A DNA stretch of 55,574 bases. Source: Patescibacteria group bacterium. Lineage in GTDB: Bacteria > Patescibacteriota > Patescibacteriia > Magasanikbacterales > GWA2-37-8. The notes below the pieces were generated by a model. The model saw only the letters and a program-made list of their open reading frames with translations, was not told the DNA's origin and made no database searches. Numbering within the stretch: position 1 is the stretch's first letter; the number at the start of each line of letters is the position of its first letter. The position numbers and the translations under genes were made by a program. Shown in pieces: positions 1 to 55,574 of the stretch. The DNA lies in assembly GCA_004321885.1 (NCBI GenBank), contig SCQK01000001.1, forward strand, positions 1 through 55,574, read 5' to 3'.

Positions 1-124
1 TTCCCGACGACCAGCTGCCATTGGATAGGCCATATGGTTAAGCGATTATTACTGTTCACACAGTGAACAGGTGTAACCCTTGATACTACCATATGTTACC
101 CTATGGTGTTAACTGTACACCCTC

Positions 125-153
125 TTGACAAAATTACCAAAGTGTGCTATAAT
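125..153 (+). promoter_or_regulatory. sigma70-type promoter with perfect consensus TTGACA-N17-TATAAT
   Basis: ttgaca at 125-130, a 17-nt spacer, and tataat at 148-153 were read directly. No ORF with an RBS lies downstream before the terminator near 465. Confidence 0.6.
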
Positions 154-159
154 TACTTT

Positions 160-465
160 CGTATAAATGCCACACTCGTGGCATCGCACATTGGGTTTCT
201 ACCCACAAATCCGCACACTGCGTCTTCGGAGTAAGGTTCACCTCTGCTATCAAGCAAAGGCAAACCCAACTCCTACCAGGGCAACTCCAATAAAGCTGAA
301 GATAAGCCGCCTGCGCTTTCTACAGCTGGGGCTCTACCCATTAGCGGTTGCGGTTCTATTGCTACCATTCCGGTAGTCGTCTCCCCCGCCAGGGGGAACA
401 ACTCGGTCTGTGTAGTATTCCTAAAGGCCGAGAGCCATAAAACAACACTTAAGGGCTAATCGGCC
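160..465 (+). ncRNA. candidate ~300-nt structured non-coding RNA of unknown class
   Basis: Starts just downstream of the perfect promoter and ends at the hairpin aaaggccga...tcggcctttt followed by a T-run at ~405-465. Internal hairpins include gccac-act-gtggc, ccccc-gcca-ggggg and agctg...cagct. The only ORF (167-376) has no Shine-Dalgarno sequence. Confidence 0.3.
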
Positions 466-550
466 TTTTATAATTGCAAAAAAAATTACAAAATTTTGCT
501 TTTTTGGCTATGTTTTGATACAATACGCGCATAATTTTTAATTATTTCGT

Positions 551-2239
551 ATGGCAATCAGCTCGCAACCCCAACCAGCCCAACCCACGATCGTGGAAAA
601 GAAAAAAATCCCGGTCGTTGTTTTTATTTTAGCCGGAATCGCGCTTCTGGCCGCCAGCGCTTCGGCCGGATATTGGCTGGCCACCTTAAAAACAGCCAAC
701 AATCCGGTTATTTTCCCAAATAACACGAAAACCGAATCAAAAACAACCACAAACCAGGATGCCGACTTTGTAAAATTTTCAACTCCGAAGCAAATAGACA
801 GCTTGCGCTTATTTATTCCGCAATCGCAAAACAAAAACGAGGCCTTTTGGCATGATGAATCGCAGACCGGCTATTATGATGTTGGTCGGTTGGAATACAG
901 CAACGAAACGACTGCTCCGACCTCTACCAAACTGATAATGACCATCAGCCAGGTGGACATGGGAGAAAACCATTACTTGTTCGCTGTGGCCCCGGATAAG
1001 GCCTACTTACTGACAAAATATTCTGATTATATTGACAGCGGAGCCACAGAACAAGAACTGCAAAAGATCGGGCTGCTTACCGATAAAATAAACATTGATA
1101 CCAGTTTTACTATTCCTTCTCTTGAGTTCCCGCCCCAACTCACCGGACCGGAAAAAAACCAAAAACTCTATTTTGTGAAGAAAACCGCTTTTGACGAAAA
1201 ACCTGTGATGAGCCAACTGATGTTTGAAGATAAAAACTGGGGCAAAATATACACCAGCACAAGCACGGACGGATTTTATATTGACAACGGCGAACCTTAT
1301 GTCGGTGTCTACGCTCCCCAGCTCAACTACCTGGCCAAAAAAATAATTATGAACGACGGCACAGTGAACGAAGATGGATATACCGAAACAAATGCGATTA
1401 GTATATGCGGAACGCGCAGTTTTGCCAATGTTGTTTATGATGGAGTAAATAAACAGGACTTGGTTGGGGTGGGAAAAACACCGACAGGAGATAAAATTTA
1501 CGCTTTAACCAACAGCCAGCACCCGCTCTTAAAAGATTTTTATGACACCGCCGCCTACTTCATTCCAGGCGGTGAAACAAAGATTTCCTATGATGATTTT
1601 TTAAAGGAGAAGCCGCTGTTATTCGCTTATGACCAGTTCAACCGACTAATTGAACTCACAAAAGTCAAATTCCAACCCATGGGTGAATGCGGCAAGCCGG
1701 TAATATATTTGTACCCGGAAAAAACCACGGCTGTATCAGTGAAACTGGCGCCAAACGGCGGATTTACCTACACCGAACCGGTATACGATAATGGCTGGGA
1801 AGTAATGGCCGAGCCCAACGGCGCTTTGACTGAAATCAAAACCGGCAAGGCCTACCCATATCTATTCTGGGAAGGAAATGGCAGTTCCAAATCCAGCGAG
1901 CCGAACAAAAAGGGCTTTGTGGTGGCCAAAGAAAACGTCAAAAAATTTCTTGACGAGAAACTGGCCTTACTGGGCCTAAACGCCAAAGAAAGCGCGGATT
2001 TTGAAGAGTTCTGGTTGCCGCGCATGCAGGAAAAACCATATTATTTCGTCACTTTCTACGGCAAACAAATGATGGACGAAATCGCGCCGCTGGCAGTAAC
2101 GCCAAAGCCGGATACTATCATTAGAATTTTAATGGACTTCACTCCTCTGGCCTCACCAATGGCGGTGGAGGAACAAAAACTGAGCGCCCCCGCCCGCCAG
2201 GGCTTTACTGTCGTGGAATGGGGCGGGGTTCTTCGCTAA
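551..2239 (+). CDS. hypothetical membrane-anchored extracytoplasmic protein (562 aa)
   Basis: Has an N-terminal TM helix (IPVVVFILAGIALLAASASAGYWLATL) and its own TTGCTT-N17-TACAAT promoter at ~497-525. I recognised no domain. Confidence 0.65.
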   Translation: MAISSQPQPAQPTIVEKKKIPVVVFILAGIALLAASASAGYWLATLKTANNPVIFPNNTKTESKTTTNQDADFVKFSTPKQIDSLRLFIPQSQNKNEAFWHDESQTGYYDVGRLEYSNETTAPTSTKLIMTISQVDMGENHYLFAVAPDKAYLLTKYSDYIDSGATEQELQKIGLLTDKINIDTSFTIPSLEFPPQLTGPEKNQKLYFVKKTAFDEKPVMSQLMFEDKNWGKIYTSTSTDGFYIDNGEPYVGVYAPQLNYLAKKIIMNDGTVNEDGYTETNAISICGTRSFANVVYDGVNKQDLVGVGKTPTGDKIYALTNSQHPLLKDFYDTAAYFIPGGETKISYDDFLKEKPLLFAYDQFNRLIELTKVKFQPMGECGKPVIYLYPEKTTAVSVKLAPNGGFTYTEPVYDNGWEVMAEPNGALTEIKTGKAYPYLFWEGNGSSKSSEPNKKGFVVAKENVKKFLDEKLALLGLNAKESADFEEFWLPRMQEKPYYFVTFYGKQMMDEIAPLAVTPKPDTIIRILMDFTPLASPMAVEEQKLSAPARQGFTVVEWGGVLR

Positions 2240-2245
2240 ACAAAT

Positions 2246-4012
2246 ATGCGACAAAACATCCTGATAGCGATAATCGCGGTCGCCGCTTTTGGCGCGGGAT
2301 TGTTTGGTTTCTATTTTGGCAGTTCAAATTTACCCCCCTCTAACTCCCCCCTTATCAAGGGGGGAGAAAACGAAACGACGCGAACACATTCTTCATACAT
2401 CATGGACAAATCAGTCTATGACGGATTTTCCCAAAGCACCAGCGATTTACCCCCCACTAGCTCCCCCCTTAGTAAGGGGGGAGAAACGATTTTTGCCGGG
2501 GTCGTGCCACACCATCTGCTCGTGGGTAAATATATCTCCGGATTTTTCGCCAAACTGCAAAAACAAAAACCCGAGGTCGTCGTGCTCATCGGTCCCAACC
2601 ATCCGCAAGCCGGCAGGAGCGCCGTCGTGAGCGGACTTTACGACTGGAACACGCCCTACGGCGAATTGCCGGCCGCGGAAAAAATAATTTCCGAATTGGC
2701 GCGGCAAAATCTTATCACCATAAATGATGGACTGCTCGGCAAAGAAAACAGCATTGGCGCGCTGGCGCCTTTTATCAAACAAACTTGGGGCAAAACCAAA
2801 TTCGTGCCGCTGATAGTAAAAAACTCCGCCAAACCGGAACAACTGCGAAATCTAACTGACGCGCTCGTAAAACTTTTGCCTAAAAATTCACTGGTTTTGG
2901 CCAGTGTGGATTTTTCCCATTACCTGCCAAAAGAAGTCGCCGACTTCCATGATGAGCTATCCATCAATGTTTTGGAAACCGGCGATGAAGAGCGCGTCGC
3001 GAAAATGGAAATAGACAGCCAGCCGAGCATCCGCTTTTTGCTGGATTACACGCGAGCGATTGGAGCGCGAAAATTCAATTTGCTTTATCACACCAACAGC
3101 GCGGATATAATGCATCAGCCCGAGCTGGCTGAAACCACCAGCCATGTTTTGGGGTATTTCATTGCCGGCGAACTGAGCGCGAGCAAGTCGGTTTCTTTGC
3201 AATTCTTCGGGGATATGATGCTGGAACGCAATGTGGCGCGGGCCATGGGCACGAGCGGTTTGGACTATTTGCTCGGCGACTTGCGCGGAAAAGAAAATAG
3301 ATTTTTTGCAGGCATGGATTTGATTGTGGCCAATCTGGAAGGCCCTTTCGCGCCAGCGCGGATTCAAACAAGTAAATCAATCGCCTTTCGTTTTGACCCG
3401 GCGCTGGCCGGGCAGTTGAAGAAATATAATTTTGGCGCCTTTTCTTTGGCCAACAATCATTTGCTGGACATGGGCTGGAAAAATTTGGACTTTACCAAAA
3501 AAATTCTGGAGCAAAACGACTTGGGTTACTTCGGCGACCAGTGGCGCGAAGGACCGGAGTACACACTGTTGGAGGGGTCGGTTGCTTTCATCGGCATCAA
3601 CAACACCGACCACAACTTGGATATGAAAAAATTGAAAGAGGCCTTGGACGAAGCCCGACATAACGCGGAATATGTTATCGTGATGCCGCACTGGGGAGTG
3701 GAATACCAGCAAACTTCCAACCAAAATCAGCGCGACTTGGCGCATTGGCTGATTGACAACGGCGCCGACGCCGTGGTGGGTAGTCATCCGCACGTGACGC
3801 AAGAAATGAAAATTTACAAAGACGCTCCGATATTTTATTCGCTCGGCAATTTCATTTTTGACCAATATTTTTCCAAAGAAACGCAAGAGGGGCTAAGCGT
3901 GGGGTTGATATTGCAAGATGGGAAAGTGAAAAAAATTTACCAGTTTCCCTTTTACGGTGAAAAATCCAAAGTCCGGCTGAAAGGGTCTGTCGCTGGCGAC
4001 AGACAAAATTAA
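2246..4012 (+). CDS. fusion protein: N-terminal MEMO1/AmmeMemoRadiSam-B-like domain plus C-terminal CapA/PgsA-type (poly-gamma-glutamate synthesis) metallophosphatase domain
   Basis: An N-terminal TM anchor is followed by the MEMO-like motifs VVPHHLLVG...VVVLIGPNHP. The C-terminal half carries CapA-like motifs (ANLEGP, SLANNHLLDMG, VIVMPHWGVEY, VVGSHPHV, GNFIFDQ). Two in-frame palindromic repeat insertions are present. Confidence 0.7.
   Translation: MRQNILIAIIAVAAFGAGLFGFYFGSSNLPPSNSPLIKGGENETTRTHSSYIMDKSVYDGFSQSTSDLPPTSSPLSKGGETIFAGVVPHHLLVGKYISGFFAKLQKQKPEVVVLIGPNHPQAGRSAVVSGLYDWNTPYGELPAAEKIISELARQNLITINDGLLGKENSIGALAPFIKQTWGKTKFVPLIVKNSAKPEQLRNLTDALVKLLPKNSLVLASVDFSHYLPKEVADFHDELSINVLETGDEERVAKMEIDSQPSIRFLLDYTRAIGARKFNLLYHTNSADIMHQPELAETTSHVLGYFIAGELSASKSVSLQFFGDMMLERNVARAMGTSGLDYLLGDLRGKENRFFAGMDLIVANLEGPFAPARIQTSKSIAFRFDPALAGQLKKYNFGAFSLANNHLLDMGWKNLDFTKKILEQNDLGYFGDQWREGPEYTLLEGSVAFIGINNTDHNLDMKKLKEALDEARHNAEYVIVMPHWGVEYQQTSNQNQRDLAHWLIDNGADAVVGSHPHVTQEMKIYKDAPIFYSLGNFIFDQYFSKETQEGLSVGLILQDGKVKKIYQFPFYGEKSKVRLKGSVAGDRQN
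2333..2366. repeat. palindromic repeat family D (CCCCTCC...CCCCTTATNAAGGGG...GGAGGGG), in-frame copy
   Basis: ccccctctaactccccccttatcaaggggggag; translates to LPPSNSPLIKGGE inside the 2246-4012 ORF. Confidence 0.8.
2451..2483. repeat. palindromic repeat family D, in-frame copy
   Basis: cccccactagctccccccttagtaaggggggag; translates to LPPTSSPLSKGGE inside the same ORF. Confidence 0.8.
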
Positions 4013-4116
4013 AATAGGGCCGAGATGTCTAACAACACCCGGCCCCGTAACAAACACTGACTGCCTCCCTTCTTCGTCGCCCCGTAATGGTGGCGATTTT
4101 GTCGTTGAGCGAATGA

Positions 4117-5337
4117 CTACGGCTTCGGCGTGGACTTCTCGGCCTCCACCACCTGGCGCGCCTTCTCCTCCGCCGCTTTGCGCACCTTCTCCGCCTCCGC
4201 TCTGATCTGTTCGGCTTTCTCGTCCGGATCGGACGAGATTTTCACACCCGCCCAGCCGCCCGTCACGTCACGATTCCGCCGCTTGGGCAACGGAGGCGGC
4301 TTGCGCTTGTCCTCGGCCGGTTGTACTGGCCCTGTGGGGTCGTCCTTGGGCGCTACCTTGTCCGCCTCCGCGCAGACATTATTGATGGCCTTGTCCACCG
4401 CTGCCACCTCGTCTGCACTGTCTTTCGGCGGTAGCTCGGCTATCATGCGCAGACCGGTCGGCGTACACGCCTCATCGAACTCGGCCACTGCCTCGGGCAC
4501 TCCCTCACCTGCTTTTTCCTCACCCGCGACCATCTCGTCGGTCACCACTACCTCGCCAGGCGCAGGCTCGTTCTTGACTGACTCTGGCCCTAGCCAGCCA
4601 TATTTCACGACCACTGTGTCCCAGACCTGCATCAGCACCGTCACTTCCAGGTACTCGACAAGAACCTTGGGCTCCAGCAGGGGATGGCTCAACAGAACCT
4701 TATCATCCCAGGTCTGGCCGGCCCTTCCCAAGCGCATGGAGTGCCTCATCACCTCGGCTGTCAGAGCCGGCGGCAACTTGGCGACCTGCTCGGCGTTAAG
4801 CAAGCCGATCGCCTCAACCACCTCGCAGTGAGTATTCTTGCCGGCGCTGACATCTTCCAGCAAGTCCAACTCCAGTATGAGGTCAACCAGCTGGTAGGCG
4901 AGTCGCTTGTGCTCTTTGGTGTCCTTCTCCCGCCAACCGCTCTGGAAGAGCAACTCCTGGATGAGTCGGGCCGGCAGGTAACGAACGGCATCATCGGCCG
5001 GCATAGCCTTGACGATCTGGTCCGGGTTCGTATCCCCCACTTCCAATGCCCCCTCCAGGCCCTCGCCTGCCCACTGCCAAGACTGGCGGCAGACAGTCGC
5101 ACGTGCACCAGATACGGCGCAAGCCTTGAGAATGTCTGCCCGTCTTCCCGGCTGGTCAGCCAACCCCTCCATTATGGCCATGGGCGGAAACTTGGCCACG
5201 ATGTCGCTCGTGGTGAGCACGGTCGCTCCGGTCACGAGCGCTAGGTCCAGCGCGCTGGCCAACAGCTTCTCCGCTGGCCTCAGGTCCCGGGGTTTCTTTG
5301 TCCCAATCGGAACGCTCTCTCCGCTTTCCTTCATCAT
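4117..5337 (-). CDS. hypothetical protein (406 aa) in a GC-rich islet
   Basis: Strong RBS (AAGGAGAAA before ATG). GC content is well above the flanking DNA. The product is acidic with an A/E/K-rich C-terminal low-complexity tail. I recognised no family. Confidence 0.6.
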   Translation of the reverse strand: MMKESGESVPIGTKKPRDLRPAEKLLASALDLALVTGATVLTTSDIVAKFPPMAIMEGLADQPGRRADILKACAVSGARATVCRQSWQWAGEGLEGALEVGDTNPDQIVKAMPADDAVRYLPARLIQELLFQSGWREKDTKEHKRLAYQLVDLILELDLLEDVSAGKNTHCEVVEAIGLLNAEQVAKLPPALTAEVMRHSMRLGRAGQTWDDKVLLSHPLLEPKVLVEYLEVTVLMQVWDTVVVKYGWLGPESVKNEPAPGEVVVTDEMVAGEEKAGEGVPEAVAEFDEACTPTGLRMIAELPPKDSADEVAAVDKAINNVCAEADKVAPKDDPTGPVQPAEDKRKPPPLPKRRNRDVTGGWAGVKISSDPDEKAEQIRAEAEKVRKAAEEKARQVVEAEKSTPKP

Positions 5338-5417
5338 TTTCTCCTTCGTGTTTCTTTCATTTCTCTTGGACCCACCACGGGCCCAATCTGAACTTCATCC
5401 TGAACGCGGCAAAAAAT

Positions 5418-5663
5418 CCCCTACAGGGCCTGTCGCCGAATACGCTTTCGTGACGAAATTACAGAATTCCGAGACAAAATTGTTGAATAATTTTGCGGCT
5501 TACCTGGAAGGTAAGCCAAAAATTTGAAGCGAACTTAAAAATTTCTGCGGGCTTCGCAAGTCAAAATAAATTTTGACTTGTCTCAGCCCTTGAAATTTTG
5601 AGACAATTTTGGCCGGAATTCTGGAATTGCAGTAGAAATGGTATTCGGCGACAGGCCCCTACA
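5418..5663. repeat. hairpin-dense ~246-bp element bounded by an 18-bp perfect inverted repeat (MITE-like or structured RNA)
   Basis: Left end cccctacaGGGCCTGTCGCCGAATAC and right end GTATTCGGCGACAGGCCcctaca. Interior palindromes include caagtcaaaat-a-attttgacttg, gcttacc...ggtaagc, gtctcag...ttgagac and an imperfect cagaattccgagacaaaattg / caattttggccggaattctg pair. Confidence 0.6.
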
Positions 5664-5928
5664 ATAAAAACGAAAGGGATCCTTCCACCGCCCCGAGGCG
5701 GGGCCCCGCTGCGGCGGTGGCGCTTCGCTCAGGATGACAGTAAATAAGTCAAGGCTGCGAAAAAAATTATAAAGAACTATATAACATTACACAGGATGCT
5801 TGATTTGTCAAGCTCCGCCGCTCTATTTTTGGCTTAGGCCAGCCGCAACTCGGCTGTAACCAAATGGGGTTGACTATCCCCCGCCAAACAGGGTATAATA
5901 TATCTGTTTTTACTCTCACTTATTTCGT

Positions 5929-6321
5929 ATGGAAAAGACCAAAGCCGGTTTCGCGCCGGAATTTCTAAAAAAAATAAAACAGATGCTTTCCGATGAAAAA
6001 GCCAAGCTGGAAAGCGAGCTGGCCAAATTTGCCAAAAAAAATCCCGAGGAAGAAGGCGACTATAAAAGCTCGTTTCCGGATTACGGCGACAAAGACGACG
6101 AGAACGCGGCCGAGGTGGCCGAGTACGCCGTGAATTTATCTTTGGAAGACAACCTGGAAAAAACCCTGCGCGACGTGCGCTCGGCCCTGAAGCGCCTGGA
6201 AAAAGGCGACTATGGTTTTTGCAAATACTGCCACAAACCCATAGAAGAAAAGCGCCTGCTGGCCCGCCCCACTTCCAGTTCCTGCATGGAATGCAAAAAA
6301 ATAATCAAGCAGGAAGTTTAG
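5929..6321 (+). CDS. dksA: DksA/TraR family C4-type zinc-finger protein
   Basis: Coiled-coil N-terminal region plus a CxxC-N17-CxxC finger (CKYCHKPIEEKRLLARPTSSSCMECKK). A TATAAT element lies upstream at ~5893. Confidence 0.7.
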   Translation: MEKTKAGFAPEFLKKIKQMLSDEKAKLESELAKFAKKNPEEEGDYKSSFPDYGDKDDENAAEVAEYAVNLSLEDNLEKTLRDVRSALKRLEKGDYGFCKYCHKPIEEKRLLARPTSSSCMECKKIIKQEV

Positions 6322-6322
6322 T

Positions 6323-6829
6323 ATGTTACAAAAAATCCGCTGGAGGAGTTTGCTCACTGGCGGATTTTTTTTAATTATTGACCAATTTTTGAAATGGTTT
6401 TCTTTAGACGCGTGGACAGAAAAAAAGATTGGCTGCCTCGGTTTACCCCCACACCAAAATTTTTGGTGTGGGGGCTGGGAACCATTCGCCAATTATGGCG
6501 CGGCTTTTGGCTTGCCCGTGCCCAACCGGGTGATTGTCATTCTGACTATTCCCGCCCTGTTTCTGATTGGGTATCTATTCGCGAAACAAAGACCCCCTCT
6601 TAATCTCCCCCTTAGCAAGGGGGAGGGGATTCGTTTATTTGCGCTCGCAATTTTATTTTTCGGAGCGCTGTCAAACCTGATAGACCGGCTGGCCTATGGA
6701 TACGTGGTGGATTATCTGCGAGCGCTTACGGGAATAATAAATTTGAGCGATATTCTGATTGTATTGGGATTATTATTTTTTTTGTTTGGTAAAGGGATTC
6801 CTCTCCCGACTAAGTCGGGATCGGAATGA
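6323..6829 (+). CDS. lspA: lipoprotein signal peptidase II
   Basis: Four TM segments with the motifs NYGAAFGLP and DRLAYGYVVDYL. Contains an in-frame family-D repeat (RPPLNLPLSKGEG). Confidence 0.75.
   Translation: MLQKIRWRSLLTGGFFLIIDQFLKWFSLDAWTEKKIGCLGLPPHQNFWCGGWEPFANYGAAFGLPVPNRVIVILTIPALFLIGYLFAKQRPPLNLPLSKGEGIRLFALAILFFGALSNLIDRLAYGYVVDYLRALTGIINLSDILIVLGLLFFLFGKGIPLPTKSGSE
6593..6628. repeat. palindromic repeat family D, in-frame in lspA
   Basis: ccccctcttaatctcccccttagcaagggggagggg. Confidence 0.8.
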
Positions 6830-6832
6830 CAG
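6803..6832. repeat. palindromic repeat family B core (CCCGACTAAGTCGGG) plus the ggaatgacag motif shared with family A
   Basis: tcccgactaagtcgggatcggaatgacag at the lspA 3' end / comM start. Confidence 0.7.
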
Positions 6833-8352
6833 TATGTATGTTTTGTAAATTGAACTCGGGCTCGGTGATGGGTTTGGAATGCCAGCCCGTGGAAGTGGAG
6901 GTTGACATCAGCAAAGGTCAGACCGCCTTCGGCATCGTGGGCCTGCCCGACGCTTCCATCAACGAAGCGCGCAGCCGCATCCACTCGGCCATTAAAAATT
7001 CCGGCTATGATTATCCGTTTAATTTTCGCATCCTAATAAATCTGGCGCCGGCCAGCGCGCGCAAAGAAGGCACGTCCTATGACTTGGCCATGGCCGCGGG
7101 CATGATCGTGGCCAGCGGCGAATTGCGCGCCGATCTAAGCGACGCCATCCTGACCGGCGAACTGGCCTTAGACGGCGCCCTGCGGCACGTAAACGGCATC
7201 TTGCCGCTCTCCCTGTTCGCCAAAAACCGCGGACTGAAAAGAATCTTCCTGCCGGAAATGGACGCGCCCGAAGCCGGACTGGTGGACGGACTGGAAATAT
7301 ATCCGGTGAAAAATTTGCGCCAGTTACTGGAACACATTGAGGGCAAAACGTTTATCGCCCCTTACGCGCGTACGGAAAATCCGAACAATTATCGCGCGCC
7401 CGAATACGAACTGGACATGGCGCTCATCAAAGGCCAGGAGTTCGCCAAACGCGCGCTGGAAATCGCGGCCAGCGGGGCGCACAACATACTGATGAGCGGG
7501 CCGCCCGGCTCGGGCAAGACCCTTTTGGCGCGCACCCTGCCTTCCATTTTACCGCGCCTTACTTCCGACGAAGTATTGGAAGTGACAAAAATTTATTCCG
7601 TGGCCGGCCTGCTCCAAAGCAGTTTCATCACCGAACGTCCGTTTCGCTCGCCGCACCACACGGCCTCGGGCGTGGCCTTGGTGGGCGGCGGCCGGTATCC
7701 GCGGCCCGGCGAAATATCCCTCTCGCACCGCGGCGTGCTTTTTTTGGATGAGTTCCCCGAATTCGCTCGCTCGGTTTTGGAAAACCTGCGCCAGCCCCTG
7801 GAAGACGGAACCGTTACCGTTTCCCGCGCCGAGGGTTCGGTCGCTTTTCCGGCCCGCTTTATTCTGGTGGCCAGCCAAAATCCCTGTCCCTGCGGTTTTT
7901 ACACCGACCCGGAACGGCAATGCACCTGTGGCAGCGCGCAAATTTTGCGTTACCGAAAAAAAATCAGCGGCCCCTTGTTGGACCGCATTGATTTGCACAC
8001 CGAGGTGCCGCGAGTGAAGTTTGAAAAACTGGCCTCGGACGAACTGGCCGAGTCATCGGAAAAAATACGCCTGCGCGTGGAAGAAGCGCGCGAACGGCAG
8101 AACAAAAGATTCCGCGGCTTGCCCGTGACCGCCAATAGCGAAATGAGGGGCGGTGAAATCCGCCAGTTCTGCAAACTGGACGACCCGTCAATTGATTTGT
8201 TGCGCGCGGCCATGACCCGCATGCGCCTGTCGGCGCGCGCCTACAATCGCGTTCTCAAACTCGGCCGCACCATCGCCGACCTGGCCAAGAGTGACGACAT
8301 CAAGCTGGAACACGTGGCCGAAGCCCTGCAGTATCGAGCAAAAAGCGAATAA
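6826..8352 (+). CDS. comM: YifB/ComM family Mg-chelatase-like AAA+ ATPase
   Basis: N-terminal Lon-like domain, Walker A GPPGSGKT, sensor motifs, and a C-terminal domain conserved along its full length. Confidence 0.9.
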   Translation: MTVCMFCKLNSGSVMGLECQPVEVEVDISKGQTAFGIVGLPDASINEARSRIHSAIKNSGYDYPFNFRILINLAPASARKEGTSYDLAMAAGMIVASGELRADLSDAILTGELALDGALRHVNGILPLSLFAKNRGLKRIFLPEMDAPEAGLVDGLEIYPVKNLRQLLEHIEGKTFIAPYARTENPNNYRAPEYELDMALIKGQEFAKRALEIAASGAHNILMSGPPGSGKTLLARTLPSILPRLTSDEVLEVTKIYSVAGLLQSSFITERPFRSPHHTASGVALVGGGRYPRPGEISLSHRGVLFLDEFPEFARSVLENLRQPLEDGTVTVSRAEGSVAFPARFILVASQNPCPCGFYTDPERQCTCGSAQILRYRKKISGPLLDRIDLHTEVPRVKFEKLASDELAESSEKIRLRVEEARERQNKRFRGLPVTANSEMRGGEIRQFCKLDDPSIDLLRAAMTRMRLSARAYNRVLKLGRTIADLAKSDDIKLEHVAEALQYRAKSE

Positions 8353-8358
8353 AAAATA

Positions 8359-8420
8359 TCGCTTATCGCGTGTCGCTGATTATCTATGAATCAAACGATG
8401 CGATAAGCGATATTGGATCA
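8359..8420. terminator. bidirectional hairpin between convergent genes
   Basis: A 14-bp inverted repeat atatcgcttatcgc ... gcgataagcgatat. Confidence 0.45.
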
Positions 8421-8421
8421 A

Positions 8422-8958
8422 TTACTTGTTTTCCGCCAATTTCTTTTCTAAATAGTATACTTCCACTGCCACGCGTTTCACGCCAAACTTTCTGGCTTCA
8501 GCGCGGCTGGTGTTTAGCCAAATATCCAGGCGGCCATAGCCATAGCGCGCGTTCATGCGGTCGTGCACGGTAAAAACCTTGTCCCCGTAAAGAGACGGAA
8601 TTTTAATTTTGGTGCCAAACGGCAGCCAGTTGGCCGCGAGCATGCCGTCGTAAACCTTTTTGCCTGAAGCAGCCGTAAAAGGGTCGCTGTCGGTCTCTTC
8701 CACCGAGCTGGTATAGGCGGTGATTACGGCGCGTACTACTCTGTCGGGTTTAGGTTCTGCAACAGTCACCAAAGGCGCCGCCGGTCCAAGCTTCGCCATT
8801 ATATTTTGGCTATTGTCAGCCAACAATTCGGTATTCTTGGCAAAAATCGGCCTGACAGGGACAAATAGCGCGAAATTAGCCAAAAAAAATGCCGCGGCCG
8901 CGAGAACAGGCAGACTTTCAATACAATTTTTTCGCTTGGTTGAGCACATATTTGGCAA
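8422..8958 (-). CDS. 3D (Asp-Asp-Asp) domain protein, MltA/YuiC-like cell-wall-associated protein
   Basis: N-terminal TM segment. The C-terminal region VITAYTSSVEETDSDPFTAASG...DRMNARYGYGRLDIWL has the conserved Asp residues in the expected spacing. Confidence 0.65.
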   Translation of the reverse strand: MPNMCSTKRKNCIESLPVLAAAAFFLANFALFVPVRPIFAKNTELLADNSQNIMAKLGPAAPLVTVAEPKPDRVVRAVITAYTSSVEETDSDPFTAASGKKVYDGMLAANWLPFGTKIKIPSLYGDKVFTVHDRMNARYGYGRLDIWLNTSRAEARKFGVKRVAVEVYYLEKKLAENK

Positions 8959-9361
8959 ACAAAAAAGATACCCAATTACCTAAGGTATCTTCCTGCTTAT
9001 ATTAAAAGTATAGCACAAATTACCCTTTCCGTCAAGTAGGGCGGCTAAATTTAGGCGGCCATGCGCTCCAGTTTGCGCTCGCTCGGAGCATGGCGGGCGT
9101 GGCCGCCCTTGCTGGCTATCTGCCTTTTTTTCTCGGCGCTCATGGATGCGAATCCTCGCCTGGATACCGTGGTCATATAGTTTTTAATCCATACTTATTT
9201 AGTATGATATTATTATTATACAACAGCGCGCGGCCCTGTCAACCCCGCAATTTGAATTTTTCGTGTTCTGTTATATAATACTCACCAAATCCCAAGCCCC
9301 AATGACCAATTCCCAAAATGATTATTGGCCATTGGGATTTGGCCATTGAGATTTTTATTTT

Positions 9362-12184
9362 ATGCCTCTGCCTTTTCTTAAAAAACGCGAATACGGACGC
9401 GTGGATGAGAAGCCGCGCCGCCGGCTTTTGAATAAAAAAACCCTTAAAATTTTGATTTTGTCTGTTGTTTCGGCCGGACTCTTGGGTTTTGTGGCCCTCA
9501 CTGTCATCGCGGCTGTCATCACGCGCGATTTGCCGGACCCGGGAAAATTAAGCGAGCGTCCGGTGGCCGAAAGCACGAAAATATACGACCGCACCGGCCA
9601 GCATCTGCTCTATGAGATCTACGAGGGCCAGAAGCGCACTATGGTGGAGCTAAACCAAATCGCGGACTTTGCCAAAAAGGCCGTCATCGCCATAGAGGAC
9701 AAGCGCTTTTACGAACACAAGGGCGTACGTTGGATTAGCATTCTGCGCGCGGGCTTTAACAACCTCATCGGCCGGCGCACCGGCGGGGGCGGGGCCTCCA
9801 CCCTGACCCAGCAATTCGTAAAAAAAGTGGTGGTGGGGGACAAACGCACGATTTTTAGAAAAATAAAAGAGGCGGTGATGGCCATCCGCCTGGAAAAAAA
9901 ATACACCAAGGACCAGATTTTGAAATTATACCTGAATGAAATCCCCTACGGCTCCACCAACTATGGTATAGAAGCGGCCAGCCAATCGTATTTTCGCAAA
10001 TCAGCCAAAGACCTGGACCTGGCCGAGTCAGCTGCTCTGGCCGCGATTTTGCCCGCACCCAGCCGGTATCTAAACGACCTCAATGCCCTGCGCAGCCGGC
10101 GCGACATCGTGCTGAAACTAATGCAAGAGCAGGGGTATATAAACGAAGAGCAGATGGAAGAGGCGCAAAACAAAGCCCTGCGCCTGTACCGCAGCGCCGG
10201 CATTTTGAACGCCCCGCATTTTGTGCTGTACGTAAAACAACTTTTAGCCGATCAGTATGGCGAAAAAAAACTTGATACCGGCGGATTTAAGGTTATTACC
10301 TCGCTGGATTTTGCCAAACAAACATTGGCGGAAAAAATCATCAAAGAGCAGGGCGATAAATTCGCTTCCAGCTCCAATGCCAACAACGCGTCCTTGGTGG
10401 CCATAGACCCAAAGACCGGCCAAATCCTCGCCATGGTGGGCTCACGCGACTTCAACAACGAAGCCATAGACGGCCAGTTCAACGTGGCTGTGCTGGGCAA
10501 GCTCCAGCCCGGTTCTTCATTCAAGCCATTTGTGTATACGGCCGCTTTTGAAAAGGGTTACACGTCAGATACCGTGCTCTACGATGTATCCACCAACTTT
10601 GACAGGCGCGTCGGCGGCAAGTACCAGCCGAAAAATTACGACGGCAAAGAACGCGGACTGGTGACCATGCGCAAGGCCCTGCAAGGCTCTTTGAATATCC
10701 CGGCGGTAAAAACCCTGTATTTGGCTGGCATAAACTACACCCTTGATTTTGCCAAGCGCTTTGGCTATACGACTTTGAGCGAGAAAGCCGGATTGTCATT
10801 GGTCTTGGGCGGCTCGGAAGTAAATTTATTGGAGCACGCGAACGCCTACGCGACTTTGGCGAATAGCGGCGTGTACCACAAACCCGTCAGCGTGCTGAAA
10901 ATCACGGACCAGACCGGCGGCGCTGTGTATGAATGGCAGGCGAGCGAGGGCGACGAGGCAATCTCGCCGGAGCTGGCGGCCAAAATTTCCAACGTGCTTT
11001 CGGATAATGTCAGCCGCGCTTACATGTTTGGAACAAAAAACAACCTGGTTTTGCCCGGCCGGCCCGTGGCCGCCAAAACAGGCACCACGCAAAACAGCTG
11101 GGACGCCTGGACAATGGGCTACACGCCATCGCTCGCCGCGGGCGTCTGGGTAGGCAACACGCCCAAGCACTTGCCTATGAAAGCCGGGGGCAATACATTA
11201 GCCGGAAGCATTTGGAATAAATTTATGAGCGAGGCCTTGCAAGGCGCAGCCGTGGAATTTTTTCCATCCCCGCCGGCCAGTACCGCGACCAAACCGATTT
11301 TGCGCGGGGGTGAAAGCGGCATCACGCTCGCGATAAACAGCGCCACGGGCCGCATCGCCATTTCCACCACGCCTCCGGATTTGATTGTGAACCGCACCTA
11401 CCTGCCGCCGCATGATATTTTGCATTATGTGGTCAAAGACGACCCGAACGGCCCGGGTCCCCTAAACCCCTATGACGACCCGCAATATGAAAACTGGGAA
11501 ACGGCGCTCACTGACTGGATAGGCCGCCAGCAAAAAGCCGGACGCGAGCTGACCCTGGCCGAACCGCCCAGTGAGTATGATACTCCGGGCGACCCGGCGC
11601 TCTCGCCTGTCGTGCAAATAATTACTCCGGCCACCAGTTCCACTCTGACCTCGCGGCAAATAGACATACAGGTTAGCGCCTCGGCTCCGCGCGGGGTGAG
11701 TTTGGTGACGTATAAAATAGACGGGATAAAAATCGGCTCGGCCAGCCAACCGCCGTTTAATTATTCCTGGTACGCTAAAAATTTGGCCATGGGGCCGCAC
11801 ACCTTGGAAGTGACGGCCCAGGACGACCAGAACAACTGGACAGTAGCCGCGGCGGATTTTGATTTGCAGGCCGACTTTGATCCGCCAAGCTTTGAGTGGT
11901 TTGATGCTTCGCCTTTGGCGCTGAAAGCCGAGGACTGGCCGCGTGTCATGCTGTTGGACCCGTTCCGCTGGAATGAAACAAAAGAAATAAAAATTTACTT
12001 GGTGCCGGCAAACGGGGTGACCAAGCTGATTTACACTTTCAATCACGATGACACTCTTTTCAATGGAAAACTTTCCCTCACCTGGAAGACCTACCCGGGC
12101 GCCGGGCAGTATGATTTGAAGGGCGTGCTGACAGACAGCGCCGGCCGCGCCGCGGAGCGCGTCTTGCGCGTGGTGACGGAGTAG
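9362..12184 (+). CDS. mrcA: class A penicillin-binding protein (transglycosylase + transpeptidase) with a C-terminal Ig-like extension
   Basis: GT51 motifs (EDKRFYEHKGV, RxGGGASTLTQQ), transpeptidase motifs SSFK, SLN and KTGT, and a TM anchor. A TGnTATAAT extended -10 lies upstream at ~9273. Confidence 0.9.
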   Translation: MPLPFLKKREYGRVDEKPRRRLLNKKTLKILILSVVSAGLLGFVALTVIAAVITRDLPDPGKLSERPVAESTKIYDRTGQHLLYEIYEGQKRTMVELNQIADFAKKAVIAIEDKRFYEHKGVRWISILRAGFNNLIGRRTGGGGASTLTQQFVKKVVVGDKRTIFRKIKEAVMAIRLEKKYTKDQILKLYLNEIPYGSTNYGIEAASQSYFRKSAKDLDLAESAALAAILPAPSRYLNDLNALRSRRDIVLKLMQEQGYINEEQMEEAQNKALRLYRSAGILNAPHFVLYVKQLLADQYGEKKLDTGGFKVITSLDFAKQTLAEKIIKEQGDKFASSSNANNASLVAIDPKTGQILAMVGSRDFNNEAIDGQFNVAVLGKLQPGSSFKPFVYTAAFEKGYTSDTVLYDVSTNFDRRVGGKYQPKNYDGKERGLVTMRKALQGSLNIPAVKTLYLAGINYTLDFAKRFGYTTLSEKAGLSLVLGGSEVNLLEHANAYATLANSGVYHKPVSVLKITDQTGGAVYEWQASEGDEAISPELAAKISNVLSDNVSRAYMFGTKNNLVLPGRPVAAKTGTTQNSWDAWTMGYTPSLAAGVWVGNTPKHLPMKAGGNTLAGSIWNKFMSEALQGAAVEFFPSPPASTATKPILRGGESGITLAINSATGRIAISTTPPDLIVNRTYLPPHDILHYVVKDDPNGPGPLNPYDDPQYENWETALTDWIGRQQKAGRELTLAEPPSEYDTPGDPALSPVVQIITPATSSTLTSRQIDIQVSASAPRGVSLVTYKIDGIKIGSASQPPFNYSWYAKNLAMGPHTLEVTAQDDQNNWTVAAADFDLQADFDPPSFEWFDASPLALKAEDWPRVMLLDPFRWNETKEIKIYLVPANGVTKLIYTFNHDDTLFNGKLSLTWKTYPGAGQYDLKGVLTDSAGRAAERVLRVVTE

Positions 12185-12195
12185 CCACAAAACTA

Positions 12196-12225
12196 AAATC
12201 TCCCCGCGCGGAAAAATTTTTTACT
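12196..12225 (+). terminator. intrinsic terminator-like hairpin (ccgcgcgg) plus T-run after mrcA
   Basis: ctccccgcgcggaaaaatttttt. Confidence 0.4.
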
Positions 12226-13345
12226 GCCGTATCGGCATGACGATGTAGAGATAGCTGTCGTCGCCCTTGGGCGAGAGCACGCACGGGCTGTCGCCGTTTA
12301 TCACTTTCAGCTGGGTGGCGTCGGTTTCCATATTATTGAGCCCATCTAACACATAGCGGTGGTTGAGCAGGATGGAATTTTGCTCGCCTTTAACATCCGC
12401 GCTTAACTCGGATTTATGGTCTCCGGTCTGGGTGGAAGCCGAGGAAATAGCGACCAGCGACTGCTCGGGTTTTAGGTCAAAAGTAATGGCATTTATGCCT
12501 GTGGTGGTGAAAATTCCGGCCGCTTTTATCTCTTTGGCCAACTGGCTGGTGGAAAACTCGGCCGTGGTCTTAAACTCCCTGGGGATAATCTGTGTATAAT
12601 CCGGATATTGCCCTTCAATTAGCCGAGAAATCACCTCCACATCATTGTAGCGCAGAACGATTTGATTCTCATTTATCATCAAACGGGTGCTTTTTTCAGT
12701 CTCAAAACCCCCAATGAGGGCCAAAACCCGCGATAATTCCTGGGTGGTGCGGCCCGGCACGATAATTTTCACTTTTTCCTCGCCCTGGGCCAGCTTGATT
12801 TTTTTTTCAGCCAACCGGTAGCTGTCGGTGGCCGCCAAGGTCAGATACCCGGGCTTATCATTATTAAAATCAAACAAAATTCCGGAAAGCTCTGGCCTGA
12901 TTTCGTTTTTGCTGGCTGACTGGCTTACCTGATCCAGCCCTCTTTTTAAGATTTCCGCGTCCAGGGTAAAACCCTTGCCCTCGGTTACAGCCGGCAGTAG
13001 GGGAAATTCATCGGCCGGCGAGCCCTTGATTTTAGTGGCTGTTTTTCCGCATACCACTTCCAACTCGCTTCCGTTTAGGCTTAACTCCACTTTTTCATCA
13101 GACAATAAATTGACAAAATCATTCAAAGTGCGCGCCGGCACGGTGAAGGCCCCGGGCGCTTCTATTTTGGCCCGCAGTTGCGAAATGACGGCCACCTCTA
13201 AATTGGTGGTGAGCATTTCCACTTTCTGCTCGCTGGCCTTGATAAGCACGTTGCCTAATATGGGCAGACTGATGTTTTTTCCGGCTACGCCGCTGACAGC
13301 GGCCAGTGTGTGCGATAGATTCTCCTTGGTGCAGATAAATTTCAT
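12221..13345 (-). CDS. dnaN: DNA polymerase III beta sliding clamp
   Basis: Three-domain clamp architecture, with N-terminus MKFICTKENLSHTLAAVSGVAGKNISLPILGNVLI. Confidence 0.9.
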   Translation of the reverse strand: MKFICTKENLSHTLAAVSGVAGKNISLPILGNVLIKASEQKVEMLTTNLEVAVISQLRAKIEAPGAFTVPARTLNDFVNLLSDEKVELSLNGSELEVVCGKTATKIKGSPADEFPLLPAVTEGKGFTLDAEILKRGLDQVSQSASKNEIRPELSGILFDFNNDKPGYLTLAATDSYRLAEKKIKLAQGEEKVKIIVPGRTTQELSRVLALIGGFETEKSTRLMINENQIVLRYNDVEVISRLIEGQYPDYTQIIPREFKTTAEFSTSQLAKEIKAAGIFTTTGINAITFDLKPEQSLVAISSASTQTGDHKSELSADVKGEQNSILLNHRYVLDGLNNMETDATQLKVINGDSPCVLSPKGDDSYLYIVMPIRQ

Positions 13346-13564
13346 GACAGTTGGATTAAATATATTTATATAATAGTAATAATAATACTGTGGAAAAAGG
13401 GGATAAATGTCAAGAGTGTTTTATCTTAGCCAATTTTAAGGAATTTGTCTTGTGGATAATTTTTTACAACCTGTGCGAGAAAGTTGATAAGTTTTACCCG
13501 CTGGTTCAGACCCTGTGGACAATTATATTTTTTATCCACAACTTATCGGCCAGCCGTTCACAGG
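13346..13564. other. candidate oriC: DnaA-box cluster plus AT-rich DUE between dnaA and dnaN
   Basis: Perfect boxes TGTGGATAA (13450-13458) and TTATCCACA (13531-13539), near-boxes tgtggaaaa (13388) and tgtggacaa (13514), and the AT-rich run aatatatttatataatagtaataataata at 13353-13387. Confidence 0.6.
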
Positions 13565-14953
13565 TTACGCGCTCACGTAAAATTTCTGTTTGATAAACTC
13601 CATCTCTTGTTTTAAGCGCAAGTCGTTTTCTGTTTTTTTGCCGATTAGTTTGTCGGCGTGCATGGCTGTGGTGTGGTCGCGGCCACCCAACTCGTCGCCA
13701 ATGGCTGGGTAAGACATGTTTAGCTCACTGCGCATCAGGTGCATAATAATCTGGCGCGGCGCGGAGAAGCGCTTTTCGCGGCTCTGGCCCAGAATATCAC
13801 CCGAGGCAATGCCATAATAGGCGCAGACCGCGTCTATGATTTGTTGCGGGGTTACTGACCTCTGCATCAGCCGCGCTTCCATGCTGGCCAGCAAGTTTTT
13901 TACCGAATCCGGCGTGGGCTCGGTGTTTTTCAGTTGGTGGAAAGCCATGATTTTGTTGAGCGCTCCTTCCAGTTCGCGAATGTTTTTTTGGATAATGGTA
14001 GCCACCAGGCGCAAGATGTCTTCGGTGAGGGCGTAATTTTTCTCGGCGCACTTTTTTTGCAAAATGGCGATGCGAGTTTCCAAATCCGGCGGGGCTACAT
14101 CCACAATCATGCCCCACTCAAAGCGCGATTTCAGGCGGTCTTCCAGGGCCGGGATGGCCTTGGGTGGTCGGTCCGAGGTCATCACCACCTGCTTGTTCTG
14201 TTGGTGCAGTTCATTGAAGGTATGAAAAAAAGATTCCTGGGTTTTGTCTTTGCCGGAAATGAATTGAATGTCGTCTATGAGAAGCAGATCAATATTGCGG
14301 TAGCGGTTTTGGAAATTTTTGGCATTGCCTTCGCGCACCGAGGAGATGTAGTCGTTGGAAAATTTCTCGGCGCTGGCGTACATGACATTAAAGTGCGGCG
14401 CGTTTTTCAAAATATGATTGCCAATGGCTTGCAGGAGGTGGGTTTTGCCCAATCCCACCCCACCGTAAATAAAAAGCGGGTTATAGGATTCGCCGGGTTT
14501 GCGCACCACGGCCTGGGCCGCGGCAAAAGCCAGTTCAGTGCCGCTGCCGACCACGAAGTTGTCAAAAATATATTTGGGATTGAGGATGAATTCGCCGCCG
14601 GACTGACCCGTTGGAGGCGCCGGCGTTTCTAACGGGGTTTGGAAAGAATACTCGGCGCGCAGGGCGCCGGCTGCGGCGGCCGGCATGTTTTTGATATTGT
14701 AAATTTTGTATTCCAATTTTTTGATGGGCTTGCCCGTGATACGTTCCATTGATTGCACAATCATGTGGTGATACTTTTTTTCCAGCCAGGCTTTGTTGAA
14801 GGCGCTGGGCACGCAGAGCTCGGCCTGGTTGTCTTGGTAGTTTAGAATTCCGGTATTTTTAAACCAGGTCACGAAGTTTGGTTTAGAAATAGATAACTCT
14901 AATTCTGCCAGGACCGCTTGCCAGATGTCGGTGGTGTTCATACAAACATCCAA
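13565..14953 (-). CDS. dnaA: chromosomal replication initiator DnaA
   Basis: AAA+ Walker A GGVGLGKTHLL and a C-terminal DnaA-box-binding domain. TTG start. Confidence 0.95.
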   Translation of the reverse strand: MDVCMNTTDIWQAVLAELELSISKPNFVTWFKNTGILNYQDNQAELCVPSAFNKAWLEKKYHHMIVQSMERITGKPIKKLEYKIYNIKNMPAAAAGALRAEYSFQTPLETPAPPTGQSGGEFILNPKYIFDNFVVGSGTELAFAAAQAVVRKPGESYNPLFIYGGVGLGKTHLLQAIGNHILKNAPHFNVMYASAEKFSNDYISSVREGNAKNFQNRYRNIDLLLIDDIQFISGKDKTQESFFHTFNELHQQNKQVVMTSDRPPKAIPALEDRLKSRFEWGMIVDVAPPDLETRIAILQKKCAEKNYALTEDILRLVATIIQKNIRELEGALNKIMAFHQLKNTEPTPDSVKNLLASMEARLMQRSVTPQQIIDAVCAYYGIASGDILGQSREKRFSAPRQIIMHLMRSELNMSYPAIGDELGGRDHTTAMHADKLIGKKTENDLRLKQEMEFIKQKFYVSA

Positions 14954-14955
14954 GT

Positions 14956-14979
14956 GTCATTCCCGCGAAAGCGGGAATC
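14956..14979. repeat. palindromic repeat family A (GTCATTCCCGCGAAAGCGGGAATC)
   Basis: gtcattcccgcgaaagcgggaatc immediately upstream of dnaA. Confidence 0.8.
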
Positions 14980-15090
14980 TATTTTTGAAAGTTACCAATA
15001 CATTTTAGCACAGCGCTCCCGGTTGTCCAATACTGTCAAATCCGTTTGGGTGGATGAATTGTGGAAAAACTGTGCACAACTCTCTTCGCA

Positions 15091-15119
15091 TTGACATCCA
15101 AAAGCCGGTGTAGTATAAT
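15091..15119 (+). promoter_or_regulatory. sigma70-type promoter with perfect consensus TTGACA-N17-TATAAT, driving rpmH
   Basis: ttgaca (15091-96), 17-nt spacer, tataat (15114-19). The degenerate DnaA boxes gtggatgaa and tgtggaaaa lie just upstream. Confidence 0.6.
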
Positions 15120-15132
15120 CCTCGCATAATTC

Positions 15133-15321
15133 TTGTCAAATTTTATGTCCACCAAAAGAACCTATCAGCCAAAAAAACGCAAGCGGGCAAAATCCCATGG
15201 TTTTCGCGCGCGTATGAGCACCAGCAACGGGCGCACTGTGTTGGCGCGGCGCCGGGCAAAGGGCAGAAAGAAATTGACGGTGTCGGATGAGAGGCGCGGA
15301 AAATTACGCAGACACAAATAA
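15133..15321 (+). CDS. rpmH: 50S ribosomal protein L34
   Basis: [24 protein letters not shown]...[15 protein letters not shown]. The start may be the ATG at 15145, and there is a ~12-aa C-terminal extension. Confidence 0.85.
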
Positions 15322-15324
15322 CGT

Positions 15325-15349
15325 GAGCCCCCGTAACCGGGGGCTTTTT
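15325..15349 (+). terminator. rho-independent terminator
   Basis: gagcccccgtaaccgggggc followed by ttttt. Confidence 0.7.
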
Positions 15350-15355
15350 GTTCAC

Positions 15356-15456
15356 GTTCGCTGCCGGCGAATATGTTCTCGCTTTCCTCGCCCGCGAGGG
15401 CTCGGCCATCCCGACTGAGTCGGGATAAGGCGCTGCGAACACATTCGCCGGCAGCT
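15356..15456. repeat. composite nested palindromic element with a family-B core
   Basis: gctgccggcgaatatgttc ... cccgactgagtcggg ... gaacacattcgccggcagc, between rpmH and rnpA. Confidence 0.6.
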
Positions 15457-15510
15457 TGTTTGCTTCAACATGTACTCTGACTTCTTCGCATGGTATAATT
15501 ATCAAACATT

Positions 15511-15903
15511 ATGTTGCAACAAGAAAATCGGTTGAGGAAAAAAAGGGATTTTGATTTGGTATTAAAACATGGCCATTGGATGAGCGGCCGGATTTTGGCT
15601 CTAAAATATGTGGAGTTAGCCAAGATTCGTGATTATTTTCCCAAAAAAGAAGACCCTGATAACTTTGAAAAACAGCTAAAATTAGCCATTGTGGTGGGGG
15701 TAAAGGTGAGCAAAAGCGCGGTTAAGCGAAATCGGGCGCGCCGGCAGATGCGCGAGACAGTCCGCTTGCTTATTAAAGCCGGACGGATTAAAGTTGGGTA
15801 TTATATAATGGTAGTGGCCAAAAATGGCGTTTTGGGGGCAAATTACGCTGACATTAGCCAGGAAGTTGAATCTTTATTGCGGAAAATAAAAGTTTTGTCA
15901 TAA
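15511..15903 (+). CDS. rnpA: ribonuclease P protein component
   Basis: Basic protein with N-terminus LRKKRDFDLVLKHG, in the conserved position after rpmH. Confidence 0.85.
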   Translation: MLQQENRLRKKRDFDLVLKHGHWMSGRILALKYVELAKIRDYFPKKEDPDNFEKQLKLAIVVGVKVSKSAVKRNRARRQMRETVRLLIKAGRIKVGYYIMVVAKNGVLGANYADISQEVESLLRKIKVLS

Positions 15904-15909
15904 TGGTTA

Positions 15910-15965
15910 CCCTCCCCTATTAGGAGAGGCCTGCCTGCCGGCAGGCAGGGACAGGGGGTGGGGTA
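15910..15965. repeat. family D repeat carrying a second palindrome inserted at its centre (repeat within repeat)
   Basis: ccctcccctattaggagagg + cctgcctgccggcaggcagg + gacagggggtggggt. Compare the simple copy at 29768-29802. Confidence 0.7.
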
Positions 15966-16000
15966 TTCACGGTCATCCTAAATTTGTTTTAGGATCTCCA

Positions 16001-16273
16001 GTGGTGATTATGAAAAAAACACTAAATTTCCTCTTATCTCTGCCCCGAATCCCAATTTTATTTTTAATTAAACTGTATCAGAAAACTCTTTCGCCGGACC
16101 ACGGACTGCTCAAAGTATTTTTTCCTCACGGTTTTTGCCGTTTTCATCCCAGTTGTAGCGAGTATGGTTATCAGACAATCAAAAACCGCGGGTTAATTCG
16201 CGGTCTTCCGAAAACCATTTGGCGCGTCCTGCGCTGTAACCCTTGGGGCAAGGGTGGGGTGGACTGGCCTTAG
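16001..16273 (+). CDS. yidD: membrane protein insertion efficiency factor YidD
   Basis: HPSCSEYGYQTIKNRGLIRGLPKTIWRVLRCNPWGKGGVDWP. Confidence 0.85.
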   Translation: MVIMKKTLNFLLSLPRIPILFLIKLYQKTLSPDHGLLKVFFPHGFCRFHPSCSEYGYQTIKNRGLIRGLPKTIWRVLRCNPWGKGGVDWP

Positions 16274-16287
16274 TTGTTTGACAGAAA

Positions 16288-17349
16288 TTAATCAATACCG
16301 AGAACATCCCTTTTGAACTCATTCACACCAAATGCGCGACAAAATTTTTCTTCGGTGCCAATAAATTCTCCATGAGGTATCAGACCCTTTAACAAGGGTT
16401 TATTTTTTATTCTCTCCAACATGGCCAACGATGGCCGCCAGTCCAAACCTGCTGCTTCGGATAATTTTTTTAATTGATAACATTCCTGCCAAAGCACCAT
16501 CTTTTTCAGTCCTTCAGAATCTTTTTTTCTGATGTCGCGGTATGTTAGCTCGGCTTTTTCCGCCAACTCATCTATTAGATTAGCAATTTCATTCTCGTTC
16601 AACCACTTGCCATCGGCTTGCACGGCAAATCGCCTCAGTCCGGAGACGGGATTTCCAGATTGAACGAGAGTGTGACAGCCAACGCCGGCGATTTTCCATT
16701 CAACATTTTGGAAGATACGATATATAAATAGCTCCTTAATTGTTGATTGGTGTTTTTCGGGCCACAATTCTCGGGTTTGTAAGTTTGGGAAATGAGTTAT
16801 AAGGAGAACCTCGTTGCCTATTTTATATGGACCATAATTATCCCAGCCGTTATCAGTCGCAAGATCGTTGTATAGGCCGTGCACGAGCGAACCAGCGCTT
16901 GTTATCAAGCGGCCGCAGAGACGCGCGGATTCTTGTGAGCCGTTTTGCCAATTTATTCGAAGCAGGATTTGTGAAGTCTCTTCCTTATTATGGAAGGGCG
17001 CGCTGTTTTCCGCGAAAGGATCATTTGGGCTGCTTTCTTCAAGCATGCGCGCCAAAAAATTTGAAACAAAGTAAAAATCAGACCAATTTTTATTTGGCGT
17101 GGTGCGCCAGCTGGAAATAATTTTTAAGATTATGGCGCGCATGCTTGAAGGGGTAGGCAGAATATTGCGTACGTCATTAAATGTTTTTTTATCCGCCTCA
17201 ATTTTTTTGAGGCAATTACAAATATGTTCCACCCATAAATCATACCAAAGCGGATAGAAATGGAAAAAATCAAGCGGTTGGAACGCTTCTAAAACATTGC
17301 CCGCGAATGCTTGGTGCATTCCCTTGTTGAATTTATCAATCCAATACAT
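16288..17349 (-). CDS. hypothetical protein (353 aa), translationally coupled to the upstream swivel-domain gene
   Basis: Overlaps the upstream ORF by 14 nt. I recognised no motifs. Confidence 0.55.
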   Translation of the reverse strand: MYWIDKFNKGMHQAFAGNVLEAFQPLDFFHFYPLWYDLWVEHICNCLKKIEADKKTFNDVRNILPTPSSMRAIILKIISSWRTTPNKNWSDFYFVSNFLARMLEESSPNDPFAENSAPFHNKEETSQILLRINWQNGSQESARLCGRLITSAGSLVHGLYNDLATDNGWDNYGPYKIGNEVLLITHFPNLQTRELWPEKHQSTIKELFIYRIFQNVEWKIAGVGCHTLVQSGNPVSGLRRFAVQADGKWLNENEIANLIDELAEKAELTYRDIRKKDSEGLKKMVLWQECYQLKKLSEAAGLDWRPSLAMLERIKNKPLLKGLIPHGEFIGTEEKFCRAFGVNEFKRDVLGID

Positions 17350-17668
17350 AGACTTCTCCCTTGGTGCCGTCCACTTTTATTAGGTCCCCGTTTTTAATAA
17401 TAGCAGTGGCGTCTTTTGTGTTTACCACGCACGGGATTCCCATCTCTCGACTCAAAATTGCCGGGTGGCTGGTAATGCCGCCGATATCGGTGATGATTGC
17501 CGCGGTTTTTATCATGGCGCCAACCATGGTCGGGTCTGTTAAAACAGCGACAAGAATGTCGCCATTGGAAAAATTTTTTGTGTCGTCGCCGGAGTTTAGT
17601 ATTCTTGCCCGGCCTTGAGTGGTTCCCTGGCTGGCGGCAATTCCGGAAAGAATTTTTCTTTCGGTCAT
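17336..17668 (-). CDS. stand-alone PEP-utilising-enzyme mobile (phosphohistidine swivel) domain protein
   Basis: ILVAVLTDPTMVGAMIKTAAIITDIGGITSHPAILSREMGIPCVVN...GDLIKVDGTKGEVYVL matches the swivel-domain consensus, including the catalytic His in TSH. Confidence 0.75.
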   Translation of the reverse strand: MTERKILSGIAASQGTTQGRARILNSGDDTKNFSNGDILVAVLTDPTMVGAMIKTAAIITDIGGITSHPAILSREMGIPCVVNTKDATAIIKNGDLIKVDGTKGEVYVLD

Positions 17669-17712
17669 ATGCGGGAGTGAGTAAATTTTTTTATGCGACT
17701 ATTAAATCGGGC

Positions 17713-18996
17713 CTACTGCAGTAGGTCGTCAAGTTCGCATGCAAGCAGGGCTGATTTGTTTAATAATATCTGCTCATTTGGATTTAATTTGTCCGCTGTC
17801 ATTCTTATAACTTTGGTTGCAATTCCATTCCCGAGCATTACGTTGTTTGTTTTTTTTAGGTAATCCTCATTTTTTTTATTAAAAAGCGAGGCATACTTTT
17901 TTAATTTTTTTTGAGTCGCGGAGTTTGAACGGGCGTCATTGCCGGAGAATTCAATTTTTTTATCAATTTTTTTATCTATTTCTATTGGCAGGTCTCCTTC
18001 TCTAAATTCAATCCAGTAGTCGCTGGTGGCATAAATAATTTTAACAGCGCTACCTTCTTCCGTCGCGTATCTAAAAATAAAAGAAAAATTTTCAGTGTGA
18101 AAATCCTGGTGAATGGAAATTTTTTCCAGTTCTTTAACGGTGTGGATTTCATAATCGTCTAAAAGCTGCCGATAACTTTCACGCCAATTTTTTAGCCAGT
18201 TTTTGATATAGGTCTGATTCACGAATAATGGCGAAAGATCGTTATTGAGATTTTCATCACTCACCCTATTCATTTGTATGGTCAGTTTATCAAAAAGAGT
18301 TCGCACACCCTTCACCTCAATATTTTTCGCCGTTAGGTAATCAAAATCCGGCACGATTTTTTTGCTCATGTACCAAAGTAAATCATAAATATCCCGCCCC
18401 TTTTCTTCATAAATAGCGTCTCCTACGCCGCGCGTGCCGCGCAAAAAAATAGCGGCTAATTTGCTGGCCATCAAGGCGGACATGTTGTAAGTTAAGATGA
18501 CAAAAGAAAGCTGGCCATGGTTTATTGGGCGCCGATCAGTGACTGTCTTTGGAGCGCTAAAATGGTTGAGGTCTATTTTTACGTGCACCTGATTGGAGGG
18601 ATGGCCGAGATTGAGTTCGTTGCCGACATGAAATTTCAAAAGCAATCCGCGGCCATTGTTGATCTTAGTGGTCAGAAAATCGGAATTGGCTCCATACGTA
18701 TTTATGAAATATTTTTCAATTTCATTTTTTAATTTTTCCAAGAATTTATCCGTTACTTCGCCAATAACTTCAAAATCCAAATCCTCGGACATGCGGTCAA
18801 GTCCGTGGATTACGCGCAGAGCCGACCCGCCATACATAGTCCATTGGCTGTACTGGGCGTGGTGATAAATAAAATTGAGAACATAATACTGCAGTTCTTC
18901 TTTGAGAGAGACGCGCCGCGTCATGGCGTCTAGGCCGCCATAGGCGGCAAGGTCATCAAGCTTTTTTTTCAGAACCATTGTTATTTGTTCGCTCAT
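17713..18996 (-). CDS. abiEii: AbiEii/AbiGii-family nucleotidyltransferase toxin (type IV TA / abortive infection) with a ~130-aa C-terminal extension
   Basis: MYGGSALRVIHGLDRMSEDLDFEV is the DUF1814 NTase motif. Overlaps abiEi by 4 nt. Confidence 0.8.
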   Translation of the reverse strand: MSEQITMVLKKKLDDLAAYGGLDAMTRRVSLKEELQYYVLNFIYHHAQYSQWTMYGGSALRVIHGLDRMSEDLDFEVIGEVTDKFLEKLKNEIEKYFINTYGANSDFLTTKINNGRGLLLKFHVGNELNLGHPSNQVHVKIDLNHFSAPKTVTDRRPINHGQLSFVILTYNMSALMASKLAAIFLRGTRGVGDAIYEEKGRDIYDLLWYMSKKIVPDFDYLTAKNIEVKGVRTLFDKLTIQMNRVSDENLNNDLSPLFVNQTYIKNWLKNWRESYRQLLDDYEIHTVKELEKISIHQDFHTENFSFIFRYATEEGSAVKIIYATSDYWIEFREGDLPIEIDKKIDKKIEFSGNDARSNSATQKKLKKYASLFNKKNEDYLKKTNNVMLGNGIATKVIRMTADKLNPNEQILLNKSALLACELDDLLQ

Positions 18997-19607
18997 ACGA
19001 ATTTGCTGATTAGTGAATAAAATTTTTTCTGCTCTCCCGCCTCCATTTCATCAATATCAATTCGCAATTCCTTAGTTAACTTTTTAATCCCAGCCAATTT
19101 TTTGATGCCGCGGAACTGGCGAGTTCGGAAATACAATAAATCAAACAAGGCCTTGGCCGGAGAAGCGATAAAAAAATCAAATTTGCCTTTGAATAAAGAA
19201 AAGCCGGAAAATGATTCGTTATTTATGGACTGGTAAGCAAAATTACCGGCTTTTGATTCGTAGTCTCTCGTAACCTTGGGAGTAACCGAAGTAATGGTGT
19301 GTATCGCTTCGGTGGCCAGATTATAATACTGCAAAGCGGCCCAGGAACTTACATATGATGGGCTGCGGATAATATTTGCGAGAAAAAAAGAATACGAGAT
19401 ATCTAACCGGTTTTTTTCAAAATAATCATCCGAAACATATAGGCCCCTTTTGAGCCGCAGAATTTCCTTGTATTTCAAAAATCGGCTGATGTAGGTGTCG
19501 GTCGTGGTTTTGGCGAGCCCCATCTGGCTGGCGAGCTGGTAGATAGTATCTTTGCTGAAGTGGGGCAATGAATTTAGCTGTATTAAGAGGTTTTTCTTGC
19601 TTTTCAT
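18993..19607 (-). CDS. abiEi: AbiEi-family antitoxin / transcriptional regulator (type IV TA)
   Basis: N-terminal wHTH-like region, ~200 aa, directly upstream of and overlapping abiEii. A TTGACA-N17-TACGAT promoter lies upstream on the minus strand. Confidence 0.75.
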   Translation of the reverse strand: MKSKKNLLIQLNSLPHFSKDTIYQLASQMGLAKTTTDTYISRFLKYKEILRLKRGLYVSDDYFEKNRLDISYSFFLANIIRSPSYVSSWAALQYYNLATEAIHTITSVTPKVTRDYESKAGNFAYQSINNESFSGFSLFKGKFDFFIASPAKALFDLLYFRTRQFRGIKKLAGIKKLTKELRIDIDEMEAGEQKKFYSLISKFV

Positions 19608-19682
19608 ATATATAACAATATCGTATCATATCTGAAATATGCTGTCAAGGGCCATTAAAGAGGTATTGTTTTGGGGAGATAA

Positions 19683-20540
19683 TCATTCCACCAGCTTCAA
19701 GAGTCGTTCGTGCGAGGCGCTGTTACTGGCGATAAGCTCGGTGTCGGTGAGCTGCCAATCCTGGCCCGCGAAGTTGGTGACCCGACCGCCGGCCGAGCGC
19801 ACCAAAAGCACGCCGGGAAGCACATCCCACGGGTGGATTTCGCTCATTACACAGCCGTGGGCACGGCCGCAAGCCACATACGACATTTCTATGCCCGCCG
19901 AAGACAAGATTCTGAAGCGGGTTGTTTTTGTATTGAGCCGTTCAATAATTTTGAGGAGATGCTTTTGCGCCGCGTCCGAGTGGCCGCCGCAAAATAAAAA
20001 CATCTCTTTGTCGCCGTGGTTATTATTGCCTGCGACGTGAATTTTTTGCTTATTCAAATACGCGACGCCCTTGTCGCTCCAAAAAATTTCCTTGTCCATG
20101 GGTATGCCGATTACTCCGATGTCAATCGTGTCGCGGTCGGCGCGCGACAGGCAGGTGGCAAACAGACGAATGCCAAAGGCAAAATTGGTGGTGCCGTCCA
20201 GCGGGTCTATGAACCACATTTTTTCACCCGGGTTGTCTATGGGCCGGTCTTCCTCGCTGGTGATATCGTCGCTCGGGAAATGCTTGAGCAGTTCGGCGGT
20301 GATAAATTTGTTGGCGCTGAAATCCGCGTCAGTGACAATTTCCTCGCCTTTTTTCAGCTTCACATGGTCCAAACCGAATTTTTGGAATTTTTTGGCCAGC
20401 AGTTTATTGGTTTTTTGCACGATTTTTATGGCGATTTTGAGGTCTTTGGTCATAATTGTCATTCTGAGCACATTCGCTCCGCTCAGTGTAAACTCCGCGA
20501 AGAATCCCTGCGCTTCGCGTTTGTTTAAGGGATTCCTCAC
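19683..20540 (-). CDS. suhB: inositol monophosphatase family protein
   Basis: Contains the WFIDPLDGTTNF motif and the rest of the IMPase fold motifs. GTG start. Confidence 0.8.
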   Translation of the reverse strand: MRNPLNKREAQGFFAEFTLSGANVLRMTIMTKDLKIAIKIVQKTNKLLAKKFQKFGLDHVKLKKGEEIVTDADFSANKFITAELLKHFPSDDITSEEDRPIDNPGEKMWFIDPLDGTTNFAFGIRLFATCLSRADRDTIDIGVIGIPMDKEIFWSDKGVAYLNKQKIHVAGNNNHGDKEMFLFCGGHSDAAQKHLLKIIERLNTKTTRFRILSSAGIEMSYVACGRAHGCVMSEIHPWDVLPGVLLVRSAGGRVTNFAGQDWQLTDTELIASNSASHERLLKLVE

Positions 20541-21394
20541 CCCTTTGGGGTTCGGAATGACAGTGAGCGAAGTTTCTTCAAAGTTTTTAGATCCTCCCCT
20601 ACCTTGTCATGCTCGGTTTCCAGCACGAAGTTGATTTTTTGCAGGCGTTTGTCCGAGAGCAGGGCGCTGAAGCCGGGCAAGCCGATAAGCCCGTCGCCGA
20701 TATGCTCGTGGCGGTCGCGGCGGGAAGCGAATTCGGTCTTGGAATCATTGCAGTGCGACAGTTTTAGTTTTTCCAAGCCGATGATTTTATCAAATTTTTT
20801 CAAAGTTTCGCCTACGGCTTCGGCCGAGCGTAAATCATAGCCGCTGGCAAAAGCGTGCTGGGTGTCAAAGCACACGCCGATGCCGTATTTTTTCAGTTTG
20901 GGGTGGAAAATTATTTCCGCGATTTCTTCAAAGGTATCGCCGATTATTTCGCCGGTTCCGGCTGACATTTCTATCAGAAATTTAGCCGTGCCTTTGTATC
21001 CGTTAAGTATTTTTTCTAACCCTTCCACTAATTGCGTATAGCCCTTTTTTGCGCCCAGGTCTTTGTAGCTACCCAAATGAGTCATTAAGTACTTGGCGCC
21101 CAGTATTGACGCGCGTTCCAATTCCTGCCGCACTACGCCGACAGACGCGTGCTTGACGCGCGGATTGGCCGAGGCAAAGTTAATAAAATATGGAGTGTGA
21201 ACATAGCACTCTTTTTGTTTGGCCAGTTTGAGGTTTTTCTTGAATTCTTTCGCCACCGCCTCATCGCAGGGCGGCACCCACCCGCCCTGGGGCGAGCGCG
21301 TGAACATCTGAAAAACCTCGCAGCCCAGGCGGGCGGCGTTCGTCGGTGCATTGGGCAGACCGCCGGCAATAGATACATGAGCGCCAAAAAGCAT
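20537..21394 (-). CDS. nfo: endonuclease IV (AP endonuclease family 2)
   Basis: MLFGAHVSIAGG...CFDTQHAFASGYD...HCNDSK. The internal Met is preferred as the start, because the longer ORF running to 21439 would overlap tig. Confidence 0.85.
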   Translation of the reverse strand: MLFGAHVSIAGGLPNAPTNAARLGCEVFQMFTRSPQGGWVPPCDEAVAKEFKKNLKLAKQKECYVHTPYFINFASANPRVKHASVGVVRQELERASILGAKYLMTHLGSYKDLGAKKGYTQLVEGLEKILNGYKGTAKFLIEMSAGTGEIIGDTFEEIAEIIFHPKLKKYGIGVCFDTQHAFASGYDLRSAEAVGETLKKFDKIIGLEKLKLSHCNDSKTEFASRRDRHEHIGDGLIGLPGFSALLSDKRLQKINFVLETEHDKVGEDLKTLKKLRSLSFRTPKG

Positions 21395-21411
21395 AAAGAA
21401 GTAAATGCGCG

Positions 21412-22692
21412 CTAATTCAGGACTTTCTCTTTCAGCCATTGTACCACTTTTCTGTTCCCAATGGTAATGGCGATGGTATTTATTACTTCGGGTTTTTTCA
21501 AATTTTCTTCCACGTTCCGGTCGTCTTTGTAGCTGTTTTTTATCAGTTCAATTTCTTTCTCAATATCTTCCTTGCTGGCGCCGATGTTTTGCTCTTTGGC
21601 CACTTCCCTGGAGATCAAAGCCGCTTTCACCCGCTTGGCCGCTTGTTCGGCGAAGTCATTGTGTATTTCTTGCTCGGTTTTTTTCAGGTCAGCCAAATAT
21701 TTTTCCATAGTAATGCCCTGATGTTCCAAGGCGTGCTTAAGCTCATGAAACATTTTGTTTTTTTCCGCGTTAAGCAAGACCTCTGGGATGTCGCCGAACT
21801 CGCTCGCTTCTATCAGCTTGTCAAACATCTCAATTTCCAGCCGCTGGTCTTCTTTTTGTTCGGCTTCTTTGGCCAGATTTTCTTTCAAAATCCCTTTCAG
21901 TTTATCCAAACTTTCCTGCCCCAGGGCTTTGGCGAAGGACTCGTCAATGAGTGGGTATTGCAATTCAAAAACATCGTTGATTTTGATTTTGAAATCAATG
22001 TTTTTGCCGGCCAGATGCTTTTGGTAGTGGGCCTCGGGGAATTTAAGGGCGAATTCCTTGGTGTCGTCTTTTTTAAGACCCACCAATTGTTCGGCCAAGC
22101 CCGGAATATAGTGGGGTTCGGCCAGATAGACGGCGTGATTCTGGGCGTGTCCGCCTTCCACCGGCACTTTGTCTAAAAACATTTCCATGTTTACGACCAC
22201 CTTGTCTTCTTTGGCGGCCGCGTCGTTTTTGAGCGCCTCCTTGCCTTGCATTTTTTTCAAATTTTCCAGCACTTCGTTTACTTGCGCTTCGCTCACTTCC
22301 TTGGTTTGCTTCTTGATTTTTATTTTCTTCAAATCCCCCAGTTTGATTTTGGGAAACAGCGCCACCACGGCTTTGAAAATCAAATCATTGCCGGGCGCGA
22401 ATTTTTGCAGGGTGATTTGGGGCATGCCGATGGTTTCCAGATTTTCAGTTTTGACAGCCGCGAAGAAATTTTTTTCCACGATGCTTTGCATGGCTTCTTC
22501 CAGAATGCGAATCTCGCCCACCTGTTGTTTGACTAAATCATAGGGGGCTTTGCCAGGTCGGAAGCCGTGTATGGCCGTGCGCTCGGAAATACGAATGGCG
22601 GCGGCTTCCATGTCGGCGCGATAATCGTCGGTTGGCACGGTGATTTCAAATTCCACTTGCGCTTTTTCCAGTTGTTTGAGGGTGTGTTGCAT
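21412..22692 (-). CDS. tig: trigger factor
   Basis: N-terminal ribosome-binding region (GFRPGKAPYDLV), an FKBP-like middle domain and a C-terminal arm. Confidence 0.85.
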   Translation of the reverse strand: MQHTLKQLEKAQVEFEITVPTDDYRADMEAAAIRISERTAIHGFRPGKAPYDLVKQQVGEIRILEEAMQSIVEKNFFAAVKTENLETIGMPQITLQKFAPGNDLIFKAVVALFPKIKLGDLKKIKIKKQTKEVSEAQVNEVLENLKKMQGKEALKNDAAAKEDKVVVNMEMFLDKVPVEGGHAQNHAVYLAEPHYIPGLAEQLVGLKKDDTKEFALKFPEAHYQKHLAGKNIDFKIKINDVFELQYPLIDESFAKALGQESLDKLKGILKENLAKEAEQKEDQRLEIEMFDKLIEASEFGDIPEVLLNAEKNKMFHELKHALEHQGITMEKYLADLKKTEQEIHNDFAEQAAKRVKAALISREVAKEQNIGASKEDIEKEIELIKNSYKDDRNVEENLKKPEVINTIAITIGNRKVVQWLKEKVLN

Positions 22693-22703
22693 ATAAGCAA
22701 ATT

Positions 22704-22731
22704 GTCATTCCCGCGAAAGCGGGAATCCAGG
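22704..22731. repeat. palindromic repeat family A
   Basis: gtcattcccgcgaaagcgggaatccagg, upstream of tig. Confidence 0.8.
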
Positions 22732-22854
22732 TTTGTCTGTTCAAGTTTAGCGAAACAGCGCGGAAAAGTCAATTATAGCTTGGGGGATTGATATTTACGC
22801 GGTTTTGTGTTATTTAAGTAAAGTTCACCTTGATAACTCAACCAGGAGGGAGAG

Positions 22855-23382
22855 ATGTTTAGGATACTGTGTATTTTGGGCGACTGGGTCGACCCCGTGA
22901 ACCGGTTGAATCAAACAACCGTGTTGCGTTTGGAAGCTGGTCTTCGGGTGTGGGAAAAAGGTGGCTATGATGTTATGCTTTTGACCAGCGGGATTTCCCT
23001 CCCGCCTCACAAACAGACTATACCAATAGCTACCTTGATGAGGGAGTGGATGCTCGCGGCGGGAGTACCGGGGCATAAGATTGTGGCCGAGATTCGCTCG
23101 CGGGATACCTTTGAGAACATTGAGTTCTCGACCGCCATACTGGTGGAAAAAGGGCTGACCCCTGGCAATTCTACGCTCTGCCTCCTAAGCCACTGGCAGC
23201 ATGTTTGCCGGGCGGACATCACAGCCAAATCCTATGGGTGGCGCACCGACAATCTGCCGCTTCGCTATAGCATCGGGTGTAAGGGGTTAGTAATAGGTTC
23301 TTTTATGGTCATAGTCCATCTATTTGACCCGCGAGGCAAGGGTGTGATCCCGCGTTGGAATCGCGCTCAAAGGACTTTTTGA
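22855..23382 (+). CDS. DUF218 (YdcF/ElyC/SanA-like) domain protein
   Basis: ILGDW...LRLEAGLRVWEKGG...TSG...SRDTFENIEFS pattern, with a GGAGGGA RBS. Confidence 0.65.
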   Translation: MFRILCILGDWVDPVNRLNQTTVLRLEAGLRVWEKGGYDVMLLTSGISLPPHKQTIPIATLMREWMLAAGVPGHKIVAEIRSRDTFENIEFSTAILVEKGLTPGNSTLCLLSHWQHVCRADITAKSYGWRTDNLPLRYSIGCKGLVIGSFMVIVHLFDPRGKGVIPRWNRAQRTF

Positions 23383-23407
23383 TTGGCCCAAGAACAGGAG
23401 AGGACCA

Positions 23408-24013
23408 ATGAAGTTTGTCGCGTTGTTCGCTGTCGTCAGTGTCGCCGCCTGTGTCAGGCCTCCGACTCCAGTCGCGGCCACCACGGCCGCCGTGGCTATC
23501 GCTCCCAAGTCGGGGTGCGGCGTGGTCATGTGGAAAGTGATGCATATGACCGAAGACGGCGACGGGCGGCCGCCCCGGTACGTACAGGTGGAAGACCCAC
23601 CAGGATGTCTGCGCGACGGCCGCCCCGATGAACTTGACGAAGTTTCTATCCTCTTGTCCGTGCCTTCCAAAAAGGAGAGCCGGTTGGAGGCGCGGGCGGC
23701 CAGCTTGATTCTGATTGGACACAATTGTTTGCCGGTAAGCATCTACGACAAGCAATTTCCGGCGGACGCGGCTGTGTTGTCGCAAGAGGGCATGAGGCTA
23801 AAGTCGTTCGTTCCCAAAAGCAAGACCGCGGCCCTGCTGGTGTACTTGAATTGGGGCACGGAATTGGGGAAAAACGATGCGATGGTCAGGAGGGCCGGGA
23901 AGATTGTCACACACAGGGACTACCTACAGAACGACAAAGTGCAAATCCTCTGGTATATCCTCGGAGACAAGGATCCTTGCGTCCGGAAAAATCGCGCGCA
24001 GAGGATACAATAG
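23408..24013 (+). CDS. hypothetical lipoprotein in a GC-rich islet
   Basis: Signal peptide with lipobox MKFVALFAVVSVAAC, ~58% GC versus ~50% in the flanks, and a GGAG RBS. Confidence 0.55.
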   Translation: MKFVALFAVVSVAACVRPPTPVAATTAAVAIAPKSGCGVVMWKVMHMTEDGDGRPPRYVQVEDPPGCLRDGRPDELDEVSILLSVPSKKESRLEARAASLILIGHNCLPVSIYDKQFPADAAVLSQEGMRLKSFVPKSKTAALLVYLNWGTELGKNDAMVRRAGKIVTHRDYLQNDKVQILWYILGDKDPCVRKNRAQRIQ

Positions 24014-24109
24014 ATAATTATCACTGCGCCCCAGCCGCAGGTCAAGTCACACTCGTGACCGCTGGGTTGCTTTCTTTGCAATTCAGGGTGGATTGAAGAG
24101 AAAGACAAT

Positions 24110-26095
24110 TTACTTTATTAACAACCCCACAATCAACAGGGCCACGATGTTGGCCACTTTTATCATCGGATTGATGGCCGGGCCGGCCGTGTCTTTGTAT
24201 GGGTCGCCCACGGTATCGCCGGTAACAGCCGCCTGATGAGCGAACGAGCCCTTGCCGCCGTAGTTTCCTTTTTCAATGAATTTTTTGGCGTTGTCCCAGG
24301 CCCCGCCGCCGGTGGTCATGGAAATGGCGACGAACAAGCCGGTGATAATAGTGCCCATCAGCAGTCCGCCCAGGGCTTCTATACCCAAAAACCAACCAAC
24401 CAGCACGGGAATCAACACCGGAATGGCGGCCGGCAATATCATTTGTCCGAGCGCGCCCTTGGTCACGATGTCAGCCGCTTTACTGTAGTCGGGTTTGCCC
24501 GTGCCCTCCATAATTCCGGGGATCTCGCGAAACTGGCGGCGCACTTCTTCCACCACTTTGCCCGCCACTTTGCCGACCGATTCCATCAGCATTGAACCGA
24601 ATAAATACGGCAACAAGCCGCCGATAAACAGCCCGGTCAAAACCCACGGATTATCCAGCATGAATTTTACGCTGTCCGGAAGTTTGTGAGTGAAGTCCGC
24701 GAACAAAACCAGTGAAGCGAGCGCGGCGCTGGCAATGGCATAGCCCTTGGTGACGGCCTTGGTGGTGTTTCCCACCGCGTCCAGGGCGTCGGTTACTTCG
24801 CGCGCCTCGGCCGGCAGTCCGCTCATCTCGGCGATTCCGCCTGCGTTATCTGTAATCGGGCCATAGGCATCTATGGTCACGATAATGCCGGTAAGCGACA
24901 GCATGCTCACGGCGGCTACGGCTACGCCATACAAACCGGCCAGCCAAAAGGCGCCGAGAATTGAAGCGATGATAAGCAAAACAGGCAATGCCGTGGATTG
25001 CATTGATACGGCCAGACCGGCGATGACATTGGTGCCGTGCCCTGTTTCGCTGGCTTTGGCGATGCGTTTAACCGGGTTGTATTTTGTGGAAGTGTAATAC
25101 TCCGTAATCCAAACCATGGCCGCGGCCAGAATCAAACCGATAACTGAGGAAAGGTAAATTCTTGTCACGTCAAAATTTTCCGAACCGCCTATCAGCCAGC
25201 GCGTGATGGGGTAAAAAGCGATGAGCGATAATATGCCCGAAGCAATTAAGCCCTTGTACAGGGCGTTCATGATGTTTTGTTTTTTACCCAGACGGATGAA
25301 GAATGTGCCGATGATGGAAGCGATGATTGAAGCGCCGCCCAAAATCAAGGGATAGATAACAACCTTGTCGTTTCCGACAAATAGCAAACTGCCCAGAACC
25401 ATGGCCGCGATGACAGTAACCGCGTAGGTCTCAAACAAGTCCGCGGCCATGCCCGCGCAGTCGCCCACGTTGTCGCCCACGTTGTCAGCGATAACCGCCG
25501 GGTTGCGCGGGTCGTCTTCGGGGATGCCTTTTTCCACCTTGCCCACCAGGTCAGCGCCCACGTCAGCCGCTTTGGTAAAGATGCCGCCGCCGATACGGGC
25601 AAAAACCGAAATCAAACTGCCGCCGAAACCCAAACCAATGAGCGCGGACAAGTCATGGGTCAAAAGATAAAAACCGGAAACTCCAAGCAAGCCCAGACCC
25701 ACCACCAAGAGGCCGGTGATGGAACCACCGCGCACCGCCACGTTTAACGCTCGTTTTAATCCGGTTTTAGCCGCTTCGCTGGTCTTCAAATTAGCGCGCA
25801 CAGACACGTTCATGCCGATAATGCCGGCCGCGGCTGAAAGCACGGCGCCGACCACAAATCCGAAACCGGTAATCCAGTCCACGAATAAACCAAGTAAAAC
25901 AAAAACAACGAGCGCGACTACGGCGATAGTTTTGTATTGGCGCCCCAAATAGGCCTTGGCGCCTTCTTGGATGGCTTTAGCGACGGCTTTCATTTTTTCG
26001 TCGCCGGCCGGCTGTTTGTTTACCCAAACAATGAGTACCACCCCGTACGCTATGGCCAGCGCCGCCGGCAACAGCGCGAATAACGCGATGAGCAT
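24110..26095 (-). CDS. hppA: membrane-bound H+/Na+-translocating pyrophosphatase
   Basis: [41 protein letters not shown] and ~15 TM helices. Confidence 0.95.
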
Positions 26096-26183
26096 AGGAA
26101 TTTATCCCTCCCTATTAAAGAGGAGGACAATTAAAATTGATATTGCCAATATCTTATGCTAAAATAGCACCCGAGTCAAGCGT

Positions 26184-27494
26184 ATGCGTTACCGCTTACT
26201 TTTAAGAACTCTGCGGCTCTTAATTTATATTAAGAGGTTTTTTTGGTTTTTGGGCCGGTATTTTTTGTTTGTTTTCGGCTGGATTTTGAGGCCGCTCTGG
26301 CGTCTGTTGGGCTATCTGTTTTACAAACTGGGCTGGCTGTATAAAAAAATTGCCAGCGCCGGCAGTTTGGACAGCCAACTGTTGAAAAGGGATTATCTAC
26401 AGCTGATTGTTTTTGCCCTGCTTTTTATCGCGGCTTTGCCCCACACCAAATTTTTGGCATCTGCCGGCAGTTTACTGCCCGGGCAAAAAACCATTGCCTA
26501 TGCCATTTTCGGCCAGAATCAGGAATTCGCGGTGGAGGAAATAATAGCGCAGGAGGAATTTTATGAAACGCCGGCCTGGCGCGAAGGTTTGCTTTCGGCC
26601 GGCAGCAATTTGGGCGCCGGTGTTTGGCAAAAACAGGACTTGGCCGGGGCCGTGGCCGGCGGTACGGCTATTTCCAAGCCAATGCTTATTCCAGGAGCCG
26701 CTATTGGCGGCACGCGCGACAAGACCATAGAATACATTGTGGAGCCGGGCGATTCGCTGGGCAGTATCGCGGTTCAGTTTGACGTGGACGTGGCCACTAT
26801 TTTGTGGGAAAACAATTTGAGTGTTCGTAACTACATCAGGCCCGGGGATGTTTTGCGCATTTTGCCGGTCTCAGGTTTGACGCATATCATCAAGCGCGGG
26901 GATAATTTGAAAAAAATCACGTTGGCCTATGAGGCGAAAACGGAAGACATCGTAAAATTCAACAAGCTGAAAAGCGACGGCACGGATTTGATTATCGGCG
27001 AGAAAATCATCATACCCGGCGGGGTAAAGGCCGCGGCGCGGGCCATCGCGTCCGCGCCCAGAACCAGCCAGGTCTTCCGTCGCGTGGCCGTGCCGCCGCG
27101 CTCGCTGGGCGCGCCATCGCTTTTGGGATTTTTGTGGCCCACGGCCGCGCGCACCATTACCCAGTATTTTAGCTGGCGGCACAGCGCCTTGGATATTGCC
27201 GGCCCCATGAGCACGGCCATCTACGCTTCCAAAAGCGGCGCCGTGGAAAAATCCCAGTGCGGCTGGAACAGCGGCTATGGCTGTGTGATAATCATCAGTC
27301 ACGGCGGCGGAGTGAAAACATTGTACGGGCACAATTCGCGCCTATTGGTTTCGGCTGGCGACAGCGTGGAGCGCGGGCAAACCATCGCCCTAATGGGCAA
27401 TACGGGCCGTGTCTACGGGCGCACCGGCATTCATACGCATTTTGAGATAAATATAAACGGCCGGCGGGTGAATCCGCTGGGGTATGTTCGTTAG
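26184..27494 (+). CDS. membrane-anchored peptidase with two LysM domains and a C-terminal M23 domain
   Basis: Two LysM repeats (YIVEPGDSLGSIA..., HIIKRGDNLKKIT...) and the M23 motifs HSALDI ... GNTGRVYGRTGIHTHFE. Confidence 0.85.
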   Translation: MRYRLLLRTLRLLIYIKRFFWFLGRYFLFVFGWILRPLWRLLGYLFYKLGWLYKKIASAGSLDSQLLKRDYLQLIVFALLFIAALPHTKFLASAGSLLPGQKTIAYAIFGQNQEFAVEEIIAQEEFYETPAWREGLLSAGSNLGAGVWQKQDLAGAVAGGTAISKPMLIPGAAIGGTRDKTIEYIVEPGDSLGSIAVQFDVDVATILWENNLSVRNYIRPGDVLRILPVSGLTHIIKRGDNLKKITLAYEAKTEDIVKFNKLKSDGTDLIIGEKIIIPGGVKAAARAIASAPRTSQVFRRVAVPPRSLGAPSLLGFLWPTAARTITQYFSWRHSALDIAGPMSTAIYASKSGAVEKSQCGWNSGYGCVIIISHGGGVKTLYGHNSRLLVSAGDSVERGQTIALMGNTGRVYGRTGIHTHFEININGRRVNPLGYVR

Positions 27495-27570
27495 AAACCC
27501 TATAAGGAGGAGGACAGAGTAGGGGTATTCTTGATAATCAAATTAATAAGTGGTATCCTCTGAGGATAAC

Positions 27571-27643
27571 GGCCACGTGGTGAAGTAGTTAACACGGCAG
27601 TCTGCAAAACTGCTATGCATGGGTGCGACTCCCATCGTGGCCT
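27571..27643 (+). tRNA. tRNA-Cys (GCA)
   Basis: Hand-folded cloverleaf: 7-bp acceptor ggccacg/cgtggcc, anticodon stem gcagt/actgc, loop cTGCAaa, T-stem atggg/cccat, and U73 discriminator. The T-loop TGCGACT has G at position 55. No encoded CCA. Confidence 0.7.
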
Positions 27644-27650
27644 CGCTTTG

Positions 27651-27750
27651 GCGGAAAACAAAAAACCACCCGTAGTTTCCTCCTACCCAAATGCGCATCA
27701 TAATGCGTGCTTGGGCAGGGGCGGGTGGTTTTTCGTTTCGCCCCATTATT
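27651..27750. terminator. long GC-rich hairpin with T-runs on both strands (bidirectional terminator-like), copy 1 of a two-member repeat
   Basis: aaaaaccacccgtagtt...gggcaggggcgggtggttttt. Confidence 0.5.
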
Positions 27751-28160
27751 TTGTTTTGGTTGGGGGCGGCCCTCCTAGAACCGCCGGAAGCGTGTGGAGT
27801 AGCGTGATGTCTCATCGGTGAAGAAGTGGCGCACGCCCATTCCCAATAGGGTCATGGCCAATTGGCCACTGAGGCGCATGACATCTTGCGCCGCCCCCCT
27901 AGATAAACCCCAGAAGGTTTCCACCACTTCCCGCAGGGTGGCGATTTTCTCCATGTCTACCTCGGCGTGTTGTTGAGGGTCAAAGAACGTTTCGCCTTAC
28001 GGAGGAGAGTCCGCATCTGCCGCGATATCGCGTACATTAGCACACCCTCCCATACATGGAGTGAGATAGGCCACCTATTAACTGTCGGCCACATGGCTAT
28101 ATCCTTTCTTTCGTTGTTGGTTGTGGCTGTATCCGTAAAAGTATATCAAAGAATCGCGCA

Positions 28161-28262
28161 AAAAACAAAACCACCCGTAGTTCCCCGAACCACAAAGGGT
28201 TCAGGGGCCTCCTGCCTGAAAGGTCGTCTGCGGCGGCCGCTCGGGCAGGGGCGGGTGGTGAT
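28161..28262. repeat. copy 2 of the long hairpin element (shared ends accacccgtagtt / gggcaggggcgggtggt, different core)
   Basis: aaaaccacccgtagttcccc...ctcgggcaggggcgggtggtg. On the minus strand it is followed by a T-run, so it would act as a terminator for the small minus-strand ORF. Confidence 0.5.
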
Positions 28263-28286
28263 GTTGGGTTCACCCTTGGGAAGGAA

Positions 28287-28472
28287 CTACTTGCGGGGCG
28301 GGGAGGGGGCGGGAATCTTGCCGGAGATGTGAATCGTCGGCAAGACCATCTTGGGCCGGGGCGGCGGTTCGTCACAAGCCTTCGCCAGGACCAGGAAAAT
28401 GGTCGCGGCGAGAGTGGTCCCAAGGAGCGCGCAAAAAACGCCCATCACCTTGTCAGCTGTTTTGTCCGTCAT
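28287..28472 (-). CDS. possible small membrane protein (~61 aa)
   Basis: AGGAGG RBS 7 nt before ATG (MTDKTADKVMGVFCALLGTTLAATIFLVLAKA...). One TM helix. Followed by hairpin copy 2. Confidence 0.3.
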   Translation of the reverse strand: MTDKTADKVMGVFCALLGTTLAATIFLVLAKACDEPPPRPKMVLPTIHISGKIPAPSPPRK

Positions 28473-28592
28473 CCAAATCCTCCTGGATTGTTGATTGTTT
28501 TTTCGGGCGAACCAGATATTCATACTATGAATAGCTTTTTAGTCAAGGTTTTAGCTTGCGAAAAGCGCAATTTGCGAGTAAAATAAGGGCGT

Positions 28593-31271
28593 ATGAATCG
28601 CTTAATAATTTTAGACGGCAATGCCATAGTGCATCGCGCCTACCATGCTTTGCCTCCGCTGACCACCAAAGACGGCAAGATGGTGAATGCGGTTTATGGA
28701 TTCGCTTCCATGCTGTTAAAGGTTTGGCAGGATTTGAAACCCACGCACATCGCGGTAACTTTTGACATGGCTGGGCCCACTTTTCGGCACGTTAAATTTA
28801 AAGAATATAAAGCCACGCGCGTGAAGGCGGCTCAAGAATTGTACGACCAGATTCCCCTGACGCACGAACTGGTGTCCGCGTTCGGTCTGGCGATTTACGA
28901 AAAAAAGGGTTATGAGGCCGATGATGTCATCGGCACGCTCGTGGAAAAAACCAGAGACAGCGGTGCCGAGATTTTTATTGTTACCGGCGACAAAGACACC
29001 TTGCAACTGGTGGGCGGCAACGTGAAAGTGTACACCTTGCGCAAGGGCATGAGCGACATCGCGGTTTATGATACCGAGGAAGTGCGGCGCAAGTTTGGTT
29101 TCGGGCCGGAGCTGGTGGTGGATTACAAGGCCCTGGCCGGCGACCCTTCGGACAATATTCCCGGCGTGCCGGGCATTGGCGAAAAGACGGCGACCGAGTT
29201 GATTAAAAAGTTTGGCGGGATTAAGGAGATATATAAAAGAATAGAGAATAAAGAATTTAGAATAAAAGGTGAAATTAAAGATGGCGTGATAAAAAAGTTG
29301 GAAGCTGGCAAAGACAGCGCCCAAATGAGCAAAGAGCTGGCGACTTTGGATTGCGCCGTGCCTGGTTTGGATTTTAAGTTTGATGACTGCAAATTAAAGG
29401 AACTTGATAAAGAAAAAATTATAAAACTTTTCAGCGAATTGGAATTCGTGTCATTGCTCAAGAGAGTGCCGGAGTTCGCGCAGTCGGAAATTGTAAAATC
29501 CCAGTCGCGAAAAATAAAGGACAAAGAAGCGGATTTCAAATTCAATGAAATTAGCGATAAGACGGGATTGGGGAAGCTGAAAAAAATAATACGAGAAAAA
29601 AAGATTTTTGCCTGCCGTTATTTGTCCGGTTTGGTTTTTGTCGTCGGACACGAAGGATTTTTCGTGAAAAAAGAAATGGTTGGCGAGTGCGAGGAAATAT
29701 TTACCGACCCAGAGCTGGAATTGGTGGGGCATGATTTGAAACAGATAGTGAAGGCCATTAAAACAAACCCTCCCCTATTAGGGGAGGGACAGAGGGTGGG
29801 GTATGTCGCCAACAAACTTTTTGACGTCATGGTGGCTTCGTATCTGCTGGCCCCAGGCAGTCGGGCGCATGGCGCGGCTGACATTGTTTTTAAGGTTTTG
29901 GGCAAGCAGTTGCCGGCCGGCACTGGTCAGGAAAGCTTGTTTGGCGTGGACGCGAAGGAGGCGGCGCAAGAGTTGTATTTGCTGGCGCAAGCCGCGGACA
30001 AGCTGAAAGCCGAGTTGATGAAAATTGACGATTATGGCTTGTTTCAAAAGGTGGAAATGCCGCTGGTGTTGGTTTTGGCCGAGATGGAGCTGAACGGAAT
30101 GGCGGTTGATTTGGATATTTTGAGCGAGCTGTCTAAAAAAGTCAGCGGCGAAATTAAAAGCGTGAGCAAAAAGATTTATAAAATGGCGGGCGAGGAGTTT
30201 AACATCGCTTCGCCCCTGCAGTTGCGCGAAGTTTTGTTTGAGAAAATGAATATCCCGACCGAGGGGATAAAAAAAGGCAAGACCGGTTTGTCCACTTCGG
30301 CCGAAGAGCTGGAAAAAATGCGCGGCCTGCATCCGGTAATTGAAGAAATAGAGAATTACCGCGAGCTGGCTAAATTACAAAACACCTATATTGATGTTTT
30401 GCCGACTTTGGTGGACAAAAAAACCGGACGCATCCACACGACTTTTAATCAGACCGTGGCGGCTACCGGCCGGTTGTCCAGTTCAGACCCGAATTTGCAA
30501 AATATTCCCATCCGCACCGAGCTGGGCCAGGAAGTGCGCAAAGCGTTTGTGGCCGGAAAGGGAAATTTGCTGGTGGGCGCGGATTATTCGCAGATAGAAT
30601 TGCGCATCGTGGCGTCACTAGCCGAAGACCAAAAGATGATTGAGATTTTTGAGGCCGGCGAAGACATCCACCGGGCTACGGCCGCGGCTATAAACAACGT
30701 ACCTTTGGAAGCGGTGACCAAAGAGATGCGTCGCGCGGCAAAAGAAGTGAACTTCGGTGTGCTCTATGGCATGGGCGTGCATGGCCTCTCCTGGCGCGCG
30801 GGTATTCCTTATACCCAGGCCAAAGATTTTATTGACAAATATTTTCAGCAGTTTAGCGGAGTGAAAAAATATATTGACCGCACTTTGGAACTGGCCAGAA
30901 AAGACGGTTATTGCGAGACCCTGTTTGGCCGCCGCCGCTATATTCCCGAGCTCAATTCCGACAATCATCAGTTGCGCGCGGCCGCCGAGCGCATGGCCAT
31001 CAATCATCCGGTGCAAGGCACGGCCGCTGACCTGATCAAAATGGCGATGATTGAGGTTTCTAATGTCATTACGAGGAGCGAGGCGACGAAGCAATCCCCT
31101 TCGCCCAAACTCATCCTCCAAGTCCACGACGAATTGGTTTTGGAAGTCAAGGCCGACCAGGCCCAGGCCGTGGCCGCCGAAGTAAAAAAGGCCATGGAAA
31201 GCGTTATCAAACTCCGCGTGCCCGTGGAAGCCCACGTCAAAACCGGCCAGAGTTGGTGGGAACTAAAATGA
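28593..31271 (+). CDS. polA: DNA polymerase I
   Basis: 5'-3' exonuclease N-terminal domain (ILDGNAIVHRAYHA), a 3'-5' exo-like region, and polymerase motifs A, B and C (DYSQIELRI, RRAAKEVNFGVLYG, VHDE). Carries in-frame insertions from repeat families D and C. Confidence 0.95.
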   Translation: MNRLIILDGNAIVHRAYHALPPLTTKDGKMVNAVYGFASMLLKVWQDLKPTHIAVTFDMAGPTFRHVKFKEYKATRVKAAQELYDQIPLTHELVSAFGLAIYEKKGYEADDVIGTLVEKTRDSGAEIFIVTGDKDTLQLVGGNVKVYTLRKGMSDIAVYDTEEVRRKFGFGPELVVDYKALAGDPSDNIPGVPGIGEKTATELIKKFGGIKEIYKRIENKEFRIKGEIKDGVIKKLEAGKDSAQMSKELATLDCAVPGLDFKFDDCKLKELDKEKIIKLFSELEFVSLLKRVPEFAQSEIVKSQSRKIKDKEADFKFNEISDKTGLGKLKKIIREKKIFACRYLSGLVFVVGHEGFFVKKEMVGECEEIFTDPELELVGHDLKQIVKAIKTNPPLLGEGQRVGYVANKLFDVMVASYLLAPGSRAHGAADIVFKVLGKQLPAGTGQESLFGVDAKEAAQELYLLAQAADKLKAELMKIDDYGLFQKVEMPLVLVLAEMELNGMAVDLDILSELSKKVSGEIKSVSKKIYKMAGEEFNIASPLQLREVLFEKMNIPTEGIKKGKTGLSTSAEELEKMRGLHPVIEEIENYRELAKLQNTYIDVLPTLVDKKTGRIHTTFNQTVAATGRLSSSDPNLQNIPIRTELGQEVRKAFVAGKGNLLVGADYSQIELRIVASLAEDQKMIEIFEAGEDIHRATAAAINNVPLEAVTKEMRRAAKEVNFGVLYGMGVHGLSWRAGIPYTQAKDFIDKYFQQFSGVKKYIDRTLELARKDGYCETLFGRRRYIPELNSDNHQLRAAAERMAINHPVQGTAADLIKMAMIEVSNVITRSEATKQSPSPKLILQVHDELVLEVKADQAQAVAAEVKKAMESVIKLRVPVEAHVKTGQSWWELK
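29768..29802. repeat. family D repeat, in-frame in polA
   Basis: ccctcccctattaggggagggacagagggtggggt, translating to NPPLLGEGQRVGYV. Confidence 0.8.
31065..31104. repeat. half-copy of the family C element, in-frame in polA
   Basis: gtcattacgaggagcgaggcgacgaagcaatccccttcgc, translating to VITRSEATKQSPSPK. Confidence 0.6.
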
Positions 31272-31715
31272 CCAATCCTTCACCCTTCCCCGCGCTTTTT
31301 TAATCTCTTTGCGCATGGTCTTTTCTTCCATCCTTCTTTTTTTCGCGGCGCGCGTTGGTTTTGTTTTTCTACGCGGCTTTTTTTCGGTTAGCGCCCCTGC
31401 GACCAGCGCGCGCAACAGTTCTATGGCCAGCTCTTTGTTTTGCGACTGTGTTCTTTGGCTGTCACAGCTTAAAATAATTTCATCTTTTTTGTTTAGCCGA
31501 TTTTTCAATCTTTGCCTGATGAGCGCCTTTTGTTCTTGCGAGAAAACCAAAGACCCGCCCACTGGCCAGCGCAAATTGGCCTTGGTATTTACCTTGTTCA
31601 CGTTTTGCCCGCCCGGCCCGCCGGCGCGCGCGAACTCAAAGCTGATTTCGTTTTCGGGAATCAAGGGAATGTTATTTTTAGCATCACGCTGGGGCGCGAA
31701 AAATTTTCTGCTCAT
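31263..31715 (-). CDS. arfB: alternative ribosome-rescue factor ArfB (peptidyl-tRNA hydrolase, GGQ domain)
   Basis: ISFEFARAGGPGGQNVNKVNTKANLRW and a basic C-terminal tail. Start is taken at the MSRKFF Met, because the longer ORF would run antisense through the folD start. Confidence 0.75.
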   Translation of the reverse strand: MSRKFFAPQRDAKNNIPLIPENEISFEFARAGGPGGQNVNKVNTKANLRWPVGGSLVFSQEQKALIRQRLKNRLNKKDEIILSCDSQRTQSQNKELAIELLRALVAGALTEKKPRRKTKPTRAAKKRRMEEKTMRKEIKKARGRVKDWSF

Positions 31716-31794
31716 AGCTTTTTTAGTATAGTACAGTTTGAGGAAAGAAAAAAGGGAGGGTTGAATTAATTTTTGTTTTTGATATACTGGCGCT

Positions 31795-32709
31795 ATGGGA
31801 CAACTAATAGACGGAAAATTGATTGCCAAGCATATTGAAGCCGAGACCGCAAGGAGAGTGGCTTTGCTCAAGGAGAAAGGAGCGAAACCAAAGCTTGCGG
31901 TTTTTTTAGTCGGCGAAGACAAGCCGTCGCAAAAGTACGTCAAGAAAAAAGGCGAGGCCGCGCAGCGCGTGGGCCTGGATTTTGTTTTACATGAGTTGGC
32001 GGGCGATATTGGCATGGCCGAGTTGGTGGAAAAAATAGAAGACGCCCAGCATAATGAGGAGCTGTCGGGGATAATTATTCAGCTGCCTTTACCCGAACAT
32101 CTGTACACTTCCGAAGTGTTAAACGCCATTCATCCGGAAATTGACGTGGACTGTTTGACCGACGTGAACTTGGGCAAGTTGGTGATGAAGACCAACCACA
32201 TTGTGCCGCCAACACCGGGCGCGGTCATTACTATAATAAAGGATTTGGGCGTGGATTTGGTGGGGAAAAACGTTGTCATTATCGGCGCCGGCGCCTTGGT
32301 AGGCAAGCCGCTTTCCATAATGATGATGAATGAAAGGGCGAGCGTGACCACTTGCAACAGCGCCACGCGCGACACCAAAGAAAAATGCCTGTCCGCCGAT
32401 ATAATCGTGACCGGCGTGGGTAAAAAAGATTTATTGCGCGGTGGTATGGTGAAAGAAGGCGCCATTGTGATAGACACGGGCGTGGCTTTCGTGGATGGGA
32501 AAATGTATGGTGATGTGAACGTGGACGAGGTGATGGAGCGCGCCGCGCACGTGACGCCTACTCCCGGCGGTGTGGGCCCCTTAACCGTGGTGCGCCTTTT
32601 GTGGAATACGGTGCTGTGCGCGGAAAGAAATTTGGAACTTGGGCTGAAACCGCATTCGCGAGAAAGAATAAAATACGAAGGGCATCGGCCGGCGAAGTAT
32701 AAGCTTTAA
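31795..32709 (+). CDS. folD: bifunctional methylene-THF dehydrogenase / methenyl-THF cyclohydrolase
   Basis: IDGKLIAKHI...VGEDKPSQKYVKKK...GxGxxVGKP Rossmann motif. Confidence 0.9.
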   Translation: MGQLIDGKLIAKHIEAETARRVALLKEKGAKPKLAVFLVGEDKPSQKYVKKKGEAAQRVGLDFVLHELAGDIGMAELVEKIEDAQHNEELSGIIIQLPLPEHLYTSEVLNAIHPEIDVDCLTDVNLGKLVMKTNHIVPPTPGAVITIIKDLGVDLVGKNVVIIGAGALVGKPLSIMMMNERASVTTCNSATRDTKEKCLSADIIVTGVGKKDLLRGGMVKEGAIVIDTGVAFVDGKMYGDVNVDEVMERAAHVTPTPGGVGPLTVVRLLWNTVLCAERNLELGLKPHSRERIKYEGHRPAKYKL

Positions 32710-32712
32710 TTA

Positions 32713-32792
32713 CCCCTCCCTAACCCTCCCCTTATAAAGGGGAGGGAAACGTATTGTTCCTCCCCCTTTATAAGGGGGAGGCGAGGAGGGGG
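32713..32792. repeat. tandem pair of family D repeats in the folD-purA intergenic region
   Basis: cccctccctaaccctccccttataaaggggaggg ... cctccccctttataagggggaggcgaggagggggt. Confidence 0.8.
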
Positions 32793-32799
32793 TAAACAT

Positions 32800-34116
32800 A
32801 TGTCACAACTTACTGTCGTGGTTGGCGCCCAGTGGGGCGATGAGGGCAAGGGGAAAATAACCGACTATCTGGCCAAAGACGCCGACTTTGTGGTTCGTTT
32901 CCAAGGAGGCAACAACGCCGGACATACGTTGGTAGTTGGGGATAAAATTTACAAACTACACCTGATTCCATCGGGTGTTTTGTATCCGGGCGCGGTTTCA
33001 ATAATCGGCAACGGCGTGGTGGTGGACCCGCTCACCCTGCTAAAAGAAATCAGCGAGTTTAAAAAAGACGGCCTGGCGCTTAATCTAAAAATCAGCAACC
33101 GTTGTCATGTCATCATGCCATATCACATTGCCTTGGATGGGGCTTTGACCGGACATCAGGGCGGGCTGGCCGCCGGCAGCACCAACCGCGGCATTGCCCC
33201 GGTCTGCGCCGATAAAAGCTATCGTCACGGCATCCGGCTGGGCGATTTGCTGGAACCGGAAATGCTTCGGGAAAAATTAGCCGTGTCATACAATTTCAAC
33301 AAAGCGATTTTGGAAAAAATTTTTAACACGCCTTTCGCCCTGTCGGAAGAAGAAATTTATAATCAGTTTTTGGATTATGGCAAATTATTGGCGCAGTACA
33401 TTGACGATACTGATGTTTTGCTTTATCGCGCCTACAAAGAAGGCAAAAATATCTTGTTTGAAGGGGCGCAGGGTTTGTCCTTGGATCTGGATGTCGGCGT
33501 GTACCCGCATACCACCAGCACCAACACGTTGGCCAGCCATATCGGCGTGGGCACGGGCGTGGGATACGACGGGAATAAACGCGTAATCGGAGTGGCCAAG
33601 GCATACGTGAGCCGCGTGGGCACCAGTCCTTTTATCACCGAACTGCCCGAAGAAGAAGCCAAGGCCTTGCGCGACAAGGGCGGCGAATACGGCACGACCA
33701 CTGGCCGTCCGCGCCGCGTGGGCTGGCTGGATTTGGTGCAACTGCGGCAGGCCGTGCGCTGTAACGGGCTGACTGAATTGGCGCTCATTAAATTGGACGT
33801 GCTAGCCGATTATGAAAAAGTGTTGGTTTGCACCTCGTATGATATAGATGGAAAAGACACCAGAGAAATGCCGGCCAGTTTGTCGCAGTTGCGCCGGGCC
33901 AAACCGGTTTATCAAGAATTCACCGGTTGGCCGGTGATAGATGGAACGGCTTTGAAACAAGGCGGGTTTAAGGGGTTGCCGCTTGAGATAAAAAACTTTG
34001 TGGAGTTTATTGAGAAAGAAACAGAGTGTCCGATCAGTATGTTGTCGTTCGGACCGGAGCGGGAACAAACCATTATTCGTGTCATTGCGAGCGAAGCGAA
34101 GCAATCCCATTCGTAA
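32800..34116 (+). CDS. purA: adenylosuccinate synthetase
   Basis: QWGDEGKGKITD, GGNNAGHT and GTTGRG motifs. The C-terminal 12 aa are encoded by the family C repeat. Confidence 0.95.
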   Translation: MSQLTVVVGAQWGDEGKGKITDYLAKDADFVVRFQGGNNAGHTLVVGDKIYKLHLIPSGVLYPGAVSIIGNGVVVDPLTLLKEISEFKKDGLALNLKISNRCHVIMPYHIALDGALTGHQGGLAAGSTNRGIAPVCADKSYRHGIRLGDLLEPEMLREKLAVSYNFNKAILEKIFNTPFALSEEEIYNQFLDYGKLLAQYIDDTDVLLYRAYKEGKNILFEGAQGLSLDLDVGVYPHTTSTNTLASHIGVGTGVGYDGNKRVIGVAKAYVSRVGTSPFITELPEEEAKALRDKGGEYGTTTGRPRRVGWLDLVQLRQAVRCNGLTELALIKLDVLADYEKVLVCTSYDIDGKDTREMPASLSQLRRAKPVYQEFTGWPVIDGTALKQGGFKGLPLEIKNFVEFIEKETECPISMLSFGPEREQTIIRVIASEAKQSHS

Positions 34117-34163
34117 TTATAGGGATTGCTTCGGTCCCGACTAAGTCGGGGCCTCGCAATGAC
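34081..34163. repeat. composite nested palindromic element (family C arms gtcattgcgag...gaagcaatccc / gggattgcttcg...ctcgcaatgac enclosing a family-B core)
   Basis: Spans the purA stop and the annotated purL start. Confidence 0.8.
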
Positions 34164-36540
34164 AACATCAAATATGATAACGACTGATTTCACGAAAATG
34201 GATGAAGCGCAAATAAAGGAATTTTTGGTTGCCAACAGAATCGCGCTGACGGTGGAAGAAATTTTGAAGATCCAAAACGAAATCTTGAAACGGCCACCCA
34301 CGCTGGCCGAGTGTATTTTGTGGTCCATTCAGGGATCAGAGCACAGCTCGTACAAATCCAGTCGTCCGCACTTGAAACAATTTCACACCAGCGGTCCCAA
34401 CGTAATACTCGGCCCCAGTGAAGACGCCGGCATTGTGGAAATTTGCTGCGACAACGAGGGCCGAAAATACGGCGTAGTGATAAGCCACGAATCGCACAAT
34501 CATCCGTCGCAAGTGGTGCCCTACGAGGGCGCGGCCACGGGCGTAGGCGGCAATGTGCGCGATGTCTGCTGCATGGGCGCGAAAGTAATCGCCTGCGCCG
34601 ACCCTCTGCGCTTCGGACAAATTGACAGTAATAAATCCAAATGGGTGCACGAGGGCGTGGTCTCGGGCATTGCCGGCTATGGCAATCCAATCGGCGTGCC
34701 AAACATCGGCGGCGACTTGTATTACGACGAATCCTACAATGAAAATTGTCTGGTCAACATTGTTACTTTGGGTGTCTTGCGCGAAGACGACATCATACAC
34801 TCGCGCGCGCCGCAAAACGCCGATGGTTATGATTTGGTTTTGGTCGGCAAGCCAACTGACAACAGCGGCTTTGGTGGCGCCAGTTTTGCTTCGTTGGAAT
34901 TAAAAGAAGAAGAAAAAGAACTCAACAAGGGCGCGGTGCAGGAGCCGAACGCTTTTTTGAAGCGCCATTTGCTCAAATCCACCTACGCGCTTTTCAAAAA
35001 AATAAAAGAGGGCGGTTTGATGGATAAAGTGGGTTTCAAAGATTTGGGCGCCGGAGGAATTGCCTGCGCTTCAGTGGAATTGGCCGACGCGGCCGGCTAT
35101 GGCGCCGAAGTGGATATTGATAAAATCCCCAAGGGCATGAACGGACTTAATCCGGCCGTGATTTTGTGCTCCGAGACGCAGGAAAGATTTATGTGGGTGA
35201 GTCATCCGGACGTGACACCGGTTATTTTGGAGCATTATAATGAAATCTTTGATTTGCCCGGCATTGCCGAAGGCGCGCGAGCGGCGGTGGTGGGGAAAAT
35301 TCGCGCTGACGGGCGCTATGTGGTGACAGCCGGCGGAGAAGAAATCGTGAGCGCGCGAGCGCAAGACGTGACACGGGGATTATTGTACAATCGGCCATGG
35401 GAAAAACCCGAGAAAAAATTGAGTGAACCAAACTTGCCCGAGCCAACCGATTACAGTGAAATACTTTTAAAAATTTTGGCCCACGAAAATGTGGCCTCGC
35501 GTTTGCCGGTTTATGAACAGTACGACAAGCAAGTGCAGGGCATCACAATGATTGAATCGGGCCGGGCTGACGCGGGCGTTTTGCAGCCATTTAAGGATGA
35601 CAGTTACCCGGAGGAAATTCGGCAAACCGGCGTCGCTTTGTCAGTGGACCAAAATCCGCGCTACTCCAAGATTGATTCTTATTGGGGGGCGGTAAACGCG
35701 GTAGTGGAAAGCTGCCGCAATGTGGCGGCTGTCGGCGCTGTGCCGTGGGCGTTGACCGATTGTTTGTGCTATGGCAATCCGGAAAAGCCAACCCAGATGT
35801 ATGAATTCGTGGAAGGGGCGCGCGGGGTGGCCGAGGCGGCCAAGGGTTTGCATTTGAAGGACTTCCCGGAAAATCCGGTGCCGATTGTTTCGGGCAATGT
35901 GTCGCTTTACAACGAAAGCAAAGGCAAACCCATCGCTCCCAGCGCCATAATTTCATGCACCGGAAAATTGAGCGACGTGAAGTGCGCGATTGACATGTCG
36001 TTTAAAAAAGCCGACTCAATTATTTTTATGGTCGGCGAGCGCAAAGACGAATGCGGGGGCAGTGTTTATTATAATTTGTTTAAAGAATTGGGAGCCAATG
36101 TACCCAAGCCGGATTTGGCGGAAGCGGAAAAACAAATTTTTGCCGTGACTGACGCGATAGAGGCTGGTCTGGTTTTGGCGGCTCACGATATTTCCGACGG
36201 CGGCTTGGCCGTCTGCTTGGCCGAGATGAGTTTTGGAAATGAGATTGGTTTCGTCTGTCATTCCCGCGAAAGCGGGAATCCAGGGTCGCAACTTCGCCCC
36301 GACAAAGTTCTTTTTTCCGAAACCGGCGGTTTTGTTTTGGAAGTGTCGCCGGAAAACCGCGGCGCAGTGGAAGAAATTTTCGCCAAACGCGGAGTAAAAA
36401 TCTTTGCCATCGGAAAAACCGCCTGTCATTCCGGGCTTGACCCGGGATCCATAACAACGTTAAAGTTTGGAGATGTAATCAACGTACCTTTAAAAGAAGC
36501 AAAAAAAGCGTGGACAGAGGGTTTGTGGGGCAAGCTGTAA
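34126..36540 (+). CDS. purL: phosphoribosylformylglycinamidine synthase subunit PurL
   Basis: PurM-like duplicated domains of FGAM synthase II. The true start is probably MTTSNM at ~34159. Contains an in-frame family A repeat (VCHSRESGNPGSQ). Confidence 0.9.
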   Translation: MLRSRLSRGLAMTTSNMITTDFTKMDEAQIKEFLVANRIALTVEEILKIQNEILKRPPTLAECILWSIQGSEHSSYKSSRPHLKQFHTSGPNVILGPSEDAGIVEICCDNEGRKYGVVISHESHNHPSQVVPYEGAATGVGGNVRDVCCMGAKVIACADPLRFGQIDSNKSKWVHEGVVSGIAGYGNPIGVPNIGGDLYYDESYNENCLVNIVTLGVLREDDIIHSRAPQNADGYDLVLVGKPTDNSGFGGASFASLELKEEEKELNKGAVQEPNAFLKRHLLKSTYALFKKIKEGGLMDKVGFKDLGAGGIACASVELADAAGYGAEVDIDKIPKGMNGLNPAVILCSETQERFMWVSHPDVTPVILEHYNEIFDLPGIAEGARAAVVGKIRADGRYVVTAGGEEIVSARAQDVTRGLLYNRPWEKPEKKLSEPNLPEPTDYSEILLKILAHENVASRLPVYEQYDKQVQGITMIESGRADAGVLQPFKDDSYPEEIRQTGVALSVDQNPRYSKIDSYWGAVNAVVESCRNVAAVGAVPWALTDCLCYGNPEKPTQMYEFVEGARGVAEAAKGLHLKDFPENPVPIVSGNVSLYNESKGKPIAPSAIISCTGKLSDVKCAIDMSFKKADSIIFMVGERKDECGGSVYYNLFKELGANVPKPDLAEAEKQIFAVTDAIEAGLVLAAHDISDGGLAVCLAEMSFGNEIGFVCHSRESGNPGSQLRPDKVLFSETGGFVLEVSPENRGAVEEIFAKRGVKIFAIGKTACHSGLDPGSITTLKFGDVINVPLKEAKKAWTEGLWGKL
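36257..36284. repeat. family A repeat, in-frame in purL
   Basis: gtcattcccgcgaaagcgggaatccagg. Confidence 0.8.
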
Positions 36541-36590
36541 AAAAAGAAGCGGTCCCGCGAGCAAAGGCGCTCGCGGAACCGCCACGGCCC

Positions 36591-36827
36591 TCACTTGGAC
36601 CCCAGACCCGAGACGGACTTGTAGTTCACGCCGAGGTAGAGCGTGCGGTCCGTGCCGAGCGCATTGAACTGCTCGATCTGGGTCCGGATGCTCTGAAGCA
36701 GGGCCTCCCCGACCGTTTTCGGATCGCCTCCGTCCGGGATGCTGGACGTCTCCTTGTTGTCGTCCAGGTTCCTTGCCGCTCTACTGACGGGCGTCTCTCC
36801 ATAGTCTTCCCCATCATCAGGCCTCAT
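36591..36827 (-). CDS. small acidic hypothetical protein (78 aa) in a GC-rich islet inside the pur operon
   Basis: AAGGAGAGG RBS 5 nt before ATG. GC-rich. Flanked by the hairpin gcggtcccgcgagc/gctcgcggaaccgc at 36546-36585. Confidence 0.4.
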   Translation of the reverse strand: MRPDDGEDYGETPVSRAARNLDDNKETSSIPDGGDPKTVGEALLQSIRTQIEQFNALGTDRTLYLGVNYKSVSGLGSK

Positions 36828-36896
36828 CGCGTCCTCTCCTTGTCTTGCCCCCTTAAAATTCTAAATCGTACTCAATTCTACAAAAATTAGCCATTT

Positions 36897-38060
36897 ATGT
36901 CAAACATCTCTTATTCCGATTCCGGCGTCAATTACCAGGCGCTTGATCCGGTGAAAAAATTGGCGCAAATCGCGGCCCGGTCCACGGCTCGTCATTTGTC
37001 GTCGTCCGGTTTCACCGAATCAGAAGACACGCGCGGCGAGTCGGCTTATGTTTGGCAGCAAGGCGACCTCCTGATGGCCTCGGTCATTGAAGGCCTGGGC
37101 ACCAAAAATTTGGTGGCTGACGCCATGCGTAAAATTACCGGCAAGACCTATTACGATATTGTCAGCCACGATACTGTGGCTACGATTATAAACGATCTTG
37201 TTTCGGTGGGCGCCAAGCCGCTTGCTCTCTTCGCTTACTGGGCCGTGGGCAAAAGCGAATGGCTGGCCGACGCGGAAAGGACAAAGGATTTGGCGGACGG
37301 CTGGAAGTCGGCTTGTGATTTAGCCCAAGTTTCCTGGGGAGGCGGCGAAACCCCCGCCTACGCCGGCATCATTAATCCGGAGACCATTGATTTGGCAGGT
37401 TCGGCCGTGGGTATTATTAAAGATAAAAATAATTTGCTCACGGACAAAAAAATACAGGCCGGAGACAGGATAATTTTTTTGAAAAGCAACGGCATAAACG
37501 CCAACGGTTTGTCGCTGGCGCGCGCGATTGCAAATACCCCCTCCTCGCCTCCCCCTTATAAAGGGGGAGGAAATCGTCTCCCTCCCCTTTATAAGGGGAG
37601 GGTTGGGGAGGGGTATGGTGCCAAGCTGCCAAGTGGCGTAATGTACGGAGAAGCATTACTCACAAAAACAAACATCTACGCGAAATTGGTACAGGACTTG
37701 CAGGCGGCAGAAGTAGATATACATTATATTACAAATATCACCGGACATGGATTGCGTAAAGTTATGCGCGGTAGGCCGAATTTTACATACGTAATAGAGA
37801 AAATTTTTGAACCGCTGGAATTATTTATTTTTATGCAAGGTCAGGCCGGGCTTTCGGATTTTGAAATGTATCAGACGTTTAACATGGGGCAGGATTACGC
37901 GATTTACTTATCAGCCGCCGACGTGGCCCGCGCTTTGGAAGTGATAAAACAAAATAATTTTACAGGCATTGAGGCGGGTTTTGTGGAAGCGGGCGAAAAG
38001 CGCGTGATAATCAAACCGAAGAATTTAGAGTATAAAGGAGAGACGTTGGATTTGAGATAA
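36897..38060 (+). CDS. purM: phosphoribosylformylglycinamidine cyclo-ligase (AIR synthetase)
   Basis: SYSDSGVNYQALDP and PurM N- and C-terminal domain patterns. Contains a tandem in-frame family D insertion (SPPPYKGGGNRLPPLYKGRVGEG). Confidence 0.85.
   Translation: MSNISYSDSGVNYQALDPVKKLAQIAARSTARHLSSSGFTESEDTRGESAYVWQQGDLLMASVIEGLGTKNLVADAMRKITGKTYYDIVSHDTVATIINDLVSVGAKPLALFAYWAVGKSEWLADAERTKDLADGWKSACDLAQVSWGGGETPAYAGIINPETIDLAGSAVGIIKDKNNLLTDKKIQAGDRIIFLKSNGINANGLSLARAIANTPSSPPPYKGGGNRLPPLYKGRVGEGYGAKLPSGVMYGEALLTKTNIYAKLVQDLQAAEVDIHYITNITGHGLRKVMRGRPNFTYVIEKIFEPLELFIFMQGQAGLSDFEMYQTFNMGQDYAIYLSAADVARALEVIKQNNFTGIEAGFVEAGEKRVIIKPKNLEYKGETLDLR
37537..37614. repeat. tandem family D repeats, in-frame in purM
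   Basis: cccctcctcgcctcccccttataaagggggagg...cctcccctttataaggggagggttggggaggggt. Confidence 0.8.
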
Positions 38061-38065
38061 ACATT

Positions 38066-39412
38066 ATGAAAGTCGCCATCATACAATTCCCCGGCAGTAA
38101 CTGTGAATCGGAATCCATTTACGCGGTGCGGCGCGCCGGCATGGAGCCGGTGGAATTTTTGTGGAATCAAGAGCACGACGAGCTGAAAAATTTTGACGGC
38201 TATTTCATCGTGGGCGGATTTTCCTACGAAGACCGCTCGCGCTCGGGCATCATCGCCTCGCTTGATCCCCTGCTTACCGCCTTGAAAGCGGAAAACGAAA
38301 AAGGCAAACCGATTCTGGGCGTTTGCAATGGGGCGCAGATTTTGGTGGAGTCGGGCATTGTGCCGGGCCTAGCCGACTATGCCGTGGGCCACCACACCAA
38401 AGATTTTGGTGTGGTGGCAGGTATGGCGCTCGCTGTAAACAAACGAGTGAAAGACGGACGCGTGCTGGGCACCGGATTTTATAATTCCTGGTCCAACGTC
38501 CAACTGTCGGCCCCGAGCGAACGCTCGGCTTTCACGCGCCACATGAAGCCGGGCGAATTTATAAATATTCCCGTGGCGCACGGCGAAGGCCGCTTTACCA
38601 TGCCGGACGAACTCTTGGCCGAATTGATTGTCAAAAACCAAACAGTGTTTCGCTACTGCGATGACAGGGGAGAAATCAGTTCGGAATTTCCGGTAAATCC
38701 GAACGGCTCCATGCATAATTTAGCGGCTGTCTGCAACGCGGCCGGCAACGCCATGGCCATGATGCCCCACCCCGAACGCACGCCGAACGGCCAAGCCATT
38801 TTTACTTCCATGCGCGAGTATGTTGAAAAAGAAAAAACCATAACGATGAAAAACGTTACGGATAATTTCCGGCCAACCGTGATGGAAATATCCGAGTATA
38901 AGCCGGAACCAAATTCTACAGAATTAGTCATCGGTTTAATCATTACAGACAATGAAGCCGGCACGGTAAAAAATACTTTGCGTCGGTTGAATATTGACGC
39001 GGAAATTACGAAATACATTCACTGGGAAATTTCGGCTGACGACCCGGCGACGATTGTCGCTTCGCCGGCTTGCCGCGACGAGCTATTTAACTCCAACAAA
39101 GAAAAGATAGTGCAACTGGGCTCCACAGCCCCGGTCGCCTGCGGCGACCGTGGGACTATGGAGTCAACCAATGCGCTTCAGAATGACAATACGGCTTATC
39201 TGCTCGTGCGCTATCGCGAAGATTTCGTGGGGCAAAGCAAACAGTATGTTTTGGAAAATCGGCTGGGCGTTTCCGGGGTTAAAAAGATAACCAAAGGCAC
39301 GCTCTGGAAAATTTCCGCGCCCAGTGATAGGATTGAGGAAATCGTAAGCAAGGTTATTTCCAGCAGGATTTTATTCAATCAATTTTCACAGGGGTGTTTT
39401 AAATATATATAG
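38066..39412 (+). CDS. purQ: FGAM synthase glutaminase subunit PurQ with a ~210-aa C-terminal extension, possibly tandem PurS-like domains
   Basis: Class I glutamine amidotransferase triad: GVCNGAQIL Cys and the His in PHPER. The extension resembles two ~85-aa PurS-like modules. Confidence 0.8.
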   Translation: MKVAIIQFPGSNCESESIYAVRRAGMEPVEFLWNQEHDELKNFDGYFIVGGFSYEDRSRSGIIASLDPLLTALKAENEKGKPILGVCNGAQILVESGIVPGLADYAVGHHTKDFGVVAGMALAVNKRVKDGRVLGTGFYNSWSNVQLSAPSERSAFTRHMKPGEFINIPVAHGEGRFTMPDELLAELIVKNQTVFRYCDDRGEISSEFPVNPNGSMHNLAAVCNAAGNAMAMMPHPERTPNGQAIFTSMREYVEKEKTITMKNVTDNFRPTVMEISEYKPEPNSTELVIGLIITDNEAGTVKNTLRRLNIDAEITKYIHWEISADDPATIVASPACRDELFNSNKEKIVQLGSTAPVACGDRGTMESTNALQNDNTAYLLVRYREDFVGQSKQYVLENRLGVSGVKKITKGTLWKISAPSDRIEEIVSKVISSRILFNQFSQGCFKYI

Positions 39413-39413
39413 T

Positions 39414-40805
39414 ATGGATTACACTTCCATCATCAGACAAAATCTGAATAATTGTCTGACGCAGACGAATTTAAATATCGGCAAGAAAAAAATTGGCAAG
39501 GTGCGCGATACCTATGAACTCGCCGATAAAATGATTCTAGTCACTACTGACCGACAGAGCGCTTTTGACCGCATTTTGGCTTCCATCCCGTTTAAGGGGC
39601 AAGTGCTCAATCAAACCAGCGCCTGGTGGTTTGAAAAAACCAAACACATTATCCCCAATCATGTTTTGTCTATCCCCGACCCCAACGTGACCATGGCCAA
39701 AAAATGCCAAGTTTTTCCGATTGAGTTTGTGGTGCGCGGGTATATCACCGGCACCACCGACACTTCGGCTTGGGTAAATTATCAAAAAGGGGTGCGTAAT
39801 TTTTGCGGCAACGCTTTACCCGAGGGTCTGAAAAAAAATCAGCAGCTGGCCAAGGCGATTGTCACGCCCACCACCAAGTCCGACGCCCACGACCGTCTGA
39901 TCAGTCCCGAAGAGATTATCGCCGAAGGACTGATGTCGCGTGAAGATTGGAACTTCGCTTCAACCAAGGCCCTGGAACTTTTTGAATTCGGCCAACAAGT
40001 GGCTCGCGAGCACGGCTTGATTTTGGTTGACACCAAATACGAGATGGGTAAAGACGAAAACGGCAATATTATTTTGTTAGACGAGATCCACACGCCCGAT
40101 TCCAGTCGCTATTGGATCGCCGAAACATACGAAGACCGTTTCGCCGCCGGACAAGAACCGGAAAACATAGATAAAGAATTTTTGCGCTTGTGGTTTAAAG
40201 AACACTGCGACCCGTATGGCGACAAAGAACTGCCGCCGGCGCCCGAGGAATTGGTGGTGGAATTATCCCGCCGCTATATCATGCTTTACGAAATGATTAC
40301 TGGCGAAAAATTTGTTTTCCCGGAGGACGCCGACATCAACGAGAGAATGAAAAATAATTTGGCTGTCATCGCGAACTCTCCTCTGAGAATAAACTCCGCA
40401 AAGCAACCCCCCGCAAAAAGGGCGGTGATAATAATGGGTTCGGAAGCGGACGCGGAGTTCACGAAAAAGATTACGATAAAATTGGACGAACTGGGGGTCA
40501 GCCACGAAGAGCATGTCGCGTCGGCGCACAAACAGCCGGCAAAGGTTTTGGAAATTTTAGAGAAAAATAAAAATGAGAAAGTGGTGTACGTGACCATCGC
40601 CGGCCGTTCCAACGCGCTCTCGGGTTTTGTGGCCGCCAATTCCGACGCGCCCACCCTGGCCTGTCCACCCTTTGTCGACAAGCTGGATATGCTCGTGAAC
40701 ATTCACTCTACTTTGCAGATGCCGAGTAACGCGCCAGTTTTAACCGTGCTTGATCCAGGCAACTGCGCCTTGGCCGTTAAAAGAATTTTTGATATATGTC
40801 GCTAA
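39414..40805 (+). CDS. purC: fusion protein: SAICAR synthetase (PurC) plus C-terminal PurE (AIR carboxylase / N5-CAIR mutase) domain
   Basis: PurC N-terminal motif GKVRDTY...VTTDRQSAFD. PurE C-terminal motif AVIIMGSEADAE...VASAHKQP...VTIAGRSNALSGFVAANSDAPTLACPP. Confidence 0.85.
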   Translation: MDYTSIIRQNLNNCLTQTNLNIGKKKIGKVRDTYELADKMILVTTDRQSAFDRILASIPFKGQVLNQTSAWWFEKTKHIIPNHVLSIPDPNVTMAKKCQVFPIEFVVRGYITGTTDTSAWVNYQKGVRNFCGNALPEGLKKNQQLAKAIVTPTTKSDAHDRLISPEEIIAEGLMSREDWNFASTKALELFEFGQQVAREHGLILVDTKYEMGKDENGNIILLDEIHTPDSSRYWIAETYEDRFAAGQEPENIDKEFLRLWFKEHCDPYGDKELPPAPEELVVELSRRYIMLYEMITGEKFVFPEDADINERMKNNLAVIANSPLRINSAKQPPAKRAVIIMGSEADAEFTKKITIKLDELGVSHEEHVASAHKQPAKVLEILEKNKNEKVVYVTIAGRSNALSGFVAANSDAPTLACPPFVDKLDMLVNIHSTLQMPSNAPVLTVLDPGNCALAVKRIFDICR

Positions 40806-42130
40806 CTTCCGTTTCTCCCTTAGACGGACGCTACGAAAGCCAGACAAAAGAACTCTCCCCCTATTTTTCCGAAATGGCGCTGATGAAATATCGCGTCATG
40901 GTTGAAGTTGAGTATTTAATCGCGTTGGGGGCGGAGAAAGAAATTAAGGAAGTCATTCGCTTTTCGGAAAAAGAGCAAAAAAATTTACGCTCGCTTTATA
41001 AGCGCTTTTCTTTGGCCCACGCCGAGCGGGTGAAAGAAATTGAAAATACCACCAGTCATGATGTGAAAGCGGTTGAGTATTTTATTAAGGAGAAATTTCC
41101 CAGTGAATTTATACATTTCGCGCTGACTTCCGAGGACATCAATAATCTTGCCTATTCTTTAATGCTTAAAGACGGATTGGAAAAAGTGATTTATCGCGCC
41201 GTGGAGCAGATTTTGAAAGCGCTTAAAAACTTGGCCAAAGCCAACGCCCGCGTTCCCCTGCTGGCCTTCACCCATGGCCAGCCCGCCACCCCCACCACGC
41301 TCGGCAAGGAAATGGCGGTTTTTTACAAACGGCTTTTACGCGGCCTGAATCACCTCAAATTTATCAAACTGGACGGAAAATTAAACGGGGCCACCGGCAA
41401 TTACGCGGCCGCGGCCTTGGCCTACCCGCAAGTTGACTGGATAAAATTTTCCCAAAAATTCGTGAGCTCGCTGGGCCTGAACCCTAATTTGCTCACCACG
41501 CAGATAGAACCGCACGATTGTTCGGCCGCGGTTTACGACGCCATCGCGCGCCTGAACAATATTATAAAGGACTTGGACCAGGATATATGGCTCTACGTCA
41601 GCCGCGGCATTTTCAAATTGCGAAAAAAAGCCGGCGAGGTCGGCTCTTCCACCATGCCGCACAAAGTGAACCCGATTAATTTTGAAAACAGCGAAGGCAA
41701 TCTGGGTGTGGCTAACGCCATTTTGCGTTTCATGTCCGACAAGCTGGTGGTAAGCCGTCTGCAACGCGACCTCACCGACAGCACGGTGATTCGCAATCAA
41801 GGCGCGGCGCTGGGCTACAGTCTGCTCGCCTATAAAAATACGCTCAAAGGTTTGGAAAAATTGGAAGTGAACAAAAAACAATGCGAGAAAGAGCTGGATG
41901 AGCATTGGGAAGTACTGGCCGAGGCGGTGCAGACGGTTTTGCGCAAGGTGGGATACGAGAAGCCCTATGAAAAATTGAAAGAATTGACCCGTGGAGAAAA
42001 AGTGGATAAAAAAATAATGCGGGCTTTTATAGCGGGACTGGAAATTTCCAATGAAGAAAAAAATAAATTGATGAAATTGACACCCGCAAAGTATGTAGGG
42101 TTGTCGGAGAAATTAGTAAAGTTAATTTAG
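40796..42130 (+). CDS. purB: adenylosuccinate lyase
   Basis: SPLDGRYES... and the fumarate lyase signature GSSTMPHKVNP. Confidence 0.95.
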   Translation: MSLTSVSPLDGRYESQTKELSPYFSEMALMKYRVMVEVEYLIALGAEKEIKEVIRFSEKEQKNLRSLYKRFSLAHAERVKEIENTTSHDVKAVEYFIKEKFPSEFIHFALTSEDINNLAYSLMLKDGLEKVIYRAVEQILKALKNLAKANARVPLLAFTHGQPATPTTLGKEMAVFYKRLLRGLNHLKFIKLDGKLNGATGNYAAAALAYPQVDWIKFSQKFVSSLGLNPNLLTTQIEPHDCSAAVYDAIARLNNIIKDLDQDIWLYVSRGIFKLRKKAGEVGSSTMPHKVNPINFENSEGNLGVANAILRFMSDKLVVSRLQRDLTDSTVIRNQGAALGYSLLAYKNTLKGLEKLEVNKKQCEKELDEHWEVLAEAVQTVLRKVGYEKPYEKLKELTRGEKVDKKIMRAFIAGLEISNEEKNKLMKLTPAKYVGLSEKLVKLI

Positions 42131-42132
42131 TT

Positions 42133-42214
42133 GTCATTGCGAGGAGGCCTGCAGGCCGACGCGGCAATCCCTTACAAGTTTGGGATTGCTTCGGCCTAAA
42201 GGCCTCGCAATGAC
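42133..42214. repeat. family C composite palindromic element filling the purB-purF intergenic region
   Basis: gtcattgcgag-gaggcctgcaggcc...gcaatccc / gggattgcttcggcctaaaggcc-tcgcaatgac. Confidence 0.8.
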
Positions 42215-42222
42215 AAAATTCT

Positions 42223-45072
42223 ATGTGCGGAGTTGTAGGAATTTATTCCAAAAAACCAGTGGCGCAGGAATTGTATGATTCTTTAATCCACTTACAGCAT
42301 CGCGGGCAAGACGCGGCCGGCATTTTGACGTACCAAGAAAAATTTCATTTCAAAAGGGGGCTGGGACTGGCGCGCGATATTTTCCACACGCACGACATGG
42401 AGCGGCTCACCGGCAATATCGGCATCGCGCACACGCGCTACCCCACCACCGGCCGCATTGAAATTGAAGATGCCCAGCCGTTTTGGACCGGCGTGCCTTT
42501 TGGCATGGCCTTGGCGCATAACGGCAATCTGGTAAATTACAACGAGGTCAAGCGTAAGGTTTTTGAAGAACGTCATCGCTATGTCAACTCCACCAGCGAC
42601 GGCGAAGTAATTTTGCACGTGTTGGCCGATGAGTTGGTAAAAGGCATGGCAGAAAATCACGTTGATACTTTTTTTGACCTGCTGTGCGACGCCGTGGCCC
42701 GTCTTTTCAAAGCGACCAGCGGAGCATATTCAGTGGTCAGCATTATCGTGGGCAAGGGCATGCTGGCGTTTCGCGATCCGCATGGCATCCGTCCGCTCAC
42801 GCGTGGCGCGCGCGTCAATCCCGATGGCAGCAAGGACTATATTTTTGCTTCCGAAAACATCATGTTTTATCCGCTTGGCTTTAAGCAAGAAGAGGATGCA
42901 AAACCCGGCGAGGTGATATTTATAGACAACGACGGCAATTTACACAGCAGAGTGGTTGGACGCGAAGCCGCTTTGGGCCAGCGCGAACCCGAATTTTCTC
43001 CTTGCATTTTTGAATACATTTATTTCGCGCGCCCAGACTCTATGATGAATAACGTGAGCGTGTACCGCTCGCGTCTGCGCATGGGACAAAATTTGGCCAA
43101 GGCGTGGAAGACAAAATTTCCCAACGTAATGCCCGACGTCGTCATACCCGTGCCTTTCACTTCCAACACCGCGGCATTGGCCATGGCGCACGAACTCGGC
43201 GTGCGCTACAGCGAAGGACTTTATAAAAACGCCTTCATCGGCCGCACTTTTATCATGCCCAATCAGGAATTGAGGCGAAAGTCAGTGCGCTACAAGCTTA
43301 ATCCGCAGGAAACGGAAATTCGGGACAAAAATGTGATGCTTTTGGACGACAGCATCGTGCGCGGCACGACCAGCCGTGAAATCGTGCAAATGATGCGTGA
43401 GTTTGGAGCCAAGGAAGTATATTTTGTCACCACTTGCCCGCCGGTCAAATTTCCGTGCTTTTACGGAGTGGACATGCCTACGAAATCAGAACTTGTCGCG
43501 TCGGCCCGGACCGAAGAAGAAGTGAGATTATATATCGGCGCTGATATTTTGCTTTATCAAAACATTCCCGACTTGGTGGAAGCAGTCACGCGCGTTCAAA
43601 GCATAGAGCACCCATGTATGGCTTGCCTGAACGGGCACTACGTGACCGGCGACGTGGATGAAAAAAAATTTAAAGAAATAGAAGCGAGTAGAAATAAAGA
43701 TAAGGGGATTAAAAAATCTATGGATATACTTATTATCGGTTCAGGAGCACGCGAGCATGCGATTGCGCGCGCGGTGGTTCGCTCACCGCAAAAACCGCGG
43801 CTGTTTTGTTTTGCTTCAAGCAACAACCCGGGCATACGCGAACTATCGGTCGGTTACGCGGTGGGAAAAATTACCGACCCAACGGCGGTGATAAATTTCG
43901 CCAAAGAGAACGCGATTGATATCGCTATCGTGGGCCCCGAAGCCCCGCTGGCCTCTGGCGTGGCTGACGCCTTGTGGGCGGCAGGCGTGGCTTGTGTTGG
44001 ACCAAAGCAAAAATTGGCGCGGCTGGAAACGAGTAAGGGTTTTACGCGCGATTTACAGGCCGAATTTAAGATTCCGGGCAGTCCGAAATACAAAAAATTC
44101 AGTTCTTTGGAAGGGGCTAAAGAATTTTTATCCGAGCTCGGCGATTTGTACGTGGTAAAAGCGGACGGCCTGATGGGAGGCAAAGGAGTGAAAGTGGCCG
44201 GGGATCATTTGCATACTTATGAAGAAGCGCTGGCCTATTGTCAGGAATTATTGGATAGTTGTCATTCCCGCGAAAGCGGGAATCCAGGTGCGGCCTTTGT
44301 CATCGAAGAAAAGTTAATCGGCCAGGAATTTTCACTGATGAGTTTTTGCGACGGCGAGCATTTGGCTCACACGCCCGCGGTTCAAGATCACAAGCGGGCT
44401 TTTGACGGCGACCAGGGGCCAAACACGGGAGGCATGGGAAGTTATAGCGACGCGGATCATAAATTGCCTTTTTTGACTGATGAAGATATCTGGCAGGCGC
44501 GCGAGATAAATAAAAAAACCGCGGTGGCTTTGAAGGCGAAATTCGGGGAGGGATATGTTGGTGTTTTGTATGGAGGATTTATGGCTACGGCGGACGGAGT
44601 AAAATTGATAGAGTATAATGCCCGTTTGGCCGACCCGGAGGCGATGAACATATTGGCCGTGCTGGAATCGGATTTCGCGGCGCTGTGTCAGGCGATTGTG
44701 GGCGGAAATTTAAGACAAGAGCACGCGCTTTTCGCGAACAAGGCGACGGTTTGTAAATACGCCGTGCCCGAGGGCTACCCGGACAGTCCGGTAAAAAATC
44801 AAAAAATAGACACGAGCGGCGTAGCCGACAAAAATCAATTGTATTTGGCTTCGGTTGACGCGCGAGATGATGGGTTGTACGAACTGGGCTCGCGCGCCAT
44901 CGCGGTGGTGGGCGTGGCCGATACAATTGCCGAGGCGGAAAAAATTGCGGAAGCGGAAGTCAACAATATCAAAGGCCCGCTGTTTCACCGTCAAGACATT
45001 GGAACTCCGGAATTAATTAATAAGAGAATCCAACACATGTCATTCCTGCGAAAGCAGGAATCCAGGATATGA
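42223..45072 (+). CDS. purF: fusion protein: amidophosphoribosyltransferase (PurF) plus phosphoribosylamine-glycine ligase (PurD)
   Basis: N-terminal MCGVVGI nucleophile and PRTase domain to ~aa 480. A continuous frame then runs into the PurD ATP-grasp domain (MDILIIGSGAREHAIA...). Two in-frame family A repeats. Confidence 0.85.
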   Translation: MCGVVGIYSKKPVAQELYDSLIHLQHRGQDAAGILTYQEKFHFKRGLGLARDIFHTHDMERLTGNIGIAHTRYPTTGRIEIEDAQPFWTGVPFGMALAHNGNLVNYNEVKRKVFEERHRYVNSTSDGEVILHVLADELVKGMAENHVDTFFDLLCDAVARLFKATSGAYSVVSIIVGKGMLAFRDPHGIRPLTRGARVNPDGSKDYIFASENIMFYPLGFKQEEDAKPGEVIFIDNDGNLHSRVVGREAALGQREPEFSPCIFEYIYFARPDSMMNNVSVYRSRLRMGQNLAKAWKTKFPNVMPDVVIPVPFTSNTAALAMAHELGVRYSEGLYKNAFIGRTFIMPNQELRRKSVRYKLNPQETEIRDKNVMLLDDSIVRGTTSREIVQMMREFGAKEVYFVTTCPPVKFPCFYGVDMPTKSELVASARTEEEVRLYIGADILLYQNIPDLVEAVTRVQSIEHPCMACLNGHYVTGDVDEKKFKEIEASRNKDKGIKKSMDILIIGSGAREHAIARAVVRSPQKPRLFCFASSNNPGIRELSVGYAVGKITDPTAVINFAKENAIDIAIVGPEAPLASGVADALWAAGVACVGPKQKLARLETSKGFTRDLQAEFKIPGSPKYKKFSSLEGAKEFLSELGDLYVVKADGLMGGKGVKVAGDHLHTYEEALAYCQELLDSCHSRESGNPGAAFVIEEKLIGQEFSLMSFCDGEHLAHTPAVQDHKRAFDGDQGPNTGGMGSYSDADHKLPFLTDEDIWQAREINKKTAVALKAKFGEGYVGVLYGGFMATADGVKLIEYNARLADPEAMNILAVLESDFAALCQAIVGGNLRQEHALFANKATVCKYAVPEGYPDSPVKNQKIDTSGVADKNQLYLASVDARDDGLYELGSRAIAVVGVADTIAEAEKIAEAEVNNIKGPLFHRQDIGTPELINKRIQHMSFLRKQESRI
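44261..44288. repeat. family A repeat, in-frame in the purD portion
   Basis: gtcattcccgcgaaagcgggaatccagg, translating to SCHSRESGNPGA. Confidence 0.8.
45039..45066. repeat. family A variant (cctgcg/cagg) at the purFD 3' end / purN start
   Basis: gtcattcctgcgaaagcaggaatccagg. Confidence 0.75.
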
Positions 45073-45653
45073 TAAAACTCGCCGTCCTCGGCTCTACCCG
45101 CGGCACAGACATGCAGGCGATAGTTGACGCGATTGAGCGAAAGGAGCTGAACGCAAAAATTGAAGTAGTGGTAAGCAATAAGCTGGACGCGTATATCTTG
45201 GAACGCGCGCGCAGGCACGGTTTGGAGGCGGTTTTTGCGGACATGAGAAGAGAAAGTGGAGAAAAAAAAACGCGCGAAGAATTTGACGCCGAGGTTTTAA
45301 AAATTTTAGAGGCAAAGCAAGTTGATTTAGTTTTGCTTATTGGCTATATGCGTATTTTATCGCCTACCTTTGTGCGAAAATACAAGGGCCGAATTTTGAA
45401 CGTGCACCCTTCCTTGCTTCCGGATTTCGCCGGCGGCATGGACATGGATGTGCACGCCGAGGTAATAAAAGCGGGCGTGAAAGAAACCGGTTGCACGATT
45501 CACCTGGTGGACGAGGGCGTGGATACAGGAGAGATTATTTTGCAAAAACGCTGCGCCGTGGAGCCAACCGACACAGCCGACACGCTCAAAGCTAAAGTGC
45601 AAAAACTTGAAGGTGAAGCGTTTGTGGAGGTATTAAGAAATTGGAAATTTTAA
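45069..45653 (+). CDS. purN: phosphoribosylglycinamide formyltransferase
   Basis: ILNVHPSLLP and the rest of the formyltransferase core. Confidence 0.9.
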   Translation: MIKLAVLGSTRGTDMQAIVDAIERKELNAKIEVVVSNKLDAYILERARRHGLEAVFADMRRESGEKKTREEFDAEVLKILEAKQVDLVLLIGYMRILSPTFVRKYKGRILNVHPSLLPDFAGGMDMDVHAEVIKAGVKETGCTIHLVDEGVDTGEIILQKRCAVEPTDTADTLKAKVQKLEGEAFVEVLRNWKF

Positions 45654-45654
45654 T

Positions 45655-47235
45655 ATGCATACAGAAGTCGTTAGAATAAATCGGGCGCTGATTTCGGTGT
45701 CAAATAAAACCGGCATAGCGGAGTTTGCCCGCGAACTCCAAAAATTGGGCGTGGAAATAATTTCCACCGGCGGCACGCACAAATTGCTTTGCGAAAACAA
45801 AATACCGGCCGTGGAAATTTCCCAGTACACCGGCTTTCCGGAAATGATGGACGGCCGCGTGAAAACCCTGCACCCCTTGGTGCACGGTGGCATCTTGGGT
45901 TTGCGGGATAAACACGCCGAAGCCGCAGCCGGCCATAATATTAAATGGATTGATTTGGTGGTTTGCAATTTGTATCCTTTTTTGGAAACAATAAAAAAAC
46001 CCGGCGTAACCGAGGAGGAAGCGATTGAAAACATAGACATCGGCGGGCCCACCATGATTCGCTCGGCCGCCAAAAATATTGGCTGGACGTGCGCGGTGGT
46101 TGACCCCGAGGATTATAGTAAAATTTTGGCTGAAATAAGAGAAAAAAACGGAGTAAGTTTTGACACGCGCAAAGCACTTTCGGCGAAAGCGTACGCGCAC
46201 ACGACGCGCTATGACGCGGTGATTTCCAATTATTTCAAGCCGGAAAAATTTCCCAAAGAACTCTCGCTCGGTTTTGCTAAATATTATGATTTGCGCTACG
46301 GCGAAAATCCGCATCAGCAAGCCGCGGCCTACAAAGACGAGCTCTGCGCCACAGCGAATATTTTTTTAGCGAAAATCTTGCAGGGCAAGCAGTTATCGTA
46401 CAACAATTTCATTGACGCGGACGCGGCCCTGCAGATGGTAAAGGAATTTGAGCCGCCGGCTTGCGTGATTGTGAAGCATAACAATCCCTGCGGAGCGGCC
46501 ATTGCCGAAAACGCGGAAGCGGCTTTCGCCAAAGCGTTTGCCTGCGATTCGTTGTCGGCTTTCGGCGGGGTGGTGGCGCTTAATCGCGAGTGCGACGCGG
46601 CTCTGGCCGAGAAACTCTCCAAAATATTTTTGGAAATCGTGCTCGCGCCCAAGTTCGCGCCTGCGGCCGTGGAAATTTTATCTAAAAAACAAAATCTGCG
46701 CTTGCTGGAATTGGAAAAAATATCAGTGCCGGCCAGCCGGCTGACTTACAAGCTGATTGAGGGTGGGCTCTTGGCGCAAGACAGCAATACAAAAGAAATT
46801 ACCGAAGCGGATTTGAAAGTCGTGACCAAGCGCCGGCCCGAAACAGGCGAAATTCAAGCCATGCTCTTCGCCTGGAAAATATTGAAGCACATGAAATCAA
46901 ACGCCATTTTGATAGCCAAGGCCGACGCCACGGTGGGAATCGGCGTGGGCCAAGTGTCACGCGTGGATTCGGTGGATATTGCCATAAAAAAATCCGGTAT
47001 GGCTGGCTCCATAGTCCCCGACTTAGTCGGGGCCGTGGAGCCGTTCGCCGGCTGCGTGCTGGCCTCGGACGCCTTTTTCCCCTTCCGCGACAGCATAGAC
47101 AAAATCGCGGCCGCCGCCGGCGTCAAAGCCATTGTCCAGCCCGGGGGTTCCATCAAAGACCAGGAAGTCATCGCGGCCTGCGACGAACACGGCATCGCCA
47201 TGGTCTTTACCGGCCATCGCTGTTTCGCGCATTGA
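45655..47235 (+). CDS. purH: bifunctional AICAR transformylase / IMP cyclohydrolase
   Basis: MGS-like N-terminal region (ALISVSNKTG) and the AICARFT domain. Contains an in-frame family B repeat. Confidence 0.95.
   Translation: MHTEVVRINRALISVSNKTGIAEFARELQKLGVEIISTGGTHKLLCENKIPAVEISQYTGFPEMMDGRVKTLHPLVHGGILGLRDKHAEAAAGHNIKWIDLVVCNLYPFLETIKKPGVTEEEAIENIDIGGPTMIRSAAKNIGWTCAVVDPEDYSKILAEIREKNGVSFDTRKALSAKAYAHTTRYDAVISNYFKPEKFPKELSLGFAKYYDLRYGENPHQQAAAYKDELCATANIFLAKILQGKQLSYNNFIDADAALQMVKEFEPPACVIVKHNNPCGAAIAENAEAAFAKAFACDSLSAFGGVVALNRECDAALAEKLSKIFLEIVLAPKFAPAAVEILSKKQNLRLLELEKISVPASRLTYKLIEGGLLAQDSNTKEITEADLKVVTKRRPETGEIQAMLFAWKILKHMKSNAILIAKADATVGIGVGQVSRVDSVDIAIKKSGMAGSIVPDLVGAVEPFAGCVLASDAFFPFRDSIDKIAAAAGVKAIVQPGGSIKDQEVIAACDEHGIAMVFTGHRCFAH
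47007..47044. repeat. family B 38-bp palindrome, in-frame in purH
   Basis: ggctccatagtccccgacttagtcggggccgtggagcc, translating to GSIVPDLVGAVEP. Confidence 0.8.
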
Positions 47236-47246
47236 AGTGATTTGAG

Positions 47247-48260
47247 TTGAAGATTATGCTTATCTACATCTACGGCGAGGATACGTTTCGCAGCCGGCAG
47301 TATTTGCGCCAAATGGTGGAACAATTCAAAAAACAGCGCGACCCCCAGGGCTATAACGTGCTTTTTTTGGACGGGAAAAAAGAAGAAAGCGGTAAATTGC
47401 TGGGCGAAATGCGCGCCGCGCCTTTTTTGGCCGAAAAGCGCCTGGTGGCCATAGAAAATTTGCTGGCCAGTTCGGACAAGGAAACGTTGGCGCGGATTTT
47501 GGAAGCGATAAAAGAGCCTGCCAAAGGCGGGTCGGTCAATAATATCATTATTTTTTGGCAGGGCGAGCCGCTCTCAAAAATAAAAGAAGTGAAAGAATTG
47601 CACGCGCTTTTAGCCAAAGAAAAATACGCCCAGGAGTTCGCCCCGCTCACCGGCGCGAAATTGGAGCAGTGGGCCGGCAAGGAAATTGAAAAACGAGGCG
47701 CTAAAATAGACAGGCGCGCCCTGTTTTTTTTGTGCGACAACGCGGGCAAGGACATGTGGTATCTGAATTCATTGATGGACCAGTTGGCGGCGTATGTTAC
47801 CCCTCCCCGACCCCCCCCTTATCAAGGGGAGGGGGTGCGCGAGATCGCGCTGGCCGACGTGCAGTTGTTTTTGGAGGAAAAAATTGATGACAATGTTTTT
47901 GCCATGACCGACGCCATTGTTTCGGGCAACCGCAAGCAAGCGTTTAGACTGTTAAATGAACAGCGCCGGTTGGGCGAAGAAGAATTGCGCCTGTTTGGCC
48001 TCATTTGCTGGCAATTTCGCCTTTTGTTGCAAATGCGCGACCTCTACGAGCGTGAAGACAACCTGCCAAGCGACGTTATCGCCAAAAAATTGGGCATTCA
48101 CCCTTATGTGGCCAAAAAAAGCATGGCCATTGTGCGCCGCTATCCCCTGGTCCAGCTTAAAGCGCTTCACGCCAGGCTTTTGGACATTGACCGTAAAACA
48201 AAAACCGGATTTGGCGATACGGCCTTGCTTGTTGATTTGTTTGTGGGGCGGGGGGCTTAG
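47247..48260 (+). CDS. holA: DNA polymerase III delta subunit
   Basis: Delta-subunit pattern YGEDTF...FLAEKRLVAIENL and a C-terminal helical domain. Contains an in-frame family D repeat. Confidence 0.75.
   Translation: MKIMLIYIYGEDTFRSRQYLRQMVEQFKKQRDPQGYNVLFLDGKKEESGKLLGEMRAAPFLAEKRLVAIENLLASSDKETLARILEAIKEPAKGGSVNNIIIFWQGEPLSKIKEVKELHALLAKEKYAQEFAPLTGAKLEQWAGKEIEKRGAKIDRRALFFLCDNAGKDMWYLNSLMDQLAAYVTPPRPPPYQGEGVREIALADVQLFLEEKIDDNVFAMTDAIVSGNRKQAFRLLNEQRRLGEEELRLFGLICWQFRLLLQMRDLYEREDNLPSDVIAKKLGIHPYVAKKSMAIVRRYPLVQLKALHARLLDIDRKTKTGFGDTALLVDLFVGRGA
47800..47837. repeat. family D repeat, in-frame in holA
   Basis: cccctccccgacccccccttatcaaggggagggggtg, translating to PPRPPPYQGEGV. Confidence 0.8.
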
Positions 48261-48514
48261 GTCTTCATGGCGTGGACCTTGGCCATTAGCCGCGACAGCT
48301 TGCGGGCCGCGGTGTTTTTCTTGATGACGCCGGTTTTGGCGGCTTTGTCCAGGGCCTGTTGCGCCAGCACTGCCAATTTTTTGGCTTCATCCGCGCTTTT
48401 GGCTTTGGTGGCCTTCTTTAGGGCCTCTCTAAAGGCCTCGCGCCGGACTTTGTTTCCGGCCGCCCGCTTAATGTTTTTTCTTAAATCCTTTTTCGCGCTT
48501 TTTATATTTGGCAT
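48257..48514 (-). CDS. rpsT: 30S ribosomal protein S20
   Basis: MPNIKSAKKDLRKNIKRAAGNKVRR... basic helical protein. Confidence 0.9.
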   Translation of the reverse strand: MPNIKSAKKDLRKNIKRAAGNKVRREAFREALKKATKAKSADEAKKLAVLAQQALDKAAKTGVIKKNTAARKLSRLMAKVHAMKT

Positions 48515-48586
48515 ACGTGAGAATAACGAATTAAGAATTACGAATAACGGGTTCTATTTTACTTAATTTATCAAAAAAGTCAAGGA

Positions 48587-49693
48587 CTAGTCTTCCATCG
48601 TCGGTTTTTCTATCCGCAGGGTTTCCACTTGCCGCTCCCCATCGGTAATACGTACGATGTCCTTGTCAATTTTGCCGAATTCCTTGTACGCGCTGTTGTA
48701 GGTGTTCACGGTTGTGGCCAGATGCCCGCCCAGTTTTTTTAAATATTCATCATAAGCCAGCAGGTGTTTGCCCAAATCTTCCACCCGTTTGCGGATTTCC
48801 TTGGATGACTCTTCTATTTGCAAAGCGCGCAGGCCCTGCAAAACCGTTTGTAAATAGGCCAAAAACGAGGTGGGAGAGACAATGATGACATGCTTTTGGC
48901 GAAAAGCGTATTCTATTAAATCATGCGTGTTTGATTGAAGCGTCCCGACTTTGTTTATGAGCAGGTCGTAATAAATGCCTTCGGACGGAATAAACATAAA
49001 CGCGAAATCCATGGTTCCTTCTTTGGGCTTGATGTATTTGCTTGTTTCATCTATGCGCGTTTTCAGGTCCCGCTTGAACAGATTTTCCAGCTCTTCCCGC
49101 CGGGCCGGGTCTTTTTCCTGCACCGCGCGGTTGTAATTTTCCAAACTAAATTTGGAGTCAATCGGTATGAGCTTGTCTTTGAGTATCACGACCGCGTCCA
49201 CGATGTCTCCGTCCGCGAATTTGTGTTGCATTTCATAGGCGCCCGGGGGCAAAACATTTTTCAAAACATTTTCCAGATAGTATTCTCCCAAAATGCCGCG
49301 GTGCTTTGGGTTTTGCAAAACATCCTCCAGGTCTTGCAGTTGAACGGCAAAATTCATGATTTGCTTGTTGGTTTCGTCCAGCTTGGTCAATTTTTCCGTA
49401 ACGTCGGTGATGATTTTGACGCTCTGGCCGAATTGGGTTTGGATGGTTTTATTCAAATTGGCCTGGGTGTCGGCCATTACTTTGTGCGTGTCGGAAATTT
49501 TCTGTTCAAACAATCTGTTCAGCTCCTGTATCTGGTTTTGCAGCATTAAAAAAAGATTTTGGCTTTCACGCGCTGGTTTGCGGGTTTTTACGGCCAAAAT
49601 AATGGCCGCGGCCAAAAGCAAAGACAATAGGATAATAATGGGAATAAGCAGGGTTTGCATATTGAAACAGTGATAGCTTGTGCATTGTAGCAT
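48587..49693 (-). CDS. rmuC: RmuC-family DNA recombination protein
   Basis: N-terminal TM segment, long coiled coil, and a C-terminal RmuC-like nuclease-fold region. Confidence 0.65.
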   Translation of the reverse strand: MLQCTSYHCFNMQTLLIPIIILLSLLLAAAIILAVKTRKPARESQNLFLMLQNQIQELNRLFEQKISDTHKVMADTQANLNKTIQTQFGQSVKIITDVTEKLTKLDETNKQIMNFAVQLQDLEDVLQNPKHRGILGEYYLENVLKNVLPPGAYEMQHKFADGDIVDAVVILKDKLIPIDSKFSLENYNRAVQEKDPARREELENLFKRDLKTRIDETSKYIKPKEGTMDFAFMFIPSEGIYYDLLINKVGTLQSNTHDLIEYAFRQKHVIIVSPTSFLAYLQTVLQGLRALQIEESSKEIRKRVEDLGKHLLAYDEYLKKLGGHLATTVNTYNSAYKEFGKIDKDIVRITDGERQVETLRIEKPTMED

Positions 49694-49734
49694 GCCGCGG
49701 CTTGATTTTCAAGGAAAAAAGTGATATATTCCCT

Positions 49735-49806
49735 CCGCTTCCTCTCCCCATAGTTCAACGGATAGAATAAGACACTCCTAATGTCTAGATCCAGGTTCAA
49801 TTCCTG
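49735..49806 (+). tRNA. tRNA-Arg (CCT)
   Basis: Acceptor ctcccca/tggggag, D-arm with GG, anticodon stem agaca/tgtct with loop cTCCTaa, and T-arm ccagg-ttcaatt-cctgg. Confidence 0.75.
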
Positions 49807-49838
49807 GTGGGGAGACATGGCGGGGAAAAAGTCAACGA

Positions 49839-49911
49839 GGGCCTGTAGCTCATCTGGTAGAGCGCCGCATTCGCATTGCGGAGGTAAGGGGTTCGATTCC
49901 CCTCAGGTCCA
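49839..49911 (+). tRNA. tRNA-Ala (CGC)
   Basis: Acceptor gggcctg/caggtcc with G3:U70, D-arm gctc/gagc, anticodon stem ccgca/tgcgg with loop tTCGCat, T-arm agggg-ttcgatt-cccct, and A73. Confidence 0.85.
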
Positions 49912-49918
49912 CAAATTT

Positions 49919-49946
49919 CTGTTTGTATAGAGTTGTATATACAAAT
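49919..49946. repeat. 28-bp hairpin-forming direct repeat, copy 1
   Basis: ctgtttgtatagagttgtatatacaaat (stem tttgtata/tatacaaa). Confidence 0.7.
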
Positions 49947-50010
49947 AGAAATCGTAGAATGCCATTTTATAACTAATATTAGCATAGAAACGCCATTTTT
50001 GCATTTCTTG

Positions 50011-50038
50011 CTGTTTGTATAGAGTTGTATATACAAAT
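50011..50038. repeat. 28-bp hairpin-forming direct repeat, copy 2 (64-bp spacer)
   Basis: Identical 28-mer. Confidence 0.7.
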
Positions 50039-50096
50039 TTTTCCATTTTTTAGCTGGTTTTGGGGTATGTGGCGACACAATGGTATCTGACATTCA

Positions 50097-50134
50097 GGCT
50101 CTACAGCCCCGACTAAGTCGGGGACTATGGAGCC
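50097..50134. repeat. family B 38-bp palindrome
   Basis: ggctctacagccccgactaagtcggggactatggagcc. Confidence 0.8.
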
Positions 50135-50168
50135 GGCGATGACAGCGATGGTCAGAAAGATAGTAGCC

Positions 50169-50230
50169 TGTGGATAATTGTGGATAAGTCTGTGCATAAG
50201 TGGTGAATTTGTGGGGATATGTGGTTAACG
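50169..50230. promoter_or_regulatory. DnaA-box cluster distant from dnaA
   Basis: Two perfect TGTGGATAA boxes (50169-77 and 50179-87) plus tgtgcataa and tgtggggat, bracketed by two family B copies. An AT-rich stretch follows at ~50440-50590. Confidence 0.5.
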
Positions 50231-50250
50231 GGTTACATTATAGGCATTTA

Positions 50251-50288
50251 GGCTCTACAGCCCCGACTAAGTCGGGGACTATGGAGCC
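50251..50288. repeat. family B 38-bp palindrome
   Basis: ggctctacagccccgactaagtcggggactatggagcc. Confidence 0.8.
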
Positions 50289-50593
50289 AGCCGAGAAGTG
50301 AGCGGGAGAGCGGGAGCGAGGCTTCATGCCCGAGAGCCGGCACGTTGGGCTGGTCGAGGAAAGCGAGAACACATTCAAACCGCTTGGATCGCGCGAGCTT
50401 CAAAGTTTTTTGCGGGAGACTGCTATTCAAATTTTTTTCATTATTTTTTTTCAATTATTTATTGTCGTTTCTTTCGGAACTCCAGAAAATATTTTTATCC
50501 GCTACATCATGTAGTAAAAAAATAAAAATAAAAAATTATTGTCTTTGCTTGTAAAATATGTTATACTGATTTTAGAAAATTTATTTTTTAATT

Positions 50594-50631
50594 CTGGATT
50601 CCCGGTCGCCTGTGGCGACAGGGAATGACAG
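50594..50631. repeat. family A-related palindrome variant
   Basis: ctggattcccggtcgcctgtggcgacagggaatgacag. A TGtTATACT extended -10 lies just upstream at ~50557. Confidence 0.6.
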
Positions 50632-50649
50632 ATTAGATAAAAATATTAT

Positions 50650-52920
50650 ATGACTAACGCTCGCGTCATAAAGTTTTTAGACATTTTTTCTTACGTTTTG
50701 ATTTTGCTTTCGGTATTCATCGTACCGCTCTTCATAGACAAAAGCCTGCTTAATTTTTATATCATACCAAAACAGTATGTGTTTGCCGGCTTTATCCTGT
50801 TGAATATTCTCGTCTTCGCCATCAAGATGGTTTTATCCAAAAAAATAAAATTTCAGCAATCCGTATTTGACGCGCCGCTTTTAGTTTTTTTGCTCTTGGT
50901 TTTGGCTTCGTCTCTTTTTTCCGTGAATAGCTATGTCAGTTTTTTGGGGCGCGGCGAATTCTTTCTGCTCAATTTTGTCTTTCTTTTATTTTCGGTTTTC
51001 TTCTATTTTATTTTCGTCAATCATGTCAATTCGGCCAGGCGCTGGAGCGCTGTCCTGGAACTTTTTTTGCTGGTTTCCGGCCTGGTGTCGCTCTTTTTTA
51101 TCGTTAAGACGGTGTTTAAATTTTCTCTGCCATACATCGGCGCGATGACTAATCTGCTGGACCCGACCAGCAGCCAGTTCGGCGTACTCATGATTGCCGC
51201 GGCCGTGCTCTCGGCCGGCCTCTTGATGAAAAAAAATATCGGCGTGGGGCGCGCCATTGCCTATTTTTTTACGCTAATATTAGCCATAATTCCATTGCTG
51301 ATAATGGGCTTTTCATTCCTATGGTGGCTCTTGCTGATTGGCTTGGTATTGCTTCTCCTCCTGGGGGTGAGCTTTATGCATAACACACGTATCGGATGGT
51401 TGTCAGTGATTTTTGCCCTACTGGTGGTATCCTGCGTGTTCGTGATTTTTGGCAGTCCCAAATCATTGCAGACCGCTTTGCCGGCCGAGGTGTCGCTGGG
51501 GCTGTCGCCTTCATGGCGCGTCGCGCGCGGCGCGGTCTTGTCCGGCGCCAAAACCTTTTTGCTCGGCAGCGGGCCCGGCACTTTCGCGGCTGATTTTTCC
51601 AGATTTCGCGACCAGTCTTTCAATTACGACCAGTTGGCCTGGTCTTTGCGCTTCAATCAGCCGTTTGACACCCTGCTTGCATTTTTGGCCGAGGGCGGCG
51701 TGTTGGTGTCGCTGACGTTTCTGCTGATTTCCCTGCTGGTGCTGGGGCATATTTTTTCCACCTGGCACAAATCGCGCGGGCCAACGCCGCAAAGTTTTCA
51801 CGCCAGCCTTTCCATCAGCCGCGCTGATTTGCGCCTGGATGTTTTTTTGGCGGCCGTGGTTTGGCTCATCTTGTGGTCGGGCATGACTGTTGCTTTTTAC
51901 AACCCGGCGCTTTGGTTTTTTTGGTGGCTCTTTTTGGCTCTTATCGTGAGCGGCATGTCTTTGCTCGGCCATGAAGTGCTTAAAGAAAAAGTTTGGACAT
52001 TGGAAGATACGCCCCAATATCATTTGGCGATTTCGTTCAGCCTCATCGCCGTGATGGCCGCGGTTATCCTGGTGGGCGTTTTGGGTAGTAGATTTTATCT
52101 GGCCGAAAAAGCCTATACCCAGTCTTTGCGCGCCAGCGATGTGCGTCAGGCCCAGGAAAAAATTGCTGCAGCCATTGCTTTGCGCGATGGCAATGACCAG
52201 TATCACGCCACGCTCGCCAATGCCTACCTCACCGAGGCCGCTACCCTAAGTAAAAAGCCGAATCCGGATTTGCGCCAGATTGCCGACCTCATGGCAAAAG
52301 CCGTCAATGCGGCCAAAAAAGCCACCGAATTGTCACCCAACGACGTAGTCTTGCAGGAGACCCTGGCCACCATGTATGAAAACGCGGCCATGCTTGTGCC
52401 CGAAGCCAGCCAGTGGGCCGTGAAATCTTGGGGCGCGGCCATTGAGCTGGAGCCGACCAACGCCTTTTTGCGCTACCGGCTGGCCAACAATTATTTTCTG
52501 TCTAAAAATATCAGCAAGGCCATTGAAGCCTATAAGCAAGCCGTTGACCTGAAAAGGGATTTCGCCGTTGCTCACGGCGGACTGGCGCTGGCGTACGAAG
52601 CCGACAAGCAATATGACAGCGCCATTGAATCATACCGAAACGCTCTTAGTTTGAATCCGGCGAACAGCGAGTTGATATTTAATTTGGGCCGACTGCTTTA
52701 CAATCGCAACAAGGGAGCGGACCGGGCGGCTGCCGAAAAATTGTGGCTGGAAGCGGTGCGCTTGCAGCCGAATTATTCCAACGCCCTGTATAGCCTGGGG
52801 CTTTATTATGAAAATCTCGGCAACAAAACCGCGGCCTTGCAATACTATTACAAGGTCAAGGATTTGAATCCGGATAACAAGGATATCACGGCTAAAATTA
52901 AAAGTTTGGTTGGCAGATAA
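50650..52920 (+). CDS. polytopic membrane protein, O-antigen ligase/polymerase-like with C-terminal TPR repeats
   Basis: More than 10 TM helices, the LLGSGPGTF motif after a large loop, and ~6 TPR-like repeats at the C-terminus. Confidence 0.55.
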   Translation: MTNARVIKFLDIFSYVLILLSVFIVPLFIDKSLLNFYIIPKQYVFAGFILLNILVFAIKMVLSKKIKFQQSVFDAPLLVFLLLVLASSLFSVNSYVSFLGRGEFFLLNFVFLLFSVFFYFIFVNHVNSARRWSAVLELFLLVSGLVSLFFIVKTVFKFSLPYIGAMTNLLDPTSSQFGVLMIAAAVLSAGLLMKKNIGVGRAIAYFFTLILAIIPLLIMGFSFLWWLLLIGLVLLLLLGVSFMHNTRIGWLSVIFALLVVSCVFVIFGSPKSLQTALPAEVSLGLSPSWRVARGAVLSGAKTFLLGSGPGTFAADFSRFRDQSFNYDQLAWSLRFNQPFDTLLAFLAEGGVLVSLTFLLISLLVLGHIFSTWHKSRGPTPQSFHASLSISRADLRLDVFLAAVVWLILWSGMTVAFYNPALWFFWWLFLALIVSGMSLLGHEVLKEKVWTLEDTPQYHLAISFSLIAVMAAVILVGVLGSRFYLAEKAYTQSLRASDVRQAQEKIAAAIALRDGNDQYHATLANAYLTEAATLSKKPNPDLRQIADLMAKAVNAAKKATELSPNDVVLQETLATMYENAAMLVPEASQWAVKSWGAAIELEPTNAFLRYRLANNYFLSKNISKAIEAYKQAVDLKRDFAVAHGGLALAYEADKQYDSAIESYRNALSLNPANSELIFNLGRLLYNRNKGADRAAAEKLWLEAVRLQPNYSNALYSLGLYYENLGNKTAALQYYYKVKDLNPDNKDITAKIKSLVGR

Positions 52921-52977
52921 TTGGAAATGCTTTACTTCGTTCAGAAAAAGGGTCATTGGGATTTGGAAATTTAAGGG

Positions 52978-53604
52978 ATGGATATGAAACATTTTTTTGT
53001 TTTGTTGATAATATTGTGTTTAATTTTTCCCTTTCGTGTTTTAGCCCTGATGTCTTCCACCAATTACACTATCTTCGCCGACAGTTTTGATTCCGGGGGC
53101 GGTTACAGCGTCAGCGGCACCTATGCCCTGGAAGATACGTTTGGCGAAATTCCTGGCATCATATCTTCCAGCACCTACACCATCCGCGGCGGGTATCAGG
53201 CCATGGATTGGGATTATATCGGCCTTTCGTTTTCATCCAGCTCGCTCAATTTGGGCGTGGCCAGCACCACGGCCGTAAAATCGGCCTCCACCACGGTCAC
53301 TGTTACCACGGACCATCCGGACGGCTATGACCTCACTGTTTCAGCCGAGTCCGGCACGAGTTTGACCGATGTCAGCGACGGAGCCGTAACCATCGGCGTG
53401 GAAGAATACGGCGTGGCGGTCAGCGGCAGTAACGCTTCTTTTGCCAATGACCGCGGTATCGCGGCCGGTTTGAATCTGGCTTCAACCACTCAATCCGTAA
53501 CCGGAGTAACCACCACTCTTACTTTCAAAGCGGCCATCAGCGGGAGCACTGCTTTTGCCGTCTACACGCACACTATTACCATCATTGCGGCGAATAAATT
53601 GTGA
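52978..53604 (+). CDS. hypothetical secreted protein (208 aa)
   Basis: Signal peptide MKHFFVLLIILCLIFPFRVLA, and a Ser/Thr/Gly-rich beta-type composition. Confidence 0.5.
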   Translation: MDMKHFFVLLIILCLIFPFRVLALMSSTNYTIFADSFDSGGGYSVSGTYALEDTFGEIPGIISSSTYTIRGGYQAMDWDYIGLSFSSSSLNLGVASTTAVKSASTTVTVTTDHPDGYDLTVSAESGTSLTDVSDGAVTIGVEEYGVAVSGSNASFANDRGIAAGLNLASTTQSVTGVTTTLTFKAAISGSTAFAVYTHTITIIAANKL

Positions 53605-54580
53605 TATGTTTTTTTTGTCATTGCGAGTCACGAAGTGGAGAAGCAATCCCTCGCATTGGGCAGGGGATTGCTTCGTCGCTCTGCTCCTCGCAATGACACT
53701 GCTTCCTTCCCCCGTCAGTGCGGTTAGCATCTCTCCATCCAAAGCGTTTGTTACCATAGACCCGGGCGCTAGCCAGACAATGATTTTGAAAATTAAAAAC
53801 GATGGGCCGCGAGACGCGCGCTATAAACTTTTGGTTTTGGGAGCCAAGCAAAATGAAAACGGGGATTTATTTTACGGCGCGAATTTTTGGCCGGCCGAAA
53901 CCTGGGTTCAGCCTGAAAGCAATGTGGTGGAAGTAGGGGCCGGCCAAGAGCGTAAAGTAATTTTTGAAATCAACGCGCCGCGTGATGCCGCGCCCGGTTC
54001 CAATTATCTTTCATTGCAGGTTGAGCCGAGCTCGTCGGCAGGCGCTGGCGGGGTGCAGTTGCAGGCCCGCGTAGCCTCGCTTTTAATTTTGCAGGTGGCG
54101 GGAAGCGTGCGCGAGGAATTGGAAATTTTACAATGGTCTCCGCGAGCCTACTCTTGGCGCAAAGCAGTCTGGCCTTTTGAGCTTATCGCGCAAAACAACG
54201 GCCCTGTTGAGGTGGAAACTGCAGCGCGAGTAGTCGTGAAAAATTGGTTGGGCCGGGAAAAAATTATAAAAGAAATTGAACTGGGAAAAATTTTAGCCGG
54301 CGCCATACGGGTTTCGCATCAGGAAGTTAAACCACACGGGGTCGTTTATTGCAAAGGTCTTTGTCCGACAATATATACGCCCGATTCAAAAATTTGGCTG
54401 CCGGGCAGATACACGGTAAAAACAGAAATCAAATACGGGCTGACCAAGCAAACCGCGCGCGCCGAGGCACAAGTCTGGTTTTGGCCTTTATGGAGCCTTT
54501 TAGCTGGCCTACTACTTATTGTAGTAGGTAGTCTCGCTGGCTCCATAGCGCTTCGTAAAGCTCGCTCGCTGGCTCCATAG
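53555..54580 (+). CDS. hypothetical cell-surface protein with a C-terminal TM anchor (true start probably ~53693, after the repeat)
   Basis: C-terminal anchor FWPLWSLLAGLLLIVVGSLAGSIAL. The stop codon is supplied by a family B repeat. Confidence 0.55.
   Translation: MPSTRTLLPSLRRINCDMFFLSLRVTKWRSNPSHWAGDCFVALLLAMTLLPSPVSAVSISPSKAFVTIDPGASQTMILKIKNDGPRDARYKLLVLGAKQNENGDLFYGANFWPAETWVQPESNVVEVGAGQERKVIFEINAPRDAAPGSNYLSLQVEPSSSAGAGGVQLQARVASLLILQVAGSVREELEILQWSPRAYSWRKAVWPFELIAQNNGPVEVETAARVVVKNWLGREKIIKEIELGKILAGAIRVSHQEVKPHGVVYCKGLCPTIYTPDSKIWLPGRYTVKTEIKYGLTKQTARAEAQVWFWPLWSLLAGLLLIVVGSLAGSIALRKARSLAP
53617..53697. repeat. family C composite palindromic element
   Basis: gtcattgcgag...gaagcaatccc / ggggattgcttcg...ctcgcaatgac. 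Confidence 0.8.
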
Positions 54581-54608
54581 TCCCCGACTAAGTCGGGGCT
54601 GTGGAGCC
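54571..54608. repeat. family B 38-bp palindrome overlapping the stop codon
   Basis: ggctccatagtccccgactaagtcggggctgtggagcc, where the tag within ggctccatag is the stop. A 16-bp direct duplication ctcgctggctccatag lies just upstream. Confidence 0.8.
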
Positions 54609-54753
54609 AACGCGTGACAAGAAGCCGTCCCTAACCGGGCGGTTTTCTTGTGTCCAAAAATATTTTTGACCACAAGCAAAGTTATCCACAGTTTGCGGGG
54701 TAAAGAATCATTCCGTGGAAGCCTATAAAATGCTATAATAGAGTACAAATCTA

Positions 54754-55574
54754 TGGACGGAGAAAGCAGGCGAGAAAAGAAACTGAAAAGAACCTGTAAG
54801 TTTTTGGTATTTACAGGGTTTTTAGCTTTCTCATTTTTTGTTTTCTCGTTTGTAAAAAATTCGCGCGCCGCTTCGCCGCCGAATATCATCACCTATCAGG
54901 GCAAACTACTGCAGTCAAATTATCTGGCCACCACCACGCAGAACATGTATTTTATTTTGTACGACGCGGCTTCGGGCGGTAATGCGCTGTACTCGGCTTC
55001 GGGCACTGTTGGCTCGCCCAATTTTGTCGCGCTCTTGCCGGTGAAGGGGCTATTCACAGTGAACTTGGGCGGTTCGGGTACAAACAATTTGGACCCGGAG
55101 CTTTTCAAAAATTACGGCACGGTTTATCTGGAAGTGCGGGTCGGAGCTGATACCTTGTCGCCGAGAAAACAAATCACGGCCGCGCCTTATGCCTTTAACG
55201 CCAAGTACCTTGATGGTGTGGGTACTAATACTGTTTCTTCCACGGTTTATATCCCGGTCTCGGACGGCTCGGGCAATTTTGCTTTCAGAAGCACCACCAT
55301 CACCACTTCAACAATCGCCAATTTTATTTCTTCCAATGTCAGCATCACAGGCGGCAGTATCGCCGGCATTACTGACCTGGCGTTGGCTGACGGCGGCACG
55401 AACGCTTCACTCACCGCGGTTGCCGGGGGTGTAGTGTATTCCACGGCCTCGGCCCTGGCCATCAGTTCCACCGGCACAGCCGGCTGGCTTTTGCTCTCCG
55501 GCGGCACCGGCGCTCCCACCTGGGTCAACAGCACCACTATCATGGCTGGCGGTGGCTGGACAGACGATGGCACC
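54754..55574 (+). CDS. partial large surface protein with an N-terminal TM anchor (3' end outside the window)
   Basis: ATG at 54754 after a TGcTATAAT element. ...IITYQGKLLQSNY...NMYFILYDAASGGNALYSASG... resembles the conserved N-terminal module of tail-fibre-domain-like surface proteins of small-genome bacteria. Confidence 0.6.

Follow-up and report, generated by a model that had tools for sequence, protein, structure and literature searches.

Does the first half-kilobase of this contig hold an RNA gene of its own, and if so, to which class does that RNA belong? The original prediction, made from sequence alone, placed here, behind a perfect promoter, a non-coding RNA of about 300 nt that is transcribed on its own and whose class is unknown. 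Throughout, the window means the whole stretch of DNA that was analysed (55,574 nt, a complete contig from a metagenome-assembled Patescibacteria genome), and loci from other Patescibacteria are referred to by L numbers. The promoter and the predicted transcript are as follows.

125-153, plus strand: sigma-70 promoter, with a -35 element TTGACA at 125-130, a 17-nt spacer and a -10 element TATAAT at 148-153.
161-469, plus strand: RNA gene, predicted to be transcribed from G161 into the U-run (466-469) for a length of about 309 nt; its ends are unmeasured.

In a promoter scan this site matched the consensus at 12 of 12 positions, and it additionally carries the TG of an extended -10 at 145-146, one base 5′ of the -10 hexamer. 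Perfect TTGACA-N16-18-TATAAT sites are rare, with three in the 55.6 kb of the window as compared to 0.02 expected from shuffled sequence; one of the other two falls in the dnaA-rpmH/rnpA region. A near-consensus sigma-70 promoter is also found at an equivalent distance from the RNA in all of the homologues that were read. For example, L064 and L075 each show TTGACG-17-TATAAT with the TG, followed by approximately 300 nt and then a terminator. The predicted start was placed at G161, 7 nt after the -10 element, because relatives conserve a G at that spacing. Separately, the sequence of the promoter spacer (AAAATTACCAAAGTGTGCT, 130-148) recurs with 84% identity as a direct repeat at 482-500, just past the terminator.

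Homologues were gathered by three routes: nhmmer, loci anchored on DksA, and a pattern scan of metagenomes. The first sample comprised 80 Patescibacteria loci, fetched via homologues of the 562-aa protein encoded downstream of the RNA, and nhmmer with the candidate region matched L064 (E = 1.3e-6). The DksA-anchored loci that carry the RNA are L082-86, L097, L099/100, L101/102, L103/104 and L105-107, and these are all the loci whose upstream sequence was long enough to contain it. Indeed, nine of the ten DksA homologues that were looked up sit on RNA-bearing loci; the tenth, L081, is a 2.3-kb contig with a different gene directly upstream of dksA. The metagenome scan, which used a pattern of conserved core motifs, returned ten matches, consisting of eight new members, one that is the L085 contig again and one chance match (L095) that was rejected as a member since it shows no promoter, no terminator and no match to the covariance model described below. 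Viral contigs scanned with the same pattern gave no matches. The similarity of L005 and L004 was likewise discarded, as it is confined to the promoter and reflects ordinary promoters of protein genes. In total, 18 further distinct homologues were found in other Patescibacteria contigs, giving 19 distinct sequences with that of the window. Assemblies labelled Candidatus Magasanikbacteria and "Parcubacteria group" are among their sources, and the DksA proteins of RNA-bearing lineages are roughly 55-70% identical to the DksA of the window. With only 19 sequences sampled, and their taxonomy resolved no more than coarsely, it is uncertain how widely the family extends.

In all homologues read at full length, promoter, RNA and terminator occur in the same order, and the family shares a common anatomy: a promoter, one or more 5′ hairpins in most members, a core built around a three-way junction, a long hairpin with a G+C tip, and a terminator. 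The region 160-470 of the window folds more stably than shuffled sequence (z = -6.5, equal on both strands) and is richer in G+C (~54%) than its flanks (~43%). Its structural elements are listed below.

167-205, plus strand: 5′ domain of two hairpins, P0a (167-173/178-184) and P0b (192-196/201-205), taken from the minimum-free-energy fold.
208-357, plus strand: core three-way junction comprising P1, P2, P3 and P4, defined by covariance model R1 and covariation.
211-215 plus 217-221 / 344-348 plus 349-353, plus strand: P1, which contains an invariant U-G wobble.
228-232/269-273, 235-238/263-266 and 241-248/253-260, plus strand: P2, a long hairpin.
279-281/337-339 and 285-288/328-331, plus strand: P3, with an internal loop of CAA opposite CUCUA.
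294-298/323-327, plus strand: P4, a hairpin carried on P3.
360-417, plus strand: P5, a long irregular hairpin with an outer stem (360-365/412-417), an apical G+C stem (382-387/392-397) and the loop GCCA (388-391).
423-469, plus strand: P6, the intrinsic terminator hairpin, with a base stem (423-431/460-468), an inner stem (433-436/454-457) and a U-run (466-469).

Most members place a hairpin at the extreme 5′ end, often GUAG-UUCAUU-CUAC, and the corresponding stem in the window is AUGCCAC/GUGGCAU. Many relatives form a second 5′ hairpin with a variable stem (GUGC/GCAC, CUGC/GCAG, CGUC/GACG or UUCGC/GCGAA), which is missing from a subgroup consisting of L064, L075, L087, L090, L085 and L096. 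Within the core, the junction nucleotides are invariant. The outer helix of P1 covaries (CCGCA/UGCGG, CUCCGA/UCGGAG, CUCAA/UUGAG, GACCC/GGGUC, ACCUUCC/GGAAGGU), while the inner helix ACUGY/GYGGU is almost invariant and retains its U-G wobble in 19 of 19 members. Across the family the internal loop of P3 reads YAA opposite NNNUA, and P4 is variable, being capped by UUCG in several members. A hairpin analogous to P5 folds in every member even though its outer stem differs in sequence between them (AUACUAC/GUAGUAU, CUGC/GCAG, CCUGU/ACAGG, CUGUCU/AGACAG); in about half of the members read, its tip is a GNRA tetraloop (GUAA, GUGA, GGAA, GAAA, GAGA or GCAA). As a side observation, the P0b hairpin (TGGGTTTCTACCCA, 192-205) resembles the 3′ strand of P3 (TGGGGCTCTACCCA, 327-340).

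The base stem of the terminator in the window pairs AAAGGCCGA (423-431) with UCGGCCUUU (460-468) and runs into UUUUA, which is a short U-run. Its loop carries the conserved motif AUAAAACAA; UUAAAAC is common to the window, L064, L101, L103, L106 and L107. The base stem also covaries between subgroups (GGCCG/CGGCC, GGCGAUC/GAUCGCC, GGGCG/CGCCC and AGAGCGAG/CUCGCUCU), a comparison that was made directly on the sequences rather than by alignment columns, as MAFFT shifts the subgroups by one column. The hairpin was seen in the minimum-free-energy fold and was missed by a simple scanner limited to loops of 8 nt. Of the claims in the original prediction that concern the two ends of the gene, the perfect promoter at 125-153 therefore held, with its full consensus match and its rarity in the window, while the terminator, which had been put at approximately 405-465 as a stem plus T-run, held only in part: the actual hairpin and U-run occupy 423-469.

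We then asked how well the alignments support the core helices. RNAalifold on the full-length alignment predicted P1 to P3 and the P5 tip; of the 30 pairs, 18 show compensatory change. The core was evaluated in two alignments, one made with MAFFT (A5) and one based on the covariance model (A7). Standard pairs are formed by 90.1% (A5) and 89.4% (A7) of core cells, as compared to 34-51% when the pairing partners are slid by one to three columns. Similarly, pairs changed on both sides number 18/33 (A5) and 19/33 (A7) versus 1-8 when slid, and the covariation score is 0.386 (A5) and 0.383 (A7) versus at most 0.116. None of 500 shuffles reached the observed core values in either alignment; these shuffles ignore phylogeny, whereas the slid controls keep relatedness and are clearly lower. 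The core structure is thus well supported by covariation. The absence of conservation or covariation among relatives, which would have refuted the original prediction, was in this way checked, and both proved strong across the 19 members.

Sixteen sequences, that of the window among them, were used to build R1, a covariance model for the core with 160 positions and 33 pairs. It matches the window once, at 208-357, with 105.6 bits and E = 2e-24, the window being among the training sequences, and it scores 73-141 bits on L105, L106 and L107, which lie outside the training set. Searched against roughly 1 Mb of Patescibacteria DNA, in which the remainder of the window was included, R1 matches each family locus once and nothing else. 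The window thus meets the criteria for the family, namely P1 ACUGY...AGYGGU, P3 GGGYAAC...UACC and an R1 match, together with a near-consensus promoter, an intrinsic terminator and a position upstream of dksA-lspA-comM on the same strand.

The earlier statement that the region has no credible open reading frame needed correction, as an ATG frame of 69 aa exists at 167-376, starting 6 nt after the predicted transcription start. Its position, frame and start codon are, however, not conserved among 16 homologues, the homologue in L089 has no frame of at least 30 aa, and indels in the family alignment are not multiples of three. We consider the RNA to be non-coding because the frames in its members agree in neither phase nor start nor length, and one member lacks any.

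The proposed absence of RNase P RNA, tmRNA, SRP RNA and 5S rRNA motifs, and with it the unknown class, was upheld by Rfam and ARAGORN. The covariance-model scan that had been suggested as a check was run with Rfam 15 and matched no known class: the window returned nothing for this region at gathering score, and the window, L082 and L101 gave no relevant match at E up to 10. At gathering score, 12 loci (139 kb) yielded only tRNAs and one AdoCbl riboswitch. That riboswitch (58.6 bits; L085, 15858-16020) lies 3′ of the penicillin-binding protein gene, proximal to the origin, and its detection indicates that the Rfam scan works on these genomes. ARAGORN found three tRNAs and no tmRNA in the window. 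Neither the window nor L082 or L101 matched the 6S RNA model (RF00013) at E up to 10, and nor did the 12 loci at gathering score; the architecture of 6S RNA is also lacking, since a rod with a central bubble and paired 5′ and 3′ ends is replaced here by a three-way junction and then two separate hairpins. RNase P RNA had no Rfam match, and no GGAAAGUCC or ACAGAA-type conserved strands were seen by eye in the alignment. The tRNA-like end of tmRNA is lacking, as the 3′ end of this RNA is a terminator hairpin. SRP RNA similarly had no Rfam match, the alignment showed by eye no helix-8 motif, and a simple G+C helix forms the P5 tip, with none of the SRP internal loops. None of the known riboswitch or leader aptamer models in Rfam 15 matched the family. 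Transfer RNA genes interrupted by group I introns are reported to occur in Patescibacteria; such a gene was tried as a candidate and rejected, as neither end shows a tRNA arm and Rfam gave no group I intron match. The full-text literature searched contained no description of such an RNA either, and the family, being absent from Rfam 15 and without a description that we could find, probably represents an undescribed RNA class.

The chromosomal position of the RNA is also conserved. Three downstream genes, all identified with Pfam, recur throughout this analysis.

5929-6321, plus strand: dksA/traR-like gene.
6323-6829, plus strand: lspA.
6826-8352, plus strand: comM/chlI-like gene.

This block (5929-8352 in the window) directly follows the RNA in most relatives; in L064 and L075, for example, the RNA is immediately upstream of dksA-lspA. 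Wherever the available flank suffices, dksA-lspA-comM follows the RNA in the same orientation, and dnaN and dnaA are nearby. The RNA is approximately 10-15 kb from rnpA/rpmH. In the window, dksA is 5.5 kb downstream, with three genes inserted between, and the neighbours run in the order Memo/PGA_cap fusion, a 406-aa minus-strand protein, dksA/traR-like, lspA, comM/chlI-like and class A penicillin-binding protein (Pfam), followed on the minus strand by frames that match the dnaN and dnaA of relatives in position and length. Inserted genes also separate the RNA from dksA in L085, L096, L088/L099 and L093, and in each case the RNA is kept. In the window, L085 and L096 a gene on the opposite strand parts the two: the 406-aa frame of the window (4117-5337, minus strand) has no Pfam match, L096 carries a homologue (36% identity) at the same place between RNA and dksA, and L085 has a 384-aa minus-strand gene there. 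That the RNA is kept despite these insertions favours action in trans.

The first protein downstream in the window (551-2239, 562 aa) is identical to EPN28_00005, the lowest locus tag of a Patescibacteria assembly, and it is likely that NCBI annotated nothing upstream of it. This gene had been said to have its own promoter. For the window the claim rests on a plausible extended -10 element, TGaTACAAT at 516-524, with a weak -35, both read by eye where the scanner made no call; in relatives, clear TTGACA/T-17-TAnnnT promoters stand between the RNA terminator and the next gene.

Several other features of these loci were recorded along the way. A GC-rich island at 4000-5400 of the window (58-65% as compared to ~45-50% around it) coincides with the 406-aa frame. 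The 590-nt gap between this frame and dksA contains a nested inverted repeat of about 230 nt (5415-5670), whose arms pair 5426-5449/5635-5658, 5457-5471/5614-5628, 5475-5493/5593-5611 and 5489-5505/5509-5525 and which folds as one very long hairpin (z = -11.75; -110.6 kcal/mol versus -57.5 shuffled); a miniature mobile element and a further structured RNA are both possible explanations. An IS110-family transposase gene follows dksA in L103 (4690-5664), where it sits between dksA and lspA, and in L104 (4455-5429), where a different gene set follows; the RNA is intact in both. Finally, automatic gene calls of 49-153 aa without Pfam matches overlap or abut the RNA gene and the control region upstream of it in the public records of L099 (2941-3090) and L082 (8568-9029/8598-8972), and these are probably spurious frames.

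Upstream of the promoter, the relatives share a second set of conserved elements. DnaA boxes (TGTGGATAA, allowing at most one mismatch) occur two or three per relative, all in the same orientation, and their offsets from the RNA start are fixed at -108/-140/-186 or -192/-212/-224. Counted over the 700 nt upstream of the RNA in L064, L075, L082, L085, L087-L097, L101, L103 and L105-L107, their density is 3.6/kb as compared to 0.4/kb elsewhere in the loci, a 9-fold difference. Between these boxes and the RNA promoter the relatives carry the conserved motif TAGCCAAAA. In addition, a 20-bp palindrome, TGTATACnnTAGTnTATACA, is confined to loci with the RNA (17 of the 104 examined, one to two copies each). 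Nearly all copies lie within approximately 250 nt upstream of the RNA, most of these loci have two, often about 100-125 nt apart, and in several members a copy adjoins the -35 element. Its half-sites resemble parS or operator sites. The following positions are examples, together with a palindrome of the window.

L064, 1735-1868: TGTATACnnTAGTnTATACA palindrome.
L075, 1593-1726: TGTATACnnTAGTnTATACA palindrome.
L082, 9356-9375: TGTATACnnTAGTnTATACA palindrome.
L093, 1586-1707: TGTATACnnTAGTnTATACA palindrome.
L101, 3244-3387: TGTATACnnTAGTnTATACA palindrome.
Window, 53-69, no strand assigned: palindrome TGTTCACACAGTGAACA, located ~55 nt 5′ of the -35 element, unique in the window and different from TGTATACnnTAGTnTATACA.

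The window offers only 124 nt upstream of the -35 element before the contig ends. We infer from position only that TGTTCACACAGTGAACA is the counterpart of TGTATACnnTAGTnTATACA; it may be an operator. The DnaA boxes raised the further idea that the RNA marks the replication origin. This was rejected, as the GC-skew switch falls at dnaN/dnaA (~12-15 kb in the window, ~17-18 kb in L082) and not at the RNA, and the cumulative GC-skew minimum of the window, at ~12-13.5 kb, is near dnaN and dnaA. With the switch away from the RNA, the boxes are more likely to be regulatory or titrating sites than an origin. As inferred from the same skew, transcription of the RNA and of the plus-strand genes that follow over roughly 12 kb, up to the penicillin-binding protein gene, would run head-on to replication.

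Taken together, positions 161-469 (plus strand) most likely constitute a genuine, independent structured RNA gene of about 310 nt that belongs to a new Patescibacteria family, although transcript, ends and abundance are predicted and there are no expression data. The original reading of an independently transcribed non-coding RNA of unknown class is supported by conservation and covariation; transcription itself remains a prediction. As we picture it, the RNA would accumulate as a stable folded molecule with both ends guarded by hairpins, and would act in trans, its most likely role being to bind a protein or serve it as a scaffold; the invariant three-way junction would be the recognition surface for that protein, or possibly for a ligand. 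By inference, its synthesis is coupled to DnaA or to a factor that binds the palindrome, and is probably tied to replication or growth status; this tie is proposed because DnaA boxes and palindrome flank the promoter in relatives. A role in transcription control through the DksA-like RNA-polymerase factor is conceivable, though suggested by conserved adjacency alone, and the adjacency to dksA may merely reflect conserved gene order near the replication origin. Function and partner are inferred rather than shown, and any specific assignment, such as a 6S-like role, should be regarded as improbable. Bolder still, and in our judgement unlikely, is the reading that the RNA is an essential subunit or regulator of an unknown ribonucleoprotein specific to a large branch of the Patescibacteria; an example would be a structurally novel 6S analogue, switched by DnaA and acting on RNA polymerase together with the DksA-like factor. 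If true, this would tie transcription capacity to replication in minimal-genome, symbiont-like bacteria.

The main rival is that the RNA is not independent at all and is instead a cis-acting leader, either riboswitch-like or a protein-dependent attenuator, whose terminator at 423-469 gates read-through into the genes downstream, which would be dksA-lspA-comM in relatives and the 562-aa gene in the window. We consider this unlikely, but two observations speak for it. The RNA always precedes dksA in the same orientation, and in most lineages the two are immediate neighbours. Moreover, a 1:2/2:3/3:4 arrangement of P5 and the terminator is possible, through the pairing given here.

403-432, plus strand: possible alternative duplex between the 3′ strand of P5 (403-410, CUCGGUCU) and the 5′ strand of the terminator (425-432, AGGCCGAG).

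In the window this duplex is worth -13.9 kcal/mol versus -14.5 for the terminator, and the pairing approximates terminator stability in L085 and the L064 group as well and, by eye, in L107 and L105. Against the leader, the analogous pairing is strong in nine of 16 members but weak or absent in the other seven. Near-consensus promoters stand between terminator and next gene in the relatives read, the first downstream gene varies between genomes, the RNA is still conserved in L085, L096 and the window despite an opposite-strand gene in front of dksA, and there is no Rfam riboswitch match.

A second and likewise improbable alternative holds that the RNA, while independent, is a functional analogue of 6S RNA or Ms1 that binds RNA polymerase with a different fold, in concert with the DksA-like factor. 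In its favour, a strong promoter drives a stable structured RNA beside a DksA/TraR zinc-finger gene, and no canonical 6S RNA was found in the loci scanned, which are only small parts of their genomes. On the other side, a three-way junction with separate hairpins is not a rod with a central bubble, the Rfam 6S model found nothing at E up to 10, and adjacency alone is weak evidence.

A small RNA that regulates by base-pairing, with a pyrimidine-rich single-stranded stretch or loop contacting its mRNA targets, is slightly less probable again. The pyrimidine-rich ACUCCUACC at 269-277, the UUCU loop of P0b and the possession of a promoter and terminator would suit such an RNA, but the ACUYCU stretch is mostly paired within P2 (pairs 42-45 with 108-111), the loop sequences are not conserved, and an invariant junction and a length of 300 nt would be unusual in a seed-type small RNA. 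A highly divergent RNase P RNA, SRP RNA or tmRNA overlooked by standard models is all but ruled out: the distance of ~10-15 kb to rnpA/rpmH and, for RNase P RNA, the approximate size are compatible with it, but three diverse members gave no Rfam match at E up to 10, ARAGORN called no tmRNA, no P4-type strands, tRNA-like 3′ end or SRP helix-8 motif could be seen by eye, and the molecule ends in a terminator hairpin instead of paired 5′ and 3′ ends. Finally, that the locus is a small protein gene (the 69-aa frame at 167-376) or a spacer that folds well by chance can be practically dismissed, for although the ATG lies 6 nt after the predicted start, the frames of homologues differ in phase, start and extent with none of at least 30 aa in L089, indels are not in triplets, and compensatory base changes preserve the helices.

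Returning to the independent RNA gene as the preferred reading, its perfect promoter, invariant junction, fixed position and retention across divergent lineages make it very likely that the RNA is important to its hosts. Patescibacteria have genomes of about 1 Mb, have lost many pathways and are mostly uncultured, and the features retained in such reduced genomes are informative. New RNA classes are not rare; one so conserved in a minimal-genome radiation is noteworthy, and it would join the short list of large conserved bacterial RNAs without known function. A promoter flanked by DnaA boxes and palindromes, beside the gene for an RNA-polymerase-binding factor, would also give access to regulation in organisms of which most resist cultivation, and the covariance model and alignment can be used to annotate the family in public Patescibacteria assemblies.

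How does this RNA compare with known systems? With attenuating leaders and riboswitches it shares a folded domain followed by an intrinsic terminator and, in many members, an antiterminator-like competing pairing; it differs from them in that this pairing is not universal in the family, the next gene has its own strong promoter, and the genes that follow vary and in some cases lie on the opposite strand. With 6S RNA (RF00013) and mycobacterial Ms1 it would share the character of a probably abundant, stable, housekeeping-type non-coding RNA and a link to a DksA-like factor acting on RNA polymerase, but it lacks the rod, the central bubble and the closing stem, and the functional analogy is speculative. 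A further likeness is to the raiA motif RNA and OLE RNA, orphan structured bacterial RNAs that are each kept beside a particular protein gene. Like them, the Patescibacteria RNA is an independent unit of a few hundred nucleotides with its own terminator, is built from multi-helix junctions with near-invariant nucleotides, is restricted to a lineage, has no known biochemical function, and is kept beside one protein gene, in this case dksA. It differs from both in host phylum, fold and neighbouring gene and does not match their Rfam models. As far as Rfam 15 and the literature searched go, its standing is comparable to that of raiA or OLE RNA when they were first reported.

Follow-up and report, generated by a model that had tools for sequence, protein, structure and literature searches.

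A GC-rich gene for a Pfam-less helical protein at conserved loci of Patescibacteria, with a composition that may be actively maintained

Genes of outlying composition are routinely taken as recent horizontal transfers whose signature is expected to fade. The described form is the amelioration islet of Lawrence and Ochman, a single gene whose GC content, GC content at third codon positions (GC3), oligonucleotide makeup and codon usage are unlike those of its genome. We analyzed a gene of this appearance, encoding a 406-aa protein, in a 55,574-nt stretch of patescibacterial (CPR) DNA, hereafter the window; as in such islets, its homologs look native in a distant GC-rich phylum. By sequence, the protein is closest to an uncharacterised family exemplified by PIP60171.1 (Candidatus Uhrbacteria, COX00_04575), MBI5515876.1 (Deltaproteobacteria bacterium) and HMR74501.1 (Polyangiaceae bacterium); no function has been described for any member, and Pfam models none of them. 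A further point of reference is bldA/TTA in Streptomyces, a case of codon-mediated control.

The minus-strand gene that an earlier note on this DNA had placed between a CapA-fusion gene and dksA was found there, in the following layout:

4117-5337, minus strand: coding sequence of the 406-aa protein, a member of a Pfam-less family (CPR-dominated clade A); the GC-rich block is this coding sequence
5340-5344, minus strand: Shine-Dalgarno sequence GGAGA, 5' of a tandem ATG ATG, read from the sequence
5870-5899, plus strand: predicted sigma-70-like promoter of dksA, TTGACT-18-TATAAT, 11/12 matches
5929-8352, plus strand: native flank, comprising dksA (5929-6321), lspA (6323-6829) and comM (6826-8352)

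The neighbor on the side away from dksA is a CapA/Memo fusion (PF09587 + PF01875), and dksA itself, divergent from the GC-rich gene, encodes a DksA-type zinc-finger protein. The ribosome-binding site, the acidic body (D+E 17% versus K+R 13%) and the lysine/glutamate/alanine-rich tail, which forms a C-terminal helix, were likewise as previously described. Because the spacing of GGAGA suits position 5334 better, the second ATG is probably the true start, giving a product of 405 aa; the gene caller likewise picks this product.

The foreign-looking composition claimed for the gene was significant on every windowed statistic. Relative to a window GC of 0.500, the gene has a GC of 0.623 (GC1, 0.681; GC2, 0.428; GC3, 0.762), in line with the claim of a ~60% GC gene with GC-rich third positions in a ~50% backbone. 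Both GC and GC3 were the highest among the 44 ORFs of the window (z about 2.5; mean GC 0.505, sd 0.047; mean GC3 0.589, sd 0.070), and across 272 sliding windows of 1200 nt the gene gave the highest GC (z 2.86) and the highest tetranucleotide distance (z 4.5). GC-normalised tetranucleotide usage of the gene gave a correlation of r = 0.26 with the remainder of the window, compared to 0.70-0.86 for 23 other genes, GC-rich ComM included. Codon choice set the gene apart as well: 70 of its 85 Glu, Lys and Gln codons end in G (0.82), versus 0.32 in the flanking genes (Fisher p 5.8e-19) and 0.50 in the runner-up ORF of the window. General synonymous-codon likelihood was just mildly atypical (z -1.2). 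GC3 was elevated evenly along the length of the gene, and the edges of the GC-rich block fell at the start and stop codons, within one 60-nt bin.

Two ordinary accounts of this composition were ruled out: a highly expressed gene with optimal codons, given that trigger factor uses GAA/AAA and that ComM (GC3 0.70) retains the native signature, and an overlapping antisense constraint, given that dS is not strongly lowered. The sharp compositional step at each gene end would also be expected if a foreign GC-rich fragment had been joined into a CPR contig during assembly or by contamination. This artifact, named in the earlier note as a possible refutation, is vanishingly improbable. An independent Logan assembly (SRR8426592) was 100% identical over window positions 1904-5454, across the left junction between backbone and GC-rich DNA; the adjacency of the gene to dksA recurs in two relatives from two sources (loci L077 and L078); and the ribosome-binding site and the sequence upstream are unbroken and host-like. 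In Uhrbacteria, the ortholog was detected in 97 assembly-index blocks, with identical context at every place read.

A word-index protein search with the 406-aa protein returned the gene itself and nothing else, and profile versions gave few matches. Pfam, NCBIfam and PADLOC had no match to the protein, Pfam had none to any of 58 family members, and PHROG searches gave insignificant matches alone (best E 0.012). No homologs were found in viral contigs, phage records or plasmid records. Exhaustive HMMER searching of 1.84 billion representatives, standing for about 15 billion proteins, nonetheless recovered 154 representatives at E <= 1e-3 (40 at <= 1e-10), the best non-self match being P0002 (37% identical, E 1.8e-31). 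The gene is thus not the orphan it had been called, and the remote-homology search proposed earlier revealed a family. We regard it as nearly certain that the gene is real and belongs to this Pfam-less family.

A neighbor-joining tree divides the family into two clades with 100% bootstrap each: a Polyangiaceae-type clade and clade A, which is dominated by CPR bacteria. The 406-aa protein scored 289 bits with the clade-A HMM versus 123 bits with that of clade B. Clade A also includes P0031, a deltaproteobacterial protein from a 73%-GC background whose GKxAxPGF-type insertion is also present in the CPR protein P0008. This distribution implies that the gene once passed between CPR bacteria and a GC-rich lineage, and about 20 clade-A clusters without known genomic context could be GC-rich donors.

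Recent acquisition from a GC-rich donor, not yet ameliorated and with each CPR lineage having received its own copy, would account for the outlying GC, GC3, tetranucleotides and codon choice. It would also fit the GC-normalised tetranucleotides, which resemble those of Polyangia-like backgrounds (r 0.55) more than those of the genome that carries the gene, and the abundance of the family in genomes of Polyangiaceae type, in which the gene matches its surroundings in composition. However, this account is largely refuted by synteny, and we consider it highly unlikely. In L077 and L078, the closest homolog is divergent from dksA-lspA-comM, and PBP1 and dnaN follow farther out, matching the window; in L077, the order and orientation of the three genes relative to the family gene are kept. 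Between the window and this relative, protein identity is 71% for ComM, 70% for DksA and 65% for PBP1, whereas the family proteins share 36%, and synonymous divergence has reached saturation (pS 0.73-0.79). At a second, Uhrbacteria-type locus, the arrangement FecR / family gene / DUF2207 is shared by six orthologs (L006, L010, L079, L081, L082 and L083). Since the best non-self homolog is just 37% identical among the representatives searched, there is no plausible recent donor. No integrase, tRNA or repeats were found bounding the coding sequence in the window, where the sole mobile feature is a separate, host-like MITE. A genome scan with the CapA-Memo fusion yielded just CapA relatives of 50-56% identity, without conserved synteny.

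From these comparisons we conclude with high confidence that the gene is resident and syntenic, not recent. It already adjoined dksA before the organisms of the window and L077 diverged. Of the earlier reading as horizontally acquired DNA, the foreign look and the implied past exchange with a GC-rich lineage survive; the recent insertion, an islet of acquired DNA, does not. At the Uhrbacteria-type locus, vertical descent rests on synteny and not on resolved phylogeny, because trees inside clade A are star-like. The DUF2207 tree is star-like too, so that congruence between the two is uninformative; pairwise distances of the family and DUF2207 proteins correlate (r 0.88), and the trees show no supported conflict.

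Between two close Uhrbacteria species, the family gene has a dN/dS of 0.22, indicating purifying selection, a dS of 0.31 versus 0.40 in the neighboring gene, and a dN about twice that of the neighbor. Six assemblies of one species differed by two SNPs only. These values bear on two processes that could act on a resident gene. In recurrent allelic replacement, the resident copy would be overwritten through in-gene recombination with GC-rich bacterial alleles, possibly from CPR hosts, which would refresh the GC-rich dialect, inflate ortholog divergence and leave the flanks native. CPR bacteria are generally known as DNA-uptake-proficient episymbionts, the GC-rich block ends at the boundaries of the coding sequence, orthologs are far more divergent than flanks (36% versus 65-71%), and P0031 nests in the CPR-dominated clade with its shared insertion. 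Nevertheless, replacement is unlikely: a close GC-rich donor allele was not found for any CPR copy, homologous recombination requires high nucleotide identity where protein identity is only 30-37%, the gene co-diverges with its flanks in the two Uhrbacteria species, and the family and DUF2207 distances correlate, with no supported conflict between the trees. GC-biased gene conversion at a recombination hot spot, in which biased repair raises GC3 in a diversifying, often-recombining gene, would suit the fast protein evolution and the even elevation of GC3; by analogy, adhesin genes and repeats with a higher GC are found in Mycoplasma. It is decidedly improbable, though, as conversion tracts should reach into the flanks, yet the boundaries are the start and stop codons. 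Moreover, selection on the protein is purifying rather than diversifying overall, the six assemblies hold nearly no polymorphism, and a GC3 shift of +0.08 to +0.36 is far above reported recombination-associated effects in bacteria.

This shift was measured across CPR hosts: family-gene GC3 exceeded flank GC3 in 8/8 CPR loci, and the G-ending fraction of Glu, Lys and Gln codons was 0.60-0.95 in the family gene versus 0.22-0.56 in the flanks. In Polyangia-like and deltaproteobacterial loci, by contrast, the G-ending fraction did not differ between family gene and flanks. The family gene favors GAG/AAG/CAG whatever the host GC. For example, comparing the window with L077, GC3 tracks the host in ComM (0.70 versus 0.50) but not in the family gene (0.76 versus 0.84). 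The excess was small in L081 (0.59 versus 0.51), as if amelioration can proceed. Because each of the eight CPR copies retains the GC-rich dialect, recency does not explain the anomaly. The compositional set-point of the family gene is, with high confidence, independent of host GC, and the persistence of the G-ending style despite complete synonymous turnover points to gene-specific maintenance.

Of the possible causes that could hold the GC-rich style, selection on the transcript is the likeliest, with a structured mRNA affecting stability or translation rate. In a local-window folding test against synonymous-codon shuffles, minimum free energy (MFE) was below expectation in 7/7 CPR orthologs (z -2.0 to -3.6). 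Mean z was -0.9 for 14 control CPR genes (Mann-Whitney p 6e-5), and 4 homologs from outside the CPR averaged -0.5. Two of the 14 controls also reached z <= -2, as did the Polyangia-like homolog L002 (z -2.8), and we regard the excess of mRNA structure in CPR orthologs as moderate. That selection acting on RNA structure or on codon choice maintains the style is a tentative explanation, to which we give somewhat less than even weight. A more specific proposal, that CPR bacteria keep an anciently shared myxobacterial-type adaptor gene at GC3 of ~0.73-0.84 (0.59 in one lineage) in hosts of 46-59% GC by transcript selection, acting through a structured, stable or slowly translated mRNA, or by C34-tRNA codon control, is speculative and rather doubtful. 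If true, it would document a protein-coding gene that passes down vertically and yet withstands amelioration over long times. Its radical version, in which the dialect fits a GC-rich host where the message is used, has no support.

The inverted-repeat element that had been grouped with the gene is real and has the following parts:

5421-5663, no strand: MITE-like element with terminal inverted repeats, target site duplication (TSD) and hairpin, outside the GC-rich unit
5421-5425 and 5659-5663: 5-bp direct repeats CTACA, read from the sequence
5426-5449 and 5635-5658: terminal inverted repeats, 24-nt arms, 92% complementary

Its RNA fold is strong (-110.6 kcal/mol, z -11.4), and it contains a conserved internal hairpin; the adjacent region 5660-5760 had no significant structure (z 0.0). 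Conserved arms are also present in L034, L044 and L057, with TSDs of TTTAA/TTTAA in L034 and TAACA/TATCA in L057, compared to CTACA/CTACA in the window; the L044 copy is without a clear TSD. Similar sequence occurs in at least five low-GC metagenome contigs, related copies lie in low-GC contigs without the family gene, and the terminal repeat was absent from viral contigs. The Logan contig ends inside the left arm. A match to Rfam MIR7533 (38 bits; gathering score, 230) was discarded as reflecting only a long hairpin. With its host-like GC, its own 5-bp TSD and its copies in contigs without the gene, the element does not form part of the GC-rich unit as had been supposed; judged by these features, it is an independent MITE insertion unrelated to the gene.

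The predicted protein has the following regions, all on the minus strand:

4582-5286: conserved all-helical N-terminal domain, about residues 18-252, from family alignments and AF2
4930-5286: first half of this domain, residues 18-136, internal duplication
4582-4929: second half, residues 137-252, internal duplication
4309-4581: acidic linker rich in proline and predicted to be poorly ordered, about residues 253-343 (pLDDT 27-43, single-sequence model)
4270-4308: basic proline motif KRKPPPLPKRRNR, residues 344-356, from clade-A comparison
4135-4227: C-terminal K/E/A-rich helix, residues 371-401, from model and family alignment

The halves of the helical domain are ~115 aa each, with two 'TxxD(I/V)(V/I)..P..(I/L)(M/V)..L' units per half, and align to each other in hhalign with a probability of 95.5% (E 1.6e-8). 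AF2 on a 23-sequence alignment predicted 17 helices (pLDDT 78, pTM 0.73); the single-sequence model (pLDDT 45) was unusable. Nearly invariant positions are hydrophobic residues and one Arg, and family alignments of this domain contained no conserved residues of catalytic type. The linker could not be aligned across the family. A core [K/S]PPPLPx(1-3)[K/R] lies at or near the C terminus in 12/27 clade-A proteins. Foldseek searches of PDB and BFVD yielded no significant match, nor did a sequence profile run against PDB. We read the region as encoding a cytoplasmic non-enzyme, with a ~235-aa duplicated all-helical domain, a disordered acidic proline-rich linker, a basic PPPLP peptide and an extra helix. 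Such a protein may act as a protein-protein adaptor or scaffold whose C-terminal proline motif docks a partner, a possible function that we hold tentatively, at a little below even chance.

Taken together, the reading that we put at even odds is that of an anciently shared, long-resident and fast-evolving gene for a non-enzymatic helical-repeat adaptor whose GC-rich composition is actively maintained, probably through selection on its transcript. Here, at conserved loci in eight or more CPR lineages, the family gene has remained an outlier, while neighboring genes have re-equilibrated to each host. If selection maintains the state, composition-based calls of horizontal transfer in CPR genomes may mis-time the event, synonymous sites of tiny-genome symbionts can face strong gene-specific selection, and the gene offers a tractable system for what a GC-rich structured message gives a cell. 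The family also connects CPR bacteria with Polyangiaceae-type and deltaproteobacterial genomes, which may bear on the question of which organisms serve Uhrbacteria-like and Magasanikbacteria-like lineages as hosts or partners, and it adds a new helical domain, built by duplication, together with a conserved, putative proline docking motif.

Among known systems, we compared the protein with death-fold domains (CARD/DD/DED/PYD) and bacterial death-like domains (bDLD; Kaur et al., eLife 2021, PMC8195603). Pfam searches on the query and 58 members and the PDB profile search gave no Death/CARD/DED/PYD/bDLD match; no fusion or operon with a conflict-system NTPase, protease or effector was seen, the gene standing alone in every CPR locus and PADLOC being negative. 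The neighboring element resembles MITEs in its 24-nt terminal repeats, 5-bp TSDs, non-coding content, long hairpin fold and copies at unrelated sites of other genomes, and differs in its single copy within the 55-kb window and an extra ~70-nt internal hairpin. To the PIP60171.1/MBI5515876.1/HMR74501.1 family, the protein is linked by significant HMMER similarity across the entire N-terminal domain and by the clade-A architecture of helical domain, acidic/proline linker and C-terminal PPPLP basic motif. Its identity to the members is no more than 25-37%, and it carries the extra C-terminal helix, a coiled-coil-like extension with counterparts only in the syntenic homologs P0002 and P0176, plus P0007. 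By functional analogy with bldA/TTA, a codon style unlike its own genome could tie translation of the gene to particular tRNAs; however, GAG/AAG/CAG are not rare here (22-56% usage in flanks), and we know of no regulatory tRNA for this dialect. Relative to a Lawrence-Ochman islet, the gene is syntenic in relatives with saturated synonymous sites, is without mobility genes, and is anomalous in all eight CPR loci examined, not following host GC. Because synteny outlasts the saturation of synonymous sites and the anomaly recurs at all eight loci, plain non-amelioration fails as an account of this gene.

The anomalous composition of the minus-strand gene that the earlier note had called foreign-looking proved real and statistically strong by windowed GC, tetranucleotide, and purine-ending codon statistics. 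The gene (hereafter, the family gene) was present as described, and its ribosome-binding site, acidic body, and K/E/A-rich terminal helix were as claimed, as were the CapA/Memo and DksA neighbors and the inverted-repeat element:

4117-5337, minus strand: family gene, ORF of 406 aa
5421-5663: MITE-like element, 243 bp, with 24-nt terminal inverted repeats and perfect 5-bp flanking repeats (CTACA)

The family gene was 62.3% GC (GC1/GC2/GC3, 0.68/0.43/0.76) versus 50.0% for the window, and its GC and GC3 were the highest of the window's 44 ORFs. Among 272 windows of 1200 nt, it had the top GC (z 2.9) and the maximal tetranucleotide distance (z 4.5). After normalization for base composition, the correlation between its tetranucleotide usage and that of the remaining window was r = 0.26, versus 0.70 to 0.86 for 23 other genes; ComM, itself GC-rich (GC3 0.70), still reached 0.80. 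The contrast was sharpest in two-fold purine-ending codons (GAG 35/41, AAG 23/31, CAG 12/13). Comparison with the contig bore out unusual codon usage for these Glu, Lys, and Gln codons, with a pooled G-ending fraction of 0.82 versus 0.32 in flanking genes (P = 5.8e-19) and ≤0.50 in every other ORF of the window, but not for synonymous codons as a whole, whose global likelihood was only mildly low (z -1.2). The limits of the GC-rich block are the start and stop codons of the gene. An independent Logan assembly matched positions 1904-5454 at 100%; the left junction is therefore no single-assembler artifact, which argues against the assembly chimera raised in the note.

Remote-homology search contradicted the description of the gene as an orphan. 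A word-index protein search returned the self match only; Pfam, NCBIfam, and PADLOC gave no match to the 406-aa protein, and PHROGs gave insignificant matches only. Exhaustive HMMER searching of 1.84 billion cluster representatives recovered 154 homologs at E ≤ 1e-3, 40 of them at ≤ 1e-10. All share an N-terminal domain of ~235 aa, beyond which lies an acidic, proline-rich segment that is not alignable; none of 58 members checked carried a Pfam domain, and the viral contigs, phage records, and plasmid records searched held no homolog. A neighbor-joining tree resolved two clades, each with 100% bootstrap. Clade B (~140 clusters) is Polyangiaceae wherever named, and the family gene is compositionally ordinary on its contigs (64-72% GC). 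Clade A (~29 clusters) includes the query. Genomic context was obtained for nine clade-A clusters: eight are candidate-phyla-radiation (CPR) bacteria, and the ninth, P0031, lies in a 73%-GC "Deltaproteobacteria bacterium" MAG, where it is compositionally native. The family is common to Polyangiaceae-type and CPR bacteria, and its CPR members are fast-evolving and fixed at conserved loci.

The window's host belongs to the Patescibacteria, its CapA-Memo fusion being nearest to those of a "Patescibacteria group bacterium" and a "Candidatus Magasanikiibacteriota" MAG. The best homolog of the query (P0002/P0176, 36% identical) lies on contigs L077/L078 in the exact arrangement of the window, divergent from dksA-lspA-comM with PBP1 and dnaN further out; proteins of the window and the L077 organism are 71% (ComM), 70% (DksA), and 65% (PBP1) identical. 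A C-terminal coiled-coil-like extension was found only in the query, P0002, and P0007. One conserved locus, a FecR-domain gene followed by the family gene and DUF2207, houses six other clade-A clusters (P0167, named Candidatus Uhrbacteria, and P0010, P0004, P0029, P0008, and P0026). Between two Uhrbacteria species, dS was 0.31 for the family gene versus 0.40 for a neighbor, and dN/dS of the family gene was 0.22; here the gene co-diverges with its neighbors and is under purifying selection. Its GC3 exceeded that of the flanks in 8/8 CPR loci:

GC3 of the family gene and its flanks in CPR loci
Window: gene 0.76, flank 0.62
L077: gene 0.84, flank 0.48
L006: gene 0.77, flank 0.45
L010: gene 0.73, flank 0.44
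L079: gene 0.76, flank 0.60
L081: gene 0.59, flank 0.51
L082: gene 0.84, flank 0.70
L083: gene 0.84, flank 0.71

This excess and the synteny in CPR relatives contradict a recent acquisition: the anomaly is conserved, not recent, and recent horizontal transfer of the family gene is very unlikely. G-ending Glu/Lys/Gln codons made up 0.60-0.95 in CPR family genes versus 0.22-0.56 in flanks (significant in 7/8 loci); Polyangia-like and delta loci had no such difference between gene and flanks. In low-GC hosts the family gene was also a tetranucleotide outlier (r 0.36-0.39 versus 0.63-0.80), with the exception in that comparison of a short 567-nt ORF of L077 (0.47). Small GC3-rich outlier genes (0.65-0.87) also occur at L006 12895-13209 and 13305-14075, L077 548-958, and L079 695-1387; 3/4 have no Pfam domain on record, and the 256-aa gene of L006 resembles the family gene in tetranucleotide signature (r 0.63). 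The phenomenon may be wider than one family.

An old, pre-divergence import that merely failed to ameliorate is untenable. Native genes of the window and L077 are synonymously saturated (pS 0.73-0.79), with third-base identity of 0.24-0.38 at conserved four-fold codons, and their GC3 follows the host (ComM 0.70/0.50, PBP1 0.67/0.53, DksA 0.61/0.48), whereas that of the family gene is higher in the AT-richer genome (0.76 versus 0.84 in L077). Likewise, GC3 in L006 and L079 was 0.48/0.62 for an aminoacyl-tRNA synthetase gene and 0.77/0.76 for the family gene. What is needed, therefore, is either a force specific to the gene or its repeated replacement. Recurrent replacement by alleles from GC-rich donors would account for the CDS-exact boundaries and the high divergence of the family gene; we consider it unlikely, since no donor-like allele is present in the databases searched (1.84 billion cluster representatives) and vertical descent is uncontradicted by the data. 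GC-biased gene conversion, which would raise GC3, fits those boundaries poorly and is highly improbable. High-expression codon optimization is also unlikely, given that GAA/AAA are the codons used by trigger factor and ComM.

We compared summed local mRNA folding energy (120-nt windows) with synonymous-codon permutations that kept protein and codon counts:

Folding z scores relative to synonymous permutations
CPR orthologs (n = 7): -2.0 to -3.6, mean -2.9
CPR control genes (n = 14): +0.9 to -2.3, mean -0.9
Non-CPR homologs (n = 4): +0.7 to -2.8, mean -0.5

All seven CPR orthologs folded more stably than their own shuffles, including L081, whose GC3 is nearly host-like, and they differed from CPR controls (Mann-Whitney P = 6e-5), of which the lowest was the CapA fusion, bearer of palindromic inserts. 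This excess is moderate but consistent support for selection on transcript structure, which would favor G/C at silent sites. CPR copies keep the GC-rich, G-ending dialect and an over-structured message whatever the host composition. We tentatively favor selection on the transcript as what holds this dialect, over replacement, conversion, or recent transfer.

The repeat does not belong to the GC-rich unit: element 5421-5663 has host-like GC and represents a separate MITE insertion. In L077, nothing of the kind lies between the family gene and dksA. A metagenome scan with its 18-nt terminus gave 60 loci, most of them unrelated 24-nt matches in GC-rich soil contigs. True element sequence, with conserved termini GGGCCTGTCGCCGAATAC, occurred in five low-GC, groundwater-type contigs (35-48% GC):

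L034 1140-1302, L044 975-1148, and L057 1262-1426: copies with both arms and a conserved inner hairpin
L021 and L031 (Hainich groundwater): copies of the arm where the contigs end

Target duplications were TTTAA/TTTAA (L034) and TAACA/TATCA (L057). Copies elsewhere measure about 165-175 nt; that of the window contains an additional inner hairpin of ~70 nt. The Logan contig stops within the left arm, as expected where sequence is a repeat. On three counts it is wrong to read the region simply as an orphan islet of recent acquisition with a repeat attached. A short patch of 77% GC at 5677-5736, located between the MITE and the promoter of dksA and containing palindrome CCGAGGCGGGGCCCCGCTGCGG, had no significant structure versus shuffles. 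A 42-nt palindromic element, ATTTACCCCCCTCTAACTCCCCCCTTATCAAGGGGGGAGAAA, reminiscent of Rickettsia palindromic elements, is inserted in frame within coding sequences of the window three times, adding peptides such as LPPSNSPLIKGGE and LPLSKGEG:

2328-2369 and 2445-2486: copies in the CapA-Memo fusion gene
6588-6629: copy in lspA

Other features of the window and compared loci were as follows:

17713-19607, minus strand: AbiEi/AbiEii type IV toxin-antitoxin pair
13389-13540 and 50169-50228: clusters of DnaA-box-like sites

The window is most AT-rich around the toxin-antitoxin pair (~40% GC, 15.5-19.5 kb); this stretch, the third-strongest tetranucleotide outlier of the window, resembles a classical acquired islet more closely than the GC-rich gene does. 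DnaA-box-like sites (TTATCCACA, ≤1 mismatch) numbered 25 versus 9.7 expected; the first cluster, between dnaN and dnaA and close to the GC-skew minimum, is probably oriC, and the second adjoins two tRNA genes. In L077, an 820-nt noncoding stretch (9401-10223) 3' of the syntenic homolog comprises a GC-rich 3' UTR with a terminator hairpin at its end, then three TTGTATAGACTA..TATACAAA motif copies and several DnaA-box-like sites. Upstream of the Uhrbacteria ortholog, L006 about 9020-9490 looks by eye like a putative RNase P RNA gene (GGAAAGTCCGAGC...).

An AF2 model of residues 1-262 (23-sequence alignment) was all-helical, with 17 helices (pLDDT 78, pTM 0.73). Profile-profile comparison identified the N-terminal domain as an internal duplication (N versus C half, probability 95.5%, E 1.6e-8), with a weaker signal for a four-fold repeat unit. 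Near-invariant positions are hydrophobic residues and one arginine, which makes an enzyme role unlikely; no signal peptide or membrane segment was apparent in the 406-aa sequence. The gene is monocistronic, lacking a recurrent operon partner, in every CPR locus examined. In 2/3 Polyangia-like loci it lies 3' of a gene for a zinc-ribbon protein (L003 6432-7973; L014 139-1695) with a long proline-rich region and a conserved N-terminal zinc ribbon (39% identity over 94 aa, E 2e-15), a candidate functional partner in that clade. With low confidence, our best functional guess is a docking adaptor or scaffold. A tail motif, [K/S]PPPLPx(1-3)[K/R], at or near the C terminus of 12/27 clade-A and 21/116 clade-B proteins, resembles, in our reading, SH3 ligands of class II or WW ligands of the PPLP type.

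Follow-up and report, generated by a model that had tools for sequence, protein, structure and literature searches.

Bacterial MITEs are described as elements of 50–800 bp that carry no transposase, with termini of at least 10–15 bp and target duplications of 2–10 bp (PMC11602168). A survey of 183,000 genomes devoted to these elements makes no mention of Patescibacteria (PMC11602168), and in the searchable literature neither MITEs of CPR/Patescibacteria nor the terminal-repeat sequence reported here were found to be described, the only results being unrelated primers and reviews. TIMEs are small non-coding elements derived from Tn3, which show 5-bp (sometimes 6-bp) duplications in AT-rich targets and whose 38-bp repeats are homologous to the ends of Tn3-family transposons (PMC4133298). 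The subject of the present work is a 233-bp hairpin-rich segment of a patescibacterial contig (positions 5426–5658), which is very probably a non-autonomous DNA transposon (MITE) representing a new family of this known kind. The segment has no transposase gene, its termini are perfect over 18 bp, its flanking duplication is a 5-mer that varies among copies and it has multiple relatives. The likeness to bacterial MITEs thus extends to size, termini, duplication, lack of coding capacity, intergenic position, multicopy character and mosaic interiors; unlike bacterial MITEs in general, the family yielded no parent insertion sequence in the loci and collections searched.

The window, that is, the whole stretch of 55,574 bp that was analysed, corresponds to an entire NCBI contig of a Patescibacteria group bacterium (locus tags EPN28_). 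The element occupies the 591-bp spacer between ORF 4117–5337 (− strand, 406 aa), which gave no match in Pfam or NCBIfam and no informative match in PHROGs, and a gene for a DksA/TraR-type zinc-finger protein (5929–6321; hereafter dksA), with lspA and then a ComM/YifB-type Mg-chelatase-like gene lying downstream of the latter. Look-ups of three window proteins by exact sequence returned no record with these gene boundaries. By synteny with two of the fetched loci (L106 and L108), the ORFs in 9362–14953 correspond to a class A penicillin-binding protein, dnaN and dnaA, meaning that the contig spans the replication-origin region and that the element is located about 8 kb from dnaA. Further along (17713–19607, − strand), an AbiEii-type nucleotidyltransferase toxin gene with a weak AbiEi-like antitoxin match upstream makes up a predicted type IV toxin–antitoxin pair.

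An earlier note on this DNA had described a hairpin-rich element bracketed by a perfect 18-bp inverted repeat, and both copies of this repeat (GGGCCTGTCGCCGAATAC) were located exactly, at 5426–5443 (+) and 5641–5658 (−). Beyond these two, the 55,574-bp window holds no other match to the 18-mer with up to three mismatches (0.03 expected). With 92% complementarity the repeat stretches to 24 nt, which defines the left (5426–5449, + strand) and right (5635–5658, − strand) terminal inverted repeats. Directly outside both of them lies the same 5-mer, CTACA (5421–5425 and 5659–5663), which constitutes the two copies of the target-site duplication. The earlier note had seen at both ends a longer direct repeat, CCCCTACA, and this 8-mer does occur twice (5418–5425, preceding the left terminal repeat, and 5656–5663), but it is not an 8-bp flanking duplication. 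Its right copy shares three bases, CCC, with the end of the right terminal repeat, and what truly flanks the element on the two sides is the 5-mer, in agreement with the 5-bp duplications of the other family members.

Inside the termini, the fold defines a left sub-terminal arm (5450–5493, +) that pairs with a right sub-terminal arm (5593–5634, +), the latter being also indicated by inverted repeats and by the alignment of family members. The arms enclose a central hairpin (5489–5525, +; inner stem 5497–5505/5509–5517; DNA fold z = −5.5) and an internal module of about 70 bp (5526–5598, +; DNA fold z = −5.1). The module contains nested stems (5539–5545/5592–5598 and 5549–5553/5585–5589) plus the perfect 11-bp stem CAAGTCAAAAT/ATTTTGACTTG (5557–5567/5570–5580) that had already been pointed out from the letters alone. 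It is flanked by a direct repeat (AAAATTTGA at 5519–5527 and AAATTTTGA at 5593–5601), and neither the window nor the fetched loci hold another copy of it; it may have originated by nested insertion or by local duplication. Altogether, 19 inverted-repeat pairs were found in 5200–5900. The 233-bp element carries no transposase gene, its only overlap with an ORF being a spurious read-through frame (5009–5527). The predicted shape of the segment is a single long branched hairpin with z about −11 to −14: as RNA, the 246-nt region has a folding energy of −110.6 kcal/mol (z = −11.1) when the + strand is taken and of −110.1 kcal/mol (z = −14.1) for the − strand, and as DNA the 233-nt element has one of −72.9 kcal/mol (z = −13.0).

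Relatives of the element were looked for in public genomes and metagenomes. An 18-mer scan restricted to exact matches returned 44 loci from a collection with one genome per prokaryotic species and 60 loci from JGI/ENA metagenomes. Most of these matches are chance occurrences of a single 18-mer within coding regions of GC-rich bacteria. In every match from low-GC Patescibacteria, the 18-mer ends a short non-coding segment that presents the inverted partner at its other end, with 0–4 mismatches. The copies of the resulting family, whose terminus consensus is GGGYCTGTCGCCGAATRC, are non-coding and 37–259 bp long. At least eight assemblies of Patescibacteria carry them, frequently with several in the same genome. 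Among the hosts are Kerfeldbacteria, organisms related to that of the window, and unclassified Patescibacteria MAGs recovered from marine and groundwater samples. All complete copies sit in intergenic DNA. The earlier note had named the absence of other copies as a refutation of its reading, and such copies do exist in other assemblies, with the 55-kb window itself holding only one: a nhmmer profile of the family recovered the window copy with E = 5e-40 and found no second one.

Several members of the family measure 162 bp and were found in Candidatus Kerfeldbacteria (L009/L062), in L007 and twice in the same metagenome (L072 and L085), with two further copies of 161 bp sharing one contig (L025a and L025b). 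Other forms depart from this size: one of 259 bp (L036), one of 108 bp accompanied by another of 37 bp (L030), one of 50 bp plus a half copy (L044), and a 37-bp form in L019/L076/L097 that is made of two termini back to back and nothing else. Contig ends interrupt the copies of L038/L083 and L049, and L059 shows four partial copies within 4.6 kb. The 162-bp core form is 69–92% identical among four other assemblies, copies from the same contig or sample (L025a/b, L072/L085) reach 92–94%, and the window copy is 77–83% identical to the 162-bp copies across both arms. The internal module of the window copy is missing from its 162-bp relatives, where the alignment shows a gap, and the window copy is the 162-bp core form with a unique hairpin module of about 70 bp added. 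The copy of L036 also carries nested extra modules, which together with the window copy indicates that mosaic interiors are typical of the family.

Some additional observations were made on these loci. Family members at L036 3425–3683, L044 173–240 and L059 360–400 have other small repeats (ATCCCGCTTTTCTT... modules) nested within them, and they also bear a CCCCGCAAATGCGGGG hairpin, which these genomes contain in addition as a separate, terminator-like structure. The 37-bp copies of L019 and L030, which come from different MAGs, have a common flank, ATTAGAATAA, beyond the 5-bp duplication (L019 1069–1078 and L030 5762–5771); the two sites may be orthologous, or the repeat unit may be longer than the copy itself. 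A solo repeat in L066 was rejected as a family copy, being a chance match within a membrane-protein ORF. The exact 18-mer found no match in viral contigs, and the 14 matches to a degenerate 16-mer in these contigs, all in coding DNA, were dismissed as chance; likewise, blastn found no match in plasmid and phage collections.

Insertion of the family members by transposition is supported by their flanks. Perfect 5/5 duplications border 5 of 12 copies, with a different sequence in each (CTACA in the window, TTTAA in L009, TAAAT in L025a, TAGAT in L036 and ATTAG in L019), three more copies showing a 4/5 match and the remaining 4 of the 12 no recognisable duplication. The null for this comparison was obtained from shifted positions in the same flanks, where P(5/5) = 0.0018, and at this rate five or more perfect duplications among 12 copies have a probability of about 1.6e-11. 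The duplications are AT-rich and vary from copy to copy, as produced by staggered transposase cleavage of varied targets. The suggestion of a MITE with a short target duplication thus gained support from termini that recur in many Patescibacteria assemblies together with copy-specific 5-bp duplications. An empty site was sought among the fetched loci, which only re-sampled the same loci, with none at high identity. In a distant relative of the window organism (L106) the gene arrangement is the same and the spacer, of 248 bp, is without the element, its intergenic DNA not aligning with that of the window. The predicted empty site, formed by joining the window flanks with a single CTACA, is AAAAAATCCCCTACAATAAAAACGAAAGG.

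The family shares with TIMEs its small non-coding character, the AT-rich targets and the 5-bp duplications, and differs from them in that conservation across subfamilies is limited to 18 bp, the inner motif of the Tn3 type is missing and no Tn3-family transposase was seen. By analogy, the element would behave like a TIME, without presenting a 38-bp repeat homologous to Tn3. When compared with the Tn3 repeat, GGGGTCTGACGCTCAGTGG..., the T-variant of the MITE terminus agrees with it at 12 of 18 positions if shifted by 1 nt, a partial resemblance to be read as a lead only. Among insertion-sequence families as classified in ISfinder-type tables, 5-bp AT-rich duplications and G-run ends presumably fit the Tn3 family best. 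The mobilising enzyme is most likely of the DDE type; given ends of GGG and AT-rich duplications of 5 bp, our best guess is a Tn3-like transposase.

The search for such an enzyme covered the window, the fetched loci and several sequence collections. No pair of terminal repeats encloses a transposase in any fetched locus, Pfam scans of the 42 window ORFs of at least 120 aa gave no transposase domain, and nothing related to an autonomous parent was found in viral, plasmid and phage collections. A 3.2-kb interval between two termini in L044 was considered as an autonomous element and rejected, its content being the housekeeping genes for HU, a YmdB-like protein and RNase Y. In L105, which is the closest available relative (DksA 88% identical), the gene of an IS30-family transposase ends about 125 bp upstream of dksA, that is, in the same neighbourhood as the element, which indicates that this spacer tolerates insertions. 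The ends of this IS30 were compared across the fetched full-length homologues. Its right end, AAAACTTGAYTATTY, is common to L105, L125 and L126 and unrelated to the MITE termini, and IS30 was rejected as the parent. Elements of the IS30 family duplicate 2–3 bp. The transposase of L105 (1–900) has more than 4,000 close homologues, many of them on contigs of about 1.05 kb, suggesting a very abundant insertion sequence of about 1 kb in these communities.

The distribution of sequence changes along the element was studied in a seven-sequence family alignment comprising 48 pairs. Columns 1–18, corresponding to the termini, are nearly invariant in sequence across the family and are read as putative protein-recognition sites. 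The sub-terminal arms, in turn, differ between copies while retaining complementarity, with 94.6% of the cells paired. Double-sided changes affect 20 of the 48 pairs, against 9.3 ± 2.2 in column shuffles (0/500 reached 20) and 2–4 in slid controls in which partners were moved by 1–3 columns; in helices 2 and 3 of the alignment, 17 of 26 pairs show compensatory changes on both sides. The equivalent of the central hairpin in L009, L007, L072 and L085 offers an example of the same behaviour, with changed bases and a stem that is still complementary. Template-switch correction inside quasi-palindromes is a known mutational process that needs no selection. The covariation of the arms would be due either to a requirement for a hairpin or cruciform, in mobility or maintenance, or to template-switch repair that corrects one arm against the other. 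It could also point to an RNA or single-strand function beyond the plain MITE label. In a stronger version of this possibility, which we consider unlikely, selection would act on the folded single-stranded form, and the mobilising enzyme would be a transposase of a type uncatalogued in Patescibacteria; the form under selection could then be a DNA hairpin that serves transposition or replication, or else double-stranded RNA resulting from read-through transcription.

The element could be viewed differently, and the same data on folding and pairing have a bearing on the proposal, also put forward in the earlier note, of a highly structured small RNA. According to this explanation, the segment would be a small RNA gene, or a cis-acting 5′ leader regulating ORF 4117–5337 or dksA, with the inverted repeats forming the closing helix. 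The great stability of the predicted folds and the compensatory changes that maintain arm pairing speak for such an RNA, and among the 162-bp copies the fold of one strand is favoured by 4–23 kcal/mol, owing to G-U pairs. The favoured strand is nevertheless reversed in the L025 subfamily (alignment orientation confirmed by nhmmer) and in the window copy neither strand has an advantage; being inconsistent between subfamilies and nil in the window copy, the strand preference is not taken as evidence of RNA function. Moreover, orientation relative to the flanking genes is mixed, some copies, including that of the window, lying between divergent genes, and no promoter-like site was found inside the element, nor was a terminator signature. 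Rfam 15 searched with the whole window at gathering thresholds reported only tRNAs, and a search of 5300–5950 with E up to 10 gave as best match MIR7533, with 38.6 and 36.6 bits on the two strands against a gathering score of 230 bits, sub-threshold matches of a plant miRNA precursor model that reflect a generic long hairpin. Copy-specific 5-bp duplications and 37-bp forms reduced to the termini are likewise unexpected for an RNA gene, and overall this explanation is highly improbable.

Equally relevant is the comparison with palindromes dispersed by, or serving, the host. ERIC/IRU and Correia elements, of about 100–170 bp, are near-full-length imperfect palindromes located in intergenic DNA and with arm complementarity preserved; Correia elements duplicate TA and ERIC elements are without a defined duplication. 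The present family resembles them in its foldback palindrome, its intergenic location and its complementary arms, and differs in having unrelated sequences and hosts from a different phylum. A REP/BIME- or ERIC-like palindrome, either bound by a factor of the host or dispersed as a hairpin by RAYT, would agree with the several other short palindromic repeat families in the window genome, with the minimal family forms of 37–50 bp, which are simple hairpins, and with a search that returned no parent transposase. Elements of the REP type, however, make no target duplications, which are present here, and the combination of invariant inverted 18-bp termini with variable mosaic interiors is the architecture of a transposase substrate; in addition, no tyrosine-transposase domain (RAYT, IS200-like) was seen in the window. 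We therefore regard a host palindrome of this sort as very unlikely. A last explanation takes the element as one end of a composite unit that imported the GC-rich ORF 4117–5337 as an "islet", the other end being a mini-palindrome, GGGTCTGTCGC-TG-GCGACAGAC, situated at 3983–4004 in the last codons of ORF 2246–4012. This palindrome came out of an approximate terminal-repeat search, in which 12-mers with up to one mismatch gave 5 matches where 0.44 were expected. Each of its arms is identical to the outermost 11 nt of the MITE terminus, and its DNA hairpin has z = −4.3. In favour of a composite unit, the GC-rich segment is bordered on its far side by this palindrome, which resembles the terminal repeat, and its ORF has a GC content of 62% against 50% for the window. 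But neither the terminal CCC nor most of the repeat is present in the mini-palindrome, it shows no flanking duplication, and no common duplication exists outside 3983 and 5658; it is possibly, with much uncertainty, a relic or minimal relative of the MITE family. Furthermore, L106 (963-kb contig, DksA 72% identical) encodes a 384-aa homologue of ORF 4117–5337 (6598–7752, − strand; 29% identity, E = 4e-11) in the same divergent position beside dksA-lspA-comM, which is GC-rich too (69% against 46% for its locus). Given this syntenic homologue, ORF 4117–5337 is not foreign, the islet gene idea of the earlier note does not hold, and a composite unit is extremely unlikely.

Apart from the element, the window contains other repeats. 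A second palindromic family (ACCCC...CCCCCTTATMAAGGGGGAG) is found at 2328–2369, 2445–2486, 6588–6629, 32708–32795, 37532–37616 and 47795–47836, with three in-frame coding copies, two in ORF 2246–4012 (LPPSNSPLIKGGE and LPPTSSPLSKGGE) and one in lspA (PPLNLPLSKGEG), which recall the palindromic elements that Rickettsia carries in frame. Five copies were seen of a hairpin repeat of 36 nt, TGTCATTCCCGCGAAAGCGGGAATCCAGG (14952–14987, 22700–22735, 36253–36288, 44257–44292 and 45035–45070). Finally, a palindromic repeat of about 42 nt, GGCTCYAYAGYCCCCGACTAAGTCGGGGMCYRTGGAGCC, occurs in both orientations at 47002–47042, 50091–50137, 50245–50291 and 54568–54608, with weaker copies at 34129 and 6798; two of its copies, 154 bp apart, lie just downstream of tRNA-Arg and tRNA-Ala genes.

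In the proposed model for the MITE, a transposase acting in trans would recognise the invariant 18-bp termini, cut AT-rich targets with a 5-bp stagger and integrate the element, the repair of the gaps giving rise to the duplication. In the window, the element very probably inserted between the divergent ORF 4117–5337 (−) and the dksA/traR-like gene 5929–6321 (+), duplicating CTACA. At this locus it is probably a passenger. The conserved dksA promoter falls outside it: a strong promoter-like site, TTGACT-18-TATAAT, lies at 5870–5899, and a similar TTGACT...TATAAT pair is found upstream of dksA in L105. The element may influence the promoter region of ORF 4117–5337, which is 88 bp away.

In summary, the MITE reading accounts for the hairpin-rich segment without a new RNA gene and corrects the idea of a foreign islet for its GC-rich neighbour. 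Patescibacteria (CPR) have very small, streamlined genomes whose mobile elements are poorly catalogued. A MITE family common to distant lineages of this group points to active DNA transposition, with the transposase probably spreading horizontally. In this scenario, the family can be viewed as a marker for strain-level variation and assembly breaks in Patescibacteria MAGs, and its 18-bp terminus as a bait for finding the transposase responsible for its mobility.

Follow-up and report, generated by a model that had tools for sequence, protein, structure and literature searches.

A putative mobile AbiE cassette lies beside a Patescibacteria phosphocarrier gene pair that may form the core of a split phosphotransfer enzyme

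Organization of the Locus

The window (the whole stretch of Patescibacteria DNA that was analysed, 55,574 nucleotides) carries four open reading frames at positions 16288-19607, all on the minus strand. The abiEi and abiEii genes overlap by 4 nt, the abiEii stop is followed after 44 bp by the start of a gene for a stand-alone swivel-domain protein, and this gene overlaps the gene of a 353-aa protein by 14 nt. The positions, strand and spacings claimed in the original prediction were all confirmed from the sequence. The features are as follows.

19620..19648, minus strand: promoter-like site of abiE, TTGACA / 17 nt / TACGAT with extended TG (10 of 12 matches)
18993..19607, minus strand: abiEi, 204-aa antitoxin/regulator (PADLOC AbiEi E=5.5e-36; Pfam AbiEi_4 weak, E=0.0085)
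17713..18996, minus strand: abiEii, 427-aa DUF1814 nucleotidyltransferase toxin (Pfam and PADLOC AbiEii)
17713-18159, minus strand: extra C-terminal domain of AbiEii, residues ~280-427 (~145 aa, 283-427, beyond the family profiles)
17336..17668, minus strand: stand-alone swivel carrier, 110 aa (PF00391 E=4.6e-25, residues 34-104)
17336..17349, minus strand: overlap of the swivel stop and the 353-aa start, 14 nt, a likely translational-coupling junction read from the sequence
16288..17349, minus strand: 353-aa ORF of a family specific to Patescibacteria, obligately coupled to the swivel carrier (no profile match)

The AbiE Cassette

The toxin matches the Pfam AbiEii profile (PF08843) with E=3.4e-21 over residues 47-279 and the PADLOC AbiEii model with E=1.8e-30 over residues 17-271. 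It contains GGSAL56, SEDLDF70, K180 in SKLAA and DIYDL202, which in our own reading of the sequence would correspond to the published motifs I-IV. Immediately upstream lies the COG5340-type AbiEi gene, forming a bicistron through the 4-nt overlap, an arrangement that places the two genes in AbiE; the Pfam and PADLOC matches bear out their description as a canonical AbiE pair. By homology with AbiE/MenAT systems, AbiEii should arrest growth and AbiEi should bind AbiEii. The extra C-terminal region that had been noticed in AbiEii is real and conserved, as over 120 homologues share a length of 420-430 aa at 69-74% identity. A structural relative of this extra domain was sought and none was found. 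The cassette is an ordinary member of a very abundant Patescibacteria-specific subfamily whose toxin carries this extra domain.

The promoter-like site upstream of abiEi is the top promoter-like match in the region. The AbiE cassettes of two other loci (L037 and L040) have exactly the same -35 box and spacer/-10 block, ATTTCAGATATGATAC. An inverted-repeat operator was looked for at this promoter, and no clear repeats were seen except an AT-rich palindrome at the start codon.

The cassette DNA is 71-73% identical to copies in other Patescibacteria, and this similarity is limited to positions 19648-17726. It begins at the -35 box and ends within the 3' end of abiEii, leaving the swivel gene outside. 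Copies elsewhere adjoin genes for an EcoRI-like methylase, GmrSD, HEPN-AbiU2, a reverse transcriptase and a serine recombinase, that is, they lie in defence islands. Between distant lineages, AbiEii retains 69-74% identity, compared with 56% for the best relative of the 353-aa protein and 36-47% for DnaA and trigger factor. Judged from these sequence comparisons, positions 19648-17713 (minus strand) are a self-contained abiEi-abiEii cassette that has its own promoter and is putatively mobile by horizontal transfer. GC content was also considered as a marker of the insertion and was ambiguous (abiE 0.40, flanks ~0.50), because the 353-aa gene is low in GC too (0.42).

The Swivel Carrier and the 353-aa Protein

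The 110-aa protein has a T-S-H motif at residues 66-68 in addition to its PF00391 match, with the catalytic His68 encoded at 17465-17467, in agreement with the swivel domain and catalytic histidine that had been predicted. Among NCBIfam models it fits the PEP synthase swivel segment best (E=1.1e-33), and it also scores against the RPH, PigC and RedH models. The original prediction called a swivel domain without partners unusual. The protein does stand alone here, but such proteins of 101-127 aa are common in Patescibacteria, where they form at least 120 clusters (60-71% identity). In source annotations the swivel protein bears the name 'pyruvate, water dikinase'. A literature search on swivel domains in Patescibacteria, on PF00391 in defence and on stand-alone mobile domains found nothing relevant.

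The 353-aa protein belongs to a family of 412 representative clusters. It had been described as a protein of unknown fold, and this description holds: it had no match in Pfam, NCBIfam, PADLOC, PHROGs or PDB sequences, and no solved structure matched its predicted model in a comparison limited to the PDB. The model is compact and confident (pLDDT 92.8). It is not a TIM barrel, and no Pfam or NCBIfam match to PEP-utilizers_C was found either. Foldseek matched the model repeatedly, though weakly, to START/SRPBCC helix-grip proteins, which might point to a hydrophobic or aromatic substrate. The possibility of a hidden ATP-grasp was tried with hhalign and was negative, as was a relationship to the N-terminal domain of proteins of the P0190 type, described below.

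Two levels of conservation can be distinguished in the family. Across the broad family, the conserved residues are P25, D110, D162, G173-P174-Y175, W196, W304 and P306. They form no recognisable catalytic signature, and the 353-aa protein could therefore be a regulated target and not an enzyme. Among close orthologues, the invariant polar residues include D27, H30, D110, D162, D166, C225-H226 and Q288-E289, a pattern of sequence conservation that suggests an active site.

Coupling and Fusion of the Two Genes

About 100 relatives of the 353-aa protein were found at the protein level, and 31 loci, ~28 of them distinct, were fetched. Members of the two families are found together on single contigs. 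The identical 14-nt overlap of the swivel and 353-aa genes is present in 19 fetched loci, and in at least 4 loci (L005, L007, L018 and L024) the two are a single ORF. Natural swivel-353 fusion proteins include P0084, P0094, P0102, P0145 and P0182. The coupling of the two genes claimed for this locus is thus confirmed by the retained overlap and by the fusions, and the gene arrangements show it to be obligate. Programmed frameshifting at the overlap was considered because in-frame fusions exist, and was rejected because the sequence contains no slippery heptamer. Termination-reinitiation coupling is the simpler reading.

Larger arrangements were found in some relatives. In P0111 (locus L011), a 353-family domain is fused to PPDK_N (E=2e-97) and encoded directly after the swivel gene. 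The gene row in L015 is phosphatase, swivel, 353-family and PPDK_N, and in L018 stand-alone PPDK_N and swivel genes lie nearby. P0178 and P0190 consist of an N-terminal domain of unknown nature, a swivel domain and a 353-family domain, mirroring the three-domain layout of PpsA. The N-terminal domain of the P0190 type showed no relation to PPDK_N, to the family A2 described below or to any PDB or NCBIfam entry.

The best match of the swivel protein to the central segment of PpsA, its annotated name in the sources and the generally reduced genomes of Patescibacteria would also fit a PEP synthase gene that broke into pieces, with the pair as a decaying leftover that has no function. Over 100 intact pairs of orthologues with conserved start codon, overlap and T-S-H motif speak against decay, and the 353-aa protein is unlike the PpsA TIM barrel or ATP-grasp in sequence, profile and fold, its own predicted fold being compact and highly confident. 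The conservation all but refutes a remnant, the least probable of the explanations that we considered.

Genomic Context of the Pair

In the 31 loci, the 10 kb on either side of the swivel/353 pair were searched for AbiEi and AbiEii (tblastn; hmmsearch/phmmer), and neither was found. Conversely, the pair was present at 0 of the 4 fetched AbiE loci, which represent two distinct contexts, each recovered twice. Where annotated, the neighbours of the pair are housekeeping or sugar-related genes. No PADLOC model matched the swivel or the 353-aa protein, and neither had defence-island neighbours. In the window as well as in locus L005, genes for H+-PPase, trigger factor and endonuclease IV flank the pair, and its position is therefore common to the two genomes. 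The second unit (positions 17668-16288, minus strand) is a Patescibacteria-specific operon of two genes that seems to be inherited vertically.

The most constant neighbour is a gene for a histidine-phosphatase-like protein, which adjoins the pair in 22 of the 25 informative loci. Two matches of this neighbour to His_Phos_1 (E=3.4e-5 and 6.2e-9) passed the gathering score. One phosphatase family, A2, has an invariant RH motif, yet it is so divergent that it has no Pfam match. The phosphatase-like gene is often accompanied by a divergent TrmB regulator, which is present at ~11 loci of the pair. The AbiE cassette sits here where relatives have the phosphatase and TrmB genes, and no phosphatase, TrmB, PPDK_N or N-terminal-domain gene, or remnant of one, was found elsewhere in the window. 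In particular, a tblastn search of the 55-kb window with the PPDK_N segment of P0111 found no PPDK_N/ATP-grasp donor, and none is encoded in the same protein or operon. Among the ~28 distinct loci, 3 (L011, L015 and L018) have a PPDK_N donor within 10 kb of the pair.

The original prediction had gone further and joined all four genes into one extended defence or phosphotransfer cassette, in which, for example, the swivel pair would modulate the phosphorylation state of AbiEii. The shared strand, the 44-bp gap and the loss of the pair's native upstream partners from the window are compatible with such a cassette. No terminator was found between abiEii and the swivel gene; co-transcription is therefore possible, and transcription of the swivel and 353-aa genes may here rely on read-through from the abiE promoter. 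Neutralisation of AbiEii has also been reported to involve phosphorylation: in the abiE system of S. agalactiae, AbiEi induces an inactivating auto-phosphorylation of AbiEii on Thr/Ser (bioRxiv 10.64898/2026.01.19.700257). That reaction needs no phosphohistidine carrier. The four-gene cassette is further contradicted by the complete lack of co-occurrence in both directions, by the boundaries of the mobile cassette, which exclude the swivel gene, and by the lack of PADLOC matches for the swivel and 353-aa proteins. We regard it as very unlikely. Adjacency on the same strand to a defence cassette is no evidence of membership in it.

A phosphotransfer role is plausible for the swivel/353 pair but is not supported for a cassette of four genes. 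Of the two findings that were to count against the original prediction, one was made, as the pair is indeed found in unrelated contexts; the 353-aa protein, however, is not a known metabolic enzyme. On the sequence evidence, we read the interval as two independent units that are merely adjacent, an AbiE cassette and a Patescibacteria phosphocarrier pair.

Proposed Function of the Pair

In the function that we propose, the pair would form the central part of a phosphotransfer enzyme that resembles PEP synthase but is split. His68 would receive phosphate from a donor module, the PPDK_N ATP-grasp where one is encoded beside the pair. From the carrier, the phosphate would go to a substrate on the 353-aa subunit, and this subunit would replace the PEP/pyruvate TIM barrel. 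His68 would thereby move phosphate either onto or away from a site of the 353-aa subunit. The His_Phos_1-type phosphatase and the TrmB-type regulator beside most pairs suggest a regulated, reversible phosphorylation cycle. We infer both the direction of phosphate flow and the enzymatic role of the 353-aa protein.

The same neighbours can be read in another way. The carrier could be a phospho-relay protein like HPr or NPr that receives its phosphate from a dikinase or an enzyme-I-like protein encoded at another locus and that, by binding or phosphorylating the 353-aa protein, controls the activity of the latter. SixA, a member of the His_Phos_1 superfamily, is a phosphohistidine phosphatase, and a SixA-like His_Phos_1 protein would reset the carrier, with TrmB as a link to the availability of sugars. 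The absence of an ATP-grasp beside the pair in most loci would fit a regulatory module of this kind, as would the constancy of the His_Phos_1-type gene, the divergent TrmB at ~11 loci and the lack of an obvious catalytic set among the residues conserved in the broad 353 family. The fusions of the 353 domain with swivel and PPDK_N domains, however, are typical of multi-domain enzymes and not of regulator-target pairs. The PpsA-like three-domain proteins P0178 and P0190 fit an enzyme, and the many invariant polar residues of the close 353 orthologues suggest an active site. A relay is an alternative to be taken seriously, although we consider it rather unlikely.

The best explanation of the locus as a whole, which we hold to be probable with moderate confidence, is that of two independent units, the pair forming the central part of a split phosphotransfer enzyme of the PEP-synthase kind. 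More tentatively, and with somewhat less than even expectation, carrier and 353-aa subunit together could represent an undescribed, Patescibacteria-specific class of dikinases at its core. Phosphate would travel from an ATP-grasp or other donor domain to His68 and on to an acceptor site of the subunit with the new fold; the enzyme would phosphorylate a small molecule and would have a dedicated His_Phos_1 phosphatase and TrmB-type control.

The value of the locus lies in the pair, an unannotated conserved family with no match among solved structures that is genetically locked to a phosphohistidine carrier. In relatives, the ties extend to a histidine phosphatase and to an ATP-grasp domain. The metabolism of Patescibacteria is minimal, their life episymbiotic and their genomes reduced. 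That a lineage-specific phosphotransfer enzyme would be kept in spite of this minimal metabolism makes the pair a testable lead into Patescibacteria metabolism, detoxification or signalling.

Comparison with Known Systems

The first unit resembles AbiE systems, including the homologous MenAT of Mycobacterium tuberculosis, in its bicistron with 4-nt overlap, its AbiEi-type antitoxin, the DUF1814 toxin motifs and its own promoter. It differs in the extra conserved C-terminal domain of ~145 aa in the toxin and in belonging to a Patescibacteria-specific subfamily. No clear counterpart of the inverted-repeat operator described for the abiE promoter of S. agalactiae was found here.

For the second unit, relatives have a His_Phos_1-family gene directly upstream of a small phosphohistidine carrier, which recalls SixA-type phosphatases acting on HPt and NPr carriers. 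The phosphatase gene is absent from the window, however, and the family in the relatives, whose phosphohistidine activity would follow by analogy, is very divergent. The pair also shares with dikinase-type small-molecule kinases that have non-canonical acceptor domains, namely rifampin phosphotransferase (RPH), phenylphosphate synthase, the prodigiosin ligases PigC/RedH and glucan water dikinase, the logic of an ATP-grasp, a swivel histidine and a family-specific substrate module. Phenylphosphate synthase is itself a dikinase-type enzyme split into separate subunits. In contrast to these enzymes, which have no counterpart to the pair's constant His_Phos_1 neighbour, the module here is the 353-aa protein, without sequence or fold similarity to their substrate domains.

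PpsA and pyruvate phosphate dikinase are built in the order ATP-grasp, swivel histidine and PEP/pyruvate TIM barrel. The locus departs from them in having separate small genes, a 353-aa domain in place of the PEP-utilizers_C TIM barrel and no ATP-grasp in the window. Nevertheless, the T-S-H swivel is closest to the central segment of PpsA, and in relatives of the pair a genuine PPDK_N is present, either by fusion or in the neighbourhood. Some relatives have a layout of three modules.

The AbiE Genes, the Swivel Gene, and the 353-aa ORF

The four ORFs, all on the minus strand, were confirmed from the sequence, with a 4-nt overlap between abiEi and abiEii, a 44-bp gap between abiEii and the swivel gene, and a 14-nt overlap between the swivel gene and the 353-aa ORF. 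The source records give locus tags EPN28_00075 to 00085 on a Patescibacteria MAG contig.

Genes of the interval
18993-19607, minus strand, abiEi, 204 aa (PADLOC AbiEi, E=5.5e-36)
17713-18996, minus strand, abiEii, 427 aa (Pfam PF08843, E=3.4e-21, residues 47-279; PADLOC AbiEii, E=1.8e-30)
17336-17668, minus strand, swivel protein, 110 aa (PF00391, E=4.6e-25)
16288-17349, minus strand, 353-aa ORF (family searches without match)

The PADLOC and Pfam matches bear out the identification of AbiE, and the motif-I serine of AbiEii (GGSAL, residues 56-60) and its other motifs are intact. By homology, this cassette would be a DUF1814 nucleotidyltransferase toxin with AbiEi restraining it; binding of AbiEi is reported to induce an inactivating auto-phosphorylation of AbiEii (2026 preprint, 10.64898/2026.01.19.700257). 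Among NCBIfam models, the 110-aa protein best matches the PEP synthase central segment (E=1.1e-33), and its catalytic His, located by a T-S-H motif, is residue 68. Searches of the 353-aa protein against Pfam, NCBIfam, PADLOC, PHROGs, and the sequences of the PDB gave no match.

The interval is flanked on one side by dnaN, dnaA, rpmH, rnpA, and yidD and on the other by an inositol-monophosphatase-like gene, endonuclease IV, trigger factor, and H+-pyrophosphatase. The GC content (abiE 0.40, 353-aa gene 0.42, swivel gene 0.48, flanks around 0.50) is weakly informative on insertion.

Elsewhere in the window, seven DnaA-box matches were observed against 1.26 expected. Three perfect or near-perfect boxes (TTATCCACA, TTATCCACA, TTATGCACA) lie within 31 bp on the minus strand (50169-50199), in the lowest-GC stretch (GC 0.397, 50-51 kb), 35 kb from dnaA and adjoining tRNA-Arg, tRNA-Ala, and an RmuC gene; judged from sequence, this cluster could be oriC or a DnaA-titrating site. 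Two further boxes (13451-13459 and 13532-13540) are in the dnaN-dnaA intergenic region. A 562-aa ORF (551-2239, plus) and a 406-aa ORF (4117-5337, minus), the latter inside the most GC-rich patch (GC 0.608, 4-5 kb), had no Pfam match at E<=1e-5.

The Swivel and 353-aa Genes as a Pair

The 353-aa protein has 102 homologues (25-56% identity, or 38-56% without one distant fusion), three of them natural fusions to the swivel domain, and an exhaustive profile search extended the family to 412 representative clusters. The named sources of the homologues are Patescibacteria throughout; the partner, uncharacterised and without a match among solved structures, is restricted to this group. Four MAG records carrying the family (L018, L019, L023, L026) are titled "uncultured Gammaproteobacteria bacterium" and one swivel protein (P0460) is labelled Nanoarchaeota, which are probably labelling or binning problems and not a wider distribution. 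At least 120 clusters consist of stand-alone swivel proteins (101-127 aa) that are 60-71% identical to that of the window, and 23 of the 41 swivel contigs above 5 kb match a 353-family contig in length, a proxy for co-location.

The comparison of gene neighbourhoods covered 31 fetched loci, of which about 28 are distinct. With few exceptions, the 353-family gene has a stand-alone swivel gene immediately 5' of it; in 19 loci the overlap again measures exactly 14 nt, and in four (L005, L007, L018, L024) the two genes are a single ORF. The original prediction had joined the pair to AbiE in one extended defence or phosphotransfer cassette, of which the AbiE identity and the swivel/353 coupling stand. 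The single cassette does not: neither AbiEi nor AbiEii was found within 10 kb of the pair in any of the 31 loci (tblastn at 1e-4; profile and phmmer searches at E<=1). The pair is an independent, conserved unit, and a four-gene defence cassette, contradicted by these comparative data, is very unlikely.

A second, very divergent swivel and 353-family pair (about 26% identity) adjoins the first in some genomes (L024, 6774-8213; L027, 11115-12448), and two proteins (P0103, P0104) carry tandem 353-family domains. Duplication is therefore diversifying the family, as would be expected of substrate-specific modules.

The AbiE Cassette as a Mobile Unit

Homologues as long as the 427-aa AbiEii number more than 120; they come from Parcubacteria, Berkelbacteria, Magasanikbacteria, and others, and their 69-74% identity is far above that of the 353-aa family (at most 56%) and of DnaA and trigger factor (36-47%) between the same kinds of genomes. 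At the DNA level the window is 71-73% similar to other AbiE cassettes. This similarity starts at 19648, the first base of the TTGACA -35 box, and ends at 17750-17726, inside the end of abiEii. All aligned promoters have the -35 box and an invariant ATTTCAGATATGATAC block, and no alignment was found upstream of them. From these limits, the mobile unit comprises the promoter, abiEi, and abiEii, and excludes the swivel gene, which was also absent from the fetched AbiE contexts. No terminator-like site was found between abiEii and the swivel gene; read-through is possible, but would be a by-product of insertion.

In the fetched contexts, the neighbours of the 204-aa/427-aa pair are an EcoRI-like methylase, GmrSD, HEPN-AbiU2, a reverse transcriptase, and a serine recombinase. 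At L037/L038 (4394-10143) and L040/L041 (1-11284), the cassette is followed by a conserved EcoRI-like methylase and GmrSD gene, with HEPN-AbiU2, RhuM, a set of HTH, reverse transcriptase, and PD-(D/E)XK genes, and a large serine recombinase nearby. Both loci are compact defence islands, probably on an integrative element.

The order in L005, a distant relative, is trigger factor, H+-PPase, TrmB, phosphatase, the fused swivel-353 gene, and then endonuclease IV. The window shares these flanking genes, with the AbiE cassette in the place of TrmB and the phosphatase, from which we infer that the position of the pair is ancestral and that AbiE arrived later.

Window genes with counterparts in L005 (region 2367-10237)
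24110-26095, H+-pyrophosphatase
21412-22692, trigger factor
20537-21439, endonuclease IV

Structure of the 353-aa Protein

The model built with a 50-sequence alignment (m172c7e769dc0, window 16288-17349) is confident (pLDDT 92.8, pTM 0.91). It is helical at its N terminus, has an antiparallel sheet at its centre (residues 170-245), and ends in helices. START/SRPBCC helix-grip proteins account for 14 of the top 50 Foldseek PDB rows (TTHA0849, the WhiE and ZhuI cyclases, Rieske oxygenase catalytic domains, and the GRAMD1C START domain, among others); none is significant, so their recurrence is a lead only. These matches hint that the central sheet and long helix may enclose a site for a hydrophobic ligand. 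The residues kept in close orthologues are D27, H30, D110, D162, D166, C225-H226, and Q288-E289; in the broad family, only P25, D110, D162, G173-P174-Y175, W196, W304, and P306 are more than 85% conserved.

Partners of the Pair and a Proposed Function

A swivel domain performs no chemistry by itself and has to move to and fro between two sites. PPDK_N, the genuine PEP-synthase ATP-grasp domain, is fused to a 353-family domain in P0111 (locus L011; E=2e-97) and is the next gene to the 353-family gene in L015; none was found within the 55-kb window. L018 encodes a 337-aa stand-alone PPDK_N protein (E=3.8e-98) and, directly after it, a second, stand-alone swivel protein of 132 aa (13245-14596), 2.2 kb 3' of its fused swivel-353 gene; split dikinase parts therefore exist as separate small genes in such genomes. 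Two homologues (P0178, P0190) join an uncharacterised N-terminal domain of about 330 aa, the swivel, and the 353-family domain, and three (P0142, P0158, P0170) join the N-terminal and 353-family domains. This N-terminal domain (residues 1-340 of the five proteins) had no Pfam, NCBIfam, or PDB sequence match and may be an alternative donor-side module. Profile comparisons of the 353-aa protein with PPDK_N and with this domain, and of this domain with PPDK_N, were negative.

The PPDK_N fusions, the PpsA-like three-module proteins, and the obligate genetic coupling argue for a split PEP-synthase-like enzyme, with the 353-aa subunit supplying one of the two sites of the swivel, most likely the acceptor site given by the TIM barrel in PpsA. 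The main rival, a regulatory phospho-relay in place of an enzyme, is unlikely; that the pair is a decayed PpsA, a reading which the comparative data contradict, we rate the least probable of all.

The most constant neighbour of the pair, found in 22 of 25 informative loci, is a divergent gene of the histidine-phosphatase type. It falls into three subgroups: "up320" matches Pfam His_Phos_1 above the gathering score (E=3.4e-5), the L018 type matches it at E=6.2e-9, and family A2 has no Pfam match but an invariant R-H motif. A divergently transcribed TrmB-family regulator occurs in about 11 pair loci, and other neighbours, where Pfam annotation existed, are housekeeping or sugar-related genes.

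The His_Phos_1-type protein encoded beside the pair might act on the product by hydrolysis or, by analogy with SixA and the HPt/NPr carriers, reset the swivel carrier.

The AbiE cassette is an ordinary one. The pair is best read as a new variation on the dikinase-type phosphotransfer theme, with an uncharacterised partner, and is directly testable.

Follow-up and report, generated by a model that had tools for sequence, protein, structure and literature searches.

A composite hairpin repeated behind small minus-strand ORFs between tRNA-Cys and polA of a Patescibacteria bacterium is most likely a conserved terminator module

Rho-independent terminators, including bidirectional ones, have a G+C-rich stem with a U-tract directly behind it, in the sense of the gene that they follow, and are usually short simple hairpins. 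Integron cassettes consist of an ORF and an imperfect hairpin (attC) and stand in tandem in the same orientation, and their ORFs are small, unrelated and mostly orphans; attC sites fold on the bottom DNA strand and have a conserved outer stem and a variable terminal structure, and attC clusters with no integrase are known as CALINs. Phage morons are small self-contained units (promoter, ORF, terminator) of deviant composition that lie between conserved syntenic genes and whose presence differs among relatives. Finally, repeats of the REP/BIME, MITE and Rickettsia-palindromic-element type are hairpin-forming palindromes, some nested in one another, that can serve as terminators, and REPs carry a GTAG beside the stem.

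Here we describe a locus that resembles each of these systems in part. The window, by which we mean the whole stretch of 55,574 nucleotides that was analysed, comes from the MAG of an uncultured, Magasanikbacteria-like Patescibacteria bacterium, with NCBI locus tags EPN28_* and reads SRR8426592. Between its tRNA-Cys and polA genes two small minus-strand ORFs, ORF A and ORF B, are each followed by a copy of one hairpin module (hp1 lies 3' of ORF A and hp2 3' of ORF B), an arrangement that an earlier note on this DNA had recognized. With Rho-independent terminators the module shares the G+C-rich stem and the U-tract, in the sense of the gene before it; moreover, hp1 separates two convergent genes, tRNA-Cys and ORF A, and is flanked by an A-run on one side and a T-run on the other, in the manner of a bidirectional terminator. 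Unlike such terminators, however, the module is longer (65–90 nt) and composite, one copy has an extra branch, its sequence is conserved across lineages above the neighbouring tRNA, and paralogous copies lie behind unrelated genes. The units also recall phage morons in that they are compact and autonomous, equipped with an SD site, a promoter-like site and a putative terminator, in their deviant composition (GC3 0.71–0.79), and in their position between conserved syntenic genes with a presence that differs among relatives; they differ in that they lie in a CPR bacterial chromosome with no nearby phage genes and no PHROGs matches.

The spacer begins directly after the tRNA-Cys(GCA) gene (27571–27644, plus strand; called by ARAGORN and by the Rfam tRNA model at 62 bits), which is its left anchor, and ends at the start of polA at 28593. 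Its length of 948 bp agrees with the ~950 bp given in the earlier note. The description there of a GC-rich islet holds insofar as GC is slightly raised (0.542 compared to a window mean of 0.500, sd 0.042), but the excess is mild, and 14% of equal-sized windows are as rich or richer. A stronger compositional signal is GC3, which is 0.73 in ORF A and 0.79 in ORF B when compared to 0.60–0.65 in the genes that adjoin the spacer. The genes around the spacer (PPase, M23 and polA) are syntenic with those of relatives. A polA promoter-like site detected by promoter scan at 28556..28584 on the plus strand (TTGCGA, a 17-nt spacer and TAAAAT) is taken as the right-hand limit of the inserted segment. Upstream of polA, the window and a related locus, L003, have in common both the TAAAAT -10 hexamer and a AAGGTTTTAG motif, and the hexamer is also present in another, L004. 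The lineage-specific DNA in the spacer amounts to ~0.8 kb, roughly 27745–28540.

ORF A (27775..27954, minus strand) encodes 59 aa, rather than the 56 aa from ~27953 that had been read earlier, and has GAGG 5 nt before its ATG. ORF B (28287..28472, minus strand) has AGGAGG 6 nt before its ATG and, just as the earlier note had it, encodes 61 aa from 28472 with a TM helix; the good ribosome-binding sites noted there are likewise present on both. (Note that only about a quarter of the genes in the window have an SD site.) The product of ORF B has one N-terminal TM- or signal-like helix (KD19 = 2.35; one TM segment) and a Pro-rich tail, and that of ORF A was modelled by AlphaFold2 from its single sequence as one long helix (pLDDT 86), with no TM segment predicted. 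In both ORFs GC3 > GC1 > GC2 (GC1/2/3 of 0.53/0.47/0.73 in ORF A), and the codon scores lie above those of 94–98% of spurious ORFs. In particular, the score of ORF A, 0.17, is exceeded by 6% of spurious ORFs and stands at the 10th percentile of real-gene chunks, and that of ORF B, 0.25, is exceeded by 2% of spurious ORFs. ORF A is annotated as a gene in NCBI (EPN28_00135) and in Logan; ORF B is called as a gene on a Logan contig, which is its sole source in the protein collection, with no NCBI source.

Both ORFs are orphans. Searches with ORF A among 5.8 billion proteins or 1.84 billion representatives returned only ORF A itself, and the protein search with ORF B likewise returned itself alone; the conservation that the earlier note had looked to is thus not seen for either. 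Nothing above noise was found for the spacer ORFs in Pfam, PHROGs, NCBIfam, PADLOC or PDB, and there is no similarity between ORF A and ORF B or between ORF B and the peptide of a related locus, L002. (Weak family matches were set aside: DUF4777 reached only E = 0.22, and an acetolactate-synthase model scored 16 bits where its cut-off is 363. Two matches from the full HMMER scan are to translated eukaryote-like tandem repeats and are spurious.) As neither ORF has a homologue, the case that they are coding depends on statistics trained on 55 kb of sequence, by which both look coding. A further minus-strand ORF of 45 aa (27957..28094) ends 2 nt before the start codon of ORF A; its codon score of -0.17 is in the spurious range, it has no family matches, and it is probably non-coding. 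Upstream of ORF B we identified a putative minus-strand promoter at 28518..28546, composed of TTGACT (28546–28541), a 16-nt spacer and TATGAA (28524–28519), which overlaps a perfect palindrome, ATTCATA-C-TATGAAT (28518–28532), read by eye and from the inverted-repeat list. The consensus promoter scan did not flag this site, nor did it return a convincing promoter for ORF A.

The two hairpins, hp1 (27650..27733, minus strand) and its paralogue hp2 (28155..28263, minus strand), are 505–530 bp apart. ACCACCCGTAGTT occurs exactly twice, at 27665 and 28170, as does GGGCAGGGGCGGGTGGT, at 27713 and 28243, and both elements stand in the same order and orientation in hp1 and hp2, with identical ends of 13 and 17 nt. 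The earlier note was therefore right to describe two long hairpins with identical ends and different cores; its length of ~95 bp for both, however, does not match the measured cores of 65 nt in hp1 (27665–27729) and 90 nt in hp2 (28170–28259), or about 85–110 nt with flanks. In hp1, which is identified by its fold and by a CM R1 match of 104.7 bits, P1 is formed by ACCACCCG/CGGGUGGU (27665–27672 / 27722–27729) and encloses a long P2-P3 stem; UUUUUUGUUUU directly follows P1 on the minus strand, and UUUUUCGUUU follows on the plus strand. In hp2 (CM match of 83.9 bits) P1 and basal P2 are the same, the apical stem is rewritten, and a nested 25-nt mini-hairpin is added at 28183–28207; UUUUGUUUUUUG directly follows P1 on the minus strand, and there is no U-tract on the plus strand. 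T-runs, said earlier to follow each hairpin, thus do so for both copies on the minus strand and for hp1 only on the plus strand. The terminator scan also flagged 28196–28174 (minus strand) with a T-run, which is a sub-hairpin of hp2 only.

On the minus strand hp1 has an MFE of -49.1 kcal/mol (z = -6.9) and hp2 one of -58.5 kcal/mol (z = -4.3); the corresponding z-scores of the plus-strand folds against shuffles are -5.8 and -5.2, and none of 200 shuffles folded as well as hp1 or hp2. Between the stop codon of ORF A and hp1 we also folded a small CGCCCC...GGGGCG hairpin (27739..27768, minus strand), which belongs to the common 3'-UTR module. Of note, several other hairpins in the window equal or exceed hp1 and hp2 in stability.

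A third copy of the hairpin is present in the MAG L189, from the metagenome JGI 3300029959. It occupies the equivalent place between tRNA-Cys and polA, again on the 3' side of a minus-strand ORF, and UUUUUU comes after it (CM 77 bits; blastn E = 2e-9). This copy is single, with no pair, and folds at -40.1 kcal/mol (z = -5.3, minus strand) with UUUUUUGG directly after P1; as with hp1, its minus-strand fold is more stable than its plus-strand fold. At the place equivalent to 27739..27768, L189 has a CCCCC...GGGGG hairpin. The ORF before the L189 hairpin encodes a lipoprotein-like protein of 110 aa that is unrelated to ORF A and ORF B and has no similarity to the whole spacer in six frames, and a TTGACT -35 hexamer lies upstream of it in the same arrangement as at ORF B. 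Sequence homology among the hairpin units starts right after the stop codon. Across the three copies 88.5% of cells are paired, compared to 31–47% with partners slid, and both sides have changed in 7 of the 29 pairs (compensatory changes), compared to 0–1 with partners slid. At columns 18:50 and 24:44, G-U pairing gives standard pairs on the minus strand only, and its conservation argues that the ORF-sense strand is the favoured one. Nucleotide identity between hp1 and the L189 copy is 78%, whereas it is 66% for tRNA-Cys, 67% for polA (42% at third codon positions) and 58% for M23. Conserved sequences in its loops and bulge are GCCCCUG, AAGCAC and AGGAG. These hairpins form a genuine structured family that extends to a distant relative, and are not the ordinary terminators that the earlier note had named as part of a refutation.

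This family is absent from Rfam, a scan of which returned only the tRNA in the region. A CM search of all 197 loci found, beyond the three members, only generic A-run/stem/T-run terminators of at most 32 bits. There were no exact or near matches to the hairpin in 1.6 Mb of related loci, no matches to a strict two-part hairpin pattern in genome, metagenome and viral contig collections, and none to a relaxed pattern in the viral contigs, the only collection to which it was applied. (Single-arm 16/17-mers gave 27 matches in viral contigs without a partner arm, bar one true tRNA and one chance case, and were taken as chance.)

The tRNA-Cys gene lies upstream of polA in many Magasanikbacteria and Falkowbacteria loci, and those that keep the M23-tRNA-Cys-polA neighbourhood are flanked by the same core genes in each case. 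The spacer ranges from 5 to 1742 bp in these relatives and is only 32–193 bp in several of them. (The closest PolA in all collections searched has at most 66% identity.) Small ORFs in the spacer, here and in relatives, all have a GC3 of 0.71–0.79, in hosts whose own GC3 is 0.39–0.60, and this independence of host composition suggests that they may be foreign cargo. The tRNA-Cys/polA junction is a recurrent site of lineage-specific GC3-rich inserts, for which a foreign origin is plausible, and most of the mini-genes found there are predicted to encode membrane-anchored or secreted peptides.

We consider it probable, though well short of certain, that the spacer comprises two small minus-strand transcription units, each of which ends in a paralogous composite Rho-independent terminator. 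In the first unit a divergent promoter beside the polA promoter would drive ORF B, whose product would be a single-pass membrane or secreted peptide of 61 aa, and transcription would end at hp2. In the second, ORF A, which would encode a helical peptide of 59 aa, would be transcribed from its own weak promoter or by read-through, with hp1 as the end point. The two hairpins would be paralogous copies of one conserved RNA module of about 85–110 nt that forms the 3' UTR, with a small C-run/G-run hairpin, an 8–9-bp G+C-rich closing stem P1, a long inner stem P2-P3, a 5–6-nt bulge and a U-tract directly after P1. Because hp1 has an A-run on its other side and faces the convergent tRNA-Cys, it probably acts in both directions, so that it would terminate tRNA-Cys on the plus strand as well as ORF A on the minus strand; in L003 and L004 the same site is occupied by a simple tRNA-Cys terminator. 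(Note that termination, expression of the ORFs and the foreign origin of the cargo are read here from sequence and are put forward conditionally.)

Consistent with termination, the transcript of the gene before hp1, hp2 or the L189 copy would in each case fold into a stable G+C-rich stem-loop with a U-tract immediately behind its stem. Moreover, the pair of small-protein/terminator cassettes proposed in the earlier note fits the anatomy of the locus, with SD sites, coding-like codon usage and GC3 periodicity, and a hairpin and U-tract on the ORF strand. What was not found is a short simple hairpin near the U-tract, with a stem of about 5–14 bp and a loop of 3–8 nt; instead, P1 spans 49–74 nt of inner structure. 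A branched structure of 65–90 nt that is closed by a distal 8-bp stem is atypical of a terminator, and a plain terminator need not keep its sequence to the degree seen between hp1 and L189. It also speaks against two terminator-bounded units that the plus strand offers the better pairing for the apical stem of hp2, and that ORF A is without a convincing promoter. The strong conservation of primary sequence is left unaccounted for by a terminator and might, speculatively, lead to a protein-binding or recombination site.

We regard the hairpin as a modest new RNA element, most likely a terminator, and not as a classic integrated element. If two terminator-bounded units are indeed present, a small unannotated RNA structure family is added to the poorly charted non-coding repertoire of CPR/Patescibacteria, and the tRNA-Cys/polA junction is marked as a recurrent entry point for compositionally foreign mini-genes. 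A cargo of membrane or secreted peptides could matter for the episymbiotic lifestyle. Gene callers are uneven on such mini-genes, as ORF B, known from Logan only, illustrates.

That the hairpins are instead another MITE/REP/PATE-like palindromic family, inserted or copied locally and with an incidental terminator role, is unlikely, if not negligibly so. At least four other palindromic families are present in the window with 4–6 copies each, common outer stems and different or nested cores; the mini-hairpin nested in hp2 parallels the presence of one of them (family W) inside another (family X) at 34129–34154, and the hairpin motif has GTAG beside the stem, as in REPs. In a variant of this explanation hp2 and hp1, in direct orientation, could be the subterminal hairpins of a non-autonomous IS200/IS605-type element that carries ORF A. 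Unlike REP- or MITE-type repeats, however, the known copies are undispersed: there are two in the 55.6 kb of the window, both within 600 bp, the third is at the same locus elsewhere, all known copies stand 3' of an ORF with a U-tract, and neither the 1.6 Mb of related loci nor the strict-pattern scans yielded more. Moreover, the window is without a TnpA/RAYT-like protein, ORF A matches no family, and L189 has one hairpin only. (A literature search on the palindromic families of the window returned nothing relevant. Some of these families also occur within coding sequences.)

A little more doubtful is the idea that the hairpins are recombination or capture sites of an integron attC-like cassette system whose recombinase is encoded elsewhere. 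Each ORF with its hairpin would then be a mobile cassette, and downstream of tRNA-Cys a common landing site would have received an array of two cassettes in the window and of one in L189. Much of the architecture is as this predicts: the same module stands behind three unrelated, small and mostly orphan ORFs with homology from the stop codon on, two units follow each other in tandem on one strand, conservation of the hairpin exceeds that of the core genes on either side, cargo and host differ in GC3, the spacer is variable among relatives, and, just as in attC sites, a conserved outer stem is combined with a variable terminal structure. However, R'' (RYYYAAC) and R' (GTTRRRY) are absent on either strand from the stem base, ACCACCCG/CGGGTGGT, which is flanked by A/T runs. 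A role at the RNA level is suggested by the conserved U-tract and by G-U pairing on the ORF-sense strand, whereas attC sites fold on the bottom DNA strand. Furthermore, only three copies are known in all, at a single locus and with one or two units per genome seen, and a promoter-like site of its own precedes ORF B. In the window and in L189 the spacer adjoins no integrase or other recombinase; neither an adjacent IntI nor the at least two attC sites within 4 kb that define a CALIN were found. (The distance between hp1 and hp2 satisfies CALIN spacing only if they are attC sites.) The more specific proposal that the hairpin is the recognition or recombination module of an integrase-in-trans system, which loads small GC-rich genes for membrane or secreted peptides between tRNA-Cys and polA, is quite improbable; it would explain why unrelated ORFs share a 3' module, why this module is better kept than the tRNA, and why the site is polymorphic among lineages.

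Very unlikely is a decayed element that integrated site-specifically at tRNA-Cys, with the hairpins as att or regulatory relics. The spacer does begin at the 3' end of a tRNA gene, its cargo has, as in relatives, a foreign composition, and the segment is absent from several relatives, whose spacers are short; spacer length differs widely among relatives, and one related locus, L193, has a partial duplicate of the tRNA-Cys 5' half just upstream of the gene. However, the classic form of the remnant integrated element that the earlier note had raised is unsupported, with syntenic flanks and no att repeat or nearby integrase: comparison of the 3' 45 nt of the tRNA with 27645–28700 gave a best local score of 7.0–7.5 against a shuffled null of 8.4 ± 1.0, so that the expected repeat of the tRNA 3' end is not seen at the far border. 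We found no integrase, excisionase, phage or plasmid genes, no PHROGs or PADLOC matches, no blastn match of the spacer to phages and plasmids, and no pseudogene fragments in the six-frame translation.

Finally, the notion that the hairpins are degenerate tRNA or tRNA-like genes, in which 'CCACCCG-UA-GUU' resembles an acceptor stem and the start of a D-arm, is effectively refuted: although a viral tRNA starts with CCACCCGTAGTTCAACGG and ARAGORN, when relaxed to 80% of its usual threshold, reports hp2 (minus strand) as tRNA-Leu(CAG), the acceptor stem of this candidate is mispaired, its D stem has two pairs only, its anticodon stem is broken and its T loop is 9 nt long, ARAGORN at default and the Rfam tRNA model (E up to 10) return nothing, hp1 is too short (63 nt) and is without a TΨC motif, and the covarying helices form a nested hairpin rather than a cloverleaf.

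The source of the window is an uncultured Patescibacteria (CPR) bacterium, kin of Candidatus Magasanikbacteria. Across the collections searched, no other PolA is more than 66% identical to its own, and the sole further record of its DNA is a Logan contig (run SRR8426592) identical to the window across 6267 bases. An H+-pyrophosphatase gene (24110-26095, minus strand) and a LysM/M23 peptidase gene (26184-27494, plus strand) precede tRNA-Cys(GCA) (27571-27644, plus strand), which is separated from polA (28593-31271, plus strand) by a 948-bp spacer. On our best reading, this spacer carries a pair of small orphan genes, probably of foreign origin, that each end in one copy of a conserved terminator/3'-UTR hairpin. 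The hairpins, mini-ORFs and cassette-like anatomy described in the earlier note are real. Its "GC-rich islet" is an overstatement: the GC of the spacer is above the mean (0.542 compared with 0.500 +/- 0.042 for the window), but the excess is only about one standard deviation, and 14% of windows of equal size have a GC at least as high. (Note that positions 4001-5500 and 7001-8000, presumably the first two islets of that note, have a GC of 0.57-0.62 and overlap long ORFs at 4117-5337, minus strand, 406 aa, with an AGGAG SD site, and at 6826-8352, plus strand, 508 aa.)

The two hairpins, hp1 (27650-27733) and hp2 (28155-28263), do have identical ends and different cores. Exact copies of ACCACCCGTAGTT at 27665 and 28170, and of GGGCAGGGGCGGGTGGT at 27713 and 28243, are the only two of each in 55.6 kb and are alike in order and orientation, and homology between hp1 and hp2 extends about 15 nt beyond each side. 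The cores measure 65 and 90 nt, rather than about 95 bp each as first thought, and hp2 has an extra nested 25-nt mini-hairpin (28183-28207) and an apical stem of different sequence. Both folds beat dinucleotide shuffles on both strands (z = -4.3 to -6.9; none of 200 shuffles was as good), and in a 100-nt window scan several hairpins of the window were equal or stabler. T-runs, reported after each hairpin, follow both on the minus strand, which is that of the ORFs, but only hp1 on the plus strand.

Upstream of each hairpin is a minus-strand mini-ORF with the expected ribosome-binding site. ORF A (27954 to 27775) has GAGG 5 nt before its ATG and encodes 59 aa, not 56; ORF B (28472 to 28287) has AGGAGG 6 nt before its ATG and encodes, as originally described, 61 aa with a TM helix, seen as a single hydrophobic segment (KD19 = 2.35). 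SD sites are thus found at both, compared with about one in four of the long genes in the window. (Strong SD sites in the window tend towards GC-rich genes.) With a codon log-odds model trained on 35 long ORFs from the window, ORF A scored 0.17 (6% of spurious ORFs were higher; 10th percentile of real-gene chunks) and ORF B 0.25 (2% higher; 20th percentile), while all alternative spacer ORFs fell within the spurious range. GC1/2/3 values are 0.53/0.47/0.73 for ORF A and 0.56/0.50/0.79 for ORF B. These sequence statistics favour both ORFs being coding. The search for homologues proposed earlier came back empty: in a word-indexed search of 5.8 billion proteins each query matched only itself, and neither had a match above noise in Pfam, PHROGs, NCBIfam, PADLOC or PDB. 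Exhaustive HMMER against 1.84 billion representatives returned for ORF A just two long tandem-repeat translations, which we rejected as artefacts. A single-sequence structure prediction for ORF A gives one long helix (pLDDT 86), a result that would suit a genuine small protein and says little beyond that. In the protein collections ORF A is EPN28_00135, and ORF B is represented by a Logan assembly only, without an NCBI entry; given its AGGAGG, TM helix and coding-like codon score, ORF B is probably a small gene missed in annotation.

A third copy of the hairpin, AAAAAACCACTCACGAAATTCTCCTATCCAAATTCAGATTATTATCTGTGCTTGGACAGGGGCGCGAGTGGTTTT, is present in L189 (JGI 3300029959), the tRNA-Cys/polA locus of a relative whose PolA is 66% identical to that of the window. 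It follows tRNA-Cys and the small terminator of that gene, and on the minus strand it has a 110-aa ORF before it and UUUUUU after it. Outside the hairpin (75.6% identity over 78 nt, E = 2e-9), the spacers of the window and L189 have no significant DNA similarity, and the ORFs upstream of the hairpin are unrelated. A covariance model built from the three copies scored them at 105, 84 and 77 bits and found nothing more above 34 bits in 1.9 Mb (the window and fetched loci), the remaining matches being the hp1 reverse strand and generic A-run/stem/T-run terminators. In the three-sequence alignment 88.5% of cells are paired, compared with 31-47% after a shift of the partners by 1-3 columns, and compensatory change on both sides with pairing kept affects 7 of 29 pairs, compared with 0-1 when slid. 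By eye, such compensations occur in the G+C-rich closing stem P1 (C:G to U:A), in the long inner stem P2 (C:G to U:A) and in the apical stem (G:C to A:U; C:G to G:C). On these comparisons the hairpin is a conserved family; read as a terminator/3'-UTR hairpin, it is a newly recognised one. In all three copies the homologous module begins directly after a UAG stop codon and includes a small C-run/G-run hairpin ahead of the main structure. Because G-U pairs occur at two positions of the minus strand, in two of the copies or in all three (the plus strand would give C·A mismatches), and because the minus-strand fold is the stabler for hp1 and the L189 copy, the folded molecule is most likely RNA of the ORF-sense strand.

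This anatomy is most simply explained by a module that serves as a 3' UTR and closes in a composite Rho-independent terminator. Hairpin hp2 would terminate the ORF B unit, whose putative promoter (TTGACT-N16-TATGAA) is divergent from that of polA; the arrangement recurs in L189, where the -35 hexamer is TTGACT. Hairpin hp1 would terminate ORF A and, since it has a plus-strand U-tract and occupies the position of the simple tRNA-Cys terminator of relatives, probably the tRNA-Cys transcript too. (A perfect palindrome, ATTCATA-C-TATGAAT, at 28518-28532, overlaps the -10 element proposed for ORF B; TATGAAT recurs at 28592-28598, spanning the polA start codon, and ATTCATA at 27429. The palindrome may be an operator within the control region between the divergent ORF B and polA.)

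A terminator requires structure rather than sequence, and the sequence conservation of the hairpin, unexpected on the terminator account, is a real loose end. Copy hp1 is 78% identical to the L189 copy (61 of 78 nt), whereas identity between the window and L189 is 66% for tRNA-Cys, 67% for polA at the nucleotide level (42% at third codon positions, near saturation) and 58% for M23. Thus either the hairpin sequence is strongly constrained, as a site of protein binding or of processing might be, or the module moved laterally later than the divergence of the core genes.

It is possible that the hairpins are REP/MITE-type repeats, given that the window has at least four further palindromic families (X, Y, Z and W; 4-6 copies each) with shared ends and differing cores, some copies being nested in each other and some lying within coding sequences. 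"Identical ends, different cores" is thus a pattern that this genome shows generally, and the nested mini-hairpin of hp2 conforms to it. Known copies of the hp family, however, occur at one locus only, behind an ORF and with a U-tract, and none is dispersed in the window and fetched loci. Family X (34081-34165, 42131-42215 and 53616-53700; also 30907 and 31065-31100) is mainly intergenic, has an outer stem GTCATTGCGAG...CTCGCAATGAC and an inner module GAAGCAATCCC...GGGATTGCTTCG with otherwise differing cores, folds with extreme stability (z = -5.7 to -8.4) and has matches in about 12-20 of 160 related CPR loci. Its half-copy at 31065-31100 is in frame within polA, encodes 'VITRSEATKQSP' and occupies a loop of variable length among PolA relatives (P0005 has a longer insert there, starting 'VIARP...KQSP'), resembling insertion of Rickettsia palindromic elements into coding sequence. 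Family Y (TACCCC...CCCCCTTATAAAGGGGG..., CCCCCTTATAAAGGGGG-type) has six copies (2328-2369, 2445-2486, 6588-6629, 32708-32795, 37532-37620 and 47795-47836), of which two are 85-nt double hairpins (32710, 37534) and several lie, by coordinates, within long ORFs (2246-4012, 36897-38060). Family Z (GTCATTCCCGCGAAAGCGGGAATC, also written TGTCATTCCCGCGAAAGCGGGAATC) has five plus-strand copies (14952-14987, 22700-22735, 36253-36288, 44257-44292 and 45035-45070), some within long ORFs, and is present in seven related loci. The mini-palindrome W, CCCCGACTAAGTCGGGG, has six (6798-6823, 34129-34154, 47010-47035, 50101-50126, 50255-50280 and 54576-54601) and no matches in the related loci; the second is nested within an X element, and two sit in the copies of a 47-nt direct repeat (50091 and 50245; 154 bp apart).

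That the hairpins belong to a cassette-type, attC-like system has a low probability: conservation above that of the core genes and the unrelated ORFs in front would fit, but the hairpins lack the R''/R' motifs of attC sites and have no recombinase near them, and both the conserved U-tract and the G-U pairs, biased towards the sense RNA, speak against it. A classic integrated element, suspected from the adjacent tRNA, is unsupported, as the spacer has no direct repeat of the tRNA 3' end on either strand (best local alignment 7-7.5, below the shuffled null of 8.4 +/- 1.0), no recombinase, phage or plasmid genes, no pseudogene fragments in any frame and no DNA similarity to phage or plasmid records.

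The position itself, judged from gene order in relatives, is a hotspot. The PPase-M23-tRNA-Cys-polA neighbourhood is kept, and the tRNA-Cys-to-polA spacer is very variable (5, 32, 64, 79, 127, 146, 193, 367, 589, 675, 1064, 1742, 1750 and 2300 bp where tRNA-Cys shares the polA strand). The longer spacers that were examined hold a 56-aa TM peptide (L002), a roughly 190-aa ORF resembling a membrane protein, as read from its sequence (L003), a 110-aa lipoprotein-like ORF (L189) and a lactate dehydrogenase gene (L193). GC3 of the small ORFs at the site is 0.71-0.79 regardless of that of the host (0.71 compared with 0.39 in L189, 0.75 with 0.47 in L002, and 0.73 and 0.79 with 0.60 in the window), and three of four have a TM or signal segment. 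This composition points to foreign cargo, and the earlier suspicion about the site was therefore partly right despite the failed att check. (In L002, within 4745-5111, the peptide gene is on the plus strand with its own TTGACA/TATAAT promoter and terminator, and the same spot in L007 holds a 335-aa ORF, at 1399-2406, with a GC3 of 0.70 compared with 0.43 for its host and without a Pfam match.) In L193 (GCA_017973895.1), where a 570-bp GC-rich stretch accompanies the Ldh gene between tRNA-Cys and polA, the intact tRNA-Cys (1186-1258) is preceded, at a distance of about 60 nt, by a partial duplicate of its 5' half (1092-1127; identical at about 31 of 34 nt), which may be an integration footprint.
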